Part shown: one piece after another, positions 1 through 64,000 of the stretch
How positions within the stretch are numbered: the stretch's first letter is position 1
Layout: each line of letters starts with the position of its first letter
Assembly (NCBI RefSeq): GCF_029227855.1
Contig: NZ_CP074356.1
Source of the DNA: Escherichia coli
GTDB lineage: Bacteria > Pseudomonadota > Gammaproteobacteria > Enterobacterales > Enterobacteriaceae
Length of the DNA: 64,000 nt
Strand: one strand, 5' to 3'
Program-made: the position numbers and the translations under genes
Notes under the pieces: model-generated
Database searches by the model: none
Seen by the model: only the letters and a program-made list of their open reading frames with translations
What the model was told of the DNA's origin: nothing

Positions 1-298
1 AGAGCATATTGTCGATTTTCGACATCTGCTCATAGCGGGCAGTCAGGCCGCTACTTTGCGTCTGCGCCGCACGTAACTGGTTGGTAATAAACGCATCATA
101 CTCACGCTGCACACCAGAAACGTAGACGCCATTGCCAACCCAGCCGCCAGCGCCCAACGTGCTATTGGCCTGCGCCATAATAGTGGTTTGGCGGGTATAT
201 CCGGCAACGTTATAGCTGGAGATATTATTACTTGCCGTATTTAACGCCGCCTGGGCCGCGTTCAGTCCGCTCATGGCGTTATTGATCAAGCTGGACAT
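1..298 (-). CDS. flgK: Flagellar hook-associated protein 1 FlgK, N-terminal part only (gene runs off the window start)
   Basis: Reverse-strand ATG at 298..296 translates MSSLINNAMSGLNAAQAALNTASNNISSYNVAG; sits downstream of flgJ in the flg cluster. Confidence 0.85.
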   Translation of the reverse strand, partial: MSSLINNAMSGLNAAQAALNTASNNISSYNVAGYTRQTTIMAQANSTLGAGGWVGNGVYVSGVQREYDAFITNQLRAAQTQSSGLTARYEQMSKIDNML

Positions 299-331
299 GG
301 AGGTTCCTTATAAGCCTTCAATTACAGAGTA

Positions 332-358
332 TTATCGGCAGCGACCCGCCGGACTTGA
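332..358 (-). promoter_or_regulatory. Candidate sigma-28 (FliA) class 3 promoter for flgKL
   Basis: Reverse strand carries GCCGATAA (plus 332..339) with a partial -35 match TCAAGTCC 11 nt upstream, just before the flgK start. Confidence 0.5.
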
Positions 359-363
359 GTTAT

Positions 364-1305
364 TCAGAACAGATTATCAATGTTCATGCTGTAGGTTTTG
401 CTCACCTTGTCGCTTATCGATTTCATCTGCTGAATCATGTTGGTGAGTTTGCGGGCATAGTGAGGATCGGTGGCATAGCCCGCGTCCTGTAGGGCCTGCG
501 CCCCCTGCTCCGCACTCGCGGCGGTCGTCACGGCGGCGTAGCGCGGGTTACGCGTTAACAGCCCAACGTAATCCGACAATGCTTCCAGATACGAGCTGTA
601 GACCCGAAACTTCGCTTTTACTTTCTTCGCTTCGCCATTTTCATATTCAGTCGTGGTGATTTCAGTGACTGGCCCTTTCCAGTTGCCAGAGGCTTTGACG
701 CCAAACAGGTTATAGCTCGGCTCGCCGTTTTCACGGCGGATTTGCCGTTGTCCCCAGCCAGATTCCAGCGCCGCCTGAGCGAGGATCAAATGATGTGGCA
801 CACCACTTTGCTGGCTTGCCAGTTGGGCTGGCAGCGAGAGTTGCGCGAGGAATGCTTTACTGTCACCCGGCAGCGAATCATCGTAGTTACGTGGTACGGC
901 CTTTTGCACCAGCTGCGAAAGCGTCTGATTTTGATAACGCACCACGGTTTCGAGCGGGAATTTCATCGGTGCTGCTGGCGTGGACTCCTCTGGCAATGGT
1001 TGTTCTGGCGTCATCTGTTTAACCATCATCTCTGCCAGCCCCAGACCTTTGCCCGCCGTCATCTGTTGGGCAATCTGCTGGTCATACATACTGGTATACA
1101 GGCGAGTGTGCTCGCTGCTGAACAGGCCATCTTTTGGTAAAGCGTCGCGCATGCTTTTCAACATCATCTGCACGAACATCCCTTCCACCTGGCGGGCCAC
1201 CGGACGGATATTTGCCGCCGGATCTTCGCCCGTTTTCGCCTTAAGTTCGTTGAGCGATTGTGCATCCCAGGCCGCACTTGCCAGTAGTTTGCTGTCGCTG
1301 ATCAT
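364..1305 (-). CDS. flgJ: Flagellar rod-assembly protein and peptidoglycan hydrolase FlgJ
   Basis: ORF 364..1335; start placed at internal Met giving [22 protein letters not shown] (313 aa); ATG overlaps the flgI stop by 1 nt. Confidence 0.92.
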   Translation of the reverse strand: MISDSKLLASAAWDAQSLNELKAKTGEDPAANIRPVARQVEGMFVQMMLKSMRDALPKDGLFSSEHTRLYTSMYDQQIAQQMTAGKGLGLAEMMVKQMTPEQPLPEESTPAAPMKFPLETVVRYQNQTLSQLVQKAVPRNYDDSLPGDSKAFLAQLSLPAQLASQQSGVPHHLILAQAALESGWGQRQIRRENGEPSYNLFGVKASGNWKGPVTEITTTEYENGEAKKVKAKFRVYSSYLEALSDYVGLLTRNPRYAAVTTAASAEQGAQALQDAGYATDPHYARKLTNMIQQMKSISDKVSKTYSMNIDNLF

Positions 1306-2402
1306 CAGATGATTTCCAGTTTTGCCCGCAGACATCCCGCACTTTGCATTGATTGCAGTATGGACATCAGATCCATCGGCGTAGCGCCCAGCGCATTGAG
1401 CGCACGCACCACGTTATTGAGGCTGGCGCTGGAACGTACGCTTTGCAGCGAACCGCCGCTCTGGCGTAAATCGATCTGCGTTTGTGGAGTAACCACAGTC
1501 TGCCCACCACCAAACGGTGTATCTGGCTGGCTGACATTGGCCTGACGATTAACTGTTACTGAGAGATTCCCCTGCGCTACCGCGCAGCTGTCGAGGGTCA
1601 CTTCGCGATTCATCACCACCGAACCAGTGCGCGAGTTAATCACTACTTTAGCGTCCTGCGGGGTGACATTAACCTGCATATTCTGGATATCGGCAAGGAA
1701 ACGGACCTGGGAACTGTTGCCACTCGGTACGCGCACCTGAATAGTCCGCGCATCTAACGCGGTGGCGCTGCCATATCCACGCACACGGTTGATGGTGTCA
1801 GCGATTTGCTGCGCCATACTGAAATCTTCGTCGTTAAGTTGCAAATTAAGGGTATTCCCGACGCCAAACTGGCTGGGCAATTCACGTTCAATAACCGCAC
1901 CATTGGTGATCCGTCCACCGTTCAGTTGGTTCACCTGAACACTGCTACCGCCAGCGGAGGCCCCTGCGCCGCCAACCAGAATATTGCCCTGCGCCAGCGC
2001 ATACACCTGACTGTCAACGCCCTTAAGCGGTGTCATCAATAACGTACCGCCACGCAGACTTTTGGCATTTCCCATGGAAGAAACCACCACGTCAATGGTT
2101 TGCCCCTGACGTCCAAACGGTGGAAGTGACGCTGTCACCATAACCGCAGCGACGTTTTTTAGCTGCATATTAGTGCCCGTCGGAACGGTAATTCCCAGCT
2201 GTGAGAGCATGTTATTAAGCGTTTGTGTGGTAAACGGCGTCTGAGTTGTCTGGTCACCTGTACCATCAAGCCCCACCACCAGGCCATAGCCAATCAGTGA
2301 GTTTTGCCTTACCCCCTGAACACTGGTGAGATCGCGAATACGCTCAGCCTGAGCCGCCGTGGTAACCAGTAAAAGAATTAATGCAGAGAGAAATTTAATC
2401 AC
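1305..2402 (-). CDS. flgI: Flagellar P-ring protein FlgI
   Basis: ORF 1305..2405; signal peptide [18 protein letters not shown]; likely GTG start at 2402 (alternative GTG at 2405); 365 aa. Confidence 0.92.
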
Positions 2403-2413
2403 CACAGCCTCAC

Positions 2414-3112
2414 TTACATTGGTGACAGGTTGAGGAAGAAACGCTGCAACCAGCCCATATTTTGCGCTTCGTTAATGTAGCCATTGCCTACGTATTCAAT
2501 GCGCGCATCCGCCACCTGAGTAGACGGTACGGTATTGCTGCCGCTGATAGTGCGTGGATTAACTACACCAGAGAAGCGAATAAATTCGGTACCCTGATTA
2601 ATGGCGATCTGTTTTTCACCCACCACATGCAGGTTGCCGTTGACCAGTACCTGGTCAACCGTCACCGTCAACGTGCCGCTAAAGGTATTGCTGGCATTGG
2701 CCCCGCCTTTTCCGTTGAACGTGTTACCACCGGAGGCTTCGACATCGGCACGAGCGTTACCAAACAGCCCCTGCAAATAGCGCGGCACAGTATCAAAGCC
2801 AAAATTAGATTTACCGTCACGGCTGGCATTCGCAGAGGAGCTTTTGCTGGCGCTGACGTTCTCCTGCAACACGATGGTCAGCGTATCGCCAATATTGCGT
2901 GGTCGACGATCTTCAAACAGCGGTTGATAGCCATAGTTAATCGGCTGAGCAGACTGGAAAATAGAACCGTTGGCGACGGGCGTCGGACCGGGAACCGGTT
3001 GTGCACTGGTCGCCCCCTGTACCAGCGGCGTGGAGGGTATCCAGGCGCAGCCGGTTAGTGAAAGCACCAACAAGCTGGAAATGGCATAAGTATGCGCAGC
3101 GTTTTTTTGCAT
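2414..3112 (-). CDS. flgH: Flagellar L-ring lipoprotein FlgH
   Basis: ORF 2414..3127; start placed at [24 protein letters not shown] (lipobox LTGC); 232 aa. Confidence 0.92.
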
Positions 3113-3164
3113 GGCTATCATCTTCAAAAATCAGTAAACCGGTGAATCTGCCACCGGTTATGCC

Positions 3165-3965
<801 letters not shown>

Positions 3966-4083
3966 TTAGTGACAAGCAGAGCAGAAGCACGCGACGGTGC
4001 GAATTTCCCCTCACCCTAACCTCTCCCAAAATGGGCGAGAGAATAGTCCGCGCGCTTTTATTGCAATGTCATCAATCGTTTAA

Positions 4084-4839
4084 TTAACTCATCGACAACA
4101 GTTGGTTGGCACGGCCTGCGTTATCATCGACGCTGCTGATCACCTTCATCTGCATTTCAAAACGCCGCGCGCTGGCAATCATGTCGCTCATTGCCGCAAC
4201 GGCATTGACATTACTGCCTTCCAGAACTCCCGACATCACACGCAAGGTTGGATCTGCCTGCAGTACCGGCCCACGCGTGGCCTGGCTTTCCGCGCTTAAA
4301 CGAAAAATGCCGTCGTCACCGCGCTGCACTTCGCTGCCCGTGGCTTTCACCAGTTTCAGACGCCCCACTGGCGCAACCGTATTTGCCGGATCGCCCGGAT
4401 TCAGCGCCGAGATTGTGCCATCGGCAGCAATAGTGATTTCCGCCCCTTCCGGCACAGCAATTGGCCCCGCCTCGCCTATCACCGGATGCCCCTGAATTGT
4501 CAGTTGCCCGGTGGGATCAACCTGAATGCTGCCATTACGCGTATACCCTTCGCTGCCGTCAGCGGTCTGCACGGCCAGCCAGCCATCCTGCTGCAACGCA
4601 ACGTCCAGCGGGCGCGAGGTGTAATCCATCTTGCCGGGCGTCATGTCTGCACCCGGCGTTGACGCCGTTACCAGCGTGCGCGTGGGCAGTGAAAGCCCTT
4701 CCACCGGCACTGCGCGCAAGGCGTTTAACTGCGCGCGAAAACCGGGCGTAGAGGCATTGGCCAGATTACTGGCGGTTACCGCCTGTTGATTCAACGTCTG
4801 GCTGGCTGCTCCCATCGCGGTATAAATTGCGTGATCCAT
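4084..4839 (-). CDS. flgF: Flagellar proximal rod protein FlgF
   Basis: 251 aa ORF, MDHAIYTAMGAASQTLNQQAVTASNLANASTPGFRAQ; operon position. Confidence 0.95.
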   Translation of the reverse strand: MDHAIYTAMGAASQTLNQQAVTASNLANASTPGFRAQLNALRAVPVEGLSLPTRTLVTASTPGADMTPGKMDYTSRPLDVALQQDGWLAVQTADGSEGYTRNGSIQVDPTGQLTIQGHPVIGEAGPIAVPEGAEITIAADGTISALNPGDPANTVAPVGRLKLVKATGSEVQRGDDGIFRLSAESQATRGPVLQADPTLRVMSGVLEGSNVNAVAAMSDMIASARRFEMQMKVISSVDDNAGRANQLLSMS

Positions 4840-4858
4840 TGAGCTATCCCGTCAGCGA

Positions 4859-6064
4859 TTAGCGTAAGTTAACCAGCGTGTTGAGGATCTGGTCCTGGGT
4901 TTTGATGGTCTGGGCGTTAGACTGATAGTTACGCTGGGCAACGATCATATTGACCAGTTCTTTACTGAGATCGACGTTGGACGCTTCCAGCGCACCGTTG
5001 GTCAGGGTGCCAAAGTTGCCCGTCCCTGCTGTCCCCAACAGCGCCACGCCAGAAGATTGCGTCGCAGACCAGACGTTGTCGCCTTCGGATGCCAGACCTT
5101 CGTTGTTGGCAAAGTTCGCCAGTACAATCTGCCCCAGCAGTTGGGTTTGTTCGTTGGAATAGTTGCCGACAACCGTACCGTCATCATTGATTTGATAACT
5201 CACCAGATCGCCCGGTTTGTAGCCGTTCTGGGTGGTTGCCACAATGTTGTTAGCACCGGTATTTTGCTGCATGGAGTTGAGGAAACTCAGGCTAAACGTG
5301 GCGGGATCTGCGCCGTTAATTGCGCCAGTGGAAATATTCGCTGTTGGATCTGAGGTCAGAACGCCATTGGCATTAAACACCAGTGTTGTCGCTGTCTTCG
5401 CAATGCTGTTTGGATCACTACTATCCTGGGTGTAGACCTGCCAGTTATTATCCCCGGTCTTCACAAAGTAGACGCTCATGTCATGAGCATTACCCTGACT
5501 ATCGAAAACAGTCACCGAACCTTTTTTGTTATAGCTATCCGCATTGCTGGCATCAAATGCGTTAACAGAGGGAAGCGGATCACTGGAATTCAGGTTGATC
5601 TGCATCGACGCCGTGGTGGTAGTTTTCGCTGCCATCAGGGTATTCGGGATCGAAATATTGGTCGGATTCGCCCCTTGCTGAATAGTCGGCGGCGTACCGG
5701 TTGCCGGGTAACCCGTCAGCTGTAAACCTTGCATATTCACCAGGTTACGGTTTTCATCCAGCTTAAATTGTCCGTTACGGCTGTAGAACACCGAACCGTT
5801 GCTGTCTACCAGACGGAAAAAACCGTTCTGGCTGATAGCAACGTCCAGACCACGCCCGGTGTTGGTGGTCGTGCCATCGGTAAAGTCCTGAGTGATACCG
5901 GCAACTTTTACCCCCAGTCCCACTTTCGAACCGGCAAACATATCGGCAAAAGAGGCCGTGCCTGATTTAAAGCCGTAGGTGGCGGAGTTGGCGATATTGT
6001 TGCCAATAACATCGAGGTTGGTGGCGGCAGCGTTTAATCCGCTAACCGCTTGAGAAAAGGCCAT
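4859..6064 (-). CDS. flgE: Flagellar hook protein FlgE
   Basis: 401 aa ORF, MAFSQAVSGLNAAATNLDVIGNNIANSATYGFKSG with conserved C-terminus ...VNLR. Confidence 0.95.
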   Translation of the reverse strand: MAFSQAVSGLNAAATNLDVIGNNIANSATYGFKSGTASFADMFAGSKVGLGVKVAGITQDFTDGTTTNTGRGLDVAISQNGFFRLVDSNGSVFYSRNGQFKLDENRNLVNMQGLQLTGYPATGTPPTIQQGANPTNISIPNTLMAAKTTTTASMQINLNSSDPLPSVNAFDASNADSYNKKGSVTVFDSQGNAHDMSVYFVKTGDNNWQVYTQDSSDPNSIAKTATTLVFNANGVLTSDPTANISTGAINGADPATFSLSFLNSMQQNTGANNIVATTQNGYKPGDLVSYQINDDGTVVGNYSNEQTQLLGQIVLANFANNEGLASEGDNVWSATQSSGVALLGTAGTGNFGTLTNGALEASNVDLSKELVNMIVAQRNYQSNAQTIKTQDQILNTLVNLR

Positions 6065-6088
6065 GACTGACTCCTGAAATGTGAAGGC

Positions 6089-6784
6089 TTAAATTATCTG
6101 CCGTACTTCGTCGAGGGTGGTGGTGCCGTAAGTGCCGAGATCCAGCGTATTACCGTTGTTGCCGCGGATCACACCCTGCACCAAAGCAAACTGCAGCGGC
6201 TGGGCAACCAGTTGTGTACCACCGTTACTGGCGCTAATCGCTACGTTGTAAGAACCGTTCGGCGCAGTGCTGCCGTCAGTCAACGTACCGTCCCAGGTGA
6301 AACTGTGGACTCCGGCGGTCAGTTCACCAATATCAATGGTGCGCACAACCGCGCCATTTTTATCGGTGATGGTGGCCGTAACTTTGTCTGCCGCCTGTTG
6401 CAGCTCAACACCAAACGGCGTGGTCGTGGTCACAGCCCCTTCTTCACTGCCGGTTCCCGCAAGAACAGTGGTGCCGGGGATCATCACGCCGTGACCGATC
6501 AGGTTACTGGCCTGTAACGACTGGCTGTTATCAATCTGTCCGGAAATAGATCCGAGCGTGGTATTGAGTTTTTCAATCCCGCTGACCGTGCTGATTTGAG
6601 CCAATTGCGACGTCAGCTCGTTGTTTTCCATTGGATTGGTCGGGTCCTGGTTTTTCAGCTGCGCCACCAGCAAAGTCAGAAAACTGCTTTGTAAATCTGC
6701 GGCGTTGCTGCCCGTGAGCGAACTACTACTGGTGGTGCTGACGCCGGTATTTGTCGGATCGGTGGTGGTTACCGCAATGGACAT
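6089..6784 (-). CDS. flgD: Flagellar hook capping/assembly protein FlgD
   Basis: 231 aa ORF, MSIAV...NAADLQSSFLTLLVAQLKNQDPTNP; operon position. Confidence 0.93.
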   Translation of the reverse strand: MSIAVTTTDPTNTGVSTTSSSSLTGSNAADLQSSFLTLLVAQLKNQDPTNPMENNELTSQLAQISTVSGIEKLNTTLGSISGQIDNSQSLQASNLIGHGVMIPGTTVLAGTGSEEGAVTTTTPFGVELQQAADKVTATITDKNGAVVRTIDIGELTAGVHSFTWDGTLTDGSTAPNGSYNVAISASNGGTQLVAQPLQFALVQGVIRGNNGNTLDLGTYGTTTLDEVRQII

Positions 6785-6795
6785 AGTTTTCTCCT

Positions 6796-7200
6796 TTATT
6801 GACCGAGCGTAAGGGTTTTCAGCATCATGCTTTTCACCGTGTTGAGCACTTCAACATTGGCCTGATAGCTGCGTGACGCCGACATGGTGTTAACCATCTC
6901 TCCGACGACATCAACGTTTGGCATTTTCACGTAGCCCTTTGCATCCGCCAGCGGATTACCCGGTTCATAAACCAGTTTGTCCGGGGCCTGACTTTCTATA
7001 ACATCGGCAACCTTTACGCCGCCTGTCGCAGCACCTGGTGCAGCGTTAACCTGGAATACCACCTGTTTTGCCCGATATGGCTGTCCATCGGGACCGGTCA
7101 CGCTATCAGCATTCGCCAGATTACTGGCCGCCACGTTCAGGCGCTGGGACTGGGCAGTTAACGCCGACCCGGCGATATCAAAAATATTCAGCAGTGCCAT
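6796..7200 (-). CDS. flgC: Flagellar basal-body rod protein FlgC
   Basis: 134 aa [37 protein letters not shown]. Confidence 0.95.
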
Positions 7201-7203
7201 CCG

Positions 7204-7620
7204 TTAATTTCCGCTCTGTAAAACGTTCATCATGCCTTTGATTTGCCCGCTCAACGCGCTAAGGCTCATCTGGTATTGCAGGCTGTTATCGGCAAACTGG
7301 GTGCGTTCGCGATCCATATCGACGGTATTACCGTCAAGCGAAGGCTGGTCCGGAATACGGTATTGCAGTTCTGCGGTAGGAGGCGTCAGCGCCTGCGCCG
7401 GAATGTGTTGCGTTGAGGTCATCGTCAGTGCAACCACACTGGTTGCATCCCGTCCACGTTGCATGACTTTTTTAAGTTCACTGGCAAAATCGATATCGCG
7501 CGCCTGATAACCAGGGGTATCGGCATTGGCGATGTTTGCTGCCAGCACTTCCTGACGCTGGGCGCGCAGATTGAGCGCCTCTTGTTGAAAACGTAAGGCG
7601 GCGTCGAGCTTATCGAGCAT
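7204..7620 (-). CDS. flgB: Flagellar basal-body rod protein FlgB
   Basis: 138 aa [48 protein letters not shown]. Confidence 0.95.
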
Positions 7621-7774
7621 ATCTCCTCCGCAGGTATCAAAATTCTGCCATCAGCTTAAATGCCTTTACGCGCGCGTTATCGGCGGAATAAACGCAAAAT
7701 GGGTCGCTATTTATGCCGTTGATGGTCATTGCGGACAGGTACAATTCACGTTGTAGAAATGGCAGGGGGCGAAA
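7621..7774. promoter_or_regulatory. Divergent flgB / flgA control region (class 2 FlhDC-dependent promoters expected)
   Basis: 154-bp spacer between divergently oriented flgB and flgA starts; the class 2 assignment is from established flagellar regulon knowledge, no site was mapped base by base. Confidence 0.5.
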
Positions 7775-8434
7775 ATGCTGGCAATAAAACGTAGCGTGGC
7801 GATCATCGCGATACTGTTCAGTCCGTTAAGTGCGGCGAGCAATCTCACATCGCAATTGCACACCTTTTTTAGCGCCCAGCTCGCGGGGGTAAGTGATGAG
7901 GTTCGTGTTTCTATTCGTACAGCGCCCAATCTACTACCGCCGTGCGAGCAGCCATTGCTTTCGATGAGCAATAATTCCCGCCTGTGGGGCAATGTGAATG
8001 TGTTGGCACGCTGCGGTAACGACAAACGATATTTACAGGTTAATGTGCAGGCCACAGGAAATTATGTGGTTGCCGCAATGCCCATTGTGCGGGGAGGAAA
8101 GCTGGAAGCTGGCAATGTCAAACTGAAACGCGGACGGCTGGATACCCTGCCACCGCGTACGGTGCTGGATATCAATCAACTTGTTGATGCCGTTAGCCTG
8201 CGCGATCTATCACCCGATCAACCTATCCAGTTAACCCAGTTTCGCCAGGCATGGCGGGTAAAAGCGGGACAACGCGTCAACGTGATCGCCAGCGGTGATG
8301 GGTTTAGCGCCAACGCAGAAGGTCAGGCGCTGAACAATGCTGCCGTCGCACAGAATGCGCGGGTGCGCATGGTATCGGGACAGGTGGTCAGCGGCGTTGT
8401 TGATGCAGATGGGAATATTCTTATAAACCTGTAA
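7775..8434 (+). CDS. flgA: Flagellar P-ring assembly chaperone FlgA
   Basis: 219 aa ORF, MLAIKRSVAIIAILFSPLSAASNLTSQLH; divergent from flgB. Confidence 0.93.
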   Translation: MLAIKRSVAIIAILFSPLSAASNLTSQLHTFFSAQLAGVSDEVRVSIRTAPNLLPPCEQPLLSMSNNSRLWGNVNVLARCGNDKRYLQVNVQATGNYVVAAMPIVRGGKLEAGNVKLKRGRLDTLPPRTVLDINQLVDAVSLRDLSPDQPIQLTQFRQAWRVKAGQRVNVIASGDGFSANAEGQALNNAAVAQNARVRMVSGQVVSGVVDADGNILINL

Positions 8435-8439
8435 GCTGT

Positions 8440-8466
8440 TAAAGATTACCCGTCCCTTGCCGATAA
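8440..8466 (+). promoter_or_regulatory. Sigma-28 (FliA) class 3 promoter for flgMN
   Basis: TAAAGATT-N11-GCCGATAA matches the sigma-28 consensus TAAAGTTT-N11-GCCGATAA, about 45 nt upstream of the flgM ATG. Confidence 0.75.
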
Positions 8467-8509
8467 ATAAGCAACACATGATAAAAGCGCCCTCAATGAG
8501 GAATAAACC

Positions 8510-8803
8510 ATGAGTATTGATCGCACTTCGCCTCTGAAGCCCGTAAGCACCGTTCAACCGCGCGAAAACACTGACGCGCCGGTAACGAACACCCGGGCGG
8601 CAAAAACAACCGCCTCCACCAGCACCAGTGTGACGTTAAGCGACGCGCAAGCAAAACTGATGCAACCCGGCAGCAGTGATATCAATCTTGAACGTGTCGA
8701 AGCGTTAAAACTGGCGATTCGTAACGGTGAACTAAAAATGGACACCGGCAAAATTGCCGATGCGCTGATCAACGAAGCGCAGCAAGACTTGCAGAGTAAC
8801 TGA
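8510..8803 (+). CDS. flgM: Anti-sigma-28 factor FlgM
   Basis: 97 aa [22 protein letters not shown]...; preceded by the sigma-28 promoter. Confidence 0.95.
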
Positions 8804-8807
8804 TCGT

Positions 8808-9224
8808 ATGACGCGTCTTGCAGAGATCCTCGACCAGATGTCCGCTGTGCTTAACGATCTCAAAACGGTAATGGATCAAGAGCAGCAACATCTCTCTATG
8901 GGGCAGATCAACGGCAGCCAGTTGCAATGGATTACAGAACAAAAAAGCTCTCTGCTGGCGACGCTGGATTACCTCGAACAGTTACGCAGGAAAGAACCCA
9001 ATGCAGCAAATAGCGTTGATATTAGTCAACGCTGGCAGGAAATTACTGTGAAAACGCAGCAACTACGCCAAATGAATCAACATAACGGCTGGTTACTGGA
9101 AGGACAGATTGAGCGCAATCAACAGGCGCTGGAAATGTTGAAACCGCATCAGGAACCGACGCTATATGGAGCGAACGGTCAGACCTCAACAACCCATCGC
9201 GGCAGTAAAAAGATTTCGATCTGA
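8808..9224 (+). CDS. flgN: Flagellar export chaperone FlgN (for FlgK/FlgL)
   Basis: 138 aa ORF, MTRLAEILDQMSAVLNDLKTVMDQEQQHL; immediately downstream of flgM. Confidence 0.93.
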   Translation: MTRLAEILDQMSAVLNDLKTVMDQEQQHLSMGQINGSQLQWITEQKSSLLATLDYLEQLRRKEPNAANSVDISQRWQEITVKTQQLRQMNQHNGWLLEGQIERNQQALEMLKPHQEPTLYGANGQTSTTHRGSKKISI

Positions 9225-9233
9225 AGATTATCT

Positions 9234-9254
9234 CCGGCCTGCACTGCAGGCCGG
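9234..9254. terminator. Bidirectional hairpin between convergent flgN and murJ
   Basis: Near-perfect palindrome CCGGCCTGC-ACT-GCAGGCCGG in the 39-bp convergent gap. Confidence 0.6.
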
Positions 9255-9263
9255 AATACATTG

Positions 9264-10886
<1,623 letters not shown>

Positions 10887-10908
10887 CTACCGCCAGATGT
10901 TACAGGGT

Positions 10909-11832
10909 TTATTCACTCATCGCATCGCGCCAGATCTTGTCAACGATACGTTGCGCCAGCACTGCCTGTTCGCCGGCGGTTTGCGGAACTGTCTGATTTT
11001 GCACGCATTCAATGAAGTGCCGCGCACAGCCGACAAATCCACGTTGCTCAAGCGTACTCTGCCAACCAGGAATCGGTTTATGCACTACGCCCTGCCCGCG
11101 CTCCTCACGCCATTCGCGCATATCCATAATGTCGATGAGCGCACCGTCAGTCACGGCCTGCACGGTTTCACGCTGACTTCCGGCACGGCGATGCATACAG
11201 GTGGTGATCTGCAAAGGACCGGCCGAAAAATGGTGCTCGGCAAACAGCATTTCGCCAGCGTCGTTAGTCAGTAGCGTACCGCCATCCAGAGAGGCTTTGC
11301 CACCCGACAACCACAGCGCGGTATCCACCACATGCAGATAATCATCCAGCAACGTGAAATAAAGATCGTGTGGCCCGACGCTATTGCTACGATGTTTATC
11401 CATTCTTAGCGAGGCTGCGGTGGCGAGTTGCGTTTTTAACTCACCGTAGAGTGGTGCGAAACGACGGTTAAAACCGACCATCAACGTCAGTTTTTTCCGC
11501 GCCGCAAGTTCCACCAGCCGTTCAGCATCGCGCAGATTTTCTGCCAGCGGTTTATCGACACAGACATGTACCCCCGCATTGAGTAACGTACTGACCACGT
11601 CAAAGTGGCTGGCGGTGCTGGAATGCACAAAAACCGCATCGCAACTGGCGGCAAGGCTGGATAACGAATCGGCATAAGGAATGCGCCAGCTGTCACAAAT
11701 TGGCAGGGCTTTCGCGCGCGTAGGCGACCACGCACCTTGTAACGTCCAGTCAGACGCTGCCGCCAGCACCGGTAACCACGCCTTTTGCGCGATGCCGCCT
11801 AACCCCACTACGCCGATACGTAATTTTTTCAC
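10909..11832 (-). CDS. yceM: Predicted oxidoreductase YceM (MviM), Gfo/Idh/MocA family
   Basis: ORF 10909..11865; probable GTG start giving KKLRIGVVGLGGIAQKAWLPVL (Rossmann motif), 307 aa. Confidence 0.85.
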   Translation of the reverse strand: MKKLRIGVVGLGGIAQKAWLPVLAAASDWTLQGAWSPTRAKALPICDSWRIPYADSLSSLAASCDAVFVHSSTASHFDVVSTLLNAGVHVCVDKPLAENLRDAERLVELAARKKLTLMVGFNRRFAPLYGELKTQLATAASLRMDKHRSNSVGPHDLYFTLLDDYLHVVDTALWLSGGKASLDGGTLLTNDAGEMLFAEHHFSAGPLQITTCMHRRAGSQRETVQAVTDGALIDIMDMREWREERGQGVVHKPIPGWQSTLEQRGFVGCARHFIECVQNQTVPQTAGEQAVLAQRIVDKIWRDAMSE

Positions 11833-11833
11833 T

Positions 11834-13076
<1,243 letters not shown>

Positions 13077-13311
13077 TCTATACCTACTCCTTCCCGTAAC
13101 GTCTTTAATACGCTGTAAGTATTACTATACCTGCGCAACCAGACCCTGTGAAAAGTCCAGAATGCCATTTTCTGCATTATTCACATATTTGATAAAAACT
13201 CTCTATCAAAGCGACGTTTTGATAAAAAAATATTGTCCCCGAAGTGATGGGAAAAGTCTTAGCGGCAATGCAGAATAGAAAGTGCTCATCTTTTATTTCC
13301 CGGGAGGGGAA

Positions 13312-14520
13312 ATGTCCCGCGTGTCGCAGGCGAGGAACCTGGGTAAATATTTCCTGCTCATCGATAATATGCTGGTCGTGCTGGGGTTCTTTGTTGTCTT
13401 CCCGCTGATCTCTATCCGCTTCGTTGATCAAATGGGCTGGGCCGCCGTCATGGTCGGTATTGCCCTCGGCCTACGCCAGTTTATTCAGCAAGGTCTGGGT
13501 ATTTTCGGCGGAGCAATTGCCGACCGCTTTGGTGCCAAACCGATGATTGTTACCGGTATGCTGATGCGTGCCGCCGGATTCGCCACAATGGGTATCGCCC
13601 ACGAACCGTGGCTACTGTGGTTTTCATGCCTGCTTTCGGGACTCGGCGGCACGTTGTTTGATCCTCCGCGTTCGGCGCTGGTGGTGAAACTAATCCGTCC
13701 ACAACAGCGTGGTCGTTTTTTCTCGCTGTTGATGATGCAGGACAGTGCCGGTGCGGTCATTGGCGCATTGTTGGGGAGCTGGCTGTTGCAATACGACTTT
13801 CGCCTGGTCTGCGCCACAGGGGCAGTTTTGTTTGTGCTGTGTGCAGCGTTCAATGCGTGGTTGTTACCGGCATGGAAACTCTCCACCGTACGCACGCCCG
13901 TTCGCGAAGGCATGACCCGCGTGATGCGCGACAAGCGTTTTGTCACCTATGTCCTGACGCTGGCGGGTTACTACATGCTGGCTGTACAAGTGATGCTGAT
14001 GCTGCCAATTATGGTCAACGACGTGGCGGGCGCGCCCTCTGCCGTTAAATGGATGTATGCCATTGAAGCGTGTCTGTCGTTAACGTTGCTCTATCCTATC
14101 GCCCGCTGGAGTGAAAAGCATTTTCGTCTGGAACACCGGTTGATGGCTGGGCTGTTGATAATGTCATTAAGCATGATGCCGGTGGGCATGGTCAGCGGCC
14201 TGCAACAACTTTTCACCCTGATTTGTCTGTTTTATATCGGGTCGATCATTGCCGAGCCTGCGCGTGAAACCTTAAGTGCTTCGCTGGCGGACGCAAGAGC
14301 TCGCGGCAGTTATATGGGGTTTAGCCGTCTGGGTCTGGCGATTGGCGGCGCTATTGGTTATATCGGTGGCGGCTGGCTGTTTGACCTGGGCAAATCGGCG
14401 CACCAGCCAGAGCTTCCGTGGATGATGCTGGGAATTATTGGCATCTTCACTTTCCTTGCGCTGGGTTGGCAGTTTAGTCAGAAACGCGCCGCGCGTCGTT
14501 TGCTGGAACGCGACGCCTGA
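13312..14520 (+). CDS. mdtH: MFS multidrug efflux transporter MdtH
   Basis: ORF 13282..14520; start placed at [27 protein letters not shown] (402 aa); 12-TM MFS profile. Confidence 0.92.
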
Positions 14521-14583
14521 TTTGATACTCCCCCTTGACTCCTCCATACTGAAAGTGAACTGACAGCCAAATGGAGGAGTCAC

Positions 14584-15231
14584 GTGAAGCTATACATTTA
14601 CGATCACTGCCCTTACTGCCTCAAAGCCCGCATGATTTTCGGCCTGAAAAATATCCCCGTCGAATTACATGTTCTGCTCAACGACGACGCAGAAACACCC
14701 ACCCGGATGGTCGGTCAAAAACAGGTTCCCATTCTGCAAAAAGATGACAGCCGCTATATGCCAGAAAGCATGGACATCGTTCACTATGTCGATAAACTCG
14801 ACGGCAAACCGTTACTGACCGGCAAACGTTCCCCTGCCATTGAAGAGTGGCTGCGCAAGGTCAATGGCTACGCCAACAAACTGCTGTTGCCGCGTTTTGC
14901 CAAATCGGCATTTGATGAGTTTTCTACTCCCGCCGCGCGCAAATATTTCGTCGACAAGAAAGAGGCCAGCGCGGGTAATTTTGCCGACCTGCTGGCCCAC
15001 TCTGACGGTCTGATTAAGAATATCAGCGATGATTTACGTGCGCTGGACAAACTGATCGTCAAACCGAACGCCGTGAATGGCGAACTTTCGGAAGATGATA
15101 TTCAGCTATTTCCGCTACTGCGTAATCTGACGCTGGTAGCCGGAATCAACTGGCCAAGCCGCGTTGCTGATTACCGCGATAATATGGCGAAACAGACACA
15201 AATCAATTTGTTATCATCAATGGCGATTTAA
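14584..15231 (+). CDS. grxB: Glutaredoxin 2 (GrxB)
   Basis: 215 aa ORF, MKLYIYDHCPYCLKARMIFGLKNIPVE with CPYC active site; apparent GTG start. Confidence 0.93.
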   Translation: MKLYIYDHCPYCLKARMIFGLKNIPVELHVLLNDDAETPTRMVGQKQVPILQKDDSRYMPESMDIVHYVDKLDGKPLLTGKRSPAIEEWLRKVNGYANKLLLPRFAKSAFDEFSTPAARKYFVDKKEASAGNFADLLAHSDGLIKNISDDLRALDKLIVKPNAVNGELSEDDIQLFPLLRNLTLVAGINWPSRVADYRDNMAKQTQINLLSSMAI

Positions 15232-15364
15232 TCCTGACCCGCCGCGGCAGCCTGTATTCGCGGGTTGCCGCCGTTTTCAGTTTTTTCTGCTGGCGCGTTT
15301 ATCGCTGGTGACACATGCTGCGTTGTGTCAGGATATTGACGCAGATTTCATGTCGAGGACTACC

Positions 15365-15925
15365 ATGAACAAGTTTTTATTTGCTGCTGCATTGATCGTC
15401 AGTGGCCTGCTCGTTGGCTGTAATCAACTCACCCAATACACCATCACCGAACAAGAAATTAACCAGTCGCTTGCGAAACATAATAATTTCTCAAAAGATA
15501 TCGGTTTACCCGGCGTGGCTGATGCCCATATTGTTCTGACAAACCTGACCAGCCAAATTGGTCGCGAAGAGCCGAATAAGGTTACCCTAACCGGAGACGC
15601 CAATCTGGACATGAACTCCCTGTTCGGTAGCCAGAAAGCGACCATGAAACTGAAGCTGAAAGCGCTGCCCGTGTTTGATAAAGAAAAAGGCGCGATCTTC
15701 CTGAAAGAGATGGAAGTGGTCGATGCGACGGTACAACCGGAAAAAATGCAAACGGTGATGCAAACGTTGCTTCCCTATCTGAACCAGGCATTACGCAATT
15801 ACTTTAACCAGCAACCTGCTTACGTCCTGCGCGAAGATGGCAGCCAGGGCGAAGCAATGGCGAAGAAACTGGCGAAAGGCATTGAAGTGAAGCCAGGCGA
15901 AATTGTCATTCCGTTTACTGATTAA
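15365..15925 (+). CDS. yceB: DUF1439 family lipoprotein YceB
   Basis: In-frame ATG inside ORF 15164..15925 gives MNKFLFAAALIVSGLLVGC (lipobox), 186 aa. Confidence 0.88.
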   Translation: MNKFLFAAALIVSGLLVGCNQLTQYTITEQEINQSLAKHNNFSKDIGLPGVADAHIVLTNLTSQIGREEPNKVTLTGDANLDMNSLFGSQKATMKLKLKALPVFDKEKGAIFLKEMEVVDATVQPEKMQTVMQTLLPYLNQALRNYFNQQPAYVLREDGSQGEAMAKKLAKGIEVKPGEIVIPFTD

Positions 15926-15929
15926 TCAC

Positions 15930-15956
15930 GAGGGCGCATTCGCGCCCTTTATTTTT
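15930..15956 (+). terminator. Rho-independent terminator after yceB
   Basis: GAGGGCGC-ATTC-GCGCCCTT hairpin followed by a T-run. Confidence 0.7.
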
Positions 15957-15962
15957 CGTGCA

Positions 15963-15980
15963 AAGGAAAACGTTTCCGCT
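15963..15980. promoter_or_regulatory. Candidate PurR operator in the pyrC promoter
   Basis: Palindrome GGAAAACGTTTCC resembling the PurR box core AAACGTTT, about 55 nt upstream of pyrC. Confidence 0.55.
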
Positions 15981-16030
15981 TATCCTTTGTGTCCGGCAAA
16001 AACATCCCTTCAGCCGGAGCATAGAGATTA

Positions 16031-17077
16031 ATGACTGCACCATCCCAGGTATTAAAGATCCGCCGCCCAGACGACTGGCACCTTCACCTCCGCGATGGCG
16101 ACATGTTAAAAACTGTCGTGCCGTATACCAGCGAAATTTATGGACGGGCTATCGTAATGCCCAATCTGGCTCCGCCCGTGACCACCGTTGAGGCTGCCGT
16201 GGCGTATCGCCAGCGTATTCTTGACGCCGTACCTGCCGGGCACGATTTCAGCCCGCTGATGACCTGTTATTTGACAGATTCACTAGACCCTAATGAGCTT
16301 GAGCGTGGATTTAACGAAGGCGTGTTCACCGCTGCCAAACTTTACCCGGCAAACGCAACCACTAACTCCAGTCACGGCGTGACGTCAGTTGACGCAATCA
16401 TGCCGGTACTTGAGCGCATGGAAAAAATCGGTATGCCGTTACTGGTGCATGGTGAAGTGACACATGCAGATATCGACATTTTTGATCGTGAAGCGCGCTT
16501 TATTGAAAGCGTGATGGAACCGCTGCGCCAGCGCCTGACTGCGCTGAAAGTCGTTTTTGAGCACATCACCACCAAAGATGCTGCCGACTATGTCCGTAAC
16601 GGAAATGAACGGCTGGCTGCCACCATCACTCCGCAGCATCTGATGTTTAACCGCAACCATATGCTGGTTGGTGGCGTGCGTCCACATCTGTATTGTCTAC
16701 CCATCCTCAAACGCAATATTCACCAACAGGCATTGCGTGAACTGGTCGCCAGCGGTTTTAATCGCGTATTCCTCGGTACGGATTCTGCGCCGCATGCACG
16801 TCATCGCAAAGAGAGTAGCTGCGGCTGCGCGGGCTGCTTCAATGCCCCAACCGCGCTGGGCAGTTACGCTACCGTCTTTGAAGAGATGAATGCTCTGCAG
16901 CACTTTGAAGCATTCTGTTCTGTAAACGGCCCGCAGTTCTATGGCTTGCCTGTCAACGACACATTCATCGAACTGGTCCGCGAAGAACAACAGGTTGCTG
17001 CAAGCATCGCACTGACTGATGACACACTGGTGCCATTCCTCGCCGGGGAAACGGTACGCTGGTCCGTTAAACAATAA
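16031..17077 (+). CDS. pyrC: Dihydroorotase PyrC
   Basis: 348 aa [49 protein letters not shown] (metal-binding HxH). Confidence 0.96.
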
Positions 17078-17113
17078 AAATCGTAGCTTCCTGTTGTCAT
17101 TAGGTTATTTTAC

Positions 17114-17129
17114 CTGTATAAATAACCAG
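17114..17129. promoter_or_regulatory. LexA (SOS) box of dinI
   Basis: CTGTATAAATAACCAG fits CTGT-N8-ACAG, 22 nt upstream of the dinI ATG. Confidence 0.8.
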
Positions 17130-17150
17130 TATATTCAACAGGGGGCTATT

Positions 17151-17396
17151 ATGCGAATTGAAGTCACCATAGCGAAAACTTCTCCATTGCCAGCTGGGGC
17201 TATTGACGCCCTGGCTGGCGAACTTTCCCGCCGTATTCAGTATGCGTTTCCTGATAATGAAGGCCACGTATCGGTACGTTATGCCGCAGCGAATAATTTA
17301 TCGGTTATTGGCGCGACAAAAGAAGATAAACAGCGCATTAGCGAAATTCTCCAGGAAACGTGGGAAAGCGCCGATGACTGGTTTGTCAGCGAATAA
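17151..17396 (+). CDS. dinI: DNA damage-inducible protein DinI
   Basis: In-frame ATG inside ORF 17019..17396 gives MRIEVTIAKTSPLPAGAIDALAGELSRRIQYAFPD, 81 aa; LexA box upstream. Confidence 0.93.
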   Translation: MRIEVTIAKTSPLPAGAIDALAGELSRRIQYAFPDNEGHVSVRYAAANNLSVIGATKEDKQRISEILQETWESADDWFVSE

Positions 17397-17417
17397 TATG
17401 CAGTGATTTTTGTTTTT

Positions 17418-17440
17418 GCCGGGTCGCCCCGGCTTTTTTA
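17418..17440 (+). terminator. Rho-independent terminator after dinI
   Basis: GCCGGG-TCG-CCCGGC hairpin followed by TTTTTT. Confidence 0.7.
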
Positions 17441-17685
17441 TTTTACTTACAAATTTCGAGTACAAAATTTCTACACTTCCTCAAAATAATTGCACAATAT
17501 GCTAAAAAAATATGAATGACATGCTGTTTTATTGTTCATATAAATCTTAAAAGCAAAAATTTATCTGTTCCCCCCTTTAAAAATTCGGTGAATACCCTTA
17601 CTTATTGGTATACTGAAGTTGCTTCAGATAAAAACGCATTGAACCTCGAATAACGTTGTCTAGTAACACGAATTAGGGGGCCATG

Positions 17686-17940
17686 ATGGAAAAAAATAAT
17701 GAAGTCATTCAGACTCATCCGCTCGTAGGGTGGGACATCAGCACCGTTGATAGCTATGATGCGCTGATGTTGCGTTTGCACTACCAGACCCCAAATAAGT
17801 CCGAGCAGGAAGGGACTGAAGTTGGTCAGACGCTCTGGTTAACCACTGATGTTGCCAGACAATTTATTTCGATATTAGAAGCAGGAATCGCCAAAATTGA
17901 ATCCGGTGATTTCCCGGTAAACGAGTATCGGCGTCATTAA
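17686..17940 (+). CDS. bssS: Biofilm regulator BssS (YceP)
   Basis: MEKNNEVIQTHPLVGWDISTVDSYDALMLRLHYQ, 84 aa (second ATG of ORF 17683..17940). Confidence 0.9.
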   Translation: MEKNNEVIQTHPLVGWDISTVDSYDALMLRLHYQTPNKSEQEGTEVGQTLWLTTDVARQFISILEAGIAKIESGDFPVNEYRRH

Positions 17941-18054
17941 CATGACATGACCATCCACCCAAAAGGCACCTCACCGGTGCCTTTACCATTTCTGGGTTGT
18001 ATATCTGCATTCAGTTAATTACTCTGCTTAAACCATGAGAGCAGAGAGAAAAAA

Positions 18055-19173
18055 ATGAAATACGATCTCATCATTATTGGCAGCGGTTCCGTAGGCGCTG
18101 CCGCCGGGTATTATGCAACCCGTGCCGGTTTAAACGTGCTAATGACCGACGCCCATATGCCACCACATCAACACGGCAGCCACCACGGCGATACGCGATT
18201 AATTCGCCATGCTTATGGTGAAGGCGAAAAGTATGTCCCGCTGGTTCTCCGCGCGCAAACGCTGTGGGATGAACTCTCCCGCCACAACGAAGAAGATCCC
18301 ATTTTTGTACGCTCTGGCGTCATTAACCTTGGCCCGGCTGATTCCACATTTCTCGCCAACGTCGCCCACAGCGCCGAACAATGGCAACTCAACGTTGAAA
18401 AGCTCGATGCGCAAGGGATTATGGCCCGCTGGCCAGAAATACGCGTCCCGGACAACTACATCGGCTTATTTGAGACTGATTCCGGTTTTTTGCGCAGCGA
18501 ACTGGCGATTAAAACCTGGATCCAACTGGCGAAGGAAGCGGGCTGTGCGCAGCTGTTCAACTGCCCGGTCACCGCAATTCGTCATGACGATGATGGCGTA
18601 ACTATTGAAACGGCTGACGGTGATTATCAGGCGAAAAAAGCGATTGTCTGCGCGGGAACATGGGTAAAAGACCTGCTCCCGGAGCTGCCTGTCCAGCCCG
18701 TACGCAAAGTATTTGCCTGGTATCAGGCCGATGGTCGCTATAGCGTGAAGAATAAATTCCCGGCGTTTACCGGTGAACTGCCCAATGGCGATCAATATTA
18801 TGGTTTTCCGGCAGAAAACGACGCGTTGAAGATTGGCAAACATAACGGAGGCCAGGTTATCCATTCAGCGGATGAACGTGTTCCGTTTGCGGAAGTGGTC
18901 AGCGATGGTTCGGAAGCCTTCCCGTTCTTGCGCAATGTATTGCCGGGTACCGGTTGCTGCCTGTACGGCGCTGCCTGCACCTATGATAATTCGCCTGACG
19001 AAGATTTTATTATCGATACCCTACCCGACCACGATAATACACTGCTCATTACCGGCCTGAGTGGGCACGGTTTTAAATTTGCGTCAGTTTTAGGGGAAAT
19101 AGCTGCCGATTTTGCGCAAGACAAAAAAAGCGATTTTGATTTGACGCCATTCAGGCTTTCCCGCTTCCAATAA
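18055..19173 (+). CDS. solA: N-methyl-L-tryptophan oxidase SolA (FAD-dependent)
   Basis: 372 aa [37 protein letters not shown] (GxGxxG FAD motif). Confidence 0.95.
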
Positions 19174-19220
19174 TCATCATTACGGCCTCCAGAATGAGGC
19201 CGTTTTTACAGGAGTATTTA

Positions 19221-19334
19221 ATGCGTCGGCTGTTGCACTATCTCATCAATAATATTCGCGAGCATCTGATGCTTTATCTTTTTCTCTGGGGATTGTTGGC
19301 AATTATGGATCTGATCTATGTGTTTTATTTTTAG
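19221..19334 (+). CDS. yceO: Small hydrophobic protein YceO (not in the supplied ORF track)
   Basis: ATG preceded by AGGAG; reads [37 protein letters not shown] then stop; position between solA and yceJ. Confidence 0.5.
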
Positions 19335-19594
19335 TTTTCCGCACTGACATAAACTGACAAATATTTAATCTCCCTTTCATTTAGCGTGAAAAATTGAATG
19401 AGATTATTCCTGCTTCTACAGCACTCACCAGACATCTCTGATGCTGAACCCACTAAACTTATGAAGATTCTTTCATTATTAATTCAAAATTATTGAAATA
19501 AAAATAAATATCATTCAATTTGTTATTTTTGTGTTGCAATTCATTCTCCGACACGCCATTTTCTTTCTCTCGCAAATTCGTTTTGGATGCACTT

Positions 19595-20161
19595 ATGTCA
19601 TTCACAAATACCCCTGAACGCTATGGTGTTATATCTGCGGCCTTCCATTGGCTAAGCGCAATTATTGTCTACGGCATGTTTGCTTTAGGTCTGTGGATGG
19701 TCACGCTCAGTTATTACGATGGCTGGTATCACAAAGCACCCGAACTGCATAAAAGCATCGGTATTTTGTTAATGATGGGGCTGGTTATTCGCGTTCTGTG
19801 GCGCGTCATATCTCCACCGCCGGGTCCGCTGCAGAGTTATTCGCCCATGACTCGTCTTGGCGCAAAGGCTGGACATCTCGCATTGTACTTATTGCTGTTC
19901 GCCATCGGCATCAGCGGCTATCTGATCTCAACTGCCGATGGTAAACCGATCAGCGTTTTTGGCTGGTTTGACGTCCCCGCGACCCTCGCCGACGCTGGCG
20001 CACAGGCTGACTTCGCCGGTGCCCTGCATTTTTGGCTCGCGTGGAGCGTCGTAGTACTGTCCGTTATGCATGGATTTATGGCCCTGAAGCATCATTTCAT
20101 CGATAAAGACGACACTCTGAAGCGCATGCTGGGAAAGTCGTCATCTGACTATGGAGTATAA
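19595..20161 (+). CDS. yceJ: Cytochrome b561 family protein YceJ
   Basis: ORF 19520..20161; start placed at MSFTNTPERYGVISAAFHWLSAIIVYGMF (188 aa); membrane protein. Confidence 0.88.
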   Translation: MSFTNTPERYGVISAAFHWLSAIIVYGMFALGLWMVTLSYYDGWYHKAPELHKSIGILLMMGLVIRVLWRVISPPPGPLQSYSPMTRLGAKAGHLALYLLLFAIGISGYLISTADGKPISVFGWFDVPATLADAGAQADFAGALHFWLAWSVVVLSVMHGFMALKHHFIDKDDTLKRMLGKSSSDYGV

Positions 20162-20164
20162 AAA

Positions 20165-20740
20165 ATGAAAAAAAGCCTGCTTGGTTTAACCTTCGCTTCC
20201 CTGATGTTCTCTGCCGGTTCAGCGGTTGCCGCCGATTACAAAATTGACAAAGAAGGTCAGCACGCCTTTGTTAACTTCCGCATACAGCACCTTGGCTATA
20301 GCTGGTTATACGGCACCTTTAAAGATTTCGACGGTACTTTTACCTTTGATGAAAAAAATCCAGCTGCCGATAAAGTGAATGTGACAATTAACACCACCAG
20401 CGTCGATACTAACCACGCCGAACGCGATAAACATCTTCGCAGTGCGGATTTTCTCAATACCGCAAAATATCCACAGGCAACATTCACCTCCACCAGCGTG
20501 AAGAAAGACGGTGACGACCTGGATATTACCGGCGATCTGACGCTGAATGGCGTAACCAAGCCCGTCACACTGGAAGCGAAATTAATTGGTCAGGGCGACG
20601 ACCCATGGGGTGGTAAACGTGCAGGCTTCGAGGCCGAAGGCAAAATTAAGCTCAAGGACTTCAATATCAAGACAGATTTAGGTCCAGCTTCTCAGGAAGT
20701 GGATCTGATTATTTCAGTGGAAGGCGTACAGCAGAAGTAA
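20165..20740 (+). CDS. yceI: Periplasmic YceI-family protein
   Basis: 191 aa ORF with signal peptide [22 protein letters not shown]; co-oriented with yceJ. Confidence 0.92.
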
Positions 20741-20750
20741 GAGTGAAATG

Positions 20751-20775
20751 TTGCCGGATGGCACGCATCCGGCAA
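20751..20775. terminator. Bidirectional hairpin between convergent yceI and trhO
   Basis: TTGCCGGATG-GCAC-GCATCCGGCAA perfect inverted repeat. Confidence 0.7.
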
Positions 20776-20781
20776 TGATAT

Positions 20782-21834
20782 TTATTCCGTTGGATCAGGA
20801 ATGCCCAGTGTTGTATTCAGACGCCCACGAGACTTATTAAAGATCTTATTGCCATTTTCACGTCCTGCCCGACGGCGTCGCTGTTCTTCAGGCGGTAACG
20901 CGCTTTCTTCGCAGCAAATCTCACTACAACAACCTTTGTATTTTTCCGCACATACTGGACACTGAATAAAAAGCAGGTGGCAGCCATCATTTTTACAGTT
21001 GGTATGGCTGTCGCACGGCGCACCGCACTGGTGGCAATGCGCGATAATCTCATCAGATATACGTTCGCCCATCCGCTCGTCAAAAACAAAATTTTTGCCA
21101 ATAAAACGTACCGGTAAACCCTGCTCGCGCGCCTTGCGGGCGTATTCAATAATTCCGCCCTCGATATGCCAGACTTTATTGAATCCGTTATGTTTCATCC
21201 AGGCACTGGCCTTTTCACAACGAATGCCGCCGGTGCAGTACATAACGATTTTTTTATCTTTATGTGCCTGCATCATCTCGACTGCTTTTGGCAGCTGCTC
21301 ACGGAAGGTATCTGCCGGAATTTCCAGCGCGTTTTCAAAGTGCCCCACTTCATACTCATAGTGGTTACGCATGTCGATAAACAATGCATCGGGATCGTCA
21401 AGCATGGCGTTCACTTCCGCCGCTTGCAGATACTCACCCACATTGCTGGCATCAAAGTGAGGATCGTCAATACCGTCGGCAACGATACGATCGCGGACCT
21501 TCATGCGCAGTACCCAGAAGGATTTCCCGTCATCTTCCAACGCGATATTCAGGCGTAAGCCCTCTAAAGCCGGGTCGAAGGCATAAAGCTGCGCGCGAAA
21601 TGTTTCAACATTGCTCGCAGGTACGCTGATTTGCGCGTTAATGCCCTCATGCGCCAGATACACTCGCCCAAAAACATCCAGCGCGGTAAACAGCTGATAT
21701 AAAGCGTCACGGGTCGCCTTAGGATCGGCGATGTGGAAGTACTTATAAAACGAAATGGTGGTTCGCGGTTCGCTCTCAGCCAACATTTTGGCTTTTAACG
21801 CGTCGTTGGAAATGCGGTTGTGTAACACTGGCAT
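20782..21834 (-). CDS. trhO: tRNA uridine(34) hydroxylase TrhO (YceA), rhodanese domain
   Basis: ORF 20782..21888; start placed at [21 protein letters not shown] (350 aa); Cys-rich C-terminus. Confidence 0.9.
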
Positions 21835-22058
21835 GGTGTACGGTTCCTGCGAGATGGGAAAGTAAAAATCCGCGGCATGATATAGCAATTATCGATAATT
21901 AACATCCACACATTTTACGCTACATTTGCGCATTAAAAATTATTTGTTATTTACAAGCGCGGCAATTTCGCCCAGTCTTCAGCCACAAATTTTGGTTGCG
22001 GGCGAAAAAATGCGACAATACATACAATTGCCCGAATAGGTTGAAAAACAGGATTGAT

Positions 22059-22979
22059 ATGACGAATCTACCCAAGTTCTCCACCGCACTGCTTCATCCG
22101 CGTTATTGGTTAACCTGGTTGGGTATTGGCGTACTTTGGTTAGTCGTGCAATTGCCCTACCCGGTTATCTACCGCCTCGGTTGTGGATTAGGAAAACTTG
22201 CGTTACGTTTTATGAAACGACGCGCAAAAATTGTGCATCGCAACCTGGAACTGTGCTTCCCGGAAATGAGCGAACAAGAACGCCGTAAAATGGTGGTGAA
22301 GAATTTCGAATCCGTTGGCATGGGACTGATGGAAACTGGCATGGCGTGGTTCTGGCCGGACCGCAGAATCGCCCGCTGGACGGAAGTGATCGGCATGGAA
22401 CACATTCGTGACGTGCAGGCGCAAAAACGCGGCATCCTGTTAGTTGGCATCCATTTTCTGACACTGGAGCTGGGTGCGCGGCAGTTTGGTATGCAGGAAC
22501 CGGGGATTGGCGTTTACCGCCCGAACGATAATCCACTGATTGACTGGCTACAAACCTGGGGCCGTTTGCGCTCAAATAAATCGATGCTCGACCGCAAAGA
22601 TTTAAAAGGCATGATTAAAGCCCTGAAAAAAGGCGAAGTGGTCTGGTACGCACCGGATCATGATTACGGCCCGCGCTCAAGCGTTTTCGTCCCGTTGTTT
22701 GCCGTTGAGCAGGCTGCGACCACGACCGGAACCTGGATGCTGGCACGGATGTCCGGCGCATGTCTGGTGCCCTTCGTTCCACGCCGTAAGCCAGATGGCA
22801 AAGGGTATCAGTTGATTATGCTGCCGCCAGAGTGTTCTCCGCCGCTGGATGATGCCGAAACTACCGCCGCGTGGATGAACAAAGTGGTCGAAAAATGCAT
22901 CATGATGGCACCAGAGCAGTATATGTGGTTACACCGTCGCTTTAAAACACGTCCGGAAGGCGTTCCTTCACGCTATTAA
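22059..22979 (+). CDS. lpxL: Lipid A lauroyl acyltransferase LpxL (HtrB)
   Basis: ORF 21996..22979; start placed at [30 protein letters not shown] (306 aa). Confidence 0.93.
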
Positions 22980-23150
22980 ATCTCCCAAGCCGGATGCTTC
23001 AGAAGGGTATCCGGCATTACCACAGCAAATCCCCCTGATTTAGCGATAAAAGCTCTCTGGATTGCGCCCCCTGGAAGTCGGGCGCATAATTAGTGTGCTT
23101 ATCTTTTCTTCTTATGTTCACCGCGCCTGGCGCACCAACAGCGGATTGCT

Positions 23151-24377
23151 ATGTCACCCTGTGAAAATGACACCCCTATAAACTGGAAACGAAACCTGAT
23201 CGTCGCCTGGCTAGGCTGTTTTCTTACCGGTGCCGCCTTCAGTCTGGTAATGCCCTTCTTACCCCTCTACGTTGAGCAGCTTGGCGTTACCGGTCACTCC
23301 GCCCTGAATATGTGGTCCGGTATTGTCTTCAGCATTACATTTTTATTTTCGGCCATCGCCTCACCGTTTTGGGGTGGACTAGCCGATCGTAAAGGCCGAA
23401 AACTCATGCTATTACGCTCTGCCCTCGGCATGGGCATCGTGATGGTGTTGATGGGGCTGGCACAAAATATCTGGCAGTTTTTGATCCTGCGGGCGCTTCT
23501 TGGGTTACTTGGCGGATTTGTCCCCAACGCTAATGCTCTTATCGCCACACAAGTACCGCGTAATAAAAGCGGCTGGGCGCTGGGGACGCTTTCCACAGGC
23601 GGCGTTAGCGGTGCGTTGCTCGGCCCAATGGCTGGCGGCCTGCTCGCTGATAGCTACGGCTTACGTCCGGTATTCTTTATTACCGCCAGTGTGCTCATAC
23701 TCTGCTTTTTCGTCACCCTGTTTTGCATCAGAGAAAAATTCCAGCCGGTCAGCAAAAAAGAGATGCTGCACATGCGGGAAGTGGTGACATCACTTAAAAA
23801 CCCGAAACTGGTACTCAGCCTGTTTGTCACTACGTTAATCATCCAGGTGGCGACGGGCTCAATTGCCCCCATTCTGACGCTGTATGTCCGCGAACTGGCG
23901 GGTAACGTCAGTAACGTCGCCTTTATCAGTGGCATGATCGCCTCGGTGCCAGGCGTGGCGGCTCTGCTGAGTGCACCACGACTCGGCAAACTTGGCGATC
24001 GAATCGGACCCGAAAAGATCCTGATTACGGCGCTGATCTTTTCTGTACTGCTATTGATCCCAATGTCTTACGTTCAGACGCCATTACAACTTGGGATTTT
24101 ACGTTTTTTGCTCGGTGCCGCCGATGGTGCACTACTCCCCGCCGTACAAACACTGTTGGTTTACAACTCGAGCAACCAAATCGCCGGGCGTATCTTCAGC
24201 TATAACCAGTCGTTTCGTGATATTGGAAACGTTACCGGACCATTGATGGGAGCCGCGATTTCAGCGAACTACGGTTTCAGAGCGGTATTTCTCGTCACCG
24301 CTGGCGTAGTGTTATTCAACGCAGTCTATTCATGGAACAGTCTACGTCGTCGTCGAATACCCCAGGTATCGAACTGA
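23151..24377 (+). CDS. mdtG: MFS multidrug efflux transporter MdtG
   Basis: 408 aa [39 protein letters not shown]. Confidence 0.93.
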
Positions 24378-24459
24378 TTTTTCGCCTTTCATACTTGCAA
24401 AAGCGGAGAATCAGCTATCCTTTTCCCTGAAACCTCATCAACTCAAAGGGAGAATCGTG

Positions 24460-24834
24460 ATGACCATGTACGCAACGCTTGAAGAAGCCATTGACGCTGC
24501 ACGCGAAGAATTTCTTGCAGACAACCCCGGCATCGACGCCGAAGATGCGAATGTGCAACAGTTCAATGCCCAAAAATACGTTTTGCAGGACGGCGACATC
24601 ATGTGGCAAGTTGAGTTTTTTGCCGACGAAGGGGAAGAAGGTGAATGTTTACCTATGCTTAGCGGTGAAGCCGCGCAAAGTGTTTTTGATGGCGACTATG
24701 ATGAGATAGAGATCCGCCAGGAGTGGCAGGAAGAGAATACATTACATGAATGGGACGAGGGGGAATTTCAGCTTGAGCCACCGCTGGATACCGAGGAAGG
24801 ACGCGCAGCAGCTGATGAGTGGGATGAACGTTAA
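24460..24834 (+). CDS. msyB: Acidic protein MsyB
   Basis: MTMYATLEEAIDAAREEFLADNPGID, 124 aa, highly acidic; ATG 3 nt inside ORF 24457..24834. Confidence 0.9.
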   Translation: MTMYATLEEAIDAAREEFLADNPGIDAEDANVQQFNAQKYVLQDGDIMWQVEFFADEGEEGECLPMLSGEAAQSVFDGDYDEIEIRQEWQEENTLHEWDEGEFQLEPPLDTEEGRAAADEWDER

Positions 24835-25062
24835 TCACTCATACGGGCCATGATGAATGTCGATCGGCAGCAGTAAAGTATCAAAAACCAGGGAGATTGG
24901 CAGATCAAGGATCGTGACATAACGCCAGGCGGAGTCACGCACATCCCATTGCACACCGGGATAATATTGGTTGCCATGCCCCTGCCCCGGTATAGTGCGA
25001 CTAATAATGCTGCCACAGCCACTCAGCAAGGTCACCATGATGCTCACCACAATTAAACGCAT
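24835..25062 (-). CDS. yceK: Lipoprotein YceK
   Basis: 75 aa ORF, MRLIVVSIMVTLLSGCGSI (lipobox LSGC). Confidence 0.85.
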   Translation of the reverse strand: MRLIVVSIMVTLLSGCGSIISRTIPGQGHGNQYYPGVQWDVRDSAWRYVTILDLPISLVFDTLLLPIDIHHGPYE

Positions 25063-25084
25063 TTGATACCTCTTCCGTAAAAAA

Positions 25085-25109
25085 ATACCGGCATAACGCC
25101 GGTATTTTT
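25085..25109. terminator. Hairpin terminator downstream of opgGH
   Basis: ATACCGGC-ATAAC-GCCGGTAT flanked by A-run and T-run. Confidence 0.65.
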
Positions 25110-25126
25110 ATTGGCTCGTTGTTTTT

Positions 25127-25224
25127 GCCAGATGTGGCGTGAACGCCTTATCCGACCTACAAAATCTTGCAAAATCAACACATTGCAGGAGCGATGTAGG
25201 CCTGATAAGCGTAGCGCATCAGGC
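25127..25224. repeat. REP (repetitive extragenic palindromic) elements
   Basis: REP-like units GCCAGATGTGGCGTGAACGCCTTATCCGACCTAC and GATGTAGGCCTGATAAGCGTAGCGCATCAGGC. Confidence 0.75.
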
Positions 25225-25234
25225 AACTACGTTT

Positions 25235-29417
<4,183 letters not shown>

Positions 29418-29699
29418 TCAGCACGCTGGCTCATGGATTAAGCACCTGATTGCAACCGTTTTCACTTTCCGTGCTTCTCCTAAAGACAGAAGCATCGACT
29501 TCGTGTAGGGTTTGCCAGCAAATTTATTTATCAACCGTCTTACAGACGCTTCCATTCTGGTTAGTGGTAGCGATGATGCTATGCATAAAAACCTTGAAGC
29601 CTGCGCCTGGCGCGGTCAGGTCGGTGTCGCTATGGCAACAAGCCTAAAGGCATAACCCGACAGGGATAAGACGAAAAATCCGAGATTAGTTAACCATAT

Positions 29700-30857
29700 A
29701 TGAATCCAGTACCCGCGCAACGTGAATATTTCCTCGACTCCATCCGCGCCTGGCTGATGTTGTTAGGGATCCCTTTTCATATTTCTTTAATCTATTCGAG
29801 CCATACATGGCATGTGAATAGCGCCGAACCGTCATTATGGCTGACCCTTTTTAATGACTTCATCCACTCGTTCCGCATGCAGGTATTTTTCGTTATATCC
29901 GGGTACTTTTCCTACATGCTTTTTTTACGCTATCCCTTGAAAAAATGGTGGAAAGTACGTGTCGAACGTGTAGGTATCCCGATGTTAACAGCCATCCCCC
30001 TACTGACATTACCGCAATTTATTATGCTGCAATACGTCAAAGGGAAAGCGGAAAGTTGGCCTGGCCTGTCATTGTATGACAAATATAATACGTTGGCCTG
30101 GGAATTAATATCACACCTGTGGTTTTTACTGGTGTTAGTAGTCATGACGACGCTGTGCGTATGGATATTTAAACGCATCAGAAATAATTTAGAAAATTCT
30201 GATAAAACGAATAAAAAATTCTCGATGGTAAAACTATCGGTGATTTTTTTGTGCCTCGGCATCGGCTATGCGGTAATAAGAAGAACGATTTTTATTGTGT
30301 ATCCGCCCATTCTGAGTAACGGCATGTTCAATTTTATTGTCATGCAAACGCTATTTTATTTGCCGTTTTTTATCCTCGGCGCACTGGCTTTCATTTTCCC
30401 TCATCTTAAAACCTTGTTTACCACGCCGTCTCGTGGCTGTACCCTTGCAGCAGCATTGACATTTGTCGCTTACTTACTCAACCAGCGCTATGGCAGTGGC
30501 GATGCCTGGATGTACGAAACCGAGTCGGTGATCACCATGGTCCTCGGTCTGTGGATGGTGAATGTGGTCTTCTCCTTCGGCCACCGTTTGCTTAACTTCC
30601 AGTCAGCGCGGGTGACTTACTTTGTTAATGCATCGCTGTTTATCTATCTGGTTCACCACCCGTTAACGCTGTTTTTCGGCGCGTACATTACACCGCACAT
30701 CACATCCAACTGGCTTGGTTTTCTCTGTGGCCTGATATTCGTAGTAGGGATTGCGATAATTCTGTATGAAATTCATTTACGCATCCCGTTACTGAAGTTT
30801 TTGTTCTCTGGTAAACCGGTTGTTAAGCGTGAGAACGATAAAGCACCAGCCCGTTAA
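29700..30857 (+). CDS. opgC: Periplasmic glucan succinyltransferase OpgC (MdoC)
   Basis: 385 aa [38 protein letters not shown]; divergent from opgGH. Confidence 0.92.
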
Positions 30858-30864
30858 GCCGCGT

Positions 30865-32295
30865 TTACAATAACCATTCCACGGGCAATATCGATGCCAG
30901 TCTGACCATAACCCGCTTCCAGAAACTGGTGGCGGGTTCTTTTTTGAGAACAATTTCTTTCTTTGCATGACGATCAACCCAGTTGATCCGTCCCCACCTG
31001 TCCAGACGGAGCTGCCAGGCCGCATCATACTGGCTCTGAATAAAGCGTTTATCAATTAACTGTGCCAGCGTTTCGCTCTCTATCACGAACCCCATTTCAG
31101 TATTGAGCAATGTCGAACGCGGATCGAAATTGAAAGAGCCGATAAACACCGTTTTACCATCGATGCTAAAGGTTTTAGCATGCAGGCTGGCACCGGAATT
31201 ACCGGTTATGCCGCGATCGTGTAACGTACTACTTTGTTCACGCGTCGGCTTGAGTTCATATAATTCCACGCCGTAGCGGAGCAATTTTTTGCGCCAGCGT
31301 GCGTATCCGGCATGGACGACAGCAACATCGTTAGCGGCAAGAGAATTGGTTAGGATCGCAATCTTTACCCCTTTTCTCACCATCCGTAAGAGTTGCGCCA
31401 CACCTGCGCGTGTCGGTACAAAATAGGAAGAGATAATATCGATGCGTTCACTGGGTGAGCCCATGATATCGAACAGGCGCTGCGGTAACAGTGAATGCCG
31501 TTTTGCCTTGCCTTCCCCTTTCGCCGGATCATCACTTAATAAACGTGTTTTCGCCCAGATAAGCGGCAACGTTCCATCAACCAGATGATTTATAAACGGG
31601 CTGGATTCCATTTTGCGTAAATAACGATGCGTCATGGCATCGTCATGCCAGGAGGCGGGTAACTCGATGCGATCCGCCATTTCACCTTCCGGGACATCCA
31701 GCACCTGCTGTAGGGGTGAAACCGATTTGCAATACCAGTAGCGGGCGAAATCATCGGCAACGTCCTCTACAACTGGTCCTATTGCCATGACATCTAAATC
31801 CGAAAAAAGTGGCTCTTCCCCTGCACCAAAATAGGCATCACCAATATTTCGCCCCCCTACCAGCGTCACCACGCCATCAACAGTGAAACTTTTATTGTGC
31901 ATACGGCGATTGAGACGGGAAAAGTCGGTGATATAACCAAGCGGACGTAGCAAGCGAAACGAGAAAGGATTAAAAAGCCGGACTTCAATGCGGGGATGAC
32001 TGTCAAGCAAGCGTAAAATGTCGTCAAGTCCGGGTGTATTGTTGTCGTCCAGCAACAAACGGACGCGAACGCCACGCTTTGCTGCGGCTAACAGGGCGGA
32101 AAACAGTAACCGACCCGACATATCGTCCTGCCAGATGTAATACTGAACATCCAGCGTATGCTCTGCCATTTCGGCCAGACGATACCGGGCGGCAAACGCA
32201 TCCAGACTTTTCTCCAGAGGGAAAAGGCCACACTGACCGGGATGTTGCGAACACAGTGGCAGCACCGCGCTCGCCAGCCGGGGCAAATCATTCAT
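30865..32295 (-). CDS. clsC: Cardiolipin synthase C (ClsC/YmdC), phospholipase D family
   Basis: ORF 30865..32355; start tentatively at [14 protein letters not shown] (32295, overlapping ymdB stop); upstream in-frame ATGs reach 32355. Confidence 0.85.
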
Positions 32296-32821
32296 CTCCT
32301 TGTTGGGTAAGGAGTCTTTCGTAGAGGTGGGTGTTTTCTTCATCATAACAGACAAAGTATACCTGTTCGGGTAAAGCGTGACGGGTAATAAATTCTGAAA
32401 CGGTTTTTACTGCGATTTCAGCCGCTGCCGCACGAGGGTAACCATAAACCCCAGTACTGATTGCAGGAAATGCCACTGACGTATAGCTGTTTGCCGCCAC
32501 CAGTCGCAGACTATTGAGATAGGCATCCTGCAAAAGCTGGTCTTCGTTTTGTTCACCACCACGCCAGACTGGCCCGACGGTGTGCACTACGGCTTTAGCG
32601 GGAAGATCGCCTGCAAGCGTAATAACGGCATGCCCCGTAGGGCAATCGCCCTGCTGTTGCCTGACTTTTAAACAGGCATCCAGCAGAGCCGGACCCGCTG
32701 CGCGATGAATGGCCCCATCGACGCCGCCGCCTCCCATTAATGACGGATTAGCCGCATTCACAATCACATCAACGGCCAGTTTGGTAATATCACCCTGCAC
32801 AACATGAATACGCGTTTTCAT
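32288..32821 (-). CDS. ymdB: O-acetyl-ADP-ribose deacetylase YmdB (macrodomain)
   Basis: 177 aa [46 protein letters not shown]. Confidence 0.93.
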
Positions 32822-32915
32822 AACGCCTCCTTACACCTTCTTGTTTCTTAAGTGTACAGCAGGCTTTTTGGTTAAATCGCATTTTTCTGCTCAGCAAGGT
32901 GAGTTGTTCAGAAAC

Positions 32916-33295
<380 letters not shown>

Positions 33296-33296
33296 C

Positions 33297-33680
<384 letters not shown>

Positions 33681-33692
33681 ATTCTTCTCCCG

Positions 33693-34403
33693 AATAAATA
33701 TCCTCCGGCATAGCCGGAGGTTTTTCAAATGCGCCTATAAGGCTCTCTTACCAGCCGCGCCCTAACAGGCGCACACGATCTGACATTTGCATCCAACTTC
33801 GTTACTTACGGCCCGTAAACGGGCTGCCCGGATAGGGAATCGATAACTGCTCTCCCATTTTATCCTCTTCAAGCTGGTGCTTTATGTAATCCTGTATCTT
33901 CGCCGTGTTCTTACCCACCGTATCGACGTAGTACCCTCTGCACCAGAACTCCCTGTTCCTGTATTTGAATTTCAAATCACCAAACTGCTCGTAAAGCATC
34001 AGACTGCTTTTCCCTTTCAGATATCCCATAAAGCCGGATACGCTCATTTTGGGCGGGATCTCCACAAGCATATGGATATGATCTGCACAGCATTCAGCTT
34101 CCAGAATCCGTACACTTTTCCACTCACACAGCTTTCTCAAAATACTGCCTATTGCTCTACGCTTCTCTCTGTAGAACACCTGTCTTCGGTATTTTGGCGC
34201 AAAAACTATGTGATATTTACAGTTCCATCGGGTGTGCGCTAAGCTCTTTTCGTTCCCCATTGGGACCCCCTTTTGATTTCTTGTTTGACACTTGCAGTTG
34301 CCAGACCGCAAGGTGTTTTAACAAATCAAAAGGGGTTTTAATAACTGGCTTAAAGCTGAAAGCTTTCCGGAACCCCCAGCCTAGCTGGGGGTTTTCTGTG
34401 CAC
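33693..34403 (-). mobile_element. IS200-type insertion sequence (IS200/IS605 family), about 0.7 kb, between the csgA terminator and the csgC RBS
   Basis: Y1/HUH transposase ORF flanked by subterminal hairpins (CCCCCAGC-TA-GCTGGGGG at 34372..34391; CCTCCGGC-ATA-GCCGGAGG at 33702..33720); the csgA-csgC spacer is about 770 bp here against a few tens of bp remembered for K-12. Boundaries are approximate. Confidence 0.8.
33802..34260 (-). CDS. tnpA: IS200 transposase TnpA (Y1 HUH single-strand transposase)
   Basis: ORF 33802..34311; start placed at MGNEKSLAHTRWNCKYHIVFAPKYRR (152 aa); HIHMLV HUH motif. Confidence 0.9.
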   Translation of the reverse strand: MGNEKSLAHTRWNCKYHIVFAPKYRRQVFYREKRRAIGSILRKLCEWKSVRILEAECCADHIHMLVEIPPKMSVSGFMGYLKGKSSLMLYEQFGDLKFKYRNREFWCRGYYVDTVGKNTAKIQDYIKHQLEEDKMGEQLSIPYPGSPFTGRK

Positions 34404-34429
34404 AAAAAAAACAGGGCTTGCGCCCTGTT
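34404..34429 (-). terminator. Rho-independent terminator of csgBA
   Basis: Reverse strand AACAGGGC-GCAA-GCCCTGTT followed by TTTTTTTT, 20 nt after the csgA stop. Confidence 0.85.
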
Positions 34430-34448
34430 TCTTTAATACAGATGTGAA

Positions 34449-34904
34449 TTAGTACTGATGAGCGGTCGCGTTGTTACCAAAGCCAACCTGAGTGACGTTA
34501 ACGCTGGAGTTAGATGCAGTCTGGTCAACAGCAGCACCGTTACCGCCACCGAACTGTTTAACAGTCATAGTAGAATCTTTACCATTCCACTGATCAAGAG
34601 TAGCGCTGTTGCCGAAACCACGCTGAGTCAGATCGATTGAGCTGTCATCAGAACCTTGGCCAACATCTGCGCCGTTACCGCCGCCGTGCTGGGTAATGGT
34701 CAGATCAGAGTTACGGGCGTCAGCTTGCAGAGCAAGTGCAGAGTTACCGCCACCGTACTGGTAAATGTTCAGCTCTGAATTTGGGCCGCTATTATTACCG
34801 CCACCACCGTGGTTACCGCCGCCGCCGTACTGAGGAACAACACCTGCCAGAGCGCTACCGGAGAATACGATTGCTGCAATTGCTGCTACTTTTAAAAGTT
34901 TCAT
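34449..34904 (-). CDS. csgA: Major curlin subunit CsgA
   Basis: 151 aa ORF, MKLLKVAAIAAIVFSGSALAGVVPQYGGGGNHGGGGNNSGPNSEL with imperfect S-x5-Q-x-G-x-G-N-x-A repeats. Confidence 0.96.
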   Translation of the reverse strand: MKLLKVAAIAAIVFSGSALAGVVPQYGGGGNHGGGGNNSGPNSELNIYQYGGGNSALALQADARNSDLTITQHGGGNGADVGQGSDDSSIDLTQRGFGNSATLDQWNGKDSTMTVKQFGGGNGAAVDQTASNSSVNVTQVGFGNNATAHQY

Positions 34905-34944
34905 GTAAAACCCCCATCGGATTGATTTAAAAGTCGAATAGTAA

Positions 34945-35400
34945 TTAACGTTGTGTCACGCGAATTGCCATTTGCGACTGTCTCTGCACTACAATTGCCG
35001 TTTTTTGAGTACCATACTGTGTAATATTTGCTTTATTACCAGAACCTTTCTGGATAATCATCGCAGTATTACCATAAGCACCTTGCGAAATACTGGCATC
35101 GTTGGCACTGCCCGCCTGATCAATATATGCAAGGTTATAATCTCCTGTCTGATCAATCTTTGCCCGGTTGCTACTACCTTCTTGCGCAACAACCGCCAAA
35201 AGTTTTGAGCCTCCCTGCCGTAACTGAGCACTATTATTAGTCCCAGCTTGACCAATTATGGCTGCCTGATTAAATGAAGACTTACTCAATTCATTTACCG
35301 CGAAGTTATATTCTGAATTAGCTAAATCATAACCTGCTGCGGCTGCAATCCCAGGCGCACCCAGTATTGTTAACATCATAAATAACAATTTGTTTTTCAT
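34945..35400 (-). CDS. csgB: Minor curlin nucleator subunit CsgB
   Basis: ORF 34945..35427; start placed at MKNKLLFMMLTILGAPGIAAA (151 aa). Confidence 0.94.
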   Translation of the reverse strand: MKNKLLFMMLTILGAPGIAAAAGYDLANSEYNFAVNELSKSSFNQAAIIGQAGTNNSAQLRQGGSKLLAVVAQEGSSNRAKIDQTGDYNLAYIDQAGSANDASISQGAYGNTAMIIQKGSGNKANITQYGTQKTAIVVQRQSQMAIRVTQR

Positions 35401-36155
35401 GTTGTCACCCTGGACCTGGTCGTACATTTAAGAAATTAAATCATTTCAACTTGGTTGTTAACGCAACATGTATTTTGTTAACGCTGCGTTACGATGGAAA
35501 GTATGTCTGCGGAAATATTTTTAATAACTCACCCGCGCGTTGTATTTTTCTTTTTTTGTTCATACCAAAGTATTAAAACCCACGTAAATACGCTGTTATC
35601 TACGCAAAAAAAAATATTTTGTTTTCTTTTAAATCTCCGTTTTCCGCAATCAAAAATCACCAGACAGCCATTCTTCTTGCCCGTCGCTGATTGCTGCGAT
35701 ATGTCTTGCGCACAAGCCGTGACAAACCTCGTCTTTTTGCAGTAAAAAATTGTCCACGGAGGTGTGAAGAAAAAACAACAACGTTTTACATGACGAAAGG
35801 ACTACACCGAAATATTTTTTATATGCATTATTAGTAAGTTAGCACCATTTGTATGATTTTTTAAAATTGTGCAATAAAAACCAAATGTACAACTTTTCTA
35901 TCATTTCTAACTTAACAAAACCTTAAGATTAACATTTTAATATAACGAGTTACATTTAGTTACATGTTTAACACTTGATTTAAGATTTGTAATGGCTAGA
36001 TTGAAATCAGATGTAATCCATTAGTTTTATATTTTACCCATTTAGGGCTGATTTATTACTACACACAGCAGTGCAACATCTGTCAGTACTTCTGGTGCTT
36101 CTATTTTAGAGGCAGCTGTCAGGTGTGCGATCAATAAAAAAAGCGGGGTTTCATC
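35401..36155. promoter_or_regulatory. Divergent csgBAC / csgDEFG regulatory region
   Basis: 755-bp AT-rich spacer between csgB and csgD starts, the known multi-factor curli control region. Confidence 0.8.
35960..35985. promoter_or_regulatory. OmpR binding site upstream of csgD
   Basis: GTTACATTTAGTTACATGTTTAACAC, direct GTTACAT repeats matching the known csgD OmpR site. Confidence 0.7.
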
Positions 36156-36806
<651 letters not shown>

Positions 36807-36810
36807 AGCC

Positions 36811-37200
36811 ATGAAACGTTATTTACGCTGGATTGTGGCGGCAGAATTTCTGTTCGCCGCAGGGAATCTTCACGCCGTTGAGGTAGAAGTCCCGGGATTG
36901 TTAACTGACCATACTGTTTCATCTATTGGCCATGATTTTTACCGAGCCTTTAGTGATAAATGGGAAAGTGACTATACGGGTAACTTAACGATTAATGAAA
37001 GGCCCAGTGCACGATGGGGAAGCTGGATCACTATAACGGTCAATCAGGACGTTATTTTCCAGACTTTTTTATTCCCGTTGAAAAGAGACTTCGAAAAAAC
37101 TGTCGTCTTTGCACTGATTCAAACTGAAGAAGCACTAAATCGTCGCCAGATAAATCAGGCGTTATTAAGTACGGGCGATTTGGCGCATGATGAATTTTAA
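36811..37200 (+). CDS. csgE: Curli secretion specificity factor CsgE
   Basis: 129 aa [39 protein letters not shown]. Confidence 0.95.
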
Positions 37201-37224
37201 ATAAAAAATTGTTCGGAGGCTGCA

Positions 37225-37641
37225 ATGCGTGTCAAACATGCAGTAGTTCTACTCATGCTTATTTCGCCTTTAAGTTGGGCTGGAACCATGACTTTCCAGT
37301 TCCGTAATCCAAACTTTGGTGGCAACCCAAATAATGGCGCTTTTTTATTAAATAGCGCCCAGGCACAAAACTCGTATAAAGATCCGAGCTATAACGATGA
37401 CTTTGGTATTGAAACGCCCTCAGCGTTAGATAACTTTACTCAGGCCATCCAGTCACAAATTTTAGGTGGGCTACTGTCGAATATTAATACCGGTAAACCG
37501 GGCCGCATGGTGACCAACGATTATATTGTTGATATTGCTAACCGCGATGGTCAATTGCAGTTGAACGTGACAGATCGTAAAACCGGACAAACCTCGACCA
37601 TCCAGGTTTCGGGTTTACAAAATAACTCAACCGATTTTTAA
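37225..37641 (+). CDS. csgF: Curli assembly component CsgF
   Basis: 138 aa [43 protein letters not shown]. Confidence 0.95.
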
Positions 37642-37667
37642 GCCCCAGCTTCATAAGGAAAATAATC

Positions 37668-38501
37668 ATGCAGCGCTTATTTCTTTTGGTTGCCGTCATG
37701 TTACTGAGCGGATGCTTAACCGCCCCGCCTAAAGAAGCCGCCAGACCGACATTAATGCCTCGTGCTCAGAGCTACAAAGATTTGACCCATCTGCCAGCGC
37801 CGACGGGTAAGATCTTTGTTTCGGTATACAACATTCAGGACGAAACCGGGCAATTTAAACCTTACCCGGCAAGTAACTTCTCCACTGCTGTTCCGCAAAG
37901 CGCCACGGCAATGCTGGTCACGGCATTGAAAGATTCTCGCTGGTTTATACCGCTGGAGCGCCAGGGCTTACAAAACCTGCTTAACGAGCGCAAGATTATT
38001 CGTGCGGCACAAGAAAACGGCACGGTTGCCATTAATAACCGAATCCCGCTGCAATCTTTAACGGCGGCAAATATCATGGTTGAAGGTTCGATTATCGGTT
38101 ATGAAAGCAACGTTAAATCGGGCGGTGTTGGGGCAAGATATTTTGGGATCGGTGCAGACACGCAATACCAGCTTGATCAGATTGCCGTGAACCTGCGTGT
38201 CGTCAATGTGAGTACCGGTGAGATCCTCTCCTCGGTGAACACCAGTAAGACGATACTTTCCTATGAAGTTCAGGCGGGGGTCTTCCGCTTTATTGACTAC
38301 CAGCGCTTGCTGGAAGGGGAAGTGGGTTACACCTCGAACGAACCCGTGATGCTGTGCCTGATGTCGGCTATCGAAACAGGCGTCATTTTCCTGATTAATG
38401 ATGGTATCGACCGCGGTCTTTGGGATTTGCAAAATAAAGCAGAACGGCAGAATGACATTCTGGTGAAATACCGCCATATGTCGGTTCCACCGGAATCCTG
38501 A
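37668..38501 (+). CDS. csgG: Curli secretion channel lipoprotein CsgG
   Basis: 277 aa ORF, MQRLFLLVAVMLLSGCLTAPPKEAARPTLMPRAQSYKDL (lipobox LSGC). Confidence 0.96.
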   Translation: MQRLFLLVAVMLLSGCLTAPPKEAARPTLMPRAQSYKDLTHLPAPTGKIFVSVYNIQDETGQFKPYPASNFSTAVPQSATAMLVTALKDSRWFIPLERQGLQNLLNERKIIRAAQENGTVAINNRIPLQSLTAANIMVEGSIIGYESNVKSGGVGARYFGIGADTQYQLDQIAVNLRVVNVSTGEILSSVNTSKTILSYEVQAGVFRFIDYQRLLEGEVGYTSNEPVMLCLMSAIETGVIFLINDGIDRGLWDLQNKAERQNDILVKYRHMSVPPES

Positions 38502-38509
38502 TAGATAAA

Positions 38510-38539
38510 AATGCCGGAATTAATAATCCGGCATTTTAC
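38510..38539. terminator. Hairpin between convergent csgG and ycdZ
   Basis: ATGCCGGA-ATTAATAA-TCCGGCAT inverted repeat with flanking A/T runs. Confidence 0.65.
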
Positions 38540-38565
38540 TGTTTAAGCGAAAGCGTGAGTGCCCC

Positions 38566-39057
38566 TCACGCTTTATTTTTGATTTGCTGCTCACGGTGAG
38601 CGGTCTTCGTACTACGCGCCGCCAGCCACAGGCCGCTGTTTTTCATTGCGTAACCAAATATCAACCCGAGCGCCAGCGAAGGTAACACCAGTTTCCAGTC
38701 ACCCTGCCCGGCAAACGTCGCGCATGCGCCTATAAACGTCCCCGGAACAAATGAAAGCAGCAGCTGTTTGGCCTGAATACACATCAGAAACGCGACAATA
38801 CCGGTTATGACATAACCGAGAATTTCCAGATGTGGTGCCAGTGCACTACCGTAAATAATGACCATCGCCCACACCACGCCACTAAGCAGGGTTGCAGCGG
38901 AGATCGCCAGCCCTTTCAGCCCACCTTGCGGGCAGGCAAAGTAGGCCGTACAGCCCAGGAAGCCCGCCCAGCTTAGTAAGCCCAGGGAAACAGCCACCCA
39001 TCCCCAGATACCGGAGAGAATGCCTGTTGTGATTGCAATAGAGAGAAGTATGTTCAT
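38566..39057 (-). CDS. ycdZ: DUF1097 inner-membrane protein YcdZ
   Basis: ORF 38566..39105; start placed at MNILLSIAITTGILSGIWGWVAV (163 aa). Confidence 0.85.
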   Translation of the reverse strand: MNILLSIAITTGILSGIWGWVAVSLGLLSWAGFLGCTAYFACPQGGLKGLAISAATLLSGVVWAMVIIYGSALAPHLEILGYVITGIVAFLMCIQAKQLLLSFVPGTFIGACATFAGQGDWKLVLPSLALGLIFGYAMKNSGLWLAARSTKTAHREQQIKNKA

Positions 39058-39158
39058 GCCGCGCATGATAGCAGAAAACGCGGCCATGAATGAGATCGAG
39101 CACACATTTTATGCAACAACAAATTATCTGTTGCAGTTATGAGTGATGCAGATCACAT

Positions 39159-39713
39159 TTACTCTTCAGAATCTTCTTCCAGCTCGTCCCACATTGCACT
39201 AATAGCATCGCGGGTTAGCGGTGCCATGGTGCGCCAAAAAGGCGTAGTTGCATGGGCCTCCACTTTACCAAGGAACGCACCACACCAGGGTAACAGATAC
39301 TCACTGAACAGTGTTTCCAGTGCTTCGCTCTCATCTTCCGTTGACTGATCTTCCAGCCAGGAAGCCGCGAGCAGCAATGTGCCGATGTGATCGGCTGGCG
39401 TATCCGCTAATGGCATCCCCCGTTCGGAAAGAAAAGCGCGCACTTCCGCTTCCGTCGCGCCCTCAACCCATGCGCTACGATATGGCGGCACAGCACATTC
39501 ATTGCCGATAAACAACGCATTGTAATCGGCAGAGACTTGCGTCATATCACAGCTTTTCTGCAAACGTGTCAGCAACTCATCCTGCTCCAGTGGCCAGTTC
39601 GCAGCCAGTTTCCCCTCACGAATCAGGGTAAACAGCGGCACCAGTAAAGGATCTTGTGGTTGGCGGTAATAGAGCGAACCCAGCACACGACAGAGGATAG
39701 AAAACTCGTTCAT
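39159..39713 (-). CDS. ycdY: TorD-family redox enzyme maturation chaperone YcdY
   Basis: 184 aa ORF, MNEFSILCRVLGSLYYRQPQDPLLVPLFTLIREGKL. Confidence 0.92.
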   Translation of the reverse strand: MNEFSILCRVLGSLYYRQPQDPLLVPLFTLIREGKLAANWPLEQDELLTRLQKSCDMTQVSADYNALFIGNECAVPPYRSAWVEGATEAEVRAFLSERGMPLADTPADHIGTLLLAASWLEDQSTEDESEALETLFSEYLLPWCGAFLGKVEAHATTPFWRTMAPLTRDAISAMWDELEEDSEE

Positions 39714-39736
39714 TAATATATTTCCATTACTAGTAA

Positions 39737-40474
39737 TTAAAGGTCTGCAAATTCCGCAATCGGTGCCATACCGCGAGATTCAAGGAAGTTCAGTAAGCGG
39801 CGCGGAGAAACATTCAAAATGCGCTCTGGCGGAAAATCTACCGCGTCGAGGATTTTAAGACACTCTTCAAATTCACCCATGGTAAACGCGGTGTGAGAAT
39901 CCGAGCCTAATGCCACCCAACCTCCAGCGTCACGTACTGCTGCGGCTACCGCACGACAATTGTCTTCACTTCCCTTACGTGAGTGTAAAAAAGAGGAATT
40001 ATTGATTTCCAGCGCCACCTGATGTTTCGCGGCTGCTTCAGCAACGGCTTTAACATCTATTTCATATTTCGGATTTCCGGGATGGCTTATTATATGCACA
40101 TTGCCGCTGGCGATAGTGGCGATCATCGCTTGCGTATTGGTCGCTTTGTCATGCGGCGCAAACACCGGCTCATGAAAACCGGCAATAATCAGATCCAGCG
40201 AATCAAACATTTTGCCACTGCAGTCAATTTCACCGTCAACATTTTTAATGTTAGCTTCGATGCCGCGCAGGATCCCAACCCCATCAACCACTCGCGGCCA
40301 GATACGCATGTTAATGAAGTGCCAGTGATGCGGCGCATCTTCCATATCCGGGCCATGATCGGTGATCGCAAAAAGTTTAATGCCCTTTTGTTTGGCCTGG
40401 GCAATGTAATCACTCAATGTGCTATATGCATGCGTGCTGGCAACGGTATGCATATGAAGGTCGACGGGATACAT
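39737..40474 (-). CDS. ycdX: PHP-family zinc-dependent phosphatase YcdX
   Basis: 245 aa [47 protein letters not shown] (PHP HxH motifs). Confidence 0.93.
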
Positions 40475-40528
40475 AACTCTCTCCTGTATTCAATTCCCGC
40501 CAAGGATAGCAGGAATCCTGATGCTTTA

Positions 40529-41506
<978 letters not shown>

Positions 41507-41700
41507 TTATCGTTATGATCTACAAAAGCCACCAGCATAACAAATCCGTGGTCGGTGGCAAAAAAAGCAGATTTCGCTTATTAAAACTGCATATTGATTG
41601 AAGTTTGAATAAACGCGCGATTTTTTAAAAAAGTTTGTTGACCTCAGGTCATGATTTCCCTAAATTAGCGCCCGTTCCAGCAAGACAGGAACAACAATTT

Positions 41701-41788
41701 GGTGAGGTGTCCGAGTGGCTGAAGGAGCACGCCTGGAAAGTGTGTATACGGCAACGTATCGGGGGTTCGAATCCCCCCCTCACCGCCA
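41701..41788 (+). tRNA. serX: tRNA-Ser (anticodon GGA), serX-type
   Basis: 88-nt GGTGAGGTGTCCGAGTGGCTGAAGGAGCACGCCTGGAAAGTG...GGTTCGAATCCCCCCCTCACCGCCA; long variable arm, encoded CCA; terminator follows. Confidence 0.93.
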
Positions 41789-41799
41789 TATTTAAAGAA

Positions 41800-41830
41800 G
41801 AGCTCGTACGAAAGTACGAGCTTTTTTTTT
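41800..41830 (+). terminator. Rho-independent terminator after serX
   Basis: GAGCTCGTAC-GAAA-GTACGAGCT followed by TTTTTTTTT. Confidence 0.85.
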
Positions 41831-41893
41831 CGTATATTGCATAGACCGGGGGGATGAGAAGCCCCAGGCGGAGGTCGACAACTAGCGACAGAC

Positions 41894-43261
41894 TCATTCA
41901 TCATCCTTGCGGTTGATAAGAATTTCTGCCTCTTTTACTACCACCTTATTACGCCCGGTCTCTTTCGCCTCGTAAAGTGCGTTATCAGCCAGTTGATAGA
42001 TCTCCTTAGGGTTTAACTCATTTTTCTGCGTTACAACAGCGCCAATACTAATCGTCACTTTTTGTGGTATGGCGTATTCAGGATTATCACCAGTTAAACG
42101 CTCAACATTTTCCCGAATCCTTTCCGCTAAAGCTTTCGCACGTTCAGTATCGATGTCCGTCAGCAAGACGCCAAACTCTTCGCCGCCGACGCGCGCAAAA
42201 AGGTCATCTGGCCGTATGCTTTTCCCAATGATACTCACCACTGTTTTTATCACCTGATCGCCAACCGGATGCCCCCAGGTGTCGTTGACTTTTTTGAAGT
42301 GGTCGATATCCATAATCATGACGCAATAAGGCGTTTTTTTGGCCGATGCTGATTGAACTGTCAGTTCATTAAAAAAATAATTTCTGTTAAATATATTGGT
42401 TAAGGAATCGCGATGTGCAATGTCCTTTGTTACTCGTAGCGCACTGAATATATGGCACATAAATATTACCATAACGGTTAACTTACTGACTACTTCAATA
42501 GTGCGACTAATATACCAAATGGACACGCTATACCTGCTCATAAATAAAAGAGAGACATTGTACAGTACGGCACAAAAAGCAATCACCGTCACTCCATTCC
42601 AGATATCACAGCGTAAACCATTAAAGTATAGATTAACTGAAAGCAAGGTTAACCACATGAAAATCATTATGGTAACATATGATGTTTTCCAAACCACCTG
42701 ATCATTTTCATTGGTTAACTCGGCAATGTGTAAATTGTAGCTCTCATAATGACTAGAAAGTATGTGAGCAACTATCGGCCCCCCAACAACAAAAAACAAA
42801 CTTATGCACAAAGTCATTTTTTTAGAAAATAAATTGCGCTGTTTTGTGTTTTCACTAACTTTATTCACCAATGCCAGAAATATTAATATGCACAAACTCA
42901 TCTGACGAAACAAATAATAGATTGCAATGTCATTTTGAACAACACTGCTTGTCAAACGCCCCTCAATAATTTGCTGAATGATAATGACGGTTTTAACAAA
43001 GTAAATCAAACAACTCAGAAAAGCCAAACTAAGTATACAGTTTGAAAATTGCCTACGGTCATAAATGAAATACAACTGCATAAAAATAAATGCAACAGTA
43101 TCGATAAAAAATAAAGCAATCATTACCATCAGATAGGTTGATCGTGGAACAACTTCCTCAACGCCTGGCTGATTAAACCAACTATTCACCAAAACCAAAG
43201 CAAGCCCAAACAATAAGCTCACTAATACAGTACTACTAATTCTCAAATAGTCTTTTTCCAT
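41894..43261 (-). CDS. dgcT: Diguanylate cyclase DgcT (YcdT), membrane sensor with GGDEF domain
   Basis: ORF 41894..43384; start placed at MEKDYLRISSTVLVSLLFGLALVL; GGEEF active-site motif (RVGGEEFGVLL). Confidence 0.9.
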   Translation of the reverse strand: MEKDYLRISSTVLVSLLFGLALVLVNSWFNQPGVEEVVPRSTYLMVMIALFFIDTVAFIFMQLYFIYDRRQFSNCILSLAFLSCLIYFVKTVIIIQQIIEGRLTSSVVQNDIAIYYLFRQMSLCILIFLALVNKVSENTKQRNLFSKKMTLCISLFFVVGGPIVAHILSSHYESYNLHIAELTNENDQVVWKTSYVTIMIFMWLTLLSVNLYFNGLRCDIWNGVTVIAFCAVLYNVSLLFMSRYSVSIWYISRTIEVVSKLTVMVIFMCHIFSALRVTKDIAHRDSLTNIFNRNYFFNELTVQSASAKKTPYCVMIMDIDHFKKVNDTWGHPVGDQVIKTVVSIIGKSIRPDDLFARVGGEEFGVLLTDIDTERAKALAERIRENVERLTGDNPEYAIPQKVTISIGAVVTQKNELNPKEIYQLADNALYEAKETGRNKVVVKEAEILINRKDDE

Positions 43262-43616
43262 AAAGCTACACCAATCTGTAGGTTGTAGATCCCTTTCTAT
43301 TATTAATAGATATAAGAACTGTACTGTTGTCAATATGAAATTCCGCCCACAAACAATACCAATGATGATAGTTGCATACCGCAATTATTATTGCCTTAGT
43401 GCTTTATACATTCTTCGCGACAAGACAGGCTTGCAAATACATATAAATGGTTATAAGGAAATCCTTATAAAACATTAATTCATAGATATATTAGGAATAA
43501 CAATTGAATCCGTGAGTACAGTAACGCTGCACTTCATCAGGACTTTCGAAAAATCGATATCATGCATCGGAATTTACTGATTTAATTATTTTAATCCTAA
43601 TTTATTTTGAAAAAGG

Positions 43617-43850
43617 CATTGGGATTTATGCCGTATTCCTGAAGTTCCTCATCATTGGAATGGATTTTCAGGCGAGAAAAGGATTTTATATGGATACTCT
43701 ACTCATCATTTCTTCTTCTCATCATCAACAATTCACGTCTCTCTTCCGCGTTTAATAACGGATTATGATGTGCAAAAAAAATATCTTTCGTTTCAGTTAC
43801 CTGTAATTAGATACAGAGAGAGATTTTGGCAATACATGGAGTAATACAGG
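43617..43850 (+). promoter_or_regulatory. pgaA promoter and long 5' leader with multiple GGA motifs (candidate CsrA sites)
   Basis: Repeated GGA-containing motifs (GGGATT, AGGATT, ACAGGATG at the RBS) upstream of the pgaA ATG; CsrA control of pgaA is established knowledge. Confidence 0.5.
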
Positions 43851-46274
43851 ATGTATTCAAGTAGCAGAAAAAGGTGCCCGAAAACCAAATGGGCTTTGAA
43901 AATTCTTACTGCCGCATTTTTAGCAGCGAGTCCCGCGGCGAAGAGTGCTGCTAATAATGCCTATGATGCATTGATTATCGAAGCTCGCAAGGGAAATACT
44001 CAGCCAGCTTTGTTATGGTTTGCACAAAAATCAGCACTCAGTAATAACCAAATTGCTGACTGGTTACAGATTGCCTTATGGGCCGGGCAAGATAAACAGG
44101 TTATTACCGTTTACAACCGCTACCGTCATCAGCAATTACCAGCGCGTGGTTATGCAGCTGTCGCCGTCGCTTATCGTAACCTGCAACAATGGCAAAACTC
44201 GCTTACACTGTGGCAAAAGGCACTCTCTCTGGAGTCGCAAAATAAGGATTATCAACGGGGACAAATTTTAACCCTGGCAGATGCGGGTCACTATGATTCT
44301 GCGCTGGTTAAACTTAAGCAGCTTAACTCTGGAGCACCGGACAAAGCTAATTTACTCGCAGAAGCCTATATCTATAAACTGGCGGGGCGGCATGAGGATG
44401 AATTACGGGCGATGACAGGGTCATTACCTGAAAATGCCTTAACGCAACAATATCCCACAGAATACGTGCAGGCATTACGGAATAATCAACTTGCTGCCGC
44501 GATTGACGATGCCAATTTAACGCCAGATATTCGCGCTGATATTCATGCCGAACTGGTCAGACTGTCGTTTATGCCTACGCGCAGTGAAAGTGAACGTTAT
44601 GCCATTGCCGATCGCGCCCTCGCCCAATACGCTGCATTAGAAATTCTGTGGCATGATAACCCTGACCGCACTGCCCAGTACCAGCGTATTCAGGTTGATC
44701 ATCTTGGCGCGTTATTAACTCGCGATCGTTATAAAGACGTTATTTCTCACTATCAGCGTTTAAAAAAGACGGGGCAAATTATTCCGCCCTGGGCGCAATA
44801 TTGGGTTGCGTCGGCTTATCTCAAAGAACATCAGCCAAAAAAAGCACAGTCAATAATGACAGAGCTCTTTTATCACAAGGAGACCATTGCCCCGGATTTA
44901 TCCGATGAAGAACTTGCGGATCTCTTTTACAGCCACCTGGAGAGTGAAAATTATCCCGGCGCGCTAACTGTCACCCAACATACCATTAATACTTCGCCGC
45001 CTTTCCTTCGGTTAATGGGCACGCCTACGAGCATCCCGAATGATACCTGGTTACAGGGGCATTCGTTTCTCTCAACCGTAGCTAAATATAGTAATGATCT
45101 TCCTCAGGCTGAAATGACAGCCAGAGAGCTTGCTTATAACGCACCAGGAAATCAGGGACTGCGCATTGATTACGCGAGTGTGTTACAAGCCCGCGGTTGG
45201 CCTCGTGCGGCAGAAAATGAATTAAAAAAAGCAGAAGTGATCGAGCCACGTAATATTAATCTGGAGGTTGAACAAGCCTGGACAGCATTAACGTTACAAG
45301 AATGGCAGCAGGCAGCGGTCTTAACGCACGATGTTGTCGAACGTGAACCGCAAGATCCCGGCGTTGTACGTTTAAAACGTGCGGTTGATGTACATAATCT
45401 TGCAGAGCTTCGTATCGCTGGCTCAACAGGAATTGATGCCGAAGGTCCGGATAGTGGCAAACATGATGTCGACTTAACCACCATCGTTTATTCACCACCG
45501 CTGAATGATAACTGGCGCGGTTTTGCTGGATTCGGTTATGCCGATGGACAATTTAGCGAAGGAAAAGGGATTATTCGCGACTGGCTTGCGGGTGTTGAGT
45601 GGCGGTCACGTAATATCTGGCTTGAGGCGGAGTACACCGAACGCTTTTTCAATCATGAGCATAAACCCGGCGCGCGCCTGTCTGGCTGGTATGATTTTAA
45701 TGATAACTGGCGTATTGGTTCGCAACTGGAACGCCTCTCTCACCGCGTTCCATTACGGGCAATGAAAAATGGTGTTACAGGCAACAGTGCACAGGCTTAT
45801 GTTCGCTGGTATCAAAATGAGCGGCGTAAGTACGGTGTCTCCTGGGCTTTCACTGATTTTTCTGACAGTAATCAGCGTCATGAAGTCTCACTTGAGGGTC
45901 AGGAACGCATCTGGTCTTCACCATATTTGATTGTCGATTTCCTACCCAATCTGTATTACGAACAAAATACAGAACACGACACTCCATACTACAACCCTAT
46001 AAAAACGTTCGATATTGTTCCGGCATTTGAGGCAAGTCATTTGTTATGGCGTAGCTATGAAAATAGCTGGGAGCAAATCTTCAGCGCAGGTGTTGGTGCC
46101 TCCTGGCAAAAACATTATGGCACGGATGTCGTCACCCAACTCGGCTACGGGCAACGCATTAGCTGGAATGACGTGATTGATGCTGGCGCAACGCTACGCT
46201 GGGAAAAACGACCTTATGACGGTGACAGAGAACACAACTTATACGTTGAATTCGATATGACATTCAGATTTTAA
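43851..46274 (+). CDS. pgaA: Poly-beta-1,6-N-acetylglucosamine export porin PgaA
   Basis: 807 aa ORF, MYSSSRKRCPKTKWALKILTAAFLAASPAA; TPR-like N-half and beta-barrel C-half. Confidence 0.95.
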   Translation: MYSSSRKRCPKTKWALKILTAAFLAASPAAKSAANNAYDALIIEARKGNTQPALLWFAQKSALSNNQIADWLQIALWAGQDKQVITVYNRYRHQQLPARGYAAVAVAYRNLQQWQNSLTLWQKALSLESQNKDYQRGQILTLADAGHYDSALVKLKQLNSGAPDKANLLAEAYIYKLAGRHEDELRAMTGSLPENALTQQYPTEYVQALRNNQLAAAIDDANLTPDIRADIHAELVRLSFMPTRSESERYAIADRALAQYAALEILWHDNPDRTAQYQRIQVDHLGALLTRDRYKDVISHYQRLKKTGQIIPPWAQYWVASAYLKEHQPKKAQSIMTELFYHKETIAPDLSDEELADLFYSHLESENYPGALTVTQHTINTSPPFLRLMGTPTSIPNDTWLQGHSFLSTVAKYSNDLPQAEMTARELAYNAPGNQGLRIDYASVLQARGWPRAAENELKKAEVIEPRNINLEVEQAWTALTLQEWQQAAVLTHDVVEREPQDPGVVRLKRAVDVHNLAELRIAGSTGIDAEGPDSGKHDVDLTTIVYSPPLNDNWRGFAGFGYADGQFSEGKGIIRDWLAGVEWRSRNIWLEAEYTERFFNHEHKPGARLSGWYDFNDNWRIGSQLERLSHRVPLRAMKNGVTGNSAQAYVRWYQNERRKYGVSWAFTDFSDSNQRHEVSLEGQERIWSSPYLIVDFLPNLYYEQNTEHDTPYYNPIKTFDIVPAFEASHLLWRSYENSWEQIFSAGVGASWQKHYGTDVVTQLGYGQRISWNDVIDAGATLRWEKRPYDGDREHNLYVEFDMTFRF

Positions 46275-46282
46275 GGATAAAT

Positions 46283-48301
46283 ATGTTACGTAATGGAAAT
46301 AAATATCTCCTGATGCTGGTGAGTATAATTATGCTCACTGCGTGCATTAGCCAGTCAAGAACATCATTTATACCGCCACAGGATCGCGAATCTTTACTCG
46401 CCGAGCAACCGTGGCCGCATAATGGTTTTGTGGCGATTTCATGGCATAACGTTGAAGACGAAGCTGCCGGCCAGCGTTTTATGTCAGTGCGGACATCAGC
46501 ACTGCGTGAACAATTTGCCTGGCTGCGCGAGAACGGTTATCAACCGGTCAGTATTGCTCAAATTCGTGAAGCACATCAAGGAGGAAAGCCGCTACCGGAA
46601 AAAGCAGTAGTGCTAACTTTTGATGACGGCTACCAGAGTTTTTATACCCGCGTCTTCCCAATTCTTCAGGCCTTCCAGTGGCCTGCTGTATGGGCCCCCG
46701 TCGGCAGTTGGGTCGATACGCCAGCGGATGAACAAGTAAAATTTGGCGATGAGATGGTCGATCGAGAATATTTTGCCACGTGGCAACAAGTGCGAGAAGT
46801 TGCGCGTTCCCGGCTCGTTGAGGTCGCTTCTCATACATGGAATTCTCACTACGGTATTCAGGCTAATGCCACCGGCAGCTTATTGCCTGTATATGTAAAT
46901 CGTGCATATTTTACTGACCACGCACGGTATGAAACCGCAGCAGAATACCGGGAAAGAATTCGTCTGGATGCTGTAAAAATGACGGAATACCTGCGTACAA
47001 AGGCTAAGGTAAATCCACACGTTTTTGTTTGGCCTTATGGCGAAGCGAATGGCATAGCGATAGAGGAATTAAAAAAACTCGGTTATGACATGTTCTTCAC
47101 CCTTGAATCAGGTTTGGCAAATGCGTCACAATTGGATTCCATTCCGCGAGTATTAATCGCCAATAATCCCTCATTAAAAGAGTTTGCCCAGCAAATTATT
47201 ACCGTACAGGAAAAATCACCACAACGGATAATGCATATCGATCTTGATTACGTTTATGACGAAAACCGCCAGCAAATGGATCGCAATATTGATGTGCTAA
47301 TTCAGCGGGTGAAAGATATGCAAATATCAACCGTGTATTTGCAGGCATTTGCTGATCCCGATGGTGATGGGCTGGTCAAAGAGGTCTGGTTTCCAAATCG
47401 TTTGCTACCAATGAAAGCAGATATTTTTAGTCGGGTTGCCTGGCAATTACGTACCCGCTCAGGTGTAAACATCTATGCGTGGATGCCGGTATTAAGCTGG
47501 GATTTAGATCCCACATTAACGCGAGTAAAATACTTACCGACTGGGGAGAAAAAAGCACAAATTCATCCTGAACAATATCGCCGTCTCTCTCCTTTCGATG
47601 ACAGAGTCAGAGCACAAGTTGGCATGTTATATGAAGATCTTGCCGGACATGCTGCTTTTGATGGCATATTGTTCCACGATGATGCTTTGCTTTCAGATTA
47701 TGAAGATGCCAGTGCACCGGCTATCACGGCTTATCAGCAAGCAGGCTTTAGCGGGAGTCTGAGCGAAATTCGACAAAACCCGGAGCAATTTAAACAGTGG
47801 ACCCGCTTTAAAAGTCGTGCGTTAACTGACTTCACTTTAGAACTTAGTGCGCGCGTAAAAGCCATTCGCGGTCCACATGTTAAAACTGCACGAAATATTT
47901 TTGCACTTCCGGTAATACAACCTGAAAGTGAAGCCTGGTTTGCACAGAATTATGCTGATTTCCTAAAAAGCTATGACTGGACCGCTATTATGGCTATGCC
48001 TTATATGGAAGGTGTAGCAGAAAAATCGGCTGACCAATGGTTAATACAATTGACCAATCAAATTAAAAACATCCCTCAGGCTAAAGACAAATCTATTTTA
48101 GAATTACAGGCACAAAACTGGCAGAAAAATGGTCAGCATCAGGCTATTTCTTCGCAACAACTCGCTCACTGGATGAGCCTATTACAACTGAATGGAGTGA
48201 AAAACTATGGTTATTATCCCGACAATTTTCTGCATAACCAACCTGAAATAGACGTTATTCGTCCTGAGTTTTCAACAGCCTGGTATCCGAAAAATGATTA
48301 A
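46283..48301 (+). CDS. pgaB: Poly-beta-1,6-N-acetylglucosamine N-deacetylase lipoprotein PgaB
   Basis: 672 aa [27 protein letters not shown] (lipobox LTAC). Confidence 0.95.
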
Positions 48302-49619
48302 TCGCATCGTATCGTTTTTTATATTATGTCTGGTGTTATGCATACCCCTATGCGTAGCGTACTTTCACTCTGGTGAACTGATGATGAGGTTCGTTTTCTT
48401 CTGGCCGTTTTTTATGTCCATCATGTGGATTGTTGGCGGCGTCTATTTCTGGGTCTATCGTGAACGCCACTGGCCGTGGGGAGAAAACGCACCAGCTCCC
48501 CAGTTGAAAGATAATCCGTCTATCTCCATTATCATTCCCTGTTTTAATGAGGAGAAAAACGTTGAGGAAACCATACACGCCGCTTTAGCACAGCGTTATG
48601 AGAACATTGAAGTTATTGCCGTAAATGACGGTTCAACAGACAAAACCCGTGCCATCCTGGATCGCATGGCTGCACAAATTCCCCACCTGCGGGTCATTCA
48701 TCTGGCGCAAAACCAGGGGAAAGCCATTGCGCTTAAAACCGGAGCTGCCGCGGCGAAAAGTGAATATCTGGTGTGCATTGATGGCGATGCGTTATTAGAC
48801 CGCGATGCGGCGGCATATATTGTGGAACCGATGTTGTACAACCCGCGTGTGGGTGCCGTAACCGGTAATCCTCGTATTCGAACACGTTCTACCCTGGTGG
48901 GTAAAATTCAGGTTGGCGAGTATTCCTCAATTATTGGTTTGATCAAGCGAACCCAGCGTATCTATGGAAACGTATTTACCGTTTCCGGTGTTATTGCCGC
49001 ATTTCGTCGCAGCGCCCTGGCAGAAGTGGGTTACTGGAGTGACGATATGATCACCGAAGATATTGATATTAGCTGGAAGCTGCAGTTGAATCAGTGGGCG
49101 ATTTTTTACGAGCCACGGGCGCTGTGCTGGATATTAATGCCTGAAACGTTAAAAGGGCTGTGGAAACAGCGCCTGCGCTGGGCTCAGGGCGGTGCAGAAG
49201 TATTCCTCAAAAATATGACAAGGTTGTGGCGCAAAGAAAACTTTCGAATGTGGCCGCTGTTTTTTGAATACTGCCTGACGACAATATGGGCCTTCACTTG
49301 CCTGGTCGGTTTCATTATTTACGCAGTCCAACTTGCCGGTGTACCGTTAAATATTGAATTGACACATATCGCTGCGACACATACTGCCGGAATATTATTG
49401 TGTACGTTATGTTTACTGCAATTTATTGTCAGCCTGATGATCGAGAATCGCTATGAGCATAATCTGACTTCATCGCTTTTCTGGATTATTTGGTTCCCGG
49501 TTATTTTCTGGATGCTGAGTCTGGCAACGACATTGGTATCATTTACACGAGTCATGTTGATGCCTAAAAAGCAACGCGCCCGTTGGGTAAGTCCCGATCG
49601 CGGGATTCTGAGAGGTTAA
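48294..49619 (+). CDS. pgaC: Poly-beta-1,6-N-acetylglucosamine synthase PgaC (GT2 family)
   Basis: 441 aa [27 protein letters not shown]; GT2 D,D,D and QRxRW motifs; overlaps pgaB by 8 nt. Confidence 0.95.
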
Positions 49620-49620
49620 T

Positions 49621-50034
49621 ATGAACAATTTAATTATTACGACCCGACAATCGCCAGTACGTTTAATGGTTGATTATGTTGCCACAACCATCTTATGGAC
49701 ATTATTTGCTTTGTTCATATTCTTATTCGCCATGGATCTGCTGACGGGTTATTACTGGCAAAGCGAGGCCAGAAGCCGACTTCAGTTCTATTTTTTGCTG
49801 GCAGTGGCGAATGCCGTCGTGTTAATTGTCTGGGCGCTGTACAATAAGCTACGTTTTCAAAAACAGCAGCATCATGCAGCCTACCAATATACGCCGCAAG
49901 AATATGCTGAGAGCTTAGCAATACCTGATGAGCTCTATCAGCAACTACAAAAAAGCCACAGGATGAGCGTACACTTCACCAGGCAGGGGCAAATAAAAAT
50001 GGTGGTTTCAGAAAAAGCGCTAGTCCGGGCGTAA
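49621..50034 (+). CDS. pgaD: PGA synthesis accessory protein PgaD
   Basis: 137 aa [37 protein letters not shown]. Confidence 0.93.
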
Positions 50035-50043
50035 ACACCCAAA

Positions 50044-50066
50044 ACAAAGCCCGGTTCGCCCGGGCT
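50044..50066 (-). terminator. Hairpin terminator in the convergent pgaD/phoH gap
   Basis: AGCCCGG-TTCG-CCCGGGCT; the minus-strand reading is followed by a T-rich tract. Confidence 0.65.
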
Positions 50067-50083
50067 CTGCGCCGATAATACAC

Positions 50084-50872
50084 TTAACTGTATGCATGTA
50101 GCGTACGTTGGCAAAGTGCCGAACGTACGCAATCCTCTTTACCGAATCGGACGATCCCGACCATTTCATCTTCTTCGAAACGTTCCAGCGCGTCACTTAA
50201 TCCGGAGCGCACGCCGCGAGGCAAATCGCATTGCGTGATATCACCGTTGACGATAACCGTCACGTTCTCCCCGAGGCGGGTTAAAAACATTTTCATTTGC
50301 GCGGCAGTCACATTCTGCGCCTCGTCAAGAATGACGACTGCATTTTCAAAGGTACGTCCACGCATATAGGCGAACGGCGCAATTTCCACCTTCCCTATTT
50401 CCGGTCGCAGGCAGTACTGCATAAAGGAAGCCCCTAAGCGCCGGACCAGCACGTCGTAGACCGGACGAAAATAGGGAGCAAACTTTTCTGCGATATCTCC
50501 AGGTAAGAAGCCAAGATCTTCATCGGCTTGCAGAACTGGACGGGTGACGATAATCCTGTCGACATCCTTATGTATCAGGGCCTCTGCCGCTTTTGCTGCG
50601 CTGATCCAGGTTTTTCCGCACCCGGCTTCGCCCGTGGCGAATATCAGCTGCTTACTCTCAATAGCCTTCAGATAGTGCAATTGCGCTTCATTTCGCGCGA
50701 GGATGGGCGAGGTATCGCGACTGTCGCGGGCCATACCAATGGCTTCTACGCCGCTCATCTGCACAAGCGAGGTGACCGATTCTTCTTCACGCTGCTTATG
50801 GCTGCGCGAATCCCGTCTCAGCACACGTTTTGCCTCGCGACGAGCTTTGATCACTGCTTTTTGTCTTCCCAT
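50084..50872 (-). CDS. phoH: Phosphate-starvation-inducible ATPase PhoH (conserved core); upstream start unresolved
   Basis: Core MGRQKAVIKARREAKRV...GEAGCGKTW (Walker A) to ...LHAYS. Same frame stays open up to a GTG at 51007; a different-frame ATG at 51147 opens a 98-codon ORF that ends at 50851. Confidence 0.85.
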   Translation of the reverse strand: MGRQKAVIKARREAKRVLRRDSRSHKQREEESVTSLVQMSGVEAIGMARDSRDTSPILARNEAQLHYLKAIESKQLIFATGEAGCGKTWISAAKAAEALIHKDVDRIIVTRPVLQADEDLGFLPGDIAEKFAPYFRPVYDVLVRRLGASFMQYCLRPEIGKVEIAPFAYMRGRTFENAVVILDEAQNVTAAQMKMFLTRLGENVTVIVNGDITQCDLPRGVRSGLSDALERFEEDEMVGIVRFGKEDCVRSALCQRTLHAYS

Positions 50873-51339
50873 GGAGAGCACCTTGAGTTGTTTGTATTCA
50901 TCACACGCGCCGTTGGCAGCGCGATTATGCGCACGAACATCAGAGGGTTGGCTTCCTTGTAAGCCATAGTTTGCTTTTGGATAAAATGCCGAAAAACGGC
51001 TACGCACACCGTTTGCGGCGTCGGTAACACGAGTAAAGAGAGGAAGTGAGAAAAATACAGAGTGACGAAGTTGCTACCGGAGGAGAAATCTCCGCGAGTG
51101 GTGGAGCCTTGCTTAACAAAACATTGTCCAGAACAGGACGTTACCATACGCGATCTCCATAGTGACTGACTATCACTGCCGGGAACTTCCGCTGCTACTT
51201 AATAAGTACAACAGATCTCGCATTCATTGCAACAATATATTCACTTATATTTAACTACAAAACACCATTTCAGTGACATTAGTTTCTACTGGAAAGATGA
51301 CAGAGTGATGACAGTGATGAAAAAAGCTGTGTGCTTTCA

Positions 51340-51490
51340 GCAGGATTCGCATCAGGCATCAGCGCACGAACGCCGGATGCGGCGTGAACGCCTGATCCAG
51401 CCTACCAAACCCGCACCGATTGTAGGCATGATAAGACGCGCAAGCGTCGCATCAGGCATCTGCGCACGAACGCCTTATCCGCCTAAACAC
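51340..51490. repeat. Cluster of REP elements between efeB and phoH
   Basis: Tandem REP-like units GCCGGATGCGGCGTGAACGCCTGATCC, TGTAGGCATGATAAGACGCGCAAGCGTCGCATCAGGCA and CGCACGAACGCCTTATCCGCC. Confidence 0.75.
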
Positions 51491-51491
51491 A

Positions 51492-52763
51492 TTAAACCCG
51501 CAATAACGCGCTTCCGAGATAATCGTTCGCGTCCTTCACTCCCGGCAGCGAAAAAAAATAACCACCGCCGATAGGTTTAACGTATTCCTCCAGCGCTTCG
51601 CCATTGAGCCTTTTTTGTACTGTCAGGAAGCCTTTTTCCAGATCGTGTTGATAGCAGACAAACAGTAGCCCCATATCCAGTTGTCCGGAGTTGGTGACGC
51701 CCAACGAATAACTGTAGCCACGACGCAGCATCAGGCTGGACTCACTCTCTGGCGTGCGGGGATTCGCCAGCCGGATATGGCTGTCCAGCGCAATCACCTT
51801 CCCCTCCGGATCGCTGGCGTAATCGGGAACATCATGCTCATGCTGCATTCCCAGCGGCGCACCGGTTTGTTTGTCGCGACCAAAAATCGTCTGCTGTTCT
51901 TTCAGTGGCGTTCTGTCCCAAAACTCCACCCGAAACTGAATCAACCGCACCGCCTGATAGCTGCCACCGATTGTCCACTCAGGCTCCTGCTGATCTGCCG
52001 TTACCCACACCACTTTTTGCATCAACTTATCATTCTGGCTATCGGGATTGGCAGTGCCGTCTTTGAAACCCAGCAAATTTATCGGCGTCTCTTTGCCTTT
52101 ACTACGCGCCGCGTGATCGGAAATAAACCCTTCCCGCTTCCAGCGCACACTGAGCAAATCCGGCGTGTGTTTGATGATATCGCGCAGCGCATGGATCACC
52201 GTATCCTGGGTGTTGGCGCAAATTTGTAGCAACACATCACCATGACATAACGCCGCATCAAGCGAGTCATTGGGGAAACGCGTCATCTTCTGCAGCTTTT
52301 TCGGCATCTGCGACGCAAGGCCAAAGCGCTCATCAAACAATGAGTGGCCCACCGATAATGTGATGGTGAGATTATCGGGCGCAATGTAGCCGCCAAGAAT
52401 GCCGGAATCGAGTGGTGGCAGGCGCGGATTTGGCGTTTCTGGTGCCGCTCCGCCCTGAGTCAGAAAAGAAAAACGCTGAGTCAACAAGCGAAACAACCGT
52501 TCAAGATCGGCTTTATCGCTGGCAAGCACATCAAACGCCACCAGCATCATTGCGGCCTGTTGTGGCGTCAGGATCCCTGCCTGATGCTCACCATAAAACG
52601 GCTGCTTCTCATTGCGTGCATCCGGTGAAAGCGTCCCCGGTGCACTTTGCGTTTTTTGTGCATGAGCGACCGGACAACTTCCTGCCAGCGCCAGTGCACC
52701 AATCCCTTTCAGTAAACGTCGGCGTGACGGTTCATTCACGCCGTTTTCATCTTCATACTGCAT
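51492..52763 (-). CDS. efeB: Dyp-type haem peroxidase / deferrochelatase EfeB (Tat-secreted)
   Basis: 423 aa ORF with twin-arginine signal [29 protein letters not shown]. Confidence 0.95.
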
Positions 52764-52768
52764 AACGC

Positions 52769-53896
52769 TTAATCCAGCCCCAGCACACCGCGAAGTTGCG
52801 CCAGATCTTCCGCCAGCGCAGTAATCGGCCCTTTCAGCGCATTACGGTCAGCATCGGTCAATTTGTCGTAGGTTTCAAAACCGTCTTTAGTACGGTATTT
52901 CGCCAGAATGGTATCGACCTTTTTGAAGTTGGCATCGACTTTTGCCAGCAGTTCCGGGTTGGCTTTTTGTAGTTGTGGACGCAGCAGATCGACAATTTTC
53001 TGCGAGCCTTCAACGTTAGCCTGGAAATCCCACAGATCGGTGTGGCTGTAGCGATCTTCTTCACCGCTGATTTTGCTGGCTGCCACTTCCTCAATCAGTC
53101 CGGCTGCGCCGCCGACCACTTTTGACGGAGGGAAAGCCAGTTCACTGATGCGTTTTTGCAAATCGACCACATCGGTATAAAGCTGGTCGGCATACTTATC
53201 CATCCCTTTAGTGGTGTTATCGCCAAACAATGCTTTTTCCAGACGGTGGAAACCGGTGAATTTTGGATCGGCGGCTTTTTGCTCGTAATCATCTTCACGG
53301 GCGTCAATGCTACCATCCAGATCGGAGAACAGTTCAGCAATCGGTTCAATGCGCTCATAGTGCTGGCGCGTCGGCGCATACAGTGCTTTCGCTTTTTCGA
53401 TATCGCCTGCTTTAATAGCGTCGGTAAAGGCTTTGGTGTCGGTCACCAGCTGCGTGGTTTCCGCCATGACATACGCTTTATATGCAGTAATTGCACCACC
53501 GAGACTTAACAGCGCATCACTTTGCGCCGCATCCGCCGTTGCTTCACCTTTGACGATCAACTTCCCTTTCGGGTTAGTCAGCAGACCGCAGGTCATATCG
53601 TATTCGCCAGGCTGTAAATTCGCCGTCATTTTCTGGCTAAAGCCAGGGGCGATATTTTCTCGCTCTTCCACCACCATCACGCCTTTGAGGATCTCCCACT
53701 CCAGCGCCTTCTGGCTGTGGTTCTGAATAATGAACTGTGTTTTCCCGGCGTTAACCGTAATGGTCATCGGTTCGCACTGCTTATCCGTCACGGTGACTTT
53801 GACTTGCGGAATATCGGCGGCGTTAGCCATAAAAGCAGAAGAGAACAGCGCAGCCACGCTCAACTGCAATGCGTTACGGCGGAAGTTAATGGTCAT
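52769..53896 (-). CDS. efeO: Periplasmic iron uptake protein EfeO
   Basis: 375 aa [39 protein letters not shown]. Confidence 0.95.
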
Positions 53897-53953
53897 GACG
53901 AGACTATCCCTTTAAAGTATGTTGTAACTAAGCAAGAGTTTGCGTCGTATTTG

Positions 53954-54784
53954 TTACGCGGAGCGAGACGCTGTCGCCCCTGCGCGTGGTGGCAGAGCAA
54001 ATGCCACCAGCGCCGGGATGAGATAAATAAACCAGACGGCGACTTCGCTGACACTTGGCGCTTCCTGATAGCCAAAAATCCCTTCCATCAGCGTGCCAAA
54101 CAGCGAGTGAGTTGAGAGCACCGCACTCATATCGAAGGCGATTTCCTGAAAGTGGTTCCACAATCCGGCTTCATGAAATGCGCGAATGGCACCAGCTGCC
54201 AGCCCAGCGGCGACGAAGAGAATAAACAGGCTGGTCCATTTAAAAAATGCACCAAGATTGAGGCGAATACCGCCCCAGTAGAGCAGGAAGCCGAGCACCA
54301 CGGCTGTAGCAAGACCGAGCATTGCACCCAGCGGCGGCCAGATCCCGACATCTTGTTGAAATGCCGCCAGCAGGAAAAAGACCGACTCCAGCCCTTCCCT
54401 TGCAACGGCAAAAAAGACCATCATCACCAGCGCCCAGCCATGATGATTTCCACGCTGCAATGCGCTATCGACTGCCTGCTCCAGTTGTACTTTGACGTTG
54501 CGCGACACTTTGCGCATCCAGAAAACCATCCAGGTAAGGATCACCACGGCGATCACCGCCACGATACCTTCAAACAGTTCCTGTTCTTTTTGCGGAAATT
54601 CGCCGGTGGTTTCGTTAATGAAGATACCCAAGCCCAGGCACAACGCAGCGGCAAGCAACACGCCAATCCACATCACACCAATCCATCGGCCTCGCTGGGT
54701 ACGCTTAAGATAGCTGGCAATCAAACTGACAATCAGCGCGGCTTCAAGTCCTTCGCGCAACATAATGAGAAATGGAACAAACAT
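53954..54784 (-). CDS. efeU: Ferrous iron permease EfeU (FTR1 family), apparently intact
   Basis: ORF 53954..54793; start placed at MFVPFLIMLREGLEAALIVSLIASYL (276 aa), uninterrupted, with REGLE and RExxE motifs. Confidence 0.9.
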   Translation of the reverse strand: MFVPFLIMLREGLEAALIVSLIASYLKRTQRGRWIGVMWIGVLLAAALCLGLGIFINETTGEFPQKEQELFEGIVAVIAVVILTWMVFWMRKVSRNVKVQLEQAVDSALQRGNHHGWALVMMVFFAVAREGLESVFFLLAAFQQDVGIWPPLGAMLGLATAVVLGFLLYWGGIRLNLGAFFKWTSLFILFVAAGLAAGAIRAFHEAGLWNHFQEIAFDMSAVLSTHSLFGTLMEGIFGYQEAPSVSEVAVWFIYLIPALVAFALPPRAGATASRSA

Positions 54785-54841
54785 GCCACCCACCCTTAAA
54801 CGTTTTTCTGAGTCAATCTATGCAAAGAAAAGTAAATCGCA

Positions 54842-54860
54842 GTGATAGCGATTATCATTA
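54842..54860. promoter_or_regulatory. Candidate Fur box upstream of efeUOB
   Basis: TGATAGCGATTATCATTAC resembles the Fur consensus GATAATGATAATCATTATC, about 60 nt upstream of the efeU start. Confidence 0.5.
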
Positions 54861-54993
54861 CGGCAAAGAAAAATACAAGCGGAATGTTTATAAAATGATG
54901 TTGGAATGTAAACAAAGAGAGGTAATGCCAGGGGATATAAACGATTATTCCAGGTACAAAGATGGGATTGTTTACAACGAGCCATGTGTTCTT

Positions 54994-55027
54994 GCCAGAT
55001 GCCGCGTAAACGCCTTATCCAGCCGAC
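54994..55027. repeat. REP-like element in the putP-efeU spacer
   Basis: GCCAGATGCCGCGTAAACGCCTTATCCAGCCGAC matches the REP family seen elsewhere in the window. Confidence 0.6.
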
Positions 55028-55437
55028 AAAACTGTCCAGACTCAATGCATCAGAGCTTCCATGTAAAACTGATAAGCGGGTGTATCAAGCAATTTCGTCC
55101 ATCCGCGATTATCAAATCTAACTTTTTGCCCGGAACATAATAACAGCTCGGGTGTTGGTGGCGTCAAAGTCGCTGAAGCGTTCCCCGAAGGCCGGGGCAG
55201 CCCACATGGATGTGGGCTGAGGGCGCGTCTTACAGGACATTACCTCGCGCCCGACCCGGTAGCCGAAGGGGATAAGCTGAAGGTACCGCGCAGCGGCGAT
55301 TTTGTTCGCCAGAGCCCGGGGTGCAGGGGGTGGCGGCGATTGGCCGCCCCCTGCACCATTCAATTTATATGGCGAGGCACATTAAGGGAGCGCAACCCGC
55401 TGCTGAAGCCAAACAAAACCGCCGCAGGCTAAGTCCC

Positions 55438-56946
<1,509 letters not shown>

Positions 56947-57368
56947 CTAAAGTCTCCAAAAAATTATTATCGGCAATGTCGAAACTTGCCGTTATATCTG
57001 CCACCGGAACGGGGTAGCAGAGTTTATGTTTTACCAGGGCGACCGTATCCTGCCGGAAGCGCTGGTTATTCACAATCGATTTAACACACCATTTACATTA
57101 AATTTTAGTGCTCAGCGACACTATTTTTCATCAGGTTGCACTCTCTCACATTTTTTGCGGTTGCACCTTTCAAAAATGTTAACTGCCGCAGAGAAAAAGT
57201 CTGAGTTATTTTTTTAATCCCTGTCATATCGATTTCTTTTATTAACATTTCATTCATTTTTAAGCTTGCTACGCAGGTCACATTTAACATGGTTGCACAA
57301 AGTTGCAACATCATGGATATTTCACGATAACGTTAAGTTGCACCTTTCAGAACAACAGGAGTAATGGC
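56947..57368. promoter_or_regulatory. put control region with PutA operator motifs
   Basis: Five GTTGCA motifs at 57135, 57160, 57292, 57302 and 57337 in the 422-bp divergent putP-putA spacer; GTTGCA is the known PutA operator core. Confidence 0.75.
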
Positions 57369-60300
57369 ATGGGAACCACCACCATGGGGGTTAAGCTGGA
57401 CGACGCGACGCGTGAGCGTATTAAGTCTGCCGCGACACGTATCGATCGCACGCCACACTGGTTAATTAAGCAGGCGATTTTTTCTTATCTTGAACAACTG
57501 GAAAACAGCGATACTCTTCCGGAGCTACCTGCGCTGCTTTCTGGCGCTGCCAATGAGAGCGATGAAGCACCCACTCCGGCAGAGGAACCACACCAGCCAT
57601 TCCTCGACTTTGCCGAGCAAATTTTGCCCCAGTCGGTTTCCCGCGCAGCTATCACCGCTGCCTATCGCCGCCCGGAAACCGAAGCGGTTTCTATGCTGCT
57701 GGAACAAGCCCGCCTGCCGCAGCCAGTTGCTGAACAGGCGCATAAACTGGCATATCAACTGGCCGATAAACTGCGTAATCAAAAAAATGCCAGTGGTCGC
57801 GCAGGTATGGTCCAGGGGTTATTGCAGGAGTTTTCGCTGTCATCGCAGGAAGGCGTGGCGCTGATGTGTCTGGCGGAAGCGTTGTTGCGTATTCCCGACA
57901 AAGCCACCCGTGATGCATTAATTCGCGACAAAATCAGCAACGGTAACTGGCAGTCACACATTGGTCGTAGCCCGTCCCTGTTTGTTAATGCCGCTACCTG
58001 GGGGCTGCTGTTTACCGGCAAACTGGTTTCCACCCATAACGAAGCCAGCCTCTCCCGCTCGCTGAACCGCATTATCGGTAAGAGCGGTGAACCGCTGATC
58101 CGCAAAGGTGTGGATATGGCGATGCGCCTGATGGGCGAGCAGTTCGTCACTGGCGAAACCATCGCGGAAGCGTTAGCCAATGCCCGCAAGCTGGAAGAGA
58201 AAGGTTTCCGTTACTCTTACGATATGCTGGGCGAAGCCGCGCTGACTGCCGCAGATGCACAGGCGTATATGGTTTCCTATCAGCAGGCGATTCACGCCAT
58301 TGGTAAAGCGTCCAATGGTCGTGGTATCTATGAAGGTCCGGGCATTTCAATCAAGCTGTCGGCGTTGCATCCGCGTTACAGTCGCGCCCAGTATGACCGG
58401 GTAATGGAAGAGCTTTACCCACGTCTGAAATCACTCACCCTGCTGGCGCGTCAGTACGATATTGGTATTAACATCGATGCCGAAGAGGCCGATCGTCTGG
58501 AGATCTCCCTCGATCTGCTGGAAAAACTCTGTTTCGAGCCGGAACTGGCAGGCTGGAACGGCATCGGTTTTGTTATTCAGGCTTATCAAAAACGCTGTCC
58601 GTTGGTGATTGATTACCTGATTGATCTCGCCACCCGCAGCCGTCGCCGTCTGATGATTCGCCTGGTGAAAGGCGCGTACTGGGATAGTGAAATCAAGCGC
58701 GCGCAGATGGACGGCCTTGAAGGTTATCCGGTTTATACCCGCAAGGTGTATACCGACGTTTCATATCTCGCCTGTGCGAAAAAGCTGCTGGCGGTGCCGA
58801 ATTTAATCTACCCGCAGTTCGCAACGCATAACGCCCATACGCTGGCGGCAATTTATCAACTGGCGGGTCAAAACTACTACCCGGGTCAGTACGAGTTCCA
58901 GTGCCTGCATGGTATGGGCGAGCCACTGTATGAGCAGGTCACCGGGAAAGTTGCCGACGGCAAACTTAACCGTCCATGTCGTATTTATGCTCCGGTCGGT
59001 ACCCATGAAACGCTGCTGGCGTATCTGGTGCGTCGCCTGCTGGAAAACGGTGCTAACACCTCGTTTGTTAACCGTATTGCTGACACCTCTTTGCCACTGG
59101 ATGAACTGGTTGCCGATCCGGTCACTGCTGTAGAAAAACTGGCGCAACAGGAAGGTCAAACTGGATTACCACATCCGAAAATTCCCCTGCCACGCGATCT
59201 TTACGGTCACGGGCGCGACAACTCGGCAGGGCTGGATCTCGCTAACGAACACCGTCTGGCCTCGCTCTCTTCTGCCCTGCTCAATAGTGCACTGCAAAAA
59301 TGGCAGGCCTTGCCAATGCTGGAACAACCGGTCACGGCTGGTGAGATGTCGCCCGTTATTAACCCGGCAGAGCCGAAAGATATTGTGGGCTATGTGCGCG
59401 AAGCCACGCCGAGTGAAGTAGAACAGGCGCTGGAAAGTGCGGTTAATAACGCGCCAATCTGGTTTGCCACGCCTCCGGCTGAACGCGCGGCGATTTTGCA
59501 TCGCGCTGCCGTGCTGATGGAAAGCCAGATGCAGCAACTGATTGGTATTCTGGTGCGTGAAGCCGGAAAAACCTTCAGTAACGCCATTGCCGAAGTGCGC
59601 GAAGCGGTCGATTTTCTCCACTACTACGCCGGACAGGTGCGGGATGATTTCGCTAACGAAACCCACCGTCCATTAGGGCCTGTGGTGTGTATCAGTCCGT
59701 GGAACTTCCCGCTGGCTATTTTCACCGGGCAGATCGCCGCCGCACTGGCGGCAGGTAACAGCGTGCTGGCAAAACCGGCAGAACAAACGCCGCTGATTGC
59801 CGCGCAAGGGATCGCCATTTTGCTGGAAGCGGGTGTACCGCCAGGCGTGGTGCAATTGCTGCCAGGTCGGGGGGAAACCGTGGGCGCGCAACTGACGGGT
59901 GATGATCGCGTGCACGGGGTGATGTTTACCGGATCAACCGAAGTCGCTACGTTACTGCAACGCAATATCGCCAGCCGCCTGGACGCTCAGGGTCGCCCTA
60001 TTCCGCTCATCGCTGAAACCGGCGGCATGAACGCGATGATTGTCGATTCTTCAGCACTGACCGAACAAGTCGTAATAGATGTGCTGGCCTCGGCGTTCGA
60101 CAGTGCAGGTCAGCGTTGTTCGGCACTGCGCGTGCTGTGCCTGCAAGATGAGATTGCCGACCACACGTTGAAAATGCTGCGCGGCGCAATGGCCGAATGC
60201 CGGATGGGTAATCCGGGTCGCCTGACCACCGATATCGGTCCGGTGATTGATAGCGAAGCGAAAGCCAATATCGAGCGTCATATTCAGACCATGCGTAGCA

Positions 60301-61331
60301 AAGGCCGTCCGGTGTTCCAGGCGGTGCGGGAAAACAGCGAAGATGCCCGTGAATGGCAAAGCGGCACCTTTGTCGCCCCGACGCTGATCGAACTGGATGA
60401 CTTTGCCGAATTGCAAAAAGAGGTCTTTGGTCCGGTGCTGCATGTGGTGCGTTACAACCGTAACCAGCTGCCGGAGCTGATCGAGCAGATTAACGCTTCC
60501 GGCTATGGTCTGACGCTTGGCGTTCATACGCGTATTGATGAAACCATCGCCCAGGTCACTGGCTCGGCCCATGTCGGTAACCTGTACGTTAACCGTAATA
60601 TGGTGGGCGCAGTGGTCGGGGTGCAGCCGTTCGGCGGCGAAGGGTTGTCCGGTACCGGGCCGAAAGCAGGCGGTCCGCTCTATCTCTACCGTCTGCTGGC
60701 GAATCGCCCGGAAAGTGCGCTGGCAGTGACGCTCGCGCGTCAGGATGCAGAGTATCCGGTCGATGCGCAGTTGAAAGCCGCATTGACTCAGCCGCTAAAT
60801 GCACTGCGGGAATGGGCGGCAAACCGTCCAGAATTGCAGGCGTTATGTACGCAATATGGCGAGCTGGCGCAGGCAGGAACACAGCGATTGCTGCCAGGGC
60901 CGACGGGTGAACGCAACACCTGGACGCTGCTGCCGCGCGAGCGCGTGTTGTGTATTGCGGATGATGAGCAGGATGCGCTGACTCAGCTCGCCGCCGTGCT
61001 GGCGGTGGGCAGCCAGGTGCTGTGGCCGGATGACGCGCTGCATCGTCAGTTAGTGAAGGCATTGCCATCGGCAGTCAGCGAACGTATTCAACTGGCGAAA
61101 GCGGAAAATATAACCGCTCAACCGTTTGATGCGGTGATCTTCCACGGTGATTCGGATCAGCTTCGCGCATTGTGTGAAGCCGTTGCCGCGCGGGATGGCG
61201 CAATTGTTTCGGTGCAAGGTTTTGCCCGTGGCGAAAACAATATCCTTCTGGAACGGCTGTATATCGAACGCTCGCTGAGTGTGAATACCGCTGCCGCTGG
61301 CGGTAACGCCAGTTTAATGACGATCGGTTAA
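57369..61331 (+). CDS. putA: Bifunctional proline dehydrogenase / P5C dehydrogenase and repressor PutA
   Basis: ORF 57303..61331; start placed at MGTTTMGVKLDDATRERIKSAATRIDRTPHWLIKQAIFSYL (1320 aa). Confidence 0.96.
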   Translation: MGTTTMGVKLDDATRERIKSAATRIDRTPHWLIKQAIFSYLEQLENSDTLPELPALLSGAANESDEAPTPAEEPHQPFLDFAEQILPQSVSRAAITAAYRRPETEAVSMLLEQARLPQPVAEQAHKLAYQLADKLRNQKNASGRAGMVQGLLQEFSLSSQEGVALMCLAEALLRIPDKATRDALIRDKISNGNWQSHIGRSPSLFVNAATWGLLFTGKLVSTHNEASLSRSLNRIIGKSGEPLIRKGVDMAMRLMGEQFVTGETIAEALANARKLEEKGFRYSYDMLGEAALTAADAQAYMVSYQQAIHAIGKASNGRGIYEGPGISIKLSALHPRYSRAQYDRVMEELYPRLKSLTLLARQYDIGINIDAEEADRLEISLDLLEKLCFEPELAGWNGIGFVIQAYQKRCPLVIDYLIDLATRSRRRLMIRLVKGAYWDSEIKRAQMDGLEGYPVYTRKVYTDVSYLACAKKLLAVPNLIYPQFATHNAHTLAAIYQLAGQNYYPGQYEFQCLHGMGEPLYEQVTGKVADGKLNRPCRIYAPVGTHETLLAYLVRRLLENGANTSFVNRIADTSLPLDELVADPVTAVEKLAQQEGQTGLPHPKIPLPRDLYGHGRDNSAGLDLANEHRLASLSSALLNSALQKWQALPMLEQPVTAGEMSPVINPAEPKDIVGYVREATPSEVEQALESAVNNAPIWFATPPAERAAILHRAAVLMESQMQQLIGILVREAGKTFSNAIAEVREAVDFLHYYAGQVRDDFANETHRPLGPVVCISPWNFPLAIFTGQIAAALAAGNSVLAKPAEQTPLIAAQGIAILLEAGVPPGVVQLLPGRGETVGAQLTGDDRVHGVMFTGSTEVATLLQRNIASRLDAQGRPIPLIAETGGMNAMIVDSSALTEQVVIDVLASAFDSAGQRCSALRVLCLQDEIADHTLKMLRGAMAECRMGNPGRLTTDIGPVIDSEAKANIERHIQTMRSKGRPVFQAVRENSEDAREWQSGTFVAPTLIELDDFAELQKEVFGPVLHVVRYNRNQLPELIEQINASGYGLTLGVHTRIDETIAQVTGSAHVGNLYVNRNMVGAVVGVQPFGGEGLSGTGPKAGGPLYLYRLLANRPESALAVTLARQDAEYPVDAQLKAALTQPLNALREWAANRPELQALCTQYGELAQAGTQRLLPGPTGERNTWTLLPRERVLCIADDEQDALTQLAAVLAVGSQVLWPDDALHRQLVKALPSAVSERIQLAKAENITAQPFDAVIFHGDSDQLRALCEAVAARDGAIVSVQGFARGENNILLERLYIERSLSVNTAAAGGNASLMTIG

Positions 61332-61370
61332 ACAGGTAGCCGGAGGATGTTACAACCTCCTCCGGCATCT

Positions 61371-62009
61371 TTAACGTGGTCGAATCCCCTCAATAATAAT
61401 CCGCTGCACGTTTTCAACCGTTTGATTGAAAAATACCTCATCGCGCAACGTCGCGCCTGTCACCGCCTCCACCTGAGGGGCGAAATCGGCGTAATGTTGA
61501 GTGGAAGCCCAAATCATAAAAATCAAATGCTGCGGGTCAATCGGCGCGAGTTTGCCGCTTTTTACCCAACCGGCAATCAGCGCCGATTTTTCATCAATTA
61601 ATGCCTTCAAATCGCCCGTCAGTTCATCCATTAACAGCGGCGCGCCTGCCAGCATCTCCATACAGAACAGGCGCGAAGCCTGCGGATAATCGCGTGAGAC
61701 TTCCAGCTTCAGACGGATGTACTCTTTGATCGCCGCCAGCGGGGCGAAATCTTCACGAAACGCTTTTAACGGTGCCAGCCAGATATCGAGAATCTGCCGC
61801 AGCACGGCAATATACAGCGCCTCTTTTGACGGAAAGTAATACAGCAGATTGGTTTTTGAAACACCCGCCAACTCTGCGATCTGCTCCAGCCTTGTGCCGT
61901 GAAAACCGAATTGTGAAAAAGTGTCCAGTGCTGCGCTAAGAATCGCTTTTTTCTTCGCGCTCACTGCGCGCGAACGTTTACCCGTTGTTTTCACTGCGCC
62001 TTGCGTCAT
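61371..62009 (-). CDS. rutR: TetR-family regulator RutR
   Basis: ORF 61371..62036; start placed at MTQGAVKTTGKRSRAVSAKKKAILSAALDTFSQFGFHGTRLEQIAELAGVSKTNLLYYF (212 aa). Confidence 0.93.
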   Translation of the reverse strand: MTQGAVKTTGKRSRAVSAKKKAILSAALDTFSQFGFHGTRLEQIAELAGVSKTNLLYYFPSKEALYIAVLRQILDIWLAPLKAFREDFAPLAAIKEYIRLKLEVSRDYPQASRLFCMEMLAGAPLLMDELTGDLKALIDEKSALIAGWVKSGKLAPIDPQHLIFMIWASTQHYADFAPQVEAVTGATLRDEVFFNQTVENVQRIIIEGIRPR

Positions 62010-62239
62010 GCGCTCTCCCCTCTTGTAGATTGGCAACAGGATAGCAAAACCCCTGCCCGGCCTCGACCTTCTGCACTTTCATCGCGCACGGATGCATGTT
62101 TTATGTGCAACTGTTTTGACCGTTTAGTCCACTTTTTTCCAGATATTTTAGATAACTTAACATTAACACATTAATAACATTCACTTTTTAAAAACTGGCA
62201 TCCGCTTTGCAAACAAACCATTACGCGGCTGAAAAGGAT

Positions 62240-64000
<1,761 letters not shown>

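What the first reader, a model, noticed from the sequence alone, without database searches (positions are those of the whole stretch)
19221..19334. Short hydrophobic ORF between solA and yceJ is missed by the ORF track
A 37-codon ORF with a strong AGGAG RBS encodes a single predicted transmembrane helix ([37 protein letters not shown]), matching the position expected for yceO. Small membrane proteins of this kind are easily missed and mostly have unknown function.
Basis: partly seen in the sequence, partly recalled or inferred. Interest (0 to 1): 0.15.

Follow-up and report, generated by a model that had tools for sequence, protein, structure and literature searches.

The report
yceO, a known small membrane protein
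The 37-codon ORF is real and is the already annotated E. coli gene yceO, a conserved one-helix membrane protein of unknown mechanism, so the finding is correct but ordinary.

Summary
Window 19221-19334 (+) is a 37-codon ORF with an AGGAG Shine-Dalgarno sequence 6 nt upstream, between solA and yceJ. RefSeq annotates exactly these coordinates as "YceO family protein". It matches Pfam DUF2770 end to end. The segment is present in 5411 of 5426 complete E. coli genomes.

An ORF this long arises by chance in about a third of shuffles of this AT-rich gap. The evidence that it is a gene is comparative. A 37-39 aa homologue sits directly after solA in 52 of 54 solA-anchored Enterobacteriaceae loci that extend past solA. 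dN/dS is about 0.14, against 0.9 and 2.7 in the shifted frames.

Published work detects chromosomally tagged YceO protein at low levels and lists it as an acid-stress small protein.

Added value:
- The 37-aa start, not the 46-aa start annotated in K-12, is the conserved one. The K-12 ATG lies in the loop of the solA terminator hairpin and has no Shine-Dalgarno sequence.
- YceO persists where yceJ-yceI is lost, so it is not an obligate YceJ subunit.
- N11, R13, H15 and a membrane-embedded D30 are invariant.

The most likely mechanism is a single-pass modulator of a larger membrane protein; this is inferred. Verdict: already known, low interest.

The parts
18055..19173 (+). solA (N-methyl-L-tryptophan oxidase), the invariable upstream neighbour of yceO
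   Evidence: Pfam DAO match, E 7.9e-51. RefSeq annotation. Every YceO homologue examined lies directly downstream of solA.
19182..19207 (+). GC-rich hairpin (stem 19182-19189 / 19196-19203, loop 19190-19195) followed by TTTTT (19203-19207). Probably the solA intrinsic terminator, and part of the 5' region of any read-through yceO mRNA.
   Evidence: The centroid fold shows an 8-bp stem at -14.5 kcal/mol. A hairpin at this position occurs in about all 52 loci. Five of 7 consensus pairs show compensatory double changes. The T-run is good in Escherichia and Citrobacter and poor in Kluyvera. The consensus terminator scan did not call it.
19194..19196 (+). In-frame upstream ATG used as the start of the 46-aa yceO (b1058) in the K-12 MG1655 annotation. 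Probably not the native start.
   Evidence: K-12 annotates 141 nt. The ATG lies in the hairpin loop and first stem base. Its best SD:anti-SD pairing is -1.7 kcal/mol. An ATG at -9 occurs only in part of Escherichia plus one chance case. The Pfam profile starts at residue 10 of the 46-aa form.
19210..19214 (+). Shine-Dalgarno sequence AGGAG, 6 nt upstream of the yceO start
   Evidence: Read from the sequence. Pairing with the 16S 3' end is -6.9 kcal/mol, with 4.9% of random positions reaching -6 or lower. A purine-rich SD-like element precedes the conserved start in most genera: 57% of loci reach -4 or lower against 16% of background positions.
19221..19334 (+). yceO coding sequence, 37 codons plus TAG. 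It encodes a single-helix small membrane protein of the YceO/DUF2770 family.
   Evidence: sequence; RefSeq CDS at the same coordinates; PF10968, 79.1 bits; orthologues of 37-39 aa in 52 loci; dN/dS 0.14-0.16; TM segment 16-37, single helix; PMC12529367 (protein detected).
19343..19359 (+). Tandem direct repeat ACTGACA-TAA-ACTGACA (YTGACA-N4-YTGACA, 10-bp period) just after the yceO stop. It belongs to the yceJ-yceI upstream region, not to yceO.
   Evidence: Conserved in nearly all loci that carry yceJ-yceI and absent from loci that lack them. Retained in L035, where yceO itself is deleted.
19595..20161 (+). yceJ (cytochrome b561 family), the downstream neighbour in this window but not a constant partner of yceO
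   Evidence: Pfam Ni_hydr_CYTB. RefSeq annotation. Absent from 13 solA-anchored loci and from L061, all of which keep an intact yceO.

Best explanation
This is yceO, a real and already annotated protein-coding gene of Enterobacteriaceae. Translation most likely starts at ATG 19221, using the AGGAG at 19210-19214, and gives a 37-residue protein that is one continuous alpha-helix. The N-terminal 15 residues are amphipathic and net positive, with the nearly invariant motif N10-N11-x-R13-E14-H15. Residues 16-37 are a transmembrane segment that carries an invariant Asp30 and ends in an aromatic cluster.

By the positive-inside rule the N-terminus faces the cytoplasm and the C-terminus reaches the periplasmic face of the inner membrane. 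This orientation is inferred. The gene sits 47 nt behind solA, directly after a conserved GC-rich hairpin that looks like the solA terminator in Escherichia. The low YceO level reported is therefore most simply explained by transcriptional read-through from solA. This too is inferred; no promoter was found.

The most likely mode of action is that of other bacterial single-pass small proteins such as AcrZ, MgtS, MgrB and CydX. YceO would bind a larger inner-membrane protein through its invariant polar residues and tune that protein's activity or stability, contributing to tolerance of acid and envelope stress. This is inferred from the class and from second-hand phenotype reports, and the partner is unknown.

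My confidence that this is the yceO gene encoding a 37-aa membrane helix is about 0.95. My confidence in the modulator-of-a-larger-membrane-protein mechanism is about 0.4.
For: Identity: RefSeq has a CDS at exactly these coordinates. K-12 has yceO/b1058 at the same position. Pfam PF10968 matches at E 2.4e-22, covering all 36 profile positions. The segment is in 5411 of 5426 complete E. coli genomes.

Coding: a 37-39 aa orthologue lies directly after solA in 52 of 54 loci from many genera. dN/dS is 0.14 in frame against 0.90 and 2.7 in the shifted frames, and all 35 third positions vary against 18 of 35 second positions. In the same genomes YceO scores 0.16 and SolA 0.08, and the antisense frames are broken by stops in most sequences.

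Start codon: the M1 codon is ATG in 47 of 53 sequences, GTG in 5 and ATA in 1. Most genera have no upstream in-frame start. SD pairing is -6.9 against -1.7 kcal/mol for the two candidate starts. The upstream ATG lies in the hairpin.

Fold and topology. Invariant residues N11, R13, H15 and D30.

Protein existence and low abundance: chromosomal YceO-SPA is seen by immunoblot and YceO by top-down MS (PMC12529367). Phenotype label 'acid stress small protein', citing Hobbs et al. 2010: PMC12997748 and PMC8765455.
Against: No binding partner, membrane localisation or topology is shown here or in any paper I could read. The primary sources (Hemm 2008, Hemm 2010, Hobbs 2010) are not held. The acid-stress role is therefore second-hand. 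Other omics mentions are scattered and inconsistent.

No solved structure contains a relative. Native N-terminus data could not be retrieved. The peptide [11 protein letters not shown] from the 46-aa form was seen, but only from a plasmid that expresses the annotated ORF.

No sigma-70-like promoter was found on the + strand near the gene. Read-through of the hairpin is not demonstrated.
Confidence: 0.9

Rival explanations
1. The true product is the 46-aa protein starting at ATG 19194 ([13 protein letters not shown]...), as annotated for b1058 in K-12 MG1655.
For: K-12 RefSeq annotates 141 nt. Many database entries from E. coli and Shigella are 46 aa. It is the longest ATG-initiated ORF. The peptide [11 protein letters not shown] was detected by MS when the annotated ORF was expressed from pBAD24.
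Against: The ATG lies in the loop and stem of the solA terminator hairpin. It has no SD sequence: -1.7 against -6.9 kcal/mol. An ATG at -9 exists only in some Escherichia; other Escherichia species have GTG or TTG there, and most genera have no in-frame upstream start at all. The Pfam profile begins exactly at residue 10. PGAP aa. The MS peptide came only from the plasmid construct, never from wild type.
Confidence: 0.08
2. YceO works with SolA, for example by tethering the flavoenzyme to the membrane or by modulating it. The two genes would form a functional pair expressed from one transcript.
For: Every YceO homologue found, including the most divergent representatives, lies 40-130 nt downstream of solA on the same strand. 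The amphipathic, polar-motif N-terminus would face the cytoplasm, where SolA is.
Against: The whole pyrC-dinI-bssS-solA-yceO-trhO-lpxL block is syntenic and vertically inherited, so adjacency may be inertia rather than function. The search was anchored on solA, which biases the sample. A conserved hairpin, terminator-like in several genera, separates the two genes. Two genomes keep solA without yceO (L035, L051). No interaction data exist.
Confidence: 0.12
3. YceO is a small accessory subunit or regulator of the neighbouring cytochrome b561 YceJ (with YceI), as CydX is for cytochrome bd.
For: In this window and in most genera, yceO is followed on the same strand by yceJ-yceI. Small single-helix subunits of respiratory membrane complexes are a known pattern.
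Against: An intact yceO is kept in 13 species that lack yceJ-yceI at this locus (E. albertii, Kluyvera, Pseudocitrobacter, Yokenella, Pluralibacter) and in L061. L035 keeps yceJ-yceI after a clean deletion of yceO. A 260-nt spacer with its own conserved elements separates yceO from yceJ. A paralogue elsewhere in those genomes was not excluded.
Confidence: 0.06
4. It is a type I toxin-like hydrophobic peptide, kept silent by low expression or by an antisense RNA.
For: The peptide is short, hydrophobic and expressed at very low levels. One weak sigma-70-like match lies on the minus strand at 19518-19489, pointing towards yceO.
Against: No Rfam family lies in or near the gene. The minus-strand match is within chance expectation: 1 found against 2.0 expected. 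The gene is single-copy, at a fixed locus, vertically inherited and under purifying selection across a whole family. Its conserved residues are specific polar ones rather than general hydrophobicity. The overexpression study mentions no toxicity or growth defect.
Confidence: 0.03
5. It is a leader peptide or upstream ORF whose translation, not its product, regulates yceJ-yceI. Alternatively it is a chance ORF.
For: It is a short ORF upstream of an operon, and an ORF of this length is common by chance in this AT-rich gap (33% of shuffles).
Against: The amino-acid sequence is under purifying selection (dN/dS 0.14) and has invariant residues. The ORF is retained where yceJ-yceI is absent. It lies 260 nt from yceJ. 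The protein accumulates and is detectable.
Confidence: 0.01

Closest known systems
YceO (b1058) of E. coli K-12; Pfam PF10968 / DUF2770, 'YceO family protein'
   Same: Same gene. The 37-aa sequence equals RefSeq WP_001253418.1 and residues 10-46 of K-12 YceO. The genomic position is the same, between solA and yceJ.
   Different: Nothing differs in sequence. Only the annotated start differs between K-12 (46 aa) and PGAP and this reading (37 aa). The comparative evidence here favours 37 aa.
Single-pass small inner-membrane modulators of E. coli (AcrZ-AcrB, MgtS-MgtA, MgrB-PhoQ, CydX-CydAB), as a functional class known from the literature
   Same: Size of 30-50 aa, one transmembrane helix, low or condition-dependent abundance, detection by SPA tagging, and stress-related deletion phenotypes.
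   Different: There is no sequence similarity to any of them, and no partner is known for YceO. YceO has an unusually conserved polar juxtamembrane motif (NN-x-REH) and a buried Asp. The resemblance is one of class, not homology.
Type I toxins (Ldr, Hok, TisB, IbsC, ShoB)
   Same: Short hydrophobic peptide, very low expression.
   Different: YceO has no antisense RNA or known sRNA family and is not multicopy or mobile. It shows family-wide purifying selection on specific polar residues, and no toxicity is reported on induction.

Membership tests
YceO / DUF2770 (Pfam PF10968) | Match to the family HMM above the curated gathering score | tested here: met
   79.1 bits against a cut-off of 25, E 2.4e-22, profile positions 1-36 of 36.
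YceO / DUF2770 (Pfam PF10968) | Length of about 37 aa with the conserved core MRRL..YL.NNIREH.MLY..LW.LLA..D.IY | tested here: met
   Orthologues are 37-39 aa. N11, R13, H15 and D30 are invariant. M1, R3, N10, E14, Y19, W23 and A27 are at least 90% conserved.
YceO / DUF2770 (Pfam PF10968) | Position immediately downstream of solA in Enterobacteriaceae | tested here: met
   Seen in 52 of 54 solA-anchored loci and in 3 of 3 loci found through divergent YceO representatives.
Protein-coding gene (as opposed to a chance ORF) | Purifying selection in the stated frame only | tested here: met
   dN/dS is 0.14 in frame against 0.90 and 2.7 in the shifted frames. Third codon positions are the most variable. 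Antisense frames carry stops.
Protein-coding gene (as opposed to a chance ORF) | Protein product detected | tested here: met
   From the literature rather than computed here. Chromosomal YceO-SPA is seen by immunoblot and YceO by top-down MS (PMC12529367).
Single-pass small inner-membrane regulatory proteins (AcrZ / MgtS / MgrB / CydX class) | One hydrophobic transmembrane helix in a protein of 50 aa or fewer | tested here: met
   Residues 16-37 have a Kyte-Doolittle mean up to 2.15 and a Wimley-White free energy of about -13 kcal/mol. AF2 gives a single helix at pLDDT 94.5.
Single-pass small inner-membrane regulatory proteins (AcrZ / MgtS / MgrB / CydX class) | Membrane localisation and defined topology | not testable with these tools
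   N-in/C-out is inferred only from the charge distribution: 3 Arg against 1 Glu in residues 1-15 and no positive charge after residue 15.
Single-pass small inner-membrane regulatory proteins (AcrZ / MgtS / MgrB / CydX class) | Physical association with a larger membrane protein whose activity or stability it changes | not testable with these tools
   No partner is known and no PDB chain is related. The phyletic pattern argues against YceJ as an obligate partner.
Type I toxin-antitoxin | Cognate antisense or overlapping sRNA | tested here: inconclusive
   No Rfam family lies at the locus. One minus-strand promoter-like match is within chance. No transcriptome data are available here.
Type I toxin-antitoxin | Toxicity on overexpression | not testable with these tools
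   The only induction study I could read does not mention toxicity or a growth defect. This is absence of evidence, not a test.
Leader peptide / regulatory uORF of yceJ-yceI | Dependence on the downstream operon, with selection on translation rather than on the peptide sequence | tested here: not met
   The ORF is retained intact where yceJ-yceI is absent, and its peptide sequence is under purifying selection.
Rho-independent terminator (for the hairpin at 19182-19207) | GC-rich stem-loop immediately followed by a U-run | tested here: met
   The window has an 8-bp stem, a 6-nt loop and TTTTT. The stem is conserved with compensatory changes. However, the U-run is weak or absent in Kluyvera and some other genera, and the simple consensus scan did not call the site. 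Termination efficiency is untested.

The most novel reading that the evidence does not exclude
The most novel reading still open has two parts. First, the K-12 reference start of yceO is 9 codons too long. Second, the 37-aa protein is a dedicated membrane partner of the cytoplasmic flavoenzyme SolA (N-methyltryptophan oxidase), made by read-through of a conserved hairpin, rather than a generic stress peptide. YceO has been fixed directly behind solA throughout Enterobacteriaceae and survives loss of yceJ-yceI.
Probability: 0.1. Interest if true: 0.35.

Novelty: already known. Interest (0 to 1): 0.1.

Why it matters
It matters little as a discovery. yceO is annotated in essentially every E. coli genome, has its own Pfam family, and has been tagged, deleted and detected by the Storz laboratory. 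The modest value here is threefold.

- Comparative evidence says the K-12/UniProt 46-aa model probably starts 9 codons too early. This affects the choice of MS target peptides ([11 protein letters not shown] would not exist natively) and construct design.
- The phyletic pattern argues against YceJ as an obligate partner. That removes the obvious neighbour-based partner guess and leaves solA as the only constant neighbour.
- Four invariant polar residues (N11, R13, H15, D30) are obvious targets for mutagenesis in a protein whose mechanism is still unknown.

Tried and rejected
- Chance ORF: rejected on conservation and dN/dS, although length alone is not significant.
- 46-aa start: judged unlikely.
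- Leader peptide for yceJ-yceI, and obligate YceJ subunit: rejected on the phyletic pattern.
- Antisense-strand gene: rejected because stops occur in most sequences.
- Known RNA family at the locus: none found.
- SD sequestration by mRNA structure: the SD had a 0.93 pairing probability in one window, but its partner moved when the folding window changed and involved non-conserved codons. I dropped it as not robust.
- NCBIfam: no model hit for the 46-aa sequence.
- PDB sequence search with the family profile: no hit even at E = 10.
- Experimental start-site evidence: the MS paper's supplement is not held. The supplements of TRAINSPOTTER and of the Stringer et al. preprint do not mention yceO. 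No supplements are held for the Weaver preprint or the Mg-starvation preprint.
- Primary papers Hemm 2008, Hemm 2010, Hobbs 2010 and the EcoSal review are not held.
- A text search for 'b1058' returned only unrelated reference anchors.
- The 37-aa query was too short for the search for homologous proteins, so I used the 46-aa form.
- My own recollection that Tenorio et al. 2003 reported a biofilm phenotype could not be checked and is not used as evidence.

Full report
**1. What is in the sequence**

Window 19221-19334 on the + strand is an ATG...TAG ORF of 37 codons. AGGAG lies at 19210-19214, six bases before the ATG.

The ORF lies 47 nt after the stop of an FAD-dependent oxidase gene (18055-19173; Pfam DAO) and 260 nt before a cytochrome b561 gene (19595-20161). 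That gene is followed by a YceI-family gene. The mechanical ORF list reports a longer version of 46 aa, from an in-frame ATG at 19194.

Length alone proves nothing. In 5000 shuffles of the 421-nt, 35% G+C gap, 1673 contained an ATG-ORF of at least 37 codons.

**2. Identity**

The 551 bases around the ORF are found in 5424 of 5426 complete E. coli genomes. The 153 bases covering hairpin plus ORF are found in 5411 genomes at 80% coverage or more, and 5050 of these are at 99% identity or more.

It lies between solA and yceJ, within the block pyrC-dinI-bssS-solA-yceO-yceJ-yceI-trhO-lpxL. K-12 MG1655 has yceO (b1058) at the same place but annotates the 46-aa form.

Pfam DUF2770 (PF10968) matches at 79.1 bits against a cut-off of 25. 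The finding is therefore a known, annotated gene.

**3. Is it really coding?**

I fetched 56 solA-anchored loci, one genome per species. Of the 54 loci that extend past solA, 52 carry a YceO-like ORF immediately downstream. These span Escherichia, Citrobacter, Salmonella, Intestinirhabdus, Pseudescherichia, Enterobacter, Kosakonia, Leclercia, Kluyvera, Yokenella, Pluralibacter, Pseudocitrobacter and Siccibacter. ORF length is 37-39 aa in all of them except one Salmonella arizonae copy, which has an in-frame stop.

Across 51 distinct nucleotide sequences, all 35 third codon positions vary, against 18 of 35 second positions.

In one common set of 35 genomes, YceO scores 0.16 and the enzyme SolA 0.08. 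The three antisense frames carry stops in 23, 35 and 34 of the 35 sequences.

**4. Experimental support from the literature**

A 2025 Storz-laboratory paper (PMC12529367) deleted yceO, used a chromosomal yceO-SPA fusion made in Hemm et al. 2008, and saw the tagged protein by immunoblot. It estimated the level in LB to be at least 10,000-fold below that of plasmid induction. It also lists YceO among small proteins seen by top-down MS.

Bottom-up MS found the peptides [10 protein letters not shown] and [11 protein letters not shown] only when the annotated ORF was expressed from pBAD24, not in wild type.

Two papers label yceO an acid-stress small protein. One of them cites Hobbs, Astarita and Storz 2010 (PMC12997748; PMC8765455). 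I could not read that primary paper, nor Hemm 2008 or Hemm 2010, so the phenotype is second-hand. Other mentions are scattered omics hits.

**5. Which start codon?**

Four independent lines favour ATG 19221 (37 aa) over the K-12 start at 19194 (46 aa).

- The codon aligned to M1 is ATG in 47 of 53 sequences, GTG in 5 and ATA in 1. An in-frame ATG nine codons upstream exists only in part of Escherichia and in one chance case. Other Escherichia species have GTG or TTG there. Most other genera have no upstream in-frame start codon before a stop.
- The Pfam family model starts at this Met.
- The best SD:anti-SD pairing is -6.9 kcal/mol for 19221 and -1.7 kcal/mol for 19194. Only 4.9% of random window positions reach -6.
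- ATG 19194 lies in the loop and first stem base of a strong hairpin.

The plasmid-derived [11 protein letters not shown] peptide does not bear on the native start. I found no native N-terminal or initiation-profiling data. I put the 46-aa form at about 8%.

**6. Anatomy of the protein**

A profile alignment of 31 diverse members gives N11, R13, H15 and D30 as invariant. M1, R3, N10, E14, Y19, W23 and A27 are at least 90% conserved.

Residues 1-15 are amphipathic (hydrophobic moment 0.65) and carry 3 Arg against 1 Glu. Residues 16-37 are hydrophobic, with a Kyte-Doolittle 19-mer mean up to 2.15 and a Wimley-White octanol free energy of about -13 kcal/mol. This segment carries no positive charge and has the single Asp30.

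AlphaFold2 with this alignment gives one helix over residues 2-36 at mean pLDDT 94.5.

By the positive-inside rule the N-terminus should be cytoplasmic. That would place the NN-x-REH motif at the cytoplasmic interface and Asp30 in the outer leaflet. This orientation is inferred, not shown.

An exhaustive HMMER search of 1.84 billion representative proteins found only 38 hits. All true hits belong to this one enterobacterial family, and several are miscalled as fused to the SolA C-terminus. No PDB chain is related.

**7. Surroundings and what they say about function**

*Upstream.* A GC-rich hairpin (19182-19203) followed by TTTTT looks like the solA intrinsic terminator. A hairpin occupies this position in essentially every genus. 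The stem sequences differ, and 5 of 7 consensus pairs show compensatory double changes. The T-run is good in Escherichia and Citrobacter but nearly absent in Kluyvera. The yceO SD sequence begins 3-10 nt after the hairpin. No sigma-70-like promoter was found on the + strand nearby. Low-level expression by read-through from solA is the simplest reading, but it is inferred.

*Downstream.* YceO is not tied to yceJ-yceI. Thirteen species (E. albertii, Kluyvera, Pseudocitrobacter, Yokenella, Pluralibacter and others) lack yceJ-yceI at the locus yet keep an intact yceO. In those species it abuts or even overlaps the 3' end of the convergent trhO gene. Conversely, L035 keeps yceJ-yceI after a clean deletion of yceO. 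This argues against YceO being an obligate subunit of the cytochrome b561, and against a leader-peptide role.

*Constant neighbour.* The only constant same-strand neighbour is solA. This held even for the three most divergent YceO representatives that I traced to their contigs. The whole block is syntenic and vertically inherited, however, and most of my sample was anchored on solA. Adjacency is therefore weak evidence for a functional link.

**8. Mechanism**

*Shown:* this is a conserved, translated gene for a protein of about 37 aa that is predicted to be a single hydrophobic helix.

*Inferred:* it inserts N-in/C-out in the inner membrane. Like AcrZ, MgtS, MgrB or CydX, it binds a larger membrane protein through its invariant polar residues. 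The outcome is relevant to acid or envelope stress. I give this about 0.4.

*Rivals and my estimates:*
- a SolA-linked role, about 0.12;
- a YceJ accessory role, about 0.06;
- a type I toxin, about 0.03. There is no antisense RNA family, the gene is single-copy at a fixed locus, specific polar residues are conserved, and no toxicity is mentioned on induction;
- a leader peptide or chance ORF, about 0.01.

**9. Verdict**

The feature is already known: yceO/b1058, DUF2770.

What this analysis adds is small. The 37-aa start is better supported than the K-12 46-aa model. YceO is independent of yceJ-yceI. A conserved hairpin precedes the SD sequence. Four invariant polar residues are defined. Interest is low, about 0.1.

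Noticed in passing
window 19343-19359: Tandem direct repeat ACTGACA-TAA-ACTGACA (YTGACA-N4-YTGACA, 10-bp period) about 10 nt after the yceO stop. It is conserved in nearly all genera that carry yceJ-yceI and absent where yceJ-yceI is missing. It is retained in L035, where yceO is deleted. It looks like a -35-like element or a response-regulator-type site for yceJ-yceI. The regulator is unknown to me.
   Followed up: partly
window 19485-19560: A second conserved block in the yceO-yceJ spacer has column identity of 0.74-0.81, as high as the coding DNA. It includes the inverted repeat ATTGAA (19492-19497) ... TTCAAT (19514-19519). The spacer length of about 260 nt is nearly constant from Escherichia to Kosakonia.
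   Followed up: partly
L062 (NZ_CM190133.1) and L063 (NZ_LR134152.1), corresponding to window about 19335-19594: In rare E. coli strains an IS5 or an IS1A element has inserted in the AT-rich yceO-yceJ spacer and left yceO intact. In NCTC9104 solA is additionally annotated as frameshifted.
   Followed up: partly
L028 (Salmonella enterica subsp. arizonae), L035 (Enterobacter sp. BIGb0383), L051 (Shimwellia pseudoproteus): Lineage-specific losses of yceO. L028 has an in-frame stop at the conserved Trp23 codon. L035 has a clean deletion with the hairpin and the CTGACA repeats retained. L051 has neither yceO nor yceJ-yceI.
   Followed up: partly
L006, L040-L046, L048, L049, L054-L056, L061: yceJ-yceI is absent from the locus in E. 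albertii, Kluyvera, Pseudocitrobacter, Yokenella and Pluralibacter. In these genomes yceO is convergent with trhO at a spacing of 10-20 nt, and in L061 the two 3' ends overlap by 15 nt.
   Followed up: partly
window 19182-19207: The simple terminator scan reported no site in 18900-19700. Yet folding shows an 8-bp GC-rich stem, a 6-nt loop and TTTTT. A negative from that scan should not be read as absence.
   Followed up: yes
window 15981-16030, 25161-25203, 34270-34393 (-), 36009-36100, 41701-41785, 50089-50282: Rfam gathering-score hits elsewhere in the window: PyrC leader, ES036/CssrF, STnc490, ES056, a tRNA of 85 nt, and Ysr251. None is near yceO.
   Followed up: no
L057 (NZ_JAHZMO010000143.1, 492 nt): A 492-nt contig labelled Terrisporobacter petrolearius (a Firmicute) encodes a SolA fragment 98% identical to the E. 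coli protein. It is most likely assembly contamination.
   Followed up: no
E. coli plasmid records: Five matches to the solA-yceO-yceJ region are on records classed as plasmids in the complete-genome set. I did not inspect them. They could be misassigned replicons or captured chromosomal segments.
   Followed up: no
P0108 (241 aa): An unrelated protein made of five near-identical 51-aa repeats (FSIQHYVIKPVRDFLQVGGFLWVL...) scored E 8e-7 against YceO, probably through low-complexity similarity. It is not a family member.
   Followed up: no
window 19210-19215 with 19254-19259 or 19281-19287: The yceO SD sequence is predicted to be base-paired (probability about 0.9) with pyrimidine-rich codons inside the ORF. 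The partner changes with the folding window and the codons are not conserved, so I did not rely on this.
   Followed up: partly

Follow-up and report, generated by a model that had tools for sequence, protein, structure and literature searches.

How is csgC transcribed in a strain of Escherichia coli in which an insertion sequence separates it from the rest of its operon, and why does the insertion sequence lie there? In the 64,000-nucleotide stretch of E. coli DNA analyzed here (hereafter the window), an IS200C element of 711 bp is found between csgA and csgC, in the same orientation as csgBAC. Probably, though far from certainly, the element inserted behind the T-tract of the csgA terminator through its usual choice of target, and csgC is knocked down but not abolished.

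All features discussed below lie on the minus strand. The first gene of csgBAC is csgB, which encodes the curli minor subunit (34945..35400; the gene list gives it as an ORF, and a csgB of 456 nt is annotated in co-linear RefSeq loci). It is followed by csgA for the major subunit (34449..34904), which is intact as an ORF, matches Pfam Curlin_rpt with E = 3.9e-28 and agrees with the RefSeq annotation of homologous loci. The third gene, csgC (33348..33680), encodes the 110-aa periplasmic inhibitor of CsgA amyloid formation and is likewise intact (Pfam Tafi-CsgC, E = 3.5e-54). The gene order csgB-csgA-csgC, the divergent orientation relative to csgDEFG and the family domains identify the locus as csgBAC, and it is co-linear with annotated E. 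coli loci.

Downstream of csgA lies its native intrinsic terminator (34404..34434), which is also the target of the IS200 insertion. Folding reveals a stem-loop CAGGGC-GCAA-GCCCTG (34427..34412), whose stem can be lengthened by A:U pairs, followed by a run of eight T (34411..34404). Our terminator scan missed this structure, which was verified by folding; the likely cause is that A:T pairs prolong the stem into the T-tract. The same terminator is present, unchanged, where the site is empty: in strain JNEC-KY178, the nearest relative of the window's flanks, whose site reads GCCCTG-T8-CGGGAGAAGAATATG, and in a published primer sequence of K-12 MC4100. In both, the T-tract stops 12 nt before the csgC ATG, so that a normal csgC mRNA carrying its ribosome-binding site must be a product of terminator read-through. 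The csgA terminator precedes csgC in every E. coli, so read-through is always needed. This fits the literature: co-transcription of csgC with csgBA has been reported, as have its induction by CsgD along with other CsgD targets and an extremely low level of the CsgC protein. CsgC is described as acting substoichiometrically, at 1:100 to 1:1000 relative to CsgA; redundant inhibitors (CsgI/YccT, YedX and Prc) are also reported, as is a csgG-deficient background that reveals csgC function.

The extent of the element was obtained by comparing filled and empty sites. It spans 33693..34403, from GTGCACAG (34403) to ATATTTATT (33693), with an uncertainty of about 2 nt from the T residues at both junctions. 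Removal of 711 bp turns the filled site into the empty one and leaves no target-site duplication behind; the two ends are not inverted repeats of each other, in keeping with the IS200 group of the IS200/IS605 family, which has no terminal inverted repeats. Its sole ORF is an intact tnpA (33802..34260) for a Y1 (HUH) transposase of 152 aa, which matches Pfam Y1_Tnp (PF01797; 130.7 bits, E = 3.8e-38) over profile positions 2-121 of 121. The region 5' of it (34270..34393) is a full-length match (1-124) to the Rfam family STnc490 (RF01405; 146.1 bits against a gathering score of 56, E = 4.7e-31) and has, by this match, the IS200-type combination of a terminator hairpin and a stem-loop sequestering the Shine-Dalgarno sequence. 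Subterminal hairpins, each with an 8-bp stem and a 3-nt loop, are found at both ends on the same (top) strand. RefSeq loci with identical IS DNA carry the label 'IS200/IS605-like element IS200C family transposase'. As an ordinary IS200C of the active type, the element belongs to the Y1/HUH family of single-strand 'peel-and-paste' elements. A left-end terminator, a structured 5'UTR and a weak promoter are textbook features of IS200. According to published work (PMC4513863), tnpA has an intrinsically weak promoter, from which transcription starts at about nt 40 of the element, and its translation is strongly repressed; the published start would fall near 34364 here. The transcript of tnpA has been published as nt 1-670, with its end at bp 710, where the element itself stops. 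Compared with the terminator of SgrS, the native one at the 3' end of IS200 has been called 'weaker'.

A transcript leaving csgA meets three hairpins before it reaches csgC. The first is the csgA terminator, with a stem of -10.9 kcal/mol for the core and -18.2 kcal/mol when extended, followed by U at 8 of 8 positions. Only 12 nt past its T-tract comes the left-end hairpin of the element, CCCCCAGC-TAG-GCTGGGGG (34391..34373), which flanking A:U pairs extend to 10 bp as AACCCCCAGC-TAG-GCTGGGGGTT (34371..34393). It has AAAA directly 5' of its 8-bp GC core and matches, by position (IS nt 12-34), the bidirectional terminator described in the literature; TnpA presumably binds this hairpin. Read inward, it folds with -15.4 (core) or -18.0 kcal/mol (extended), and U occupies 2 of the 8 positions of its tail, UUCCGGAA. 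The third is the right-end hairpin, CCTCCGGC-TAT-GCCGGAGG (33702..33720; -14.8 kcal/mol, flagged by the terminator scan on both strands), which is preceded by GAAAAA and followed by ATATTTATT (33701..33693); its tail as scored, AUAUUUAU, has U at 5 of 8 positions. It stands 21 nt ahead of the csgC ATG and forms the last barrier. Its counterpart in Mailhella (L104) preserves the hairpin through a compensatory change (CCACCGGC..GCCGGTGG). A long imperfect palindrome in the right end (33726..33776) appears in both the MFE and the centroid fold. The fold of the csgA terminator together with the left end has z = -5.6 and that of the right end z = -3.9; in neither case were any of 200 shuffled sequences equally stable. 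The 17-nt left-end hairpin has a chance expectation of 0.02 per window.

Judged as a GC-rich stem followed by a U-tract, the csgA structure is an intrinsic terminator, the right end is borderline and the left end, read inward, falls short; from its sequence alone the latter looks like a poor terminator for csgA-derived transcripts. Published work nevertheless describes it as a strong bidirectional intrinsic terminator that shields IS200 from outside transcription (PMC4513863; PMC5435999), and it is said to halt about 85% of upstream transcripts, a second-hand figure for Salmonella IS200 (PMC5435999). The initial annotation had placed the csgA terminator and the left-end palindrome in this stacked order on the minus strand and had read the palindrome as a barrier to read-through; both statements agree with our coordinates and with the documented terminator, within the reach of that second-hand figure. 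Its loop is the trinucleotide TAG, where TA had been given, and the count of two stacked hairpins holds for this pair and leaves out the terminator-like right-end hairpin (33720..33702), which makes three in the path. The csgC start had been put about 12 nt past the right end: the ATG occupies 33680..33678, 12 nt beyond the IS end at 33693, and the intervening leader CGGGAGAAGAAT (33681..33692), which contains the Shine-Dalgarno region, is native and the same as in empty sites.

We then turned to the position of the element, using a survey of 5426 complete E. coli genomes, 5407 of which match the query. An IS occupies the csgA/csgC site in seven of the 5426, each time in the same orientation, and a chimeric junction query for the opposite orientation at this site returned none in the 5426 genomes. 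With the window strain, the IS-bearing strains are N1131, MEW, EC16, AR_0137, 005008, AR_0114 and L6-21, from mixed hosts and sources (human, gull, waterfowl manure). csgC is intact and its leader unaltered in all eight IS-bearing sequences (seven genomes annotated as intact, and the window). These eight filled sites fall on four flank haplotypes that lie 12-57 positions per 2 kb apart. Two of the loci (L001 and L004) have no flank differences in 2 kb on each side, while their IS copies differ at 23 positions and the T-counts at their junctions are unequal. Conversely, the window's IS is identical to those of two other loci (L005 and L006) whose flanks are 55 and 44 positions off, and the window's own flanks differ from the empty-site strain JNEC-KY178 at only 2 and 0 positions. 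In a further locus (L007) the left side counts T7 and the right side gains one T, so that the junction is offset by 1 nt. Each insertion event is limited to 1-3 of the 5426 genomes, and no clade has expanded.

Because the haplotypes are divergent, equal flanks carry unlike IS copies, one junction is offset by 1 nt and a near-identical relative is empty, the simplest reading of these sequences would be that this T-tract was hit at least four times, always in one orientation, by separate insertions. The events may look more independent than they are if recombination, gene conversion among IS copies or slippage in the T-tract has intervened. A single ancestral insertion was considered and is unlikely, given the four flank haplotypes, the 23-nt IS divergence on equal flanks, the offset in L007 and the empty relative.

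Repeated use of one terminator suggests a look at IS200 targets in general. A search with the 17-nt left-end hairpin, in which each species was represented by one genome, gave 124 sites, from Yersinia pestis (IS1541), Vibrio, Brenneria, Pluralibacter, Mailhella, Desulfovibrio, Oxalobacter, Bacillota and others. A terminator was called where the last 8 nt of the flank contained at least 5 T and were preceded by a hairpin of -8 kcal/mol or better. By this measure the left end adjoins a hairpin with a T-tract in 84 of 93 unique flanks, against 5 of 362 control positions taken from the same loci 120-300 nt farther upstream. Of 79 cases, 63 have the insertion point 6-9 nt past the GC core of the host's hairpin. 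The host hairpins vary between copies inside one genome and therefore belong to the host and not to the element. Some IS copies directly follow the right end of a second one (Y. pestis L114, L115 and L117; Mailhella L104), which indicates that a hairpin with a T-rich tail is itself usable as a target. Insertion is thus orientation-specific and 3' of a short target, with the left end beside the target, both across the survey (84/93) and at csgA (seven against none). The stacking of a host terminator and the left-end hairpin is a signature of IS200 and not a local peculiarity; the hairpins are stacked at csgA because the IS200 group takes terminators as its target, a reason for the arrangement that the initial annotation had missed. 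The association could partly stem from the survival of harmless insertions rather than from target choice.

The arrangement of guide and target is compatible with what is known of related elements. IS608 and ISDra2 find their target through pairing with a short guide that lies 5' of the hairpin foot, and they prefer the lagging-strand template (PMC3333891). In the window, AAAA before the left-end hairpin stands opposite the TTTT of the target and GAAAAA before the right-end hairpin stands opposite the terminal TTATT; the former arrangement accords with that guide rule. On the plus strand, every one of the eight 8-kb bins shows negative GC skew, which gives the top strand of csgBAC and the IS the composition of a leading strand and makes it a lagging-strand template. 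By analogy, we infer that the AAAA guide may pair with the T-tract target, with the reservation that the surveyed elements were all picked by one hairpin sequence, so that guide and target hardly vary among them.

A wider proposal, which we put forward as possible rather than probable, is that the IS200 group recognizes whole intrinsic terminators as its integration site, that terminators across phyla serve as 'safe harbours' and that polar alleles result. If so, the terminator, with its A-rich 5' side, GC hairpin and T-rich tail of about 6-9 nt, would mimic the right end of the element, GAAAAA-hairpin-ATATTTATT. Natural polar alleles would then arise wherever a gene relies on terminator read-through, and the csgA/csgC junction would be a recurrent example that yields natural csgC knock-down strains.

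For csgC itself, the favored account runs as follows. IS200C entered just 3' of the T-tract of the csgA terminator, its left end beside the tract, which would be read on the lagging-strand template by the AAAA guide 5' of the left-end hairpin, as in the IS608/ISDra2 model; the target, a GC hairpin with a T-rich tail, would resemble the element's own right end. csgC is left intact and retains its ribosome-binding site. RNA started at the CsgD-dependent csgBA promoter would first encounter the csgA terminator, as it always has. Next would come the left-end terminator, about 85% efficient in Salmonella, then some 0.7 kb of poorly translated tnpA RNA that may invite Rho-dependent polarity, and finally the right-end hairpin. 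The csgC expression driven from csgBA is predicted to fall several-fold to about ten-fold without being abolished. A small constitutive share at best would come from the weak tnpA promoter, and no new promoter would be made. The size of the effect on csgC, and even its direction, is what we infer from these parts. Folding of the csgC start region gives mixed signals: with the IS the openness of the Shine-Dalgarno sequence is 0.73, against 0.29 without it, and that of the AUG 0.13 against 0.39, the start codon being more paired. Such a polar knock-down of csgC would probably be tolerated, because CsgC works at so small a ratio to CsgA.

A stronger effect would follow if the three barriers, together with Rho-dependent polarity on untranslated tnpA RNA, made csgC a functional null whose role is covered by other periplasmic factors. 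We regard this as unlikely. The barriers do multiply, from the 8 U of the csgA terminator through the second-hand figure of about 85% for the left end to the 5/8 U of the right end; the strong repression of tnpA translation would favor the action of Rho, and the redundant inhibitors named above could stand in. Against a null, csgC and its leader have remained intact in every IS-bearing sequence, and a small residual expression may do for a protein that is active at 1:100 to 1:1000. The restriction of each event to 1-3 of 5426 genomes is compatible with mild counter-selection, but recent insertion explains so shallow a distribution equally well.

That transcription from csgBA is fully blocked is rather improbable. 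csgC would then be expressed only through read-through from the tnpA promoter or from a promoter in the right end, and CsgC would become low, constitutive and uncoupled from CsgD; the initial annotation had argued that any csgC expression must come from these two sources. The left-end terminator is leaky, at about 85% and not 100% by the second-hand figure, and the csgA terminator must leak as well, since csgC is co-transcribed in the wild type and needed read-through before the IS arrived. In its favor, tnpA does have a weak promoter, starting at about nt 40, and the 3' terminator native to IS200 is called 'weaker'; yet transcripts from tnpA must cross the right-end hairpin, the promoter is weak and the reported tnpA transcript (nt 1-670) ends at bp 710 with the element. 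As for the right end, a relaxed scan yields one promoter-like match there, TTGAAA-17-GAGGAT (33700..33728), which would start transcription about 12-15 nt ahead of the ATG. It agrees with the consensus at 8 of 12 positions, a quality that chance alone accounts for, since the window has 6.1 such matches per kb per strand, and we dropped it as a promoter. At a stringency of 9/12 the standard scan finds none on the minus strand in the right end. The promoter prediction over 33681..33801 that had been proposed as a check, which we extended to the whole IS, likewise gave nothing in the right end above chance. The further insulation of csgC and the documented left-end barrier are what survives of the earlier reading; the element as sole source of csgC expression and a right-end promoter do not.

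Adaptive rewiring, in which a changed CsgC:CsgA ratio benefits biofilm formation or host interaction and the insertion was selected, is very improbable: the at least four apparently separate insertions at one site and in one orientation speak for it, but target preference alone predicts such recurrence (90% of IS200-group left ends are at terminators), only 7 of 5426 genomes carry the element, with no expanded clade, and their sources are heterogeneous (human, gull, waterfowl manure).

The preferred reading, target choice followed by a partial knock-down of csgC, is a new instance of known things, and neither of its two points overturns current understanding. The mobile-attenuator idea, the statistical association with terminators and the terminator, 5'UTR and promoter features of IS200 are already known. 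Our literature search found no report linking IS200 to csgA/csgC or the curli locus; the location at csgA/csgC, its recurrence and the reading as choice of a T-tract target appear to be unreported so far. The IS-bearing strains are natural variants in which CsgC is further insulated from the csgBA promoter, and set against near-identical strains whose site is empty (JNEC-KY178, for example), they would reveal both the real need for CsgC and the way in which csgC is transcribed. The survey also explains why IS200 is often harmless and silent: it lands past terminators, where no gene is disrupted and little transcription comes in.

Several known systems can be set beside this locus. With IS608 and ISDra2 it shares an insertion that respects strand and orientation and places the left end directly 3' of a short target, as well as AAAA 5' of the left-end hairpin against TTTT and a target strand of leading-strand composition. 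In those elements the target is 4-5 nt that pair with the guide, whereas the target of IS200 seems to be a whole terminator, GC hairpin and T-tract together. A preprint on IS200/IS605 elements reports that terminator-like sequences are enriched upstream of them, the same statistical tie of intrinsic terminators to the upstream side that we find. It interprets the enrichment as a niche that limits transposase expression, whereas the filled and empty sites and the repeated hits at csgA point to choice of the T-tract.

The locus also resembles the 'mobile attenuators' (Naville & Gautheret 2010, PMC2965389), in which the 3' terminator of an IS ahead of a host gene can attenuate it: 21 nt separate the right-end hairpin from the csgC ATG, and hairpin and gene are co-oriented on one strand. 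The published attenuators were drawn from conserved clusters and often lay beside decayed ISs, whereas the element in the window is intact and recent and its attenuation of csgC is a prediction. Finally, IS200 of Salmonella and E. coli, IS200C and IS1541 of Yersinia have in common a length of about 710 bp and a single Y1 transposase gene, a left-end hairpin terminator at nt 12-34, the STnc490 5'UTR stem-loop, a right-end hairpin and the lack of both inverted repeats and target duplication. From these known IS200 elements the one described here is itself no different, and only its location, between the csgA terminator and the csgC ribosome-binding site, is particular.

IS200C, the 711 bp element lying between csgA and csgC, has a right-end hairpin (33702..33720) that, in the plus-strand reading, runs into TTTTTCAA; this U-tract is better than the one found on the tnpA-sense strand. 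Judged by its sequence, the right end may therefore stop transcription that enters the element from the csgC side no less effectively than it terminates tnpA transcripts. On the other side of the element, the clear csgA terminator (34404..34434, minus strand) was missed by the consensus terminator scan, likely because pairing between its A-tract and T-tract lengthens the stem and uses up the T tail; the scan has a blind spot for such bidirectional-looking terminators. Elsewhere in the csg region, a full-length match to the Rfam ES056 sRNA (RF02752; 36009..36100, plus strand; 119.7 bits, E = 9.8e-23) is located in the csgD leader region, shortly 5' of the csgD start codon (36156).

Two other E. 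coli strains with IS200 between csgA and csgC carry further IS damage close by. In strain MEW an IS100 truncates clsC (locus L003, 5606..7652), and in strain L6-21 the csgF/csgG side is replaced by IS1B (locus L008, 1..694), so that curli export has probably already been lost in the latter strain.

Among the loci recovered by scanning one genome per species for the 17-nt left-end hairpin, IS200-group copies occur in tandem in Yersinia pestis NCTC5923 (L114, L115 and L117) and Mailhella massiliensis (L104). At the junction (..CCTCCGGCTATGCCGGAGGATATTTATT|GTGCCCAG..), one copy's right-end hairpin, with its T-rich tail, leads directly into the left end of another, and the Mailhella right-end hairpin has a compensatory change (CCACCGGC..GCCGGTGG). 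In Dickeya undicola (L088, around 700..716) a solo left-end hairpin without an adjoining transposase is flanked by TTTTTTGTCTATAGAAAAC and GTTTTCTATAGACAAAAAAA, which make it part of a long perfect palindrome; it may be what is left of an element, or else a miniature derivative. In the uncultured Ruminococcus sp. RUG14215 (L092-L102) the same 17-nt hairpin belongs to a different repeated element, where it lies at the opposite end, which resembles a right end, in the arrangement hairpin-GATGCTTATT|variable flank; this module is thus common to distinct elements and to both ends.

The left-end hairpin of IS200C is itself included in a match to Rfam STnc490 (34270..34393, minus strand). This match is in the tnpA sense, whereas the published sRNA, STnc490/art200, is described as antisense to the tnpA 5'UTR (Ellis et al. 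2015).

Follow-up and report, generated by a model that had tools for sequence, protein, structure and literature searches.

Results

The csgA-csgC intergenic region contains an inserted element

The window, i.e. the whole stretch of 64,000 nucleotides of Escherichia coli DNA analysed here, carries the curli structural operon csgBAC on the minus strand, with an additional element of 711 bp between csgA and csgC (Table 1). Read in the csg sense, the csgA stop codon is followed by the intrinsic terminator of csgA with its T8 tail, then by GTGCACAGAAAACCCCCAGCTAGGCTGGGGG..., an open reading frame for 152 amino acids, ...CCTCCGGCTATGCCGGAGGATATTTATT, and finally by CGGGAGAAGAATATG, which contains the ribosome binding site (RBS) of csgC. 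The csgA terminator, a hairpin followed by U8 in the RNA with a folding energy of −18.6 kcal/mol (RNAfold), has the same sequence at sites without the element, here called empty sites.

The junctions were fixed by alignment to the csgA-csgC region of E. coli K-12 DH10B and of strain JNEC-KY178. In both of these empty sites the sequence reads ...GCCCTG-T8-CGGGAGAAGAATATG, whereas the filled site of the window reads T8/GTGCACAG...GGAGGATATTTATT/CGGGAG, with slashes at the junctions. The filled site equals the empty site plus exactly 711 bp (34403 to 33693), and no target duplication was found in comparison with either strain. The remaining ambiguity of at most 2 nt in the junctions results from the TT at the end of the element and the T-run of the target. 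The csgA-csgC spacer is 768 nt long in the window, compared with 58 nt in K-12 and 57-58 nt in empty genomes. The initial annotation had placed an IS200-type element at 33693-34403, downstream of the csgA terminator, upstream of the csgC RBS and co-oriented with csgBAC, and had given K-12 a short spacer; the coordinates proved exact to the base, and the interpretation was upheld on each of these points. No second IS200 copy was found within the window. Two entries of the open reading frame list, a TTG-started 126-aa extension of csgC out of the right end of the element (33348..33728, minus strand) and a 121-aa frame antisense to tnpA (33877..34242, plus strand), are artefacts of open reading frame calling and not genes.

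Table 1 Features of the csgBAC locus and of the inserted element in the window, in csg-sense order.
Feature	Position	Strand	Remarks
csgB	35427..34945	-	curli structural operon csgBAC
csgA, intact	34904..34449	-	curli major subunit; RefSeq annotation of homologous loci
csgA intrinsic terminator, native and intact	34404..34436	-	insertion target; stem AAACAGGGC-GCAA-GCCCTGTTT, T8 tail
IS200C copy, complete, 711 bp	33693..34403	-	left end at 34403, right end at 33693; from comparison with the empty sites of JNEC-KY178 and K-12 DH10B
Left-end RNA region of IS200	34270..34393	-	terminator hairpin and 5'UTR stem-loop; Rfam RF01405 STnc490 (art200 locus)
Left-end subterminal hairpin, perfect	34373..34391	-	CCCCCAGC-TAG-GCTGGGGG; preceded by GAAAA
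tnpA, 152-aa Y1/HUH transposase and stop codon	33802..34260	-	PF01797, NF033573
Right-end subterminal hairpin, perfect	33702..33720	-	CCTCCGGC-TAT-GCCGGAGG; terminator-like in both directions
Right-end hairpin with 9-nt tail ending the element	33693..33720	-	tail ATATTTATT
csgC with its own RBS	33348..33692	-	CGGGAGAAGAATATG, ATG at 33680; directly 3' of the right end of the element; same in empty-site genomes
csgC, intact gene	33680..33348	-	NCBIfam NF007507 CsgC, 171 bits

The element is a complete copy of IS200C

The only real open reading frame in the 711 bp is tnpA; a tnpB gene is absent. The intact frame encodes MGNEKSLAHTRWNCKYHIVF... with the motif DHIHMLV, and its product matches Pfam family PF01797 (Y1_Tnp) with an E-value of 4e-38 and NCBIfam model NF033573 (transpos_IS200) with 147.7 bits at a cut-off of 55. 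Relatives in the PDB are 2EC2, 2F4F and, with an E-value of 4e-19, the IS608 TnpA structure 2A6M. The HUH motif corresponds to H61-I62-H63 and the catalytic tyrosine to Y125; the latter aligns with Y127 of IS608 TnpA and DHIHML with DHIHIL. These matches and the length of 711 bp agree with the about 710 bp and the 152-aa Y1/HUH transposase described initially. The same applies to the perfect subterminal hairpins at both ends and to the lack of terminal inverted repeats, since no inverted repeat is formed by the outermost ~10 nt on either side. By analogy with IS608, the A-rich pentamers 5' of the hairpin feet (GAAAA left, GAAAAA right) are presumed guides that read the T-rich cleavage sites.

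The left end also contains a putative regulatory RNA region. Rfam model RF01405 (STnc490) matches over its full length (1-124) to nt 11-134 of the element with 146.1 bits and an E-value of 3e-31, far above the gathering threshold of 56 bits, and the long 5'UTR stem-loop is predicted to bury the Shine-Dalgarno sequence of tnpA just before the ATG at 34260. In Salmonella IS200, the palindrome at the left end acts as a Rho-independent terminator in both directions and stops ~85% of incoming transcripts; a stem-loop sequestering the Shine-Dalgarno sequence and the antisense RNA art200 (STnc490) have been described as well (PMC4513863; PMC5435999). The Rfam match lies on the tnpA-sense strand. According to Ellis et al. 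2015, STnc490/art200 is antisense to the 5'UTR of tnpA, so that the two seem to disagree in strand. A further Rfam hit, PsrR1 over the right-end hairpin (E 0.88, far below gathering), was rejected as a chance match.

The 711 bp are 100% identical to many chromosomal and plasmid copies in E. coli, which RefSeq annotates as "IS200/IS605-like element IS200C family transposase". The name IS200C as used here is taken from this RefSeq/PGAP annotation of the identical copies. Among 5,426 complete E. coli genomes, 2,063 contain the element at a coverage of at least 80%, and a single genome has up to 35 matches. Mobility of the element is evident from identical copies (100%) at pqqU-mcbR, lacZ-lacY and yfeX-pbp4b, in a prophage and on a plasmid.

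IS200C copies follow hairpins with a T-rich tail

For a survey of insertion sites, the exact 35-nt left end was searched in contigs of one genome per species and in metagenome contigs, giving 23 genome and 98 metagenome stretches with 91 unique upstream flanks of 45 nt. TT precedes the junction in all 91 flanks. A T occurs at position −5 in 89 of them and at position −4 in 81; position −3 holds T in 61 flanks and A in another 18. The resulting consensus TT(T/A)TT matches TTATT, the right terminus of the element itself.

A hairpin under a strict definition (stem of at least 5 bp with at least three G-C pairs, loop of 3-8 nt, end 2-12 nt before the junction) precedes the left end in 81 of the 91 flanks (89%), and every flank folds into a hairpin at minimum free energy (MFE) with DNA parameters. 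The last G/C pair is located 6-9 nt from the junction in 75 flanks; the tail of the csgA terminator, counted in this way, has 8 nt and that of the element's right end 9 nt. In controls drawn from the same DNA as the flanks, the strict hairpin was found at 8.1% of random positions, 9.5% of positions ending in TT, 8.1% of T-rich tails and 13.6% of 553 ends of T-rich runs in non-coding-like DNA. Compared with this last control, the odds ratio of the insertion flanks is 52 (Fisher p = 3e-47). A T-run alone was therefore rejected as the target, given a strict hairpin at only 8-14% of control positions versus 89% of the flanks. In 23 of 27 loci with a whole element the downstream flank begins with zero or one T, which places the insertion at the T-tail's end.

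The rule also holds for six additional E. coli copies, which are located after pqqU, after yfeX (in two strains), after a prophage gene ail/lom, in the lacZ-lacY interval and on a phage-like plasmid. A locus of Yersinia pekkanenii with an exact IS200C-type left end obeys it as well. The lacZ-lacY copy of E. coli 7/2 (NZ_CP023820.1, 383344-384854; element at 401-1111 of this stretch) lies between the lacZ stop codon and lacY, antisense to the lac operon, and yet on its own strand directly after a hairpin and GGTTATT. This suggests that the structural motif, rather than the functional terminator of a co-oriented gene, is the target.

We tentatively propose, at somewhat less than even odds, that IS200C chooses its target by structure and not by sequence alone: TnpA or the transposition complex would recognise a GC-rich hairpin in single-stranded DNA, 6-9 nt and TT(T/A)TT, a layout mimicking the right end of the element. 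The preference for hairpins could partly reflect the survival of harmless insertions instead of recognition by TnpA. The target rule is foreshadowed in the literature, where terminators were described as statistically overrepresented upstream of IS200/IS605 elements (bioRxiv 10.1101/2025.07.22.666184); its near-complete penetrance for IS200C is shown here. Both the co-orientation with csgBAC and the position after the terminator, as described initially for the csg locus, are correct; they are not peculiar to this locus and follow the general target rule of IS200C.

The insertion is recent, rare and recurrent

The window is collinear with JNEC-KY178 over 63.3 kb at 99.98-99.99% identity, with 7 mismatches and one 1-nt gap, and the IS200C element is the only structural difference. 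The single clear accessory insertion in the window that the initial annotation had recognised is confirmed by this comparison. Because a 99.99% identical genome differs structurally by the element alone, its gain is very recent. Some two dozen IS200C copies (25 matches in the record) are already present in the lineage of the window.

The csg flanks were matched in 5,407 of 5,426 complete E. coli genomes. The query containing the element was covered to at least 80% at one place in only seven of the 5,426, namely N1131, MEW, EC16, AR_0137, 005008, AR_0114 and L6-21. K-12 and about 5,400 of the 5,426 genomes have the short spacer of 57-58 nt; those sampled align only over the flanks. The same long spacer in genomes free of the element would have contradicted a gain, and none of the sampled genomes had it. 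That the long spacer is ancestral and was lost by deletion or by precise excision of the element in K-12 and most other E. coli is a reading of negligible probability. Elements of the IS200/IS605 family do excise precisely, and a single empty site such as that of JNEC-KY178 could be a revertant (PMC5027513). However, a short spacer in about 5,400 genomes across all lineages stands against the element in seven, identical copies occur at many unrelated loci and on plasmids, and the element is identical where the flanks differ at 96 positions, i.e. without co-divergence. At the species level an ancestral spacer is already refuted.

In all seven filled genomes the element lies at the same T-run and in the same orientation, with two junctions off by one T: AR_0114 reads T7/IS/T and N1131 reads T8/IS/T (712 bp), compared with T8/IS in the window. 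These offsets reflect either integration of the element one nucleotide sooner within the T-run or an error or variation in homopolymer length. A misplacement of a multicopy repeat into the csg locus during assembly would be conceivable for an element with up to about 35 matches per genome, at which short-read contigs often break, and many metagenome and genome loci do end in the element. Yet both junctions are base-perfect and obey the target rule, and they recur in seven complete genomes of independent assembly, so that we regard an assembly artefact as practically excluded.

Flanks and element variants do not co-segregate among the filled genomes. Over 3.9 kb the flank of the window differs by one base from the empty JNEC-KY178 and by 96 from AR_0137, and the elements of the window and AR_0137 are identical. 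The flanks of MEW are ~6% divergent from other E. coli loci, and its element differs by one base from that of the window. L6-21 and N1131 carry a different type of the element (53G/290C). N1131 and EC16 have identical 3.9-kb flanks, and their elements differ at 22 positions (nt 53-515), with the 53G/290C variants common to both; this difference is due either to independent insertions at the same site or to gene conversion from a divergent IS200 copy. Because these combinations of flank and element variant do not co-segregate, the sequences point to at least four or five independent insertion events at the csgA terminator. The csgA-csgC insertion is a rare recurrent polymorphism and not a unique event. 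At the start of the MEW locus (NZ_CM192120.1, from an ivory-gull isolate; positions 1-547), the clsC gene adjoining the csg locus is truncated by IS100, an element of the IS21 family.

Since IS200C favours a hairpin followed by 6-9 nt and TT(T/A)TT, the csgA terminator was hit independently in several lineages. As an alternative, the insertion might have been selected for uncoupling csgC from csgBA or for adding regulatory RNAs derived from IS200, so that the recurrence would represent convergent selection. The same site and orientation in at least four or five independent combinations of flank and element would fit such an adaptive rewiring, as would the regulation of host genes by RNAs derived from the IS200 5'UTR in Salmonella (PMC5435999). 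The recurrence is, however, fully expected from the hairpin and T-tail target rule, clonal expansion left no sign, and the RNAs of IS200C are made anyway in these lineages, in which the element is multicopy. By our own rough estimate, a genome contains roughly a thousand or more terminators. The seven filled sites among 5,426 genomes correspond to ~0.07% of ~9,400 chromosomal IS200C matches, about the chance share for one terminator. For this reason we rejected the idea that the csgA terminator is an exceptional hot spot, and we consider adaptive rewiring very improbable compared with recurrent use of an ordinary target.

Strand and proposed route of arrival

Transposition of single-stranded DNA by TnpA ("peel and paste") is established for IS608 and ISDra2 (PMC5027513; PMC2806898). 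In the IS200/IS605 family the left end is inserted 3' of an element-specific tetra- or pentanucleotide, in single-stranded DNA and preferentially in the lagging-strand template (PMC5027513), and IS200 copies in Proteobacteria are strongly biased towards the orientation of replication (PMC3971601). The GC skew of the plus strand is negative in 14 of 16 4-kb bins of the window, and due to this the minus strand, which is the sense strand of tnpA and csgBAC, has the composition of a leading strand and is assigned to the lagging-strand template. The outcome for the single window copy covered by this orientation test is the bias expected for the family.

By analogy with IS608 and ISDra2, the element would move as one DNA strand. 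TnpA would bind the subterminal hairpins and cut the top strand, and the resulting circle would be pasted 3' of a short single-stranded target, mainly in the lagging-strand template. For the csg locus this target would be the T-tail of the csgA intrinsic terminator, whose layout is that of the right end of IS200C itself (hairpin and ATATTTATT). Such a target would set the position after T8 and the orientation, in csgBAC sense and with replication, without a duplication. We conclude with a probability of roughly 0.93 that the element represents a complete, recently acquired and potentially active IS200C copy, belonging to the IS200 group of IS200/IS605, that arrived via a hairpin and T-tail target.

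Consequences for csgC

The insertion leaves csgA, its terminator, csgC and the csgC RBS undamaged in the window, and csgC is likewise intact in all seven other filled genomes. Transcripts from the csgB promoter that read through the csgA terminator would first meet the left-end terminator of the element, which in Salmonella IS200 stops ~85% of transcripts, and a second obstacle before csgC may be the right-end hairpin with its AUAUUUAUU tail, which the scan marks as terminator-like on either strand. A promoter reading out of the right end into csgC was considered and rejected, as a simple consensus scan for outward-facing sigma-70 promoters at this end, a crude and weak scan, gave none. The consensus terminator scan also missed the csgA terminator (GC-rich stem of 6-9 bp, 4-nt loop, T8), so that negative outcomes of this tool call for caution.

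In the MFE fold of the junction RNA (33670..33742, minus strand), the AUAUUU tail of the element pairs with the AAUAU start region of csgC, and GGCGCAUUU of the element pairs with codons 2-4 of csgC. In an ensemble calculation the opening energy of the csgC initiation region differs between the element and native contexts by only ~1.1-1.3 kcal/mol (5.5 versus 6.6-6.8 kcal/mol). With an extra opening cost of only ~1 kcal/mol, sequestration of the csgC start by the right-end tail was rejected as a major effect.

By analogy with the Salmonella terminator, the CsgD-dependent read-through transcription of csgC is probably reduced. Our best estimate is that CsgC would be lowered and not lost, with a mild phenotype or none, and that the insertion is probably near-neutral. 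A literature search on IS200 together with csgC returned no paper describing a csgA-csgC insertion.

Discussion

The element at the csgA terminator is a known insertion sequence in its usual kind of site, and as such it is an ordinary finding. It is modestly interesting for two reasons: the csgA terminator was used recurrently and independently, and the copies of IS200C follow a sharp rule, a hairpin and TT(T/A)TT, that resembles the right end of the element. The csg insertion marks a very recent transposition in an E. coli lineage rich in IS200C. It represents a natural polar allele that may lower the level of CsgC, which inhibits the formation of curli amyloid in the periplasm, and would be a useful natural variant for studies of the amount of CsgC required by a cell. 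Because of the target rule, IS200C insertions should not be taken as locus-specific adaptations without controls. More generally, IS200C would be a "safe-harbour" inserter, as host terminators and downstream RBSs would be spared and tnpA would be sheltered from outside transcription.

[quoted passage not shown] Target choice by structure would also represent a mode of target recognition that goes further than the "tetra/pentanucleotide only" paradigm derived from IS608 and ISDra2, and would account both for the recurrent hits at the csgA terminator and for the excess of terminators upstream of IS200/IS605 elements.

IS1541 of Yersinia pestis, also of the IS200 group, is a multicopy relative of IS200 with another host and another sequence; it is ~85% identical to IS200. 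Odaert et al. reportedly found in 1998 terminator-like stem-loops at 8 of 14 IS1541 insertion sites and proposed them as hot spots. The rule described here for IS200C corresponds to this idea at a much higher penetrance.

The prototype IS200 of Salmonella enterica, of which the E. coli IS200C is an iso-form, has ~0.7 kb and a single tnpA gene, with neither inverted repeats nor target duplication (PMC4513863). Both the Salmonella IS200 and the window element have the left-end palindrome, the 5'UTR stem-loop hiding the Shine-Dalgarno sequence and the art200/STnc490 locus. Structurally the window copy does not differ from IS200/IS200C; its csgA-csgC location is uncommon. IS608 of Helicobacter pylori and ISDra2 of Deinococcus share with it a homologous TnpA, subterminal hairpins, insertion into single-stranded DNA 3' of a short specific target and the bias for the lagging-strand template (PMC5027513). 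In contrast to IS200C, which has tnpA only, a T-rich TT(T/A)TT target and a near-obligate adjacent hairpin, these two elements also encode tnpB and use TTAC and a pentanucleotide as targets, for which no hairpin requirement is reported.

A more distant comparison concerns the RAYT proteins (TnpA_REP) of the REP/BIME system, which are related Y1 enzymes; the corresponding model NF047646 matches the window TnpA weakly, with 32 bits at a cut-off of 80. The substrate of RAYT is hairpin-forming intergenic DNA (PMC3333891). RAYTs are single-copy domesticated genes flanked by REPs, whereas the element in the window is autonomous and multicopy.

Follow-up and report, generated by a model that had tools for sequence, protein, structure and literature searches.

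The tRNA-Ser gene serX as a very probably unoccupied integration hotspot in an Escherichia coli core region

We analysed a stretch of 64,000 nucleotides (64 kb) of Escherichia coli DNA, called the window below, around the tRNA-Ser gene serX and its convergent neighbour dgcT. In the window, the serX site is very probably the unoccupied attB of a documented integration hotspot. We put the probability at about 0.9, a figure that covers the whole explanation: the anatomy of the junction, its emptiness, the integration model and the ancestral standing of the gene-free order. An empty serX is the ordinary state of this known hotspot, whereas in many other strains a large pathogenicity island occupies the site.

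The serX gene and its surroundings

The only tRNA that ARAGORN detected in the window was a tRNA-Ser(GGA) at 41701-41788 on the plus strand, with a long variable arm and a GGA anticodon in its cloverleaf. The Rfam tRNA model RF00005 matched it at 53.8 bits (gathering score 29). It was identical at 88/88 positions to K-12 serX (b1032) and also at 88/88 positions to the paralog serW. Because the serX and serW sequences are identical, the name serX was taken from the ghrA-ycdXYZ-csg context. The tRNA lies between ghrA and the dgcT/pga side, with ghrA followed by ycdX, ycdY, ycdZ and csgGFED, and dgcT on the far side followed by pgaABCD; serW sits at infA-clpA instead. The annotation of E. coli JNEC-KY178, which is 99.98% identical to the window, confirmed this context, and according to it the window contains core genes only, from flgK to rutB. 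The identification of the tRNA from 41701 onwards as serX, made in an earlier sequence-only reading of this DNA, was thus borne out. The features of the junction are as follows.

40529..41467, minus strand: ghrA (glyoxylate/hydroxypyruvate reductase A), the conserved left flank; open reading frame and JNEC-KY178 annotation
41638..41666, plus strand: candidate sigma-70-like promoter upstream of serX, TTGACC-17-TAAATT; consensus scan, 9/12 matches
41701..41788, plus strand: serX, tRNA-Ser(GGA), intact, CCA encoded; ARAGORN, Rfam RF00005 and K-12 identity
41770..41891, plus strand: single partial repeat unit, its first 122 bp (19 nt of the tRNA 3' end, terminator and spacer); 92% to three further K-12 copies
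41775..41788, plus strand: att core CCCCCTCACCGCCA, 14 nt, the last 14 nt of serX; a single copy, as in an empty attB
41801..41831, plus strand: native intrinsic terminator of serX, with a GC-containing stem of 9-10 bp, a GAAA loop and T9; fold and inverted repeat
41832..41893, no strand: remainder of the spacer from the terminator to the dgcT stop, 62 bp, too short for cargo; sequence
41894..41936, minus strand: lineage-specific 3' tail of dgcT, encoding …VVVKEAEILINRKDDE and stop beyond the GGDEF domain; comparison with K-12 …VVVRDVVNFCESP and stop
41894..43261, minus strand: dgcT, diguanylate cyclase with MASE4 and GGDEF domains, convergent with serX; Pfam MASE4 2.8e-69, GGDEF 2e-50, and annotation

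The match to the promoter consensus suggests that the element at 41638-41666 may drive serX. Downstream of the CCA end, a hairpin (41801-41822) is followed by nine T residues (41823-41831), and the whole 105-nt serX-dgcT spacer folded at -36.6 kcal/mol (z = -5.05 against shuffled sequences). The terminator is A-rich on its other side, so that it is possibly bidirectional and could serve the convergent dgcT as well. The dgcT stop codon occupies 41894-41896, and its distance from the end of the T-run was measured as 62 bp, in line with the earlier estimate of about 60 bp between terminator and dgcT 3' end. No ORF or family match of note was found in the 41832-41893 remainder of the spacer, and a permissive Rfam search of 41600-42000 gave nothing credible besides the tRNA. 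Rfam rows for sX4, MicC and Thr_leader scored far under their gathering scores; they were caused by the tRNA T-arm or the terminator and were discarded.

Several features were observed elsewhere in the window. An IS200C-type insertion occupies 33699-34403 in the csgC-csgA intergenic spacer, with its transposase ORF at 33802-34260 on the minus strand (Pfam Y1_Tnp, E = 3.8e-38) and an Rfam STnc490 match at 34270-34393. This copy is absent from the otherwise 99.98% identical JNEC-KY178, and the csgC/IS200 junction was present in 7 of 5,426 complete E. coli genomes. Rfam matches at gathering level comprised the Ysr251 antisense RNA near pgaD/phoH (50089-50282, plus strand, 192.8 bits), the ES056 sRNA upstream of csgD (36009-36100, plus strand), and ES036/CssrF and the PyrC leader, listed with matches at 25161-25203 and 15981-16030, both on the plus strand. 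All four are expected features of this core region.

Empty and occupied states of the serX site

Counted over both strands, the att core occurs once in the 64 kb. A second copy of the tRNA 3' end was searched for across the 64 kb with a 25-mer and a 17-mer (up to 3 mismatches) and with an exact 14-mer and 10-mer, and none was found; the last 15-20 nt of serX, which the sequence-only reading had proposed as a probe, likewise had no copy beyond the tRNA itself. Searches of the whole window by tblastn detected no remnant of an integrase, YcdU, InsF or YmdE (best E = 0.044, chance level), and the integrase of the UTI89 serX island, used as the query, reached E = 0.4 at best. Between serX and dgcT there is no IS3, ymdE, ycdU or other cargo in the window. 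The earlier statements that neither an integrase nor a direct repeat nor cargo follows serX, and that IS3, ymdE and ycdU are missing, therefore hold, on the 3'-end searches, tblastn, the annotation and the sequence. The single core and the native terminator directly after the tRNA indicate that no element is integrated at serX.

The serX gene is a documented site of pathogenicity islands (PAIs), where the 62-kb PAI-UTI89-serX has been placed (PMC7545054). The SRL PAI at serX is flanked by 14-bp direct repeats and undergoes int-dependent precise excision at about 1e-5 (PMC7545054). We read the occupied site of UTI89 in detail. Its order is dgcT, a tyrosine integrase with Arm-DNA-bind_3, Phage_int_M and Phage_integrase domains, cargo, a CbtA/CbeA-DUF4942 module and serX, and CCCCCTCACCGCCA stands at both ends of the island. 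At the tRNA end an island-borne terminator follows the CCA; beyond the core at the opposite end come precisely the spacer and dgcT tail of the window. When PAI-UTI89-serX was removed in silico between the 14-nt repeats, the rebuilt junction was identical to window 41401-42300 at 894 of 901 positions (99.2%). UTI89 without its island thus rebuilds the window junction, which demonstrates the unoccupied state directly.

Other strains showed the same two ends. In LTC201 an island longer than 50 kb precedes an attR that matches UTI89 and the window sequence, and in both LTC201 and UTI89 a second copy of the core lies where the island meets dgcT. In O26 RM10386 and N780 the attL carries the island's own terminator directly after the CCA, and CP4-like island modules (CbtA/CbeA, DUF4942) adjoin serX. 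Compared with PAI-UTI89-serX and PAI-CFT073-serX (ExPEC islands with S/F1C pilus, salmochelin and Ag43), the window has the same chromosomal site, 14-nt core and attR-side dgcT tail and spacer, but no island, integrase or second core. The SRL PAI and the EHEC OI-48/LAA-type islands also use serX/serW, whereas their elements or remnants are absent from the window. The repeat length of 14 bp agrees with the report on the SRL PAI and the attL and attR ends match, so that the window represents the attB state of the documented hotspot.

In the mechanism that we propose, the last 14 nt of serX (CCCCCTCACCGCCA) would be the attB core for the P4-type tyrosine integrases of islands targeting serX/serW. 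Recombination within the core would keep the tRNA intact and place an island-supplied terminator behind it; the native terminator, the spacer and dgcT would be shifted to the far end of the island, after the 14-nt direct repeat and beside the integrase gene. In this model the window has kept an intact serX with its own putative promoter and intrinsic terminator, tail-to-tail with dgcT, and its site is predicted to be an integration-competent attB for a cognate integrase.

The K-12 interval, tandem units and population frequencies

In K-12 MG1655 the order is dgcT, IS3D (insE4/insF4), the ymdE pseudogene, ycdU and serX, so the content that the sequence-only reading had given for K-12 (IS3, ymdE and ycdU between dgcT and serX) was correct. 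The serX-dgcT interval is 3.3 kb in K-12, as against 105 bp in the window, which has neither IS3D nor ycdU nor ymdE, a truncated ACP S-malonyltransferase gene. The two loci agree in the tRNA (identical), in the first 103 bp downstream (about 92-98% homologous) and in the ghrA and dgcT flanks. They differ in the end of dgcT. The C-terminus of DgcT reads ...NKVVVKEAEILINRKDDE and stop in the window and ...NKVVVRDVVNFCESP and stop in K-12, so that the window protein is not of the K-12 type, lacking the ...RDVVNFCESP end, and nothing in the K-12 locus corresponds to the 43-bp tail of the window (41894-41936). The K-12 tail differs because the ycdU-ymdE segment adjoins dgcT at that point. The GGDEF domain ends at residue 439 and the change lies past it, which indicates that the K-12 segment adjoins dgcT, takes the place of its end and is not seated in the tRNA core.

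Behind serX, K-12 carries three full tandem units of 181 bp and a partial one (3.4 units). Each unit opens with the final 19 nt of the tRNA and includes the terminator again; three extra att-core copies are thereby present (4 cores in all), and Rfam scores two of these units as RtT at 46.3 bits (gathering score 45). The window spacer corresponds to the proximal 122 bp of the unit that elsewhere forms arrays scoring as tyrT-type RtT repeats (RF00391), and the distal 59 bp of the unit are missing. In contrast to those arrays, the window holds one truncated unit without tandem repetition: it had no RtT (RF00391) match at the gathering threshold or at E<=10, and no tandem array was present at its serX, where the core is single and a repeat search showed no such family.

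The 181-bp units, labelled RtT sRNA (PGAP, Rfam), were observed to trail both serX and its paralog serW. In the extracted loci the arrays lie at 6962-7583 for K-12 serX (L001) and at 4020-4400 for serW (L040/L041). The number of units varies from 1 to 4 between genomes and each carries an extra 14-nt att core. Three cores were counted in the divergent Escherichia genome SCPM-O-B-8794 (L007), and four each in 2020CK-00188, K-12 and O150:H6 FEX669, in the last behind an island integrase; O6:H16 is of the ycdU type without tandem units. A literature search of limited reach found nothing on tandem arrays at serX.

Junction frequencies were counted in 5,426 complete RefSeq E. coli genomes, a heavily biased sample in which genomes are not phylogenetically independent.

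Compact form, the 900-bp ghrA-serX-dgcT stretch contiguous: 1,157/5,426 (21%)
Window-type spacer and dgcT tail: 1,436/5,426
Window-type tail with a multi-unit array: 54/5,426
ycdU present: 2,663/5,426 (49%)
IS3 and ycdU as in K-12: about 1,803/5,426

The sequence-only reading had asked how the serX-dgcT junction compares across E. coli genomes; at 1,157/5,426 the compact form is not universal. The difference between 1,436 and 1,157 leaves about 279 genomes with an insertion between serX and a window-type spacer, among which the examples read (UTI89, LTC201 and FEX669) all carry integrase-bearing islands. ST131, APEC O1 and UTI89 are among the genomes with the window-type tail, a form that may belong mostly to a single phylogroup.

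The remaining quarter of the genomes includes forms like that of EcPF15, in which dgcT and the whole of pgaABCD are missing and just one gene, encoding a DUF2726 protein, separates serX from phoH (L035 7389-8755). The breakpoint of this type falls within the spacer, at the equivalent of window position 41865. An evenly spaced sample of matches from the compact-junction search gave an estimate of about 5% of genomes for the class without dgcT-pgaABCD.

Origin of the compact junction

The gene-free order of serX and dgcT is likely ancestral, and the arrangement with ycdU, ymdE and IS3 derived. This reading draws on five lines of evidence: a divergent relative, the tails of other DgcT clusters, 2020CK-00188, plasmid-borne copies, and the 43-bp tail that K-12 lacks. 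The relative (L007), deposited as E. coli SCPM-O-B-8794 and belonging to a divergent Escherichia (a separate GTDB species), shows 83-89% identity over 16 kb (about 86%). Its order is pga-dgcT-serX-ghrA with no gene between dgcT and serX, its junction is as in the window (…GGCGACAG|A…, CGACAG|A), and its DgcT tail, …TEAENLMNWKDDD and stop, is homologous to that of the window. The outgroup consists of this one genome of another species, and the DgcT contig scan, which relies on exact peptide words, found it as the one close relative; apart from a 214-bp contig described below, the other matches were generic GGDEF domains at 31-44% identity. DgcT clusters at 89%, 86% and 76% identity have tails of the KEAEI(L/H)IN(C/R)KDDD type or closely related ones, and the RDVVNFCESP tail was confined to the K-12-type cluster and one other, P0032, apparently a K-12-type sequence of poor quality. 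E. coli 2020CK-00188 (L042) combines a gene-free junction with the window-type dgcT tail, and plasmid-borne pga-dgcT copies carry 70 bp of the window's spacer. The K-12 state would then be a derived insertion of ycdU and the ymdE fragment, with IS3 added later, which would also have replaced the last codons of dgcT. We infer this direction of change; the anatomy, the emptiness, the frequencies and the states of related lineages were read directly from the genomes.

The plasmid copies were found in two assemblies labelled Salmonella enterica (GCA_013595525.1 and GCA_007808745.1; L043/L044 1-6536), where pgaABC(D)-dgcT is about 91% identical to the window and adjoins the plasmid genes TraG_N, TraT and Rep3_N. 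The homology continues for 70 bp beyond the stop codon of dgcT and reaches the serX terminator (window 41823), so that the module was apparently acquired from an Escherichia chromosome whose junction was gene-free. A 214-bp contig (L011) in the assembly of Methylobacterium organophilum NBRC 15689 codes for part of a DgcT, with 87% identity to its E. coli counterpart, and is most likely Escherichia contamination.

The compact junction of HH97 (L046 575-760) was also observed to be gene-free, with a repeat unit and a dgcT body that resemble those of K-12. The final 37 bp of this dgcT are of the window type with a 1-bp frame difference (tail ...VVVRDVRNSYQPQG and stop), and the HH97 junction indicates that the K-12 ycdU segment has its left edge just after ...GGGATGT. 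It is probably a recombinant, found in 1/5,426 genomes, and was therefore rejected as a second independent compact class.

Other routes to the compact junction differ widely in how well they account for these data. Loss of ycdU-ymdE, with or without IS3, from a K-12-like state is highly improbable. The IS3 copy and the tandem repeats could promote deletions, and in O6:H16, a member of the K-12 type, repeats have been lost; however, the window-type tail is common to divergent Escherichia and to other DgcT lineages, and because the 43-bp tail is absent from the K-12 locus the compact form is no deletion derivative of the K-12 form. We therefore rejected this route. Past occupation of the site, with the island lost by precise excision through integrase and excisionase and attB restored, is unlikely. 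The roughly 279 genomes with window spacer and tail behind a serX insertion would fit it, as would the precise int-dependent excision of the SRL PAI at about 1e-5 (PMC7545054) and the occupied sites of close relatives such as UTI89, the rebuilt empty site of which is 99.2% identical. Against it, empty sites are about four times as common as occupied ones of the window type. An attB restored by precise excision bears no scar, so that a never-occupied and a re-emptied site look identical and the sequence gives past occupation no support over a site that was never occupied.

The sequence-only reading had called the junction compact and possibly ancestral. The gene-free order is supported by L007 and the tails; the single unit, on the other hand, makes the window's junction the most compact of the gene-free forms and may be secondary, as those relatives carry two or three extra tandem copies of the tRNA 3' end with its spacer. 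At slightly better than even odds, the single unit arose by collapse of a tandem array at an ancestral gene-free junction, each unit of which had an att core. The array would have been deleted when the tRNA core or unit recombined with the last unit, by homologous recombination or through an integrase in the course of island excision. Arrays exist in L007, 2020CK-00188, FEX669 and K-12, and at the serW locus, and the distal 59 bp of the unit are missing from the window. An array becomes a single unit by one deletion, while the reverse requires import of 59 bp, which leans slightly towards the collapsed array. This is opposed by the numbers, since about 1,100 single-unit genomes stand against 54 multi-unit genomes with the window-type tail, and arrays could also have spread from serW by gene conversion. 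We regard as doubtful the further proposal that the single-unit junction is a scar, in which island and array were deleted together between the tRNA core and the last array core, possibly by integrase catalysis. If it were true, RtT-like arrays would offer several attB sites and be substrates of island traffic, their loss being a by-product.

That islands insert at serX was already well known, as were both states of the site, empty and occupied, and the K-12 arrangement. These results leave the picture of a classical, well-documented integration hotspot as it was, and their practical value is small. A strain without a pathogenicity or resistance island at serX is useful for typing and as a clean attB choice in engineering. 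The sharing by serX and serW of arrays with extra att cores may interest students of the origin of tRNA-linked repeats. For E. coli, the polarity of the K-12 oddity is the point of note: ycdU, ymdE and IS3, together with the K-12 C-terminus of DgcT, would be derived rather than ancestral.

Follow-up and report, generated by a model that had tools for sequence, protein, structure and literature searches.

Genes and intergenic region of the dgcT-pgaA locus

In the 64,000-nucleotide stretch of Escherichia coli DNA analyzed here (the window), the list of open reading frames places dgcT (ycdT) on the minus strand at 41894–43261, with its ATG at 43261–43259, and pgaA on the plus strand at 43851–46274 (807 aa), followed by pgaB at 46283–48301. 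The 455-residue dgcT product contains MASE4 and GGDEF domains (Pfam, 2.8e-69 and 2e-50, respectively) with a GGEEF motif; PgaA scores 1445 bits against NF007468, for which the cut-off is 1043, and PgaB has a profile score of 1353 bits. The divergent reading frames are separated by an intergenic region of 589 bp and 33% GC (43262–43850), exactly the spacer reported in a first-pass annotation of this DNA. Both genes are also annotated by PGAP in a strain having a 99.8% identical spacer, and the spacer is matched in 4,235 of 5,426 complete E. coli genomes, nearly always on the chromosome and between dgcT and pgaA.

The arrangement in K-12 is the same, with a spacer of 586 bp that is ∼94% identical to that of the window, and the window is collinear with K-12 phoH-pgaDCBA-dgcT...serX-ghrA-ycdXYZ-csg, except that the IS3D, ymdE, and ycdU located downstream of dgcT in K-12 are missing here. 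The earlier description of the module as adjacent to the curli locus is loosely true only: by collinearity with K-12, the end of csgG lies ∼3.4 kb past the 3' end of dgcT, and serX, ghrA, ycdX, ycdY, and ycdZ occupy the interval. Judged by sequence, this spacer and the one between dgcT and pgaA in E. coli K-12 are orthologous, and nothing found contradicts this identification. The K-12 pgaABCD promoter and leader were reportedly studied in Wang et al. 2005 and Goller et al. 2006, and also by Figueroa-Bossi et al. 2014 (PMC4052769). The region and its CsrA/Rho/NhaR biology are already established for K-12, and the window brings no new principle; what the present analysis yields is a map, by coordinate, of the known elements in the window allele. 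CsrA binding, Rho termination, and NhaR activation are taken from published work on K-12, the coordinates, orthology, GGA content, and conservation were computed here, and the matching of individual sites to motifs is inferred.

Conservation across the intergenic region

The comparison set comprised two divergent Escherichia dgcT-pgaA modules and two Citrobacter loci; a PgaA search of genome contigs gave four loci, and more were added through a protein search and contig look-ups. Conservation is maximal over the promoter (−80 to +20 relative to the pgaA start), in the leader from +40 to +140, from +200 to the AUG, and in the dgcT-proximal 75 bp. The −80 to +20 peak is visible even in copies that are otherwise 50–60% identical. 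The AT-rich central spacer (43336–43530), to which no feature is assigned, is poorly conserved: it is ∼10% diverged from K-12, mostly has 5–9 variable columns per 30 among six core E. coli alleles, and is 43–73% identical, mostly 43–63%, to the island copy of dgcT-pgaA.

The spacer is long by the standard of divergent pairs and includes a 47-aa open reading frame on the plus strand at 43335–43478, which might suggest that its length is due to a hidden, unannotated gene for a small protein or an sRNA. Such a gene is highly improbable. The open reading frame was rejected as a gene because it is frameshifted in both K-12 and LR-62-2, and it sits where the spacer is least conserved; the RefSeq annotation of the spacer is empty in K-12 and in the nearest strain; and a leader of 237 nt, a promoter of ∼100 bp, and ∼75 bp on the dgcT side together make up ∼70% of the spacer length. 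An Rfam scan of 41500–45000 (E ≤ 1) gave no credible match in the spacer, the only one being a 20-bit chance match to a microRNA. The same scan found the serX tRNA, outside the spacer.

The pgaA promoter and a probable NhaR dyad

In K-12, pgaABCD is transcribed from one promoter, which is activated by NhaR, with a leader of 234 nt (PMC4052769, PMC7652899). Alignment to K-12 would place the corresponding start of the window allele at 43614 on the plus strand, and the K-12 leader, measured from the position aligned with it, comes to exactly 234 nt, identical to the published length. That the start might instead lie close to the ATG, an objection raised in the first-pass annotation itself, is made unlikely by the published leader length and single promoter together with the conservation peak at −80 to +20. 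Transcription of pgaABCD would thus begin at a single weak promoter with a candidate −10 hexamer, TATTTT, at 43603–43608 on the plus strand, −11 to −6 of the mapped start. The hexamer is TATAGT in Citrobacter, and its T, A, T, and final T are kept across genera. A sigma-70 scan of the spacer gave no strong plus-strand promoter for pgaA, a weak signal being expected for an activator-dependent promoter.

The LysR-type activator NhaR would be needed at this promoter, with probable sites at a dyad box upstream and at a second position over the −35 region. The dyad box, TCGAAAAAT-CGA, lies at about −68 to −57 (43546–43557, plus strand), the T-N11-A dyad being at −69 to −57, and resembles TCgaAAAAatCtA, the consensus proposed for NhaR (PMC6307784). 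The dyad recurs in K-12, B2 strains, the island copy, L012, and Citrobacter, the last with symmetrical changes in its two arms (TCA...TGA), and it is probably the upstream NhaR site. The plain consensus pattern is uninformative by itself because it occurs 20 times in the window, where 21.6 occurrences are expected, and none of these is in the pgaA promoter of this allele. In comparison with K-12 TCGAAAAATCCGA (T-N11-A), the window dyad carries one substitution and a 1-bp deletion that leaves T-N10-A, and no more than 3 genomes among 4,219 complete ones of E. coli have the deletion allele. The deletion could weaken NhaR activation, and this rare change in the promoter could make the lineage a natural NhaR-site variant.

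GGA motifs of the pgaA leader

The predicted pgaA 5' leader of the window allele extends over 237 nt on the plus strand (43614–43850). Six bases are substituted relative to the K-12 leader and 3 nt are inserted, the latter in a run of A8 at 43774–43781 that is A5 in K-12, and the two are ∼97% identical overall; the last 60 nt before the pgaA AUG are identical. The comparison with the K-12 leader, proposed at first pass, gives orthologous leaders of 237 and 234 nt with identical GGAs. Plus-strand GGAs start at 43622, 43657, 43662, 43681, 43692, 43760, 43838, and 43849, confirming the repeated GGA motifs noted earlier in the pgaA-proximal stretch: eight in 237 nt, one of them in the Shine-Dalgarno sequence and another overlapping the AUG. 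In 240 nt, this count compares with a mononucleotide expectation of 2.5 and a dinucleotide-shuffle mean of 4.6 (P = 0.02), and it is reached by 1% of 240-nt windows on either strand of the 64 kb. The upstream 352 bp of the spacer are unenriched (4 GGA vs 2.7 expected, P = 0.25). The enrichment in the leader is real, although statistically moderate only; the GGA evidence gains its weight from the homology with the leader tested in K-12 and from the conserved positions of the motifs.

An excess of this moderate size might be put down to chance composition in a leader that is AT-rich and biased toward purines, in which only the Shine-Dalgarno GGA matters and CsrA has no role. Consistent with that reading, the GGAs at +9, +44, and +49 are probably unpublished as sites, those at +79 and +147 are missing in the island copy of dgcT-pgaA, and a Leclercia pgaA homologue has no GGA at all in 240 nt. 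However, the K-12 leader to which the present one is so nearly identical has been footprinted and toeprinted with CsrA and tested by mutation, the two leaders have the same eight GGAs, and four GGAs keep their positions in Citrobacter amid diverged sequence, which makes an accident of composition exceedingly unlikely.

Under the preferred reading, in which CsrA acts on the leader, the GGAs can be set beside the published sites. Six CsrA sites are bound in the K-12 leader (PMC4052769), and, going by secondary sources, these six footprinted sites are probably five of the eight GGAs plus one AGAGA site. The two 5'-proximal sites are AAGGA (43681) and AUGGA (43692). The GGA at +147 (43760–43762, plus strand, within AACGGAUU) is probably site 3; ACGGA is among the primary CsrA motifs of a literature motif list for which pgaA was a training target. 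Site 4 is probably the non-GGA element AGAGAGAGA at 43816–43824, AGAGA being given as a secondary CsrA site in the literature list, with Wang 2005 as the source. Sites 5 and 6 would correspond to the Shine-Dalgarno GGAG (43838–43841, within AUGGAG at 43836–43841) and to GGAUG over the pgaA start codon (43849–43853, within CAGGAUG at 43847–43853), and both of the longer motifs match K-12 exactly. The Shine-Dalgarno GGAG is identical in all Escherichia-type copies, with a GGA at −12 in Citrobacter, and UACAGGAUG at the start codon is invariant in Escherichia-type and Citrobacter copies alike. The three GGAs at +9, +44, and +49 probably fall outside the published sites; the latter two (UUGGAAUGGA, 43657–43664, plus strand) are present in the core alleles and the island copy and missing in Citrobacter and L012.

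The published anti-terminator hairpin and the leader open reading frame

The published K-12 hairpin spans +61 to +107, with two CsrA sites on its left arm and a rut site on its right, and CsrA together with Rho causes transcription termination in the leader in vitro and in vivo (PMC4052769). In the window the left arm (+61 to +81), carrying AAGGA and AUGGA, is at 43674–43694 on the plus strand, and the right arm follows at 43695–43720, changed from the K-12 sequence at two positions (43695 C>T and 43701 G>A). A C-over-G bubble extends over ∼+50 to +130 (43663–43743, plus strand), with GC skew falling to −0.56 at 43682–43759, and its position fits the bubble described for the rut region (PMC4052769). 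The left-arm CsrA pair, a weak hairpin, and a C-rich right arm are thus all present as sequence elements. A pair of GGAs 10–11 nt apart opens the C-rich tract in all three Escherichia-type lineages.

Thermodynamic and comparative analyses lend little to the hairpin itself. Its predicted fold has an energy of −6.0 kcal/mol in the window and −6.4 kcal/mol in K-12, a stability no greater than that of shuffled sequence (z = −0.2 and −0.5, respectively), and an RNAalifold consensus with the island copy and Citrobacter contains zero pairs for it. The role of the hairpin in the mechanism may be confined to core E. coli alleles.

The same interval includes a 21-codon open reading frame (MDTLLIISSSHHQQFTSLFRV*) at 43690–43755 on the plus strand, described as encoding a putative leader peptide, the AUG of which could be mutated without effect, in a fusion moved into Salmonella (PMC4052769). 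The upstream CsrA pair might act through this reading frame rather than through an RNA hairpin: translating ribosomes would mask the rut site, and CsrA bound at AAGGA and the AUG would stop translation and allow Rho to load. AAGGA lies 7 nt upstream of the AUG, a good spacing, and the reading frame overlaps the C-rich tract. AAAGGAUUUnAUAUG, invariant in the Escherichia-type lineages and Citrobacter, is the best-conserved leader element between genera, and the AUG persists where the second GGA does not (AUGAA in the island copy, AUGAG and AUGAC in Citrobacter). Both substitutions separating the window from K-12 within the reading frame are synonymous, and the hairpin is unsupported, comparatively or thermodynamically, beyond core E. 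coli. The length of the reading frame is likewise similar among Escherichia-type lineages, although its persistence is weak evidence because a pyrimidine-rich tract has no stop codons in any case. Against this, mutants stabilizing and destabilizing the hairpin fitted the RNA model (PMC4052769), the reading frames in Citrobacter encode unrelated peptides of 20 and 10 aa, and in L012 the AUG is only 1 nt after the nearest GGA, a poor spacing. Action through the leader reading frame is therefore considered very unlikely. A role for the peptide as such, examined across five lineages, was rejected, since the peptide is unconserved outside the Escherichia-type copies and the published AUG mutant is negative; a literature search on a pgaA uORF or leader peptide returned nothing relevant.

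A predicted hairpin at the 5' end of the leader

At the extreme 5' end, a predicted hairpin with stem GGCAU/AUGCC (43615–43632, plus strand) presents UGGGAUUU, including the GGA at +9, in its loop. The predicted fold has an energy of −6.7 kcal/mol and accounts for 90% of the ensemble. The island copy, L012, and Citrobacter all retain the stem and the GGA of its loop, one base pair showing a double change of G-C to A-U, and 83% of cells are paired in comparison with at most 53% in shifted registers. The loop GGA is apparently outside the six published CsrA sites. A combined proposal, in which the dyad deletion weakens or uncouples salt/alkali induction of PGA by NhaR and the 5' hairpin is a seventh CsrA site or a 5'-end stability element, is possible but tentative, and as a whole would seem rather more doubtful than probable.

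The dgcT side of the spacer

On the opposite strand, a short stretch of conserved sequence containing one GGA would supply the promoter and leader of dgcT. The dgcT-proximal block (43262–43335) is 73–80% identical to the island copy of dgcT-pgaA. Within it, AAAGGGAUC (43288–43296, minus strand) has its GGA 29–31 nt upstream of the dgcT AUG, the sole GGA within 80 nt upstream, and is unchanged in all E. coli alleles examined and in the island copy. Because ycdT (dgcT) is reported to be a CsrA target with a single site (PMC4066749, PMC6028588), AAAGGGAUC is a candidate for that site. A perfect TTGACA at 43328–43333 on the minus strand is tentatively read as the dgcT −35 element; TTGTCAATAT at this position is invariant among the aligned alleles, and the promoter scan found no normally spaced −10 for it. 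A minus-strand 'promoter' and 'terminator' returned by scans of the spacer were discarded as chance, the terminator being the 5' leader hairpin read backwards.

A probable layered control region and its relatives

Taken together, conservation in the region extends to the dyad of the promoter, the GGA hairpin at the 5' end, AAAGGAUUUnAUAUG, and the Shine-Dalgarno and AUG GGAs, whereas the paired left and right arms of the anti-terminator hairpin and the GGAs at +79 and +147 are without such conservation. The comparison across lineages supports a K-12-like layout as judged by alignment, and it is very likely, by analogy with the nearly identical K-12 leader, that the region works as described there: a promoter activated by NhaR, a leader subject to CsrA and Rho, and a block of translation by CsrA. 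The 237-nt leader RNA would hold multiple CsrA sites. CsrA bound to the AAGGA/AUGGA pair would prevent the weak hairpin at 43674–43720 from folding, so that the C-rich Rho-loading site would be exposed and Rho would terminate transcription within the leader. Transcripts that escape would have their translation stopped by CsrA on the Shine-Dalgarno GGA (43838) and the AUG GGA (43849), as in K-12, where CsrA stops translation from the pair of sites closest to the AUG (PMC4052769, PMC7652899). Since CsrA is reported to target dgcT as well, the PGA synthesis proteins and a diguanylate cyclase would both increase when CsrA activity is low, and c-di-GMP, the product of the cyclase, activates the PgaCD synthase (PMC7652899).

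The first-pass reading of the GGA-rich leader as consistent with translational repression by CsrA is thus borne out by homology to K-12 but is an incomplete account: it omits Rho-dependent attenuation, NhaR, and the probability that only five of the GGAs are footprinted CsrA sites. The region, which couples c-di-GMP synthesis to production of the PGA biofilm, is among the best-worked examples of layered post-transcriptional control, with CsrA acting on transcription elongation, translation, and mRNA stability.

The CsrA-bound leaders of glgC, cstA, nhaR, and ydeH/dgcZ resemble that of pgaA in having multiple A(N)GGA motifs, including one that covers the Shine-Dalgarno sequence, and in being repressed through competition with the ribosome (PMC4066749, PMC6028588). 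The pgaA leader differs from them in having the most reported sites and, in addition, CsrA-induced Rho termination via RNA remodelling (PMC4052769, PMC7652899). In Klebsiella pneumoniae, a regulatory spacer between pgaR (csgD-like) and pgaA lies just upstream of pgaABCD, and natural variants of this spacer alter PNAG output (bioRxiv 10.64898/2026.03.13.711557). The upstream gene there is a transcriptional activator and not a diguanylate cyclase, and the two spacers are likened by description only.

Closer relatives of the module are found at L007/L008, with 80% identical PgaA, and at L012, with 76% identical PgaA. As in the window, a MASE4-GGDEF gene is divergent to pgaA at these loci, which likewise have the promoter block, the 5' hairpin with its loop GGA, the leader open reading frame, and the Shine-Dalgarno and AUG GGAs. 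In K-12, the window features with direct counterparts are the aligned transcription start, the GGAs, the hairpin arms, the C-rich rut tract, and the leader open reading frame. The chromosomal sites of the other modules differ from that of the window, the LF4-1 module being beside an integrase and RtT and that of L012 beside a CadC-like gene, and the central spacer of the other Escherichia-type modules is unrelated to that of the window. The LF4-1 leader also differs in containing a 22-nt unit in three copies.

Gene arrangement and the window allele

The minus-strand ORF at 41894–43261 encodes a MASE4-GGDEF protein of 455 aa that carries a GGEEF motif and is named dgcT by PGAP in a strain with a 99.8% identical spacer; the plus-strand ORF at 43851–46274 is pgaA (1445 bits to NF007468, cut-off 1043), with PgaB encoded downstream (1353 bits). 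The 589-bp spacer reported in the first-pass annotation is exact (43262–43850); it has a GC content of 33%, and K-12 MG1655 has the same gene arrangement with a spacer of 586 bp. Gene order is collinear with K-12 phoH-pgaDCBA-dgcT...serX-ghrA-ycdXYZ-csgGFED-csgBAC in reversed orientation. The curli locus, previously called adjacent, is only near, because the serX tRNA gene and four protein-coding genes (∼3.4 kb) separate dgcT from csgG. A 47-aa spacer ORF was rejected as a gene, being frameshifted in other alleles; Rfam gave no match within the spacer, and matches from a promoter/terminator scan of it, all on the minus strand, were discarded as chance level.

The spacer is matched in 4,235 of 5,426 complete E. 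coli genomes, the majority at 90–95% identity, and the window spacer is a minority allele since just 40 matches reach at least 99%. Plasmid-labelled records hold 7 of 4,267 spacer matches in complete E. coli genomes. Aligned differences from the K-12 spacer cluster in mid-spacer. The K-12 pgaA leader is 234 nt long as Wang et al. (2005) are quoted in PMC4052769, and +1 was placed 234 nt back from the K-12 AUG and carried over the alignment to window 43614. Counted from +1, the K-12 leader is exactly 234 nt and that of the window 237 nt, because the A5 run of K-12 is A8 here. Set against the characterized K-12 leader, the window leader is orthologous, differing otherwise by six substitutions, none in a GGA, and the final 60 nt before the AUG are the same. 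The earlier reading of a CsrA-controlled leader is borne out by this identity together with the published CsrA mechanism. The region is the textbook pgaABCD leader under CsrA, NhaR and Rho control, next to a divergent CsrA-regulated diguanylate cyclase gene, and the finding is therefore already known.

GGA motifs and the published CsrA layout

Repeated GGA motifs near pgaA, including one at the ribosome-binding site, had been noted, and eight are indeed present in 240 nt, starting on the plus strand at 43622, 43657, 43662, 43681, 43692, 43760, 43838 (within the Shine-Dalgarno AUGGAG) and 43849 (spanning the start codon, CAGGAUG). Base composition predicts 2.5 and dinucleotide-preserving shuffles give 4.6 (P = 0.02), and just 1% of 240-nt windows across the whole 64-kb sequence reach at least eight. 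On statistics alone the enrichment is moderate; the remainder of the spacer has no GGA enrichment.

Six CsrA sites are described in the pgaA leader, where a weak, interrupted hairpin at +61 to +107 carries the two 5'-proximal sites in its left arm (+61 to +81) and the 5' half of a C-rich Rho-loading site in its right arm; CsrA binding opens the hairpin, leading to Rho termination inside the leader (Figueroa-Bossi et al., 2014; PMC4052769). CsrA bound at the pair of sites next to the start codon blocks translation (PMC4052769, PMC7652899). By this K-12 layout the plus-strand left arm lies at 43674–43694, with AAGGA (GGA 43681) and AUGGA (GGA 43692), and the right arm at 43695–43720; a plus-strand C-over-G bubble extends over 43682–43759 (GC skew down to −0.56). 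The K-12 segment at the corresponding place, GAGAAAAGGAUUUUAUAUGGA / CACUCUGCUCAUCAUUUCUUCUUCUC, agrees with the published hairpin description. Primary CsrA motifs are AAGGA, ACGGA, AUGGA and AGGA, with AGAGA secondary, according to a secondary source citing the pgaA paper. This list, together with the placement of the first two sites in +61 to +81, suggests to us that the six sites are +68 AAGGA, +79 AUGGA, +147 ACGGA, the AGAGAGAGA run (43816–24), the Shine-Dalgarno GGA and the AUG-overlapping GGA; the GGAs at +9, +44 and +49 would then be extra. The single pgaABCD promoter is activated by NhaR, itself CsrA-repressed (PMC4052769, PMC7652899); McaS, CsrB and CsrC act through CsrA titration, PgaCD synthase is activated by c-di-GMP, and GGDEF genes are also CsrA-repressed (PMC7652899), ycdT/dgcT being listed as a single-site CsrA target (PMC4066749, PMC6028588).

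Comparative conservation

The comparison covered five further core E. coli alleles (six core alleles with the window), a divergent dgcT-pgaABCD module that adjoins an integrase in strain LF4-1 and also occurs in SCPM-O-B-8794 (the island copy; PgaA 80% identical, DgcT 77%), a third dgcT-linked lineage, L012 (PgaA 76%), two Citrobacter loci with an MCP gene in place of dgcT (PgaA 72–74%), and, further removed, loci of Leclercia, Enterobacter and a metagenome. Sliding identity of the window to the island copy reveals four conserved blocks: the dgcT-proximal 75 bp (73–80%), the pgaA promoter from −80 to +20 (77–90%), the leader from about +40 to +140 (63–83%), and the 35 nt immediately preceding the AUG (90%). 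Identity is mostly 43–60% in the central spacer and at leader +142 to +200, with 73% in one sliding window. All eight GGAs are retained in the six core alleles, four are position-conserved in Citrobacter (the +9 GGA, AAAGGAUUU, the near-Shine-Dalgarno GGA and CAGGAUG), and a GGA pair 10–11 nt apart just 5' of the C-rich tract occurs in all three Escherichia-type lineages; the 240 nt upstream of Leclercia pgaA have no GGA. This conservation pattern lends support to the published start site and CsrA layout and, as far as sequence allows, counters a start close to the ATG, which would exclude most GGAs from the mRNA.

The two divergent dgcT-pgaABCD modules of Escherichia-type genomes occupy L007 1–6097 and L008 552–4918 (PgaA 80%) and L012 561–4924 (PgaA 76%). 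The LF4-1 module adjoins a tyrosine recombinase gene and an RtT sRNA, which suggests that the cyclase gene and the pga operon move together as one unit. In LF4-1 the leader carries the 22-nt unit CCCGTAGTCCTTCCCTTTTGGG in three tandem copies, and L008 has one. In the Enterobacter cloacae locus, L015, a 78-aa ORF without a Pfam match lies directly 5' of pgaA (2232–2468), and twelve GGAs occur in the 330 nt before pgaA, two of them beside its start.

Anti-terminator hairpin and leader ORF

The stability of the anti-terminator hairpin does not exceed that of shuffled sequence (z = −0.2 for the window, −0.5 for K-12), and RNAalifold finds no common structure once island and Citrobacter sequences are added. 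The best-conserved element in the hairpin region, AAAGGAUUUnAUAUG, looks like the ribosome-binding site and start codon of a putative 21-codon leader ORF (43690–43755), which keeps its AUG even in copies that lack the second GGA. These features and the poorly supported hairpin bring back an alternative in which CsrA prevents the leader ORF from being translated and thereby exposes rut. We nevertheless consider this very improbable: when the authors of PMC4052769 tested the idea, mutation of the AUG was without effect, and their structure mutants matched the predictions of the RNA model. Moreover, the encoded peptides are unrelated in Citrobacter, RBS-AUG spacing is poor in L012, and the pyrimidine tract is stop-free anyway. 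Opening of the hairpin by CsrA remains the preferred reading.

Promoter dyad and 5'-terminal hairpin

A dyad at −69 to −57 in K-12, TCGAAAAATCCGA, forms a T-N11-A box that is retained in B2 strains, the island copy and L012 (TCGAAAAAACCGA), and both of its arms are symmetrically changed in Citrobacter (TCAAAAAAACTGA). Goller in 2006 reportedly described a second NhaR site "immediately upstream" of a site overlapping −35, and the dyad lies where this second site would be. The dyad, ∼60 bp 5' of the pgaA start, is probably this upstream NhaR site, and its K-12-type form resembles the NhaR consensus proposed by Krol, TCgaAAAAatCtA (PMC6307784). In the window the dyad (43546–43557) reads TCGAAAAAT-CGA, with a 1-bp deletion (CC to C) that brings the arms one base closer. 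One further genome, JNEC-KY178, carries the exact 73-nt deletion allele over its entire length, and at most 3 of the 4,219 complete E. coli genomes with the region have it. The deletion is probably real and not an artefact, because two independent assemblies share the allele; it may be new, and is a modest lead rather than a discovery.

At the leader start, a plus-strand hairpin GGCAU-UGGGAUUU-AUGCC (43615–43632) has a predicted energy of −6.7 kcal/mol and makes up 90% of the ensemble. Its stem and loop GGA are retained in all Escherichia-type and Citrobacter copies, with one G-C to A-U double change, and pairing is 83% versus at most 53% in shifted registers (five sequences, for which a shuffle control is uninformative). 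Classical high-affinity CsrA targets present a GGA in a hairpin loop, and the GGA here, at +9, is distinct from the published K-12 5'-proximal pair at +61 to +81. The conserved hairpin may likewise be new, again as a modest lead and not a discovery. On the minus strand, with a neighboring T-run, it receives a terminator-like score, probably a by-product.

Neighboring differences from K-12

Directly after dgcT, 41701–41893 contains serX (tRNA-Ser), and IS3D, ymdE and ycdU of K-12 are missing. The stretch 41770–41891 (the serX 3' end and sequence beyond) has three additional copies (81–122 nt) in K-12, reminiscent of repeated attachment sites. The final ∼35 nt of K-12 dgcT before the stop cannot be aligned with the window (452 aa versus 455 aa). 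Between csgA and csgC, an insertion of ∼705 bp (∼33699–34403), not in K-12, codes for an IS200-type Y1 transposase (Pfam Y1_Tnp, 3.8e-38).

Follow-up and report, generated by a model that had tools for sequence, protein, structure and literature searches.

A translated leader indifferent to reading frame probably precedes phoH in Escherichia coli and other Enterobacteriaceae

The phoH gene of Escherichia coli K-12 is annotated to encode 354 amino acids, and in another E. coli genome the start codon of that long form opens a reading frame that does not lead into PhoH. Is such an allele a damaged phoH, or is the upstream frame kept for its own sake? We addressed this question in a window of 64,000 nucleotides (RefSeq assembly GCF_029227855.1, contig NZ_CP074356.1), in which all features described below lie on the minus strand. 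Here phoH proper (50084..50872) comprises 262 codons (MGRQKAV...) and a stop, running from the ATG at 50872 to a stop at 50084, with the SD sequence AAGGTG at 50884..50879. A further ATG, at 51147, lies at -275 relative to the first (phase 1) and opens an ORF of 98 codons plus TGA in the +1 frame with respect to PhoH (50851..51147). The TGA of this leader ORF (50853..50851) sits 19–21 nt inside phoH, near the downstream start as in coupled upstream ORFs, and the first 22 nt of phoH are overlapped. The leader ORF has a ribosome-binding site of its own (51145..51158), made up of GGAGATCGCG (51158..51149), a single base and the ATG (51147..51145). A first-pass annotation, made from the letters of the window alone, had described an intact PhoH core in one frame from 50872 and a second frame running 98 codons from 51147 to 50851, and our reading of the ORFs confirmed both.

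The same annotation had noted that the span from the ATG at 51147 to the end of phoH (51147..50084) is 1064 nt, one short of the 1065 nt it gave for K-12. That length was correct: phoH of K-12 MG1655 (b1020, NP_415539.1) has 1065 nt and 354 codons. The postulated 1-nt indel was likewise borne out as a net difference of one nucleotide from K-12 which shifts the ATG at 51147 out of the PhoH frame, so that the two starts share one unbroken frame, the arrangement expected of two isoforms, in K-12 and not in the window. Pairwise alignment placed one single 1-nt gap in the window (TATTTTT-CTCAC vs CATTTTCAACCTC in K-12) at about 51051/51050, a position uncertain by a few bases because the surrounding sequence is locally strongly divergent, and not at the homopolymers near 50960..51000 where the indel had been suspected. 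The gap falls within a segment of 138 nt (50997..51134) that is only 79% identical between the window and K-12, with flanks that are 99–100% identical. Since this segment holds some 29 differences, the window carries a distinct haplotype and not the K-12 sequence minus one base.

Searches of protein families showed that the 262-aa form is the conserved PhoH protein and that phoH proper starts at the ATG at 50872. The product matched PF02562 over residues 57–261 (258.7 bits against a cut-off of 27, E 4e-77) and the equivalog model NF007827 over residues 9–261 (512.3 bits, cut-off 380). The PhoH core is 93–100% identical among 80 Enterobacteriaceae loci; that of the window is intact and 100% identical to WP_000533536-type proteins, and its neighbours efeB and pgaD stand in the same order as in K-12 (efeB-phoH-pgaD). 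The RefSeq/PGAP phoH CDS in the window is exactly the 262-aa form. The first-pass annotation had conceded that its view of the locus would fall if the accepted PhoH start corresponded to the ATG at 50872; this is indeed the start in RefSeq/PGAP, also in genomes with the fused, K-12-type allele, and the long start is used only in the curated MG1655 record.

The allele of the window is far from rare. Among 5,417 complete E. coli genomes, 1,964 carried a segment of the window type (at least 90% identity) and 3,453 one of the K-12 type (80–90%), and the reciprocal query of the 5,417 genomes gave 2,000 and 3,417, respectively. About 36% of E. coli are thus of the split, window type and about 63% of the fused type, and the exact 98-aa leader product was found on at least 1000 contigs. 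The split allele occurs in O104:H4, strain 7/2 and strain H2, the fused one in O157:H7, K-12 and strain 317. The split state is also present in E. albertii, E. whittamii, Citrobacter and Salmonella, and for E. fergusonii a 98-aa member is recorded in the same 90% protein cluster as the leader product of the window. The window therefore represents a common natural split allele, one of two old and widespread states, and neither a private mutation nor an error. In E. coli EEC_W5 the leader is of the K-12 type but has lost one further nucleotide, so that the leader ORF stops at -143; unless this is an assembly error, a premature leader stop is tolerated at least transiently.

How the leader ORF fares elsewhere was surveyed in 81 Enterobacteriaceae loci with enough upstream sequence, the tracing having covered the 80 closest loci. 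The SD core GGAGA and an ATG stand at the aligned position in all 81, with a spacer after GGAGA that varies in a few. The leader ORF is fused to PhoH in 54 loci (352–356 aa); it lies in the +1 frame with a stop at +19 to +21 in 22 loci, a count inflated by relatedness because the 22 split loci ending at +19 derive from few independent events, and in the +1 frame with a stop at -26 in the remaining 5. It is open to the phoH start region in every locus, and the third frame is never used. From the leader ATG to that of phoH, the used frame is free of stops in 76 of the 81 loci; the other five have a single one, at -26, where their leader ORF terminates. The unused frames contain 2.8–7.3 stops per sequence, at 20–51 distinct positions, and dinucleotide shuffles of the leader put the probability of an open frame at 0.01–0.10 per sequence. 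The frame has changed at different sites in different lineages; about six such events were counted by eye, which yields no better than p ~0.02 for the statement that the third frame is never used. In the split state the upstream ORF is undecayed, with a complete run of 97–98 codons and a stop inside phoH in Citrobacter, Salmonella and Escherichia.

What is kept open does not appear to be kept for its peptide. Codon-position entropy is 0.83/0.80/0.83 in the fused leader and 0.66/0.65/0.64 in the split leader vs 0.12/0.05/0.90 in the PhoH core, and dN/dS in fused taxa is 0.5–1.3 for the extension vs 0.01–0.06 for the core. No Pfam or NCBIfam family matched the 92-residue extension or the 98-aa product, and the PhoH equivalog model spans the core only. 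Judged by these substitution patterns, the leader peptide is shown to evolve almost neutrally, and the 92-residue extension bears no apparent selection on its amino acids. Synonymous variation is lowered both in the leader and in the first 30 codons of phoH. The proposal that the indel truncates a long isoform while sparing the short one thus holds in its second half, since the form starting at 50872 is untouched; as to the first half, the extension lacks signs of selection at the protein level and the upstream ORF has not decayed.

Constraint is visible instead in the RNA. As judged from covariation, the leader is shown to possess a conserved secondary structure upheld by compensatory substitutions beyond controls, in several helices. 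A consensus structure of 48 pairs was paired in 96.9% of cells, as opposed to 26–49% in slid controls; 17 pairs carried double changes, vs 10.6 +/- 1.3 in shuffles (none of 500 reached 17), and there were 132 compensatory cells vs 46.7. Covariation, and not folding stability, is the sole basis of this claim: single-sequence folds of the leader did not exceed shuffles in stability (z = -1.0 and -0.66). An Rfam cmscan (E<=1) of 50700..51500 assigned the leader to no family and gave it no match, returning sub-threshold naRNA4/REP-like matches at 51362..51483 and a chance CPEB3 match.

Directly after the leader AUG stands the putative helix 2, a GUCC-N6-GGAC hairpin (51126..51139, 99.6% paired) with one compensatory change, to GCCC/GGGC in Phytobacter massiliensis. 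It is followed by helix 3 (CGCGGAG-N-CUCCGG, 51077..51096), where three of six pairs have changed on both sides, for example from GC to AU in 11 sequences, and by the nested helices 4 and 5 (GACGCC...GGCRUY around CGGU...GCCG, 50985..51022), where nine of ten pairs have done so, with compensation in up to 29 of 60 sequences at one pair. Helix 6 (UGGCUU-ACAAGG-AAGCCA, 50949..50966) is 100% paired and essentially invariant in 60 sequences; its loop ACAAGGA resembles what we take to be the CsrA consensus and is a candidate site. The hairpin of helices 7 and 8 (CAU..CGCGCUG-loop-GGCGCG..AUG, 50899..50929) shows changes on both sides in four of the seven upper-stem pairs, with CG replaced by UA in 12–14 sequences and CGTGCC...GGCACG in E. 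albertii. Finally, in helix 9 (50868..50887) the SD region of phoH, CUCAAGG, is predicted to pair with CCAUGGG, which holds the phoH AUG, at about -5 kcal/mol. This SD–AUG hairpin is predicted in most taxa, is weak and is invariant, hence devoid of covariation signal. The 124 nt 5' of the phoH ATG (50996..50873) are nearly invariant as a block.

Both phoH promoters lie upstream of the leader ATG. The PhoB binding site (pho box) of the phosphate-regulated promoter, TGTCATCACTCTGTCATC at 51296..51313, is an exact copy of the 18-nt motif given for phoH in a ChIP-seq listing (PMC10294691), at 51313..51296. An ArcA-P region overlapping the constitutive promoter P2 (51226..51279) agrees, with two mismatches, with a site listed at -80..-21 of the phoH transcription start (PMC3798270 Table S), and from the numbering of that site we infer that P2 transcription begins near 51205. 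A sigma-70 consensus scan of 50800..51400 returned no promoter, so promoter positions were taken from the literature. The terminator scan of the same interval gave one plus-strand 'terminator' that is merely the reverse of the invariant hairpin.

Translation of such a leader has already been recorded, although under another name. STsORF34, a 98-aa ORF in the phoH 5'UTR of Salmonella Typhimurium SL1344, is scored 'y' for Ribo-seq (Venturini et al. 2020, PMC10117436 Table S1). It is orthologous to the leader ORF of the window, equal in length, in start context and in its TGA inside phoH, and both products end in ...MAYKEANP..RVM..NSRC.PWEDKKQ, whereas their first ~60 residues are almost wholly different. 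That census treats STsORF34 as a candidate small protein only, and draws no tie to the 354-aa annotation, to frame toggling, to the absence of peptide constraint or to RNA structure. The evidence for leader translation thus comes from the Salmonella orthologue; for the split alleles of E. coli it is predicted. In E. coli itself, Ribo-RET revealed an in-frame internal initiation site within phoH (Meydan et al. 2019, 10.1101/520783), which we take to be the ATG equivalent to 50872. The part of that account dealing with phoH also describes 'locally enhanced synonymous site conservation', leaving the nature of the element open; it corresponds to the near-invariant block 50996..50873. The model given there, of one ORF with two in-frame starts and two isoforms, is inapplicable to the window, where the starts are in different frames. 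The supplements of Baek et al. 2017 hold no phoH entry, and literature searches on an upstream ORF, a leader peptide, coupling or a 39-kDa product of phoH returned nothing of relevance.

We propose, with a probability of roughly 0.65, that phoH is preceded by a translated leader that is indifferent to frame, whose ribosomes are probably coupled to the phoH start, and that the allele of the window is functional and not defective. What selection would preserve is that ribosomes translate the structured leader as far as the phoH ribosome-binding site, and not the peptide they make. Having initiated at 51147, they would unfold the leader helices and the SD–AUG hairpin and would terminate beside the start of phoH, where re-initiation or fresh initiation at 50872 could follow; they may also shield the leader from attack by Rho or RNase. 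The frame state would then set the by-product only, which in the fused state is PhoH with an N-terminal extension and in the split state a free-standing 98-aa peptide, and it is because the by-product alone would differ that the window allele is read as functional. Against coupling, the SD in front of phoH (AAGGTG) is itself reasonable, and phoH might be initiated independently.

In translationally coupled upstream ORFs such as secM-secA and those of ribosomal-protein operons, translation opens a hairpin that sequesters the downstream ribosome-binding site. The leader of the window resembles them in having its own ribosome-binding site, a stop within ~25 nt of the downstream start, a predicted hairpin over the phoH SD and AUG, and an ORF that is conserved while its peptide is not. 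It differs in being long (92–98 codons) and, in many lineages, fused in frame to the main ORF; neither an arrest motif nor a sensing step is known for it, and its coupling to phoH is predicted. A more elaborate version of the proposal, which we regard as decidedly unlikely, makes the leader an obligatorily translated, frame-agnostic riboregulator, with CsrA or another factor gating the leader ORF, and fused and split alleles an old balanced polymorphism. PhoH synthesis would then depend on leader ribosomes arriving at the phoH start, and what would maintain both alleles is that an extended PhoH of 39 kDa is additionally produced in one frame state and not in the other. The two haplotypes, 79% identical over 138 nt between flanks of 99–100% identity and common to other Escherichia lineages, are consistent with such a polymorphism.

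Other readings of the locus start from damage or error. A frameshift pseudogene or artefact was rejected on the grounds that the allele occurs in about 36% of E. coli with both the core and the upstream frame intact. The gap does adjoin a T5 run, as a homopolymer error of sequencing or assembly might, but the chance of such an error, which the first-pass annotation had considered, is vanishingly small: it is refuted by population counts (~1,964 complete genomes, sequenced by many laboratories on various platforms, or about 36% of the species), by the look-up of the exact 98-aa product and by the ~29 differences from K-12 across the surrounding 138 nt. It is rather unlikely, in our judgement, that the 354-aa protein is a functional ancestral long isoform of which the window has suffered a partial loss, neutral or mildly deleterious. 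The fused frame is found in 54 of 81 loci, is stop-free in all 54 and prevails in ~63% of E. coli, and the curated K-12 record annotates 354 aa. The original phoH paper, by Kim et al. in 1993, is said to have combined mapping of P1 and P2 with N-terminal sequencing, and reportedly found a PhoH of ~39 kDa with an N-terminal sequence that fits the long ORF, in which case K-12 does make the long form, and this form could be functional. The extension, however, lacks amino-acid constraint, with equal variability at the three codon positions and a dN/dS far above that of the core (0.5–1.3 vs 0.01–0.06), and it has no domain match, the PhoH equivalog model beginning at the short form. Nor does loss of an isoform predict that the start, the SD and a frame of 97–98 codons should be retained after the frame has changed.

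The compensatory changes in four helices and the 124 nearly invariant nucleotides 5' of the phoH ATG might instead mark the leader as mainly a structured RNA regulator, be it a CsrA platform, an sRNA target or a sensor of ligand or temperature, with the ORF secondary. The lowered synonymous variation in the leader and the first 30 phoH codons, the excess synonymous conservation described in the phoH part of Meydan et al. and the invariant hairpin with its CsrA-like loop point the same way. Yet RNA constraint by itself leaves unexplained why the poorly conserved middle is stop-free in the frame of the upstream ATG, as well as the Ribo-seq signal in Salmonella, and neither an Rfam family match nor, in the papers searched, a statement tying phoH to CsrA was found, so that we consider this reading distinctly improbable as a replacement. 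It is compatible with the translated leader and does not exclude it.

Programmed -1 frameshifting of the dnaX or IS911 type occurs at A-AAA-AAG. In the window C-AAA-AAG-CAG-TGA (50851..50863) places a slippery-looking AAA-AAG in the leader frame two codons ahead of the leader stop, with the downstream frame at -1, and a -1 slip at C-AAA-AAG (50863..50857) would enter the PhoH frame and give a fusion of ~352 aa in split alleles; CAAAAAG is kept in 21 of the 22 split loci ending at +19. The heptamer, however, has C as its first base and is not a canonical X-XXY-YYZ, and neither consensus nor single-sequence folds held a stimulatory hairpin at the usual spacing downstream. Moreover, fused taxa conserve the sequence just as well, since it codes for residues 4–5 of PhoH, and the sole split Enterobacter has CAGAAAG. 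We therefore did not adopt the likeness and deem such frameshifting very improbable.

A leader translated irrespective of frame changes how a textbook Pho-regulon gene is read. Of the 354-aa K-12 PhoH in UniProt/EcoCyc-style annotation, 92 residues appear to evolve like non-coding sequence, and in a third of E. coli, in Salmonella and in Citrobacter they correspond to a separate overlapping ORF; the K-12 form is best read as one state of two. The internal start within phoH of K-12 and the Salmonella ORF STsORF34, previously unconnected, would become parts of one conserved element, which offers an explanation for the 'excess synonymous conservation' that the phoH section of Meydan et al. left open. 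Software that annotates genomes or calls pseudogenes should accordingly not flag the split allele as a frameshifted phoH. Together, the fused and split alleles may be seen as a natural experiment on whether the translation of a long leader, and not its product, controls a starvation gene.

We show that phoH proper encodes a 262-aa protein and lies behind a conserved leader ORF that occurs in two frame states, fused to the PhoH frame in K-12 and split from it, in the +1 frame, in the window. On the minus strand, phoH proper occupies 50084..50872 (ATG 50872, MGRQKAV..., stop at 50084) and the leader ORF 50851..51147 (ATG 51147, 98 codons, TGA 50853..50851), in a frame that differs from that of phoH. 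The first-pass annotation had described both frames correctly, and the lengths it compared are confirmed: window 51147..50084 spans 1064 nt, against 1065 nt and 354 aa (N-terminus MVTSCTG...) for phoH of K-12 MG1655 (b1020). The 1-nt indel it proposed is borne out by pairwise alignment, in which the sole gap is one nucleotide missing from the window (TATTTTT-CTCAC versus CATTTTCAACCTC, ~51051/51050), but the suspected site was ~60-90 nt too far downstream. The gene order efeB-phoH-pgaD is that of the usual E. coli locus, found in 5,418 of 5,426 complete genomes. RefSeq/PGAP annotates phoH as a 789-nt CDS from the 50872-equivalent ATG in fused and split allele classes alike, and no feature over the segment upstream of it. 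In split alleles the PhoH frame stays open upstream to GTG 51007 (50084..51007, minus strand; 307 aa), a start that conservation does not support; a start of this kind seems to underlie at least one 'PhoH' entry of 307 aa in GenBank.

The gap lies within a 138-nt segment (51134..50997, minus strand) that is 79% identical between the window and K-12, whereas the next 124 nt are 100% and the first 270 nt of phoH 99.3% identical. Queries of 151 and 152 nt, of window and K-12 type, divided the complete genomes into two haplotypes: the window-type query matched 1,964 genomes at >=90% identity (151 nt aligned) and 3,453 at 80-90% (152 nt aligned), and the K-12-type query 3,417 and 2,000, respectively. 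Among checked genomes, the leader is split in O104:H4, strain 7/2 and strain H2 and fused in O157:H7, K-12 and strain 317. The divergence between haplotypes about equals the distance of either from E. albertii (84-85% identity). Over 50997..51134, Escherichia sp. E1V33 shares 97.8% identity with the window type and Escherichia sp. MOD1-EC7003 92% with the K-12 type; strain 317 is recombinant inside the segment. Together with the nearly identical flanks, these matches suggest an old or introgressed polymorphism. A sequencing error, which the first-pass annotation had considered equally plausible, is almost certainly not the cause, given 1,964 genomes with the window-type segment and the exact 98-aa product, named by some GenBank submitters, on at least 1000 contigs. 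The frame discontinuity is a real and ordinary allele, common, old and harmless to PhoH. The top database matches over 151 nt reach only 99.3% because of a single T at 51148, the base preceding the leader ATG (GCGTATG), where a purine (G or A) stands in nearly every other locus examined, apart from a C in two Buttiauxella. In EEC_W5 (NZ_CM130020.1), a K-12-type leader lacks one further base in CTCCTCCGG and its ORF ends 143 nt before phoH, the sole such early stop among the sampled genomes; this may reflect either a genuine mutation or misassembly of the C-run.

The leader ORF extends across the Enterobacteriaceae. In a scan of the 80 closest loci, one genome per species, identity across the PhoH core, counted from the first residue of the short form, was 93-100%, GGAGATCGCG-N-ATG was present upstream in all 81 sequences reaching that far, and the leader ORF was open as far as the phoH start region in 81/81 loci. 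It lies in the PhoH frame (352-356 aa) in 54 loci from many genera, K-12 included, and in the +1 frame with a common TGA at +19..+21 (97-98 codons) in 22 (the window, E. albertii, E. whittamii, E. coli E69, Citrobacter, Salmonella and one Enterobacter cloacae); in five (Kluyvera, Pseudescherichia and relatives) the +1 frame ends at -26 (84 codons), and none of the 81 uses the third frame. The position of the frame difference varies by lineage, being the T-run at ~51051 in window-type E. coli, GTAGCCG-T in E. albertii, Citrobacter and Salmonella, and other positions in E. cloacae M-7, Kluyvera and Pseudescherichia. Of the 81 loci, 76 lack any stop in the used frame from the leader ATG to the phoH ATG, and the remaining five carry only the leader's own stop at -26; per sequence, the two unused frames hold 2.8-7.3 stops, spread over 20-51 distinct positions, and in dinucleotide shuffles the leader frame stays open in just 1-10%. 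One locus, on a contig labelled 'Chryseobacterium sp. 18061' (CACSKA010000011.1), is an Enterobacteriaceae phoH locus (PhoH 95% identical to E. coli) whose leader peptide and that of 'Citrobacter sp. 18056' (CACSJR010000007.1) differ at only ~8 of 92 positions, both leaders being Pluralibacter-like; the contig is probably mislabelled or the assembly contaminated.

As judged from substitution patterns, the conserved feature of this leader is not its peptide. Entropy at codon positions 1/2/3 is 0.83/0.80/0.83 in the fused extension (the 92 N-terminal residues of K-12-type PhoH) and 0.66/0.65/0.64 in the split ORF, versus 0.12/0.05/0.90 in the PhoH core; pairwise dN/dS is 0.5-1.3 in the leader (fused and split pooled) versus 0.01-0.06 in the core. 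dS is also lower in the leader than in the core, which indicates constraint on the nucleotides irrespective of codon position. Neither the extension nor the 98-aa product has a match in Pfam or NCBIfam, and the PhoH equivalog model covers residues 9-261 of the short form. Within phoH, third-position entropy over codons 1-30 (50783..50872) is 0.47 versus 0.96 in the rest of the gene (54 genomes), so that constraint at the RNA level reaches into the coding start.

Covariation indicates that the leader RNA is structured. RNAalifold predicted ten helices from 60 non-redundant leaders, with 96.9% of cells paired versus 26-49% when partners were slid. Double-sided changes affected 17 pairs (10.6 +/- 1.3 in shuffles) and 132 cells (46.7 +/- 6), values matched in none of 500 shuffles; they fall mostly in helices at 51096..51077, 51022..50985 and 50929..50899 (minus strand). 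Invariant hairpins are predicted immediately after the leader AUG, at 50966..50949 (UGGCUU-ACAAGG-AAGCCA, the same in 60 leaders) and where the phoH SD pairs with the phoH AUG (~-5 kcal/mol), all on the minus strand. Single-sequence fold stability is unremarkable and no Rfam family matches the leader. The ACAAGGA loop of the hairpin at 50949..50966 resembles the CsrA binding consensus; a literature search found no phoH-CsrA link. Further upstream, the literature PhoB box and ArcA/P2 region map to 51313..51296 and 51279..51226 (minus strand). Both promoters are upstream of the leader ATG, and therefore both transcripts should carry the leader and phoH starts. Between efeB and the phoH promoter, 51362..51483 holds REP/BIME-like repeated palindromic units, where Rfam naRNA4 scores 33.8 and 32.1 bits, below its gathering score of 59.5.

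Two published studies bear on translation of this region. Ribo-RET revealed that E. coli phoH also initiates internally, in frame, at a start that is conserved; an excess of conservation at synonymous sites was noted as well, and the cause was left open (Meydan et al., 10.1101/520783). A Ribo-seq-supported 98-aa ORF, STsORF34, was reported in the phoH 5'UTR of S. Typhimurium (Venturini et al., PMC10117436); its sequence is the Salmonella counterpart of the window's leader ORF. Our literature search found no paper joining these observations or tying phoH to uORF coupling.

We propose, with a probability of roughly 0.5-0.65, that selection keeps the structured leader translated as far as the phoH ribosome-binding site, whether for translational coupling or for protection from polarity. 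Such selection would explain why the start and the openness of the frame are kept while the peptide varies freely, and why either frame that reaches phoH is acceptable. That the window allele has instead lost a functional long isoform seems to us unlikely. It is rather improbable that the leader is chiefly an RNA-based regulator, a role that would in any case be compatible with selected leader translation and is no exclusive alternative to it. The leader-frame codons at 50851..50863 (minus strand), GAC-AAA-AAG-CAG-TGA, place a slippery-looking AAA-AAG two codons before the stop, and a -1 slip there would lead into the PhoH frame; nothing indicates that this site is in use, and we give frameshifting at C-AAA-AAG very little credence.

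We rate the split phoH leader among translated leaders and overlapping upstream ORFs. If leader translation is what counts, then the 354-aa product of K-12 arises as a by-product of fusion; it may nonetheless have a function. What makes the discontinuity interesting is the light it sheds on the phoH leader.

Follow-up and report, generated by a model that had tools for sequence, protein, structure and literature searches.

In Escherichia coli O157:H7, the iron transporter EfeUOB (YcdNOB) was shown to be functional by Cao et al. 2007 (PMID 17627767), as reported in passages of PMC7549933 and PMC2808357, and its function in both O157:H7 and Nissle is credited to Cao 2007 and Grosse 2006 in the parts of PMC7549933, PMC2808357, PMC4746246 and PMC9174327 that cite them. 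In the laboratory strain K-12 MG1655, by contrast, the transporter is described in the relevant portions of the same four articles, citing PMID 17627767 and PMID 16987175, as non-functional through a frameshift in efeU. Further afield, yeast Ftr1p/Fet3p (OFeT), together with FtrABCD, P19/cFtr1 and FepABC, is set beside EfeUOB in a section of PMC9174327 as sharing a permease with the FTR1 signature, paired RExxE motifs and an extracytoplasmic redox partner. The partners themselves differ: in EfeUOB they are a cupredoxin–M75 protein and a DyP haem peroxidase, whereas in yeast OFeT the partner is a multicopper ferroxidase. The present study suggests that the 64,000-nt stretch of DNA analysed here (the window) very probably carries the ordinary, functional efeUOB (ycdNOB) operon of a non-K-12 E. 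coli, function being predicted. Specifically, because the loss of a G at codon 36 that disables the K-12 gene is absent, we predict an active operon, as in O157:H7 and Nissle 1917. Gene integrity, family membership, motifs, the K-12 lesion, the identity of EfeU with that of O157:H7, upstream conservation and allele frequency were computed here; for transport activity, control by Fur and CpxAR, and induction of EfeUOB by acid, we infer from the literature what the operon would do. The three genes and the landmarks within efeU are as follows.

53954..54784, minus strand: efeU, an FTR1/OFeT-family inner-membrane iron permease; uninterrupted open reading frame of 276 codons plus TAA.
54743..54757, minus strand: first REGLE (RExxE) motif, residues 10-14, in the first hydrophobic segment of EfeU; regular-expression match on the translation.
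54386..54400, minus strand: second REGLE (RExxE) motif, residues 129-133 of EfeU; regular-expression match on the translation.
54678..54679, minus strand: GG dinucleotide at efeU nt 106-107, codon 36, intact in the window; from alignment with K-12.
52769..53896, minus strand: efeO, encoding a 375-residue periplasmic protein with cupredoxin and M75 (imelysin-like) parts; from family models.
51492..52763, minus strand: efeB, a Tat-exported DyP-type haem peroxidase/deferrochelatase of 423 residues; from family models.

A sequence-only reading of this DNA had proposed that efeU is uninterrupted, with 276 codons and REGLE/RExxE motifs, and all of this stands. The gene translates as one frame of 831 nt from the ATG at 54784 to the TAA at 53956..53954, with no internal stop; a frameshift or stop that the reading might have overlooked was looked for, and none is present in the translation. 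A mechanical list of open reading frames gives a variant of 279 residues that starts at a GTG at 54793; the ATG start agrees with the RefSeq annotation of the DNA-identical gene (100%) in the clinical isolate JNEC-KY178. The product scores 331.2 bits against the NCBIfam equivalog model for EfeU, NF041756 (cut-off 255), and 351.7 bits against TIGR00145 (cut-off 303.8), and the Pfam FTR1 domain (PF03239) spans residues 1-275 of its 276 at 1.8e-89. The two REGLE motifs begin at residues 10 and 129. A crude Kyte–Doolittle scan (19-residue window, threshold 1.6) finds six clear hydrophobic segments, and the charged residues of the stretch that bears the second REGLE (approximately residues 117-140) keep it under that threshold; by this crude scan, the profile is consistent with the seven helices of the family. 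A sequence search of the PDB at E<=1e-3 matched no chain to EfeU and, as far as that search shows, the FTR1/OFeT permease family is without an experimentally solved sequence relative.

The proposal that intact efeO and efeB follow efeU was equally sound: the genes lie in the order efeU, efeO, efeB on one strand, with spacers of 57 nt (efeU–efeO) and 5 nt (efeO–efeB), and the products of efeO and efeB cover their NCBIfam models from end to end. All three proteins are full-length and exceed the curated equivalog cut-offs. EfeO matches NF007697 over residues 1-375 of 375 at 774 bits, matches the Pfam families Cupredoxin_1 and Peptidase_M75, has a Sec-type N-terminus and an HRLE motif at residue 217, and finds the EfeO structure 7wgu in the PDB at 3.6e-229. 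EfeB scores 618 bits against TIGR01412 (cut-off 428), matches Dyp_perox_N and Dyp_perox_C, and finds the E. coli YcdB structures 2y4f/3o72 at about 1e-261 or better. It carries the twin-arginine motif SRRRLL at residue 13 and retains D235, H329 and R347, which we take, from the structure papers on YcdB/EfeB, to be catalytic or haem-binding residues.

In K-12 MG1655 (NC_000913.3, b4490), efeU (ycdN) occupies the same putP–efeO locus, with putP on one side and efeO on the other, and its annotation is that of an 830-bp pseudogene. Alignment of the two alleles, which are not identical, reveals nine substitutions, all synonymous, and a single 1-bp deletion. The sequence-only reading had named a frameshift in the K-12 gene, and this was correct: one G of ATTGGTG (efeU nt 106/107) is gone, and three-frame translation places a stop at codon 37. 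K-12 efeU thus terminates at codon 37 and is therefore annotated as a pseudogene; when the G is restored, the K-12 gene encodes a protein identical to the EfeU of the window. Elsewhere in the operon, the window differs from the K-12 proteins by three residues in EfeO and eight in EfeB, none of the latter at D235, H329 or R347. The efeU substitutions and indel, additional DNA in the putP–efeU spacer and a copy of IS200 confirm the assignment of this DNA to a non-K-12 strain. The intact efeU by itself rules out K-12, yet little else about lineage follows from it, as it is the majority state.

The closest functional counterpart is the operon of O157:H7. Direct translation of efeU from O157:H7 strain YB14-1 gives a protein with no amino acid difference from that of the window, and JNEC-KY178 and YB14-1 share one EfeU accession, WP_000497942.1. 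The functional prediction for the EfeU of the window is strengthened by this identity with the O157:H7 protein. Gene order and the spacers between genes are also equal in the two operons, which differ by nine synonymous changes in efeU, two residues in EfeO and eight in EfeB; none of these EfeB substitutions falls on D235, H329 or R347.

The same intact form prevails across the species. Of 5426 complete E. coli genomes, 5417 contain efeU. An 80-nt probe that contains the K-12 deletion matched 368 of the 5417 records exactly, and the corresponding intact 81-mer matched 3587 exactly, with nearly all of the others spanning the 81 nt with SNPs. Since the K-12 deletion occurs in just 368 of the 5417 records, leaving approximately 93% without it, intact efeU is the species norm. 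A sample of the carriers listed for the K-12 allele consisted, judged by name or genome size, entirely of K-12-type laboratory strains (60 of 60), and the 368 carriers are nearly all laboratory K-12 derivatives.

Two broken alleles were seen in isolates from food. TUM12357 (NZ_CP134370.1), a chicken-meat isolate with a genome of 5.03 Mb, has an efeU that is 100% identical to that of K-12 over 930 nt, G deletion included (3936..4765 of the extracted locus; labelled "frameshifted" by PGAP). In MBT-5 (NZ_CP058682.2), isolated from salad, efeU has independently lost 1 bp from a run of six T at nt 370-375, which corresponds to window positions 54410..54415 (1501..2330 of the extracted locus; again "frameshifted" in PGAP), and sequencing error could account for this homopolymer lesion. 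If both lesions are genuine, and neither errors of sequencing nor the result of recombination with K-12-like DNA, they would point to selection against EfeUOB in particular niches or to on/off switching at a homopolymer. That efeU is recurrently inactivated in natural E. coli, beyond laboratory K-12, is nonetheless unlikely in our estimation. The two lesions do not bear on the operon of the window, which is the standard intact form.

The DNA upstream of efeU contains four features that would be relevant to its expression.

54844..54862, minus strand: Fur-box-like site CGTAATGATAATCGCTATC, which precedes the efeU ATG by 60-78 nt; 15 of 19 positions match the consensus.
54851..54878, minus strand: possible sigma-70 promoter, with TTGTAT (54873..54878), 16 nt and GATAAT (54851..54856); identified by eye.
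54822..54836, minus strand: candidate CpxR site TTTAC-N5-TTTGC, the reverse complement of GCAAA-N5-GTAAA.
54786..54798, minus strand: purine-rich ribosome-binding region TAAGGGTGGGTGG, directly before the efeU ATG; from the sequence.

A Fur-box-like site before efeU had been noticed from the letters, and scoring against the 19-position consensus GATAATGATAATCATTATC makes it the best match in the 64-kb window: CGTAATGATAATCGCTATC is the sole site on either strand with a score of at least 15/19, with 0.17 such sites expected from mononucleotide shuffles. The site is unchanged in K-12, O157:H7 and MBT-5. The consensus match and this conservation predict that it is a Fur box, overlapping a putative promoter whose −10 element, GATAAT, lies inside it. 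A sigma-70 consensus scan of 51200..55500 returned no promoter-like site, and the putative efeU promoter was not called because its −35 element matches at only three of six positions. The promoter would thus be weak and, with its −10 within the Fur-box-like site, could be occluded by bound Fur. The CpxR consensus is GTAAA-N5-GTAAA. The candidate CpxR site, on the opposite strand, is a single mismatch from this motif, which is short, and it is invariant in K-12, O157:H7 and MBT-5. More generally, the approximately 130 nt before the efeU ATG are almost unchanged across the window, K-12, O157:H7 and MBT-5. The Fur-box-like site, CpxR-like motif and ribosome-binding region of O157:H7 are identical to those of the window, and the proximal regulatory DNA of K-12 is the same bar one base, at which the window agrees with O157:H7.

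The published model of EfeUOB would apply to this operon as follows. EfeU would act as an Ftr1p-like inner-membrane permease that handles iron by its RExxE motifs. In the periplasm, Fe2+ would be handled or oxidised by EfeO and by EfeB, the haem peroxidase exported via Tat, and the periplasmic iron would then pass through EfeU, the three proteins together taking up ferrous iron at low pH. Transcription of efeUOB would be repressed by Fe-Fur at the box over the likely −10 element, and its control by pH would run via CpxAR. The system can be of little physiological importance: deletion of efeOB left the virulence of ExPEC unchanged, according to a passage of PMC7549933.

It could be argued that the operon, while intact in sequence, is silent or non-functional in its source strain, whether because its regulation has changed or because of the substitutions in EfeO or EfeB. 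The eight EfeB and two EfeO differences from O157:H7, the failure of the scan of 51200..55500 to detect a consensus promoter and the variability of the distal putP–efeU spacer between strains would all suit such an account, but we consider it very unlikely. EfeU is identical to the functional O157:H7 protein, the regulatory DNA is conserved over the proximal 130 nt, the catalytic residues and Tat motif of EfeB are intact, and the three proteins lie far over their equivalog cut-offs. Moreover, a clinical isolate shares the same 25 kb at 100% identity and thousands of genomes share it at approximately 99%, which fits purifying selection.

A second alternative, to which we give an equally low probability, concerns what the intact operon chiefly does: its main role could be the extraction of haem iron, or peroxide-linked chemistry, by EfeB acting as a deferrochelatase, with EfeU serving solely as the exit for the released iron. 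EfeB is named "deferrochelatase/peroxidase" in NCBIfam and in the PDB, and Letoffe et al. 2009, as relayed in a passage of PMC9174327, found iron to be taken from haem with the tetrapyrrole ring preserved. Against this, the portions of PMC7549933, PMC2808357, PMC4746246 and PMC9174327 that deal with EfeUOB describe it as a ferrous-iron transporter, and EfeU alone is an iron permease according to Grosse 2006 (PMID 16987175), as cited there. The haem-iron and Fe2+ roles are compatible with each other, and the sequence does not discriminate between them. That the integrity of efeU is an artefact of assembly or sequencing, such as a spurious extra G, is improbable in the extreme: single-base indels are a frequent type of error, and the MBT-5 deletion could be one in the opposite direction, but nothing else was found in its favour, and the intact 81-mer recurs exactly in 3587 complete genomes against 368 of 5417 for the K-12 form, while the allele of the window is 100% identical to that of an independent complete genome. 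The preferred reading is thus that of an ordinary, intact efeUOB operon with predicted ferrous-iron transport.

The DNA on either side of the operon varies more between strains. The putP–efeU spacer measures 542 bp in K-12, 653 bp in the window and 2673 bp in O157:H7, where, in contrast to the window, it includes an open reading frame for a hypothetical protein of 447 residues. Approximately 124 bp of the spacer in the window (55202..55325) is absent from K-12, which in turn contains 11 bp missing from the window. This extra segment belongs to a dispersed intergenic repeat of approximately 150 bp, present in a median of three and up to eight copies per E. coli genome, and is preceded by a strong GC-rich hairpin at 55320..55357. 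Palindromic units of the REP/BIME type (GCCGGATGCGGCG.../...GCCTGATGCGACGC...) lie past the efeB stop at approximately 51290..51490, and a REP-like unit lies in the spacer upstream of efeU at approximately 54995..55040; intergenic repeats of this kind are ordinary in E. coli. Farther along, at 50089..50282 on the plus strand, the Rfam family "Ysr251", a Yersinia antisense sRNA, matches at 193 bits in antisense orientation inside the phoH coding region. The match probably reflects conservation of phoH rather than a demonstrated E. coli sRNA.

The window also carries the IS200 copy that had been reported from the letters, which was verified. A tblastn search with an IS200 TnpA query finds tnpA at 33805..34260 on the minus strand, with 95% identity over 152 residues; the Rfam family STnc490 matches the adjoining 34270..34393 on the same strand; and megablast comparison reveals the insertion itself. 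The element, of 705 bp at approximately 33699..34403, interrupts the short csgA–csgC spacer within the csgBAC curli operon and is oriented like that operon; there it could uncouple expression of csgC from the csgBA promoter. Window positions 39001..64000 are 100% identical to JNEC-KY178, which by megablast lacks the IS200 copy and has three further mismatches within the first 34 kb; the source strain is therefore a close relative of JNEC-KY178 and not that isolate itself. The insertion is apparently common to N1131 and EC16, and among records of the complete E. coli collection the segment that bears it had no match above 99.1%.

An intact efeUOB operon outside K-12 is already known, having been in the literature since 2006-2007, and is the ordinary state of the locus. 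The practical value of the present analysis is one of annotation only: the efeU of the window is to be called a functional gene, as predicted. The analysis places the window outside the K-12 lineage and predicts for its source strain an extra route of iron uptake for conditions of low pH and low iron. Furthermore, models based on K-12 should not be carried over to that strain if they leave EfeUOB out.
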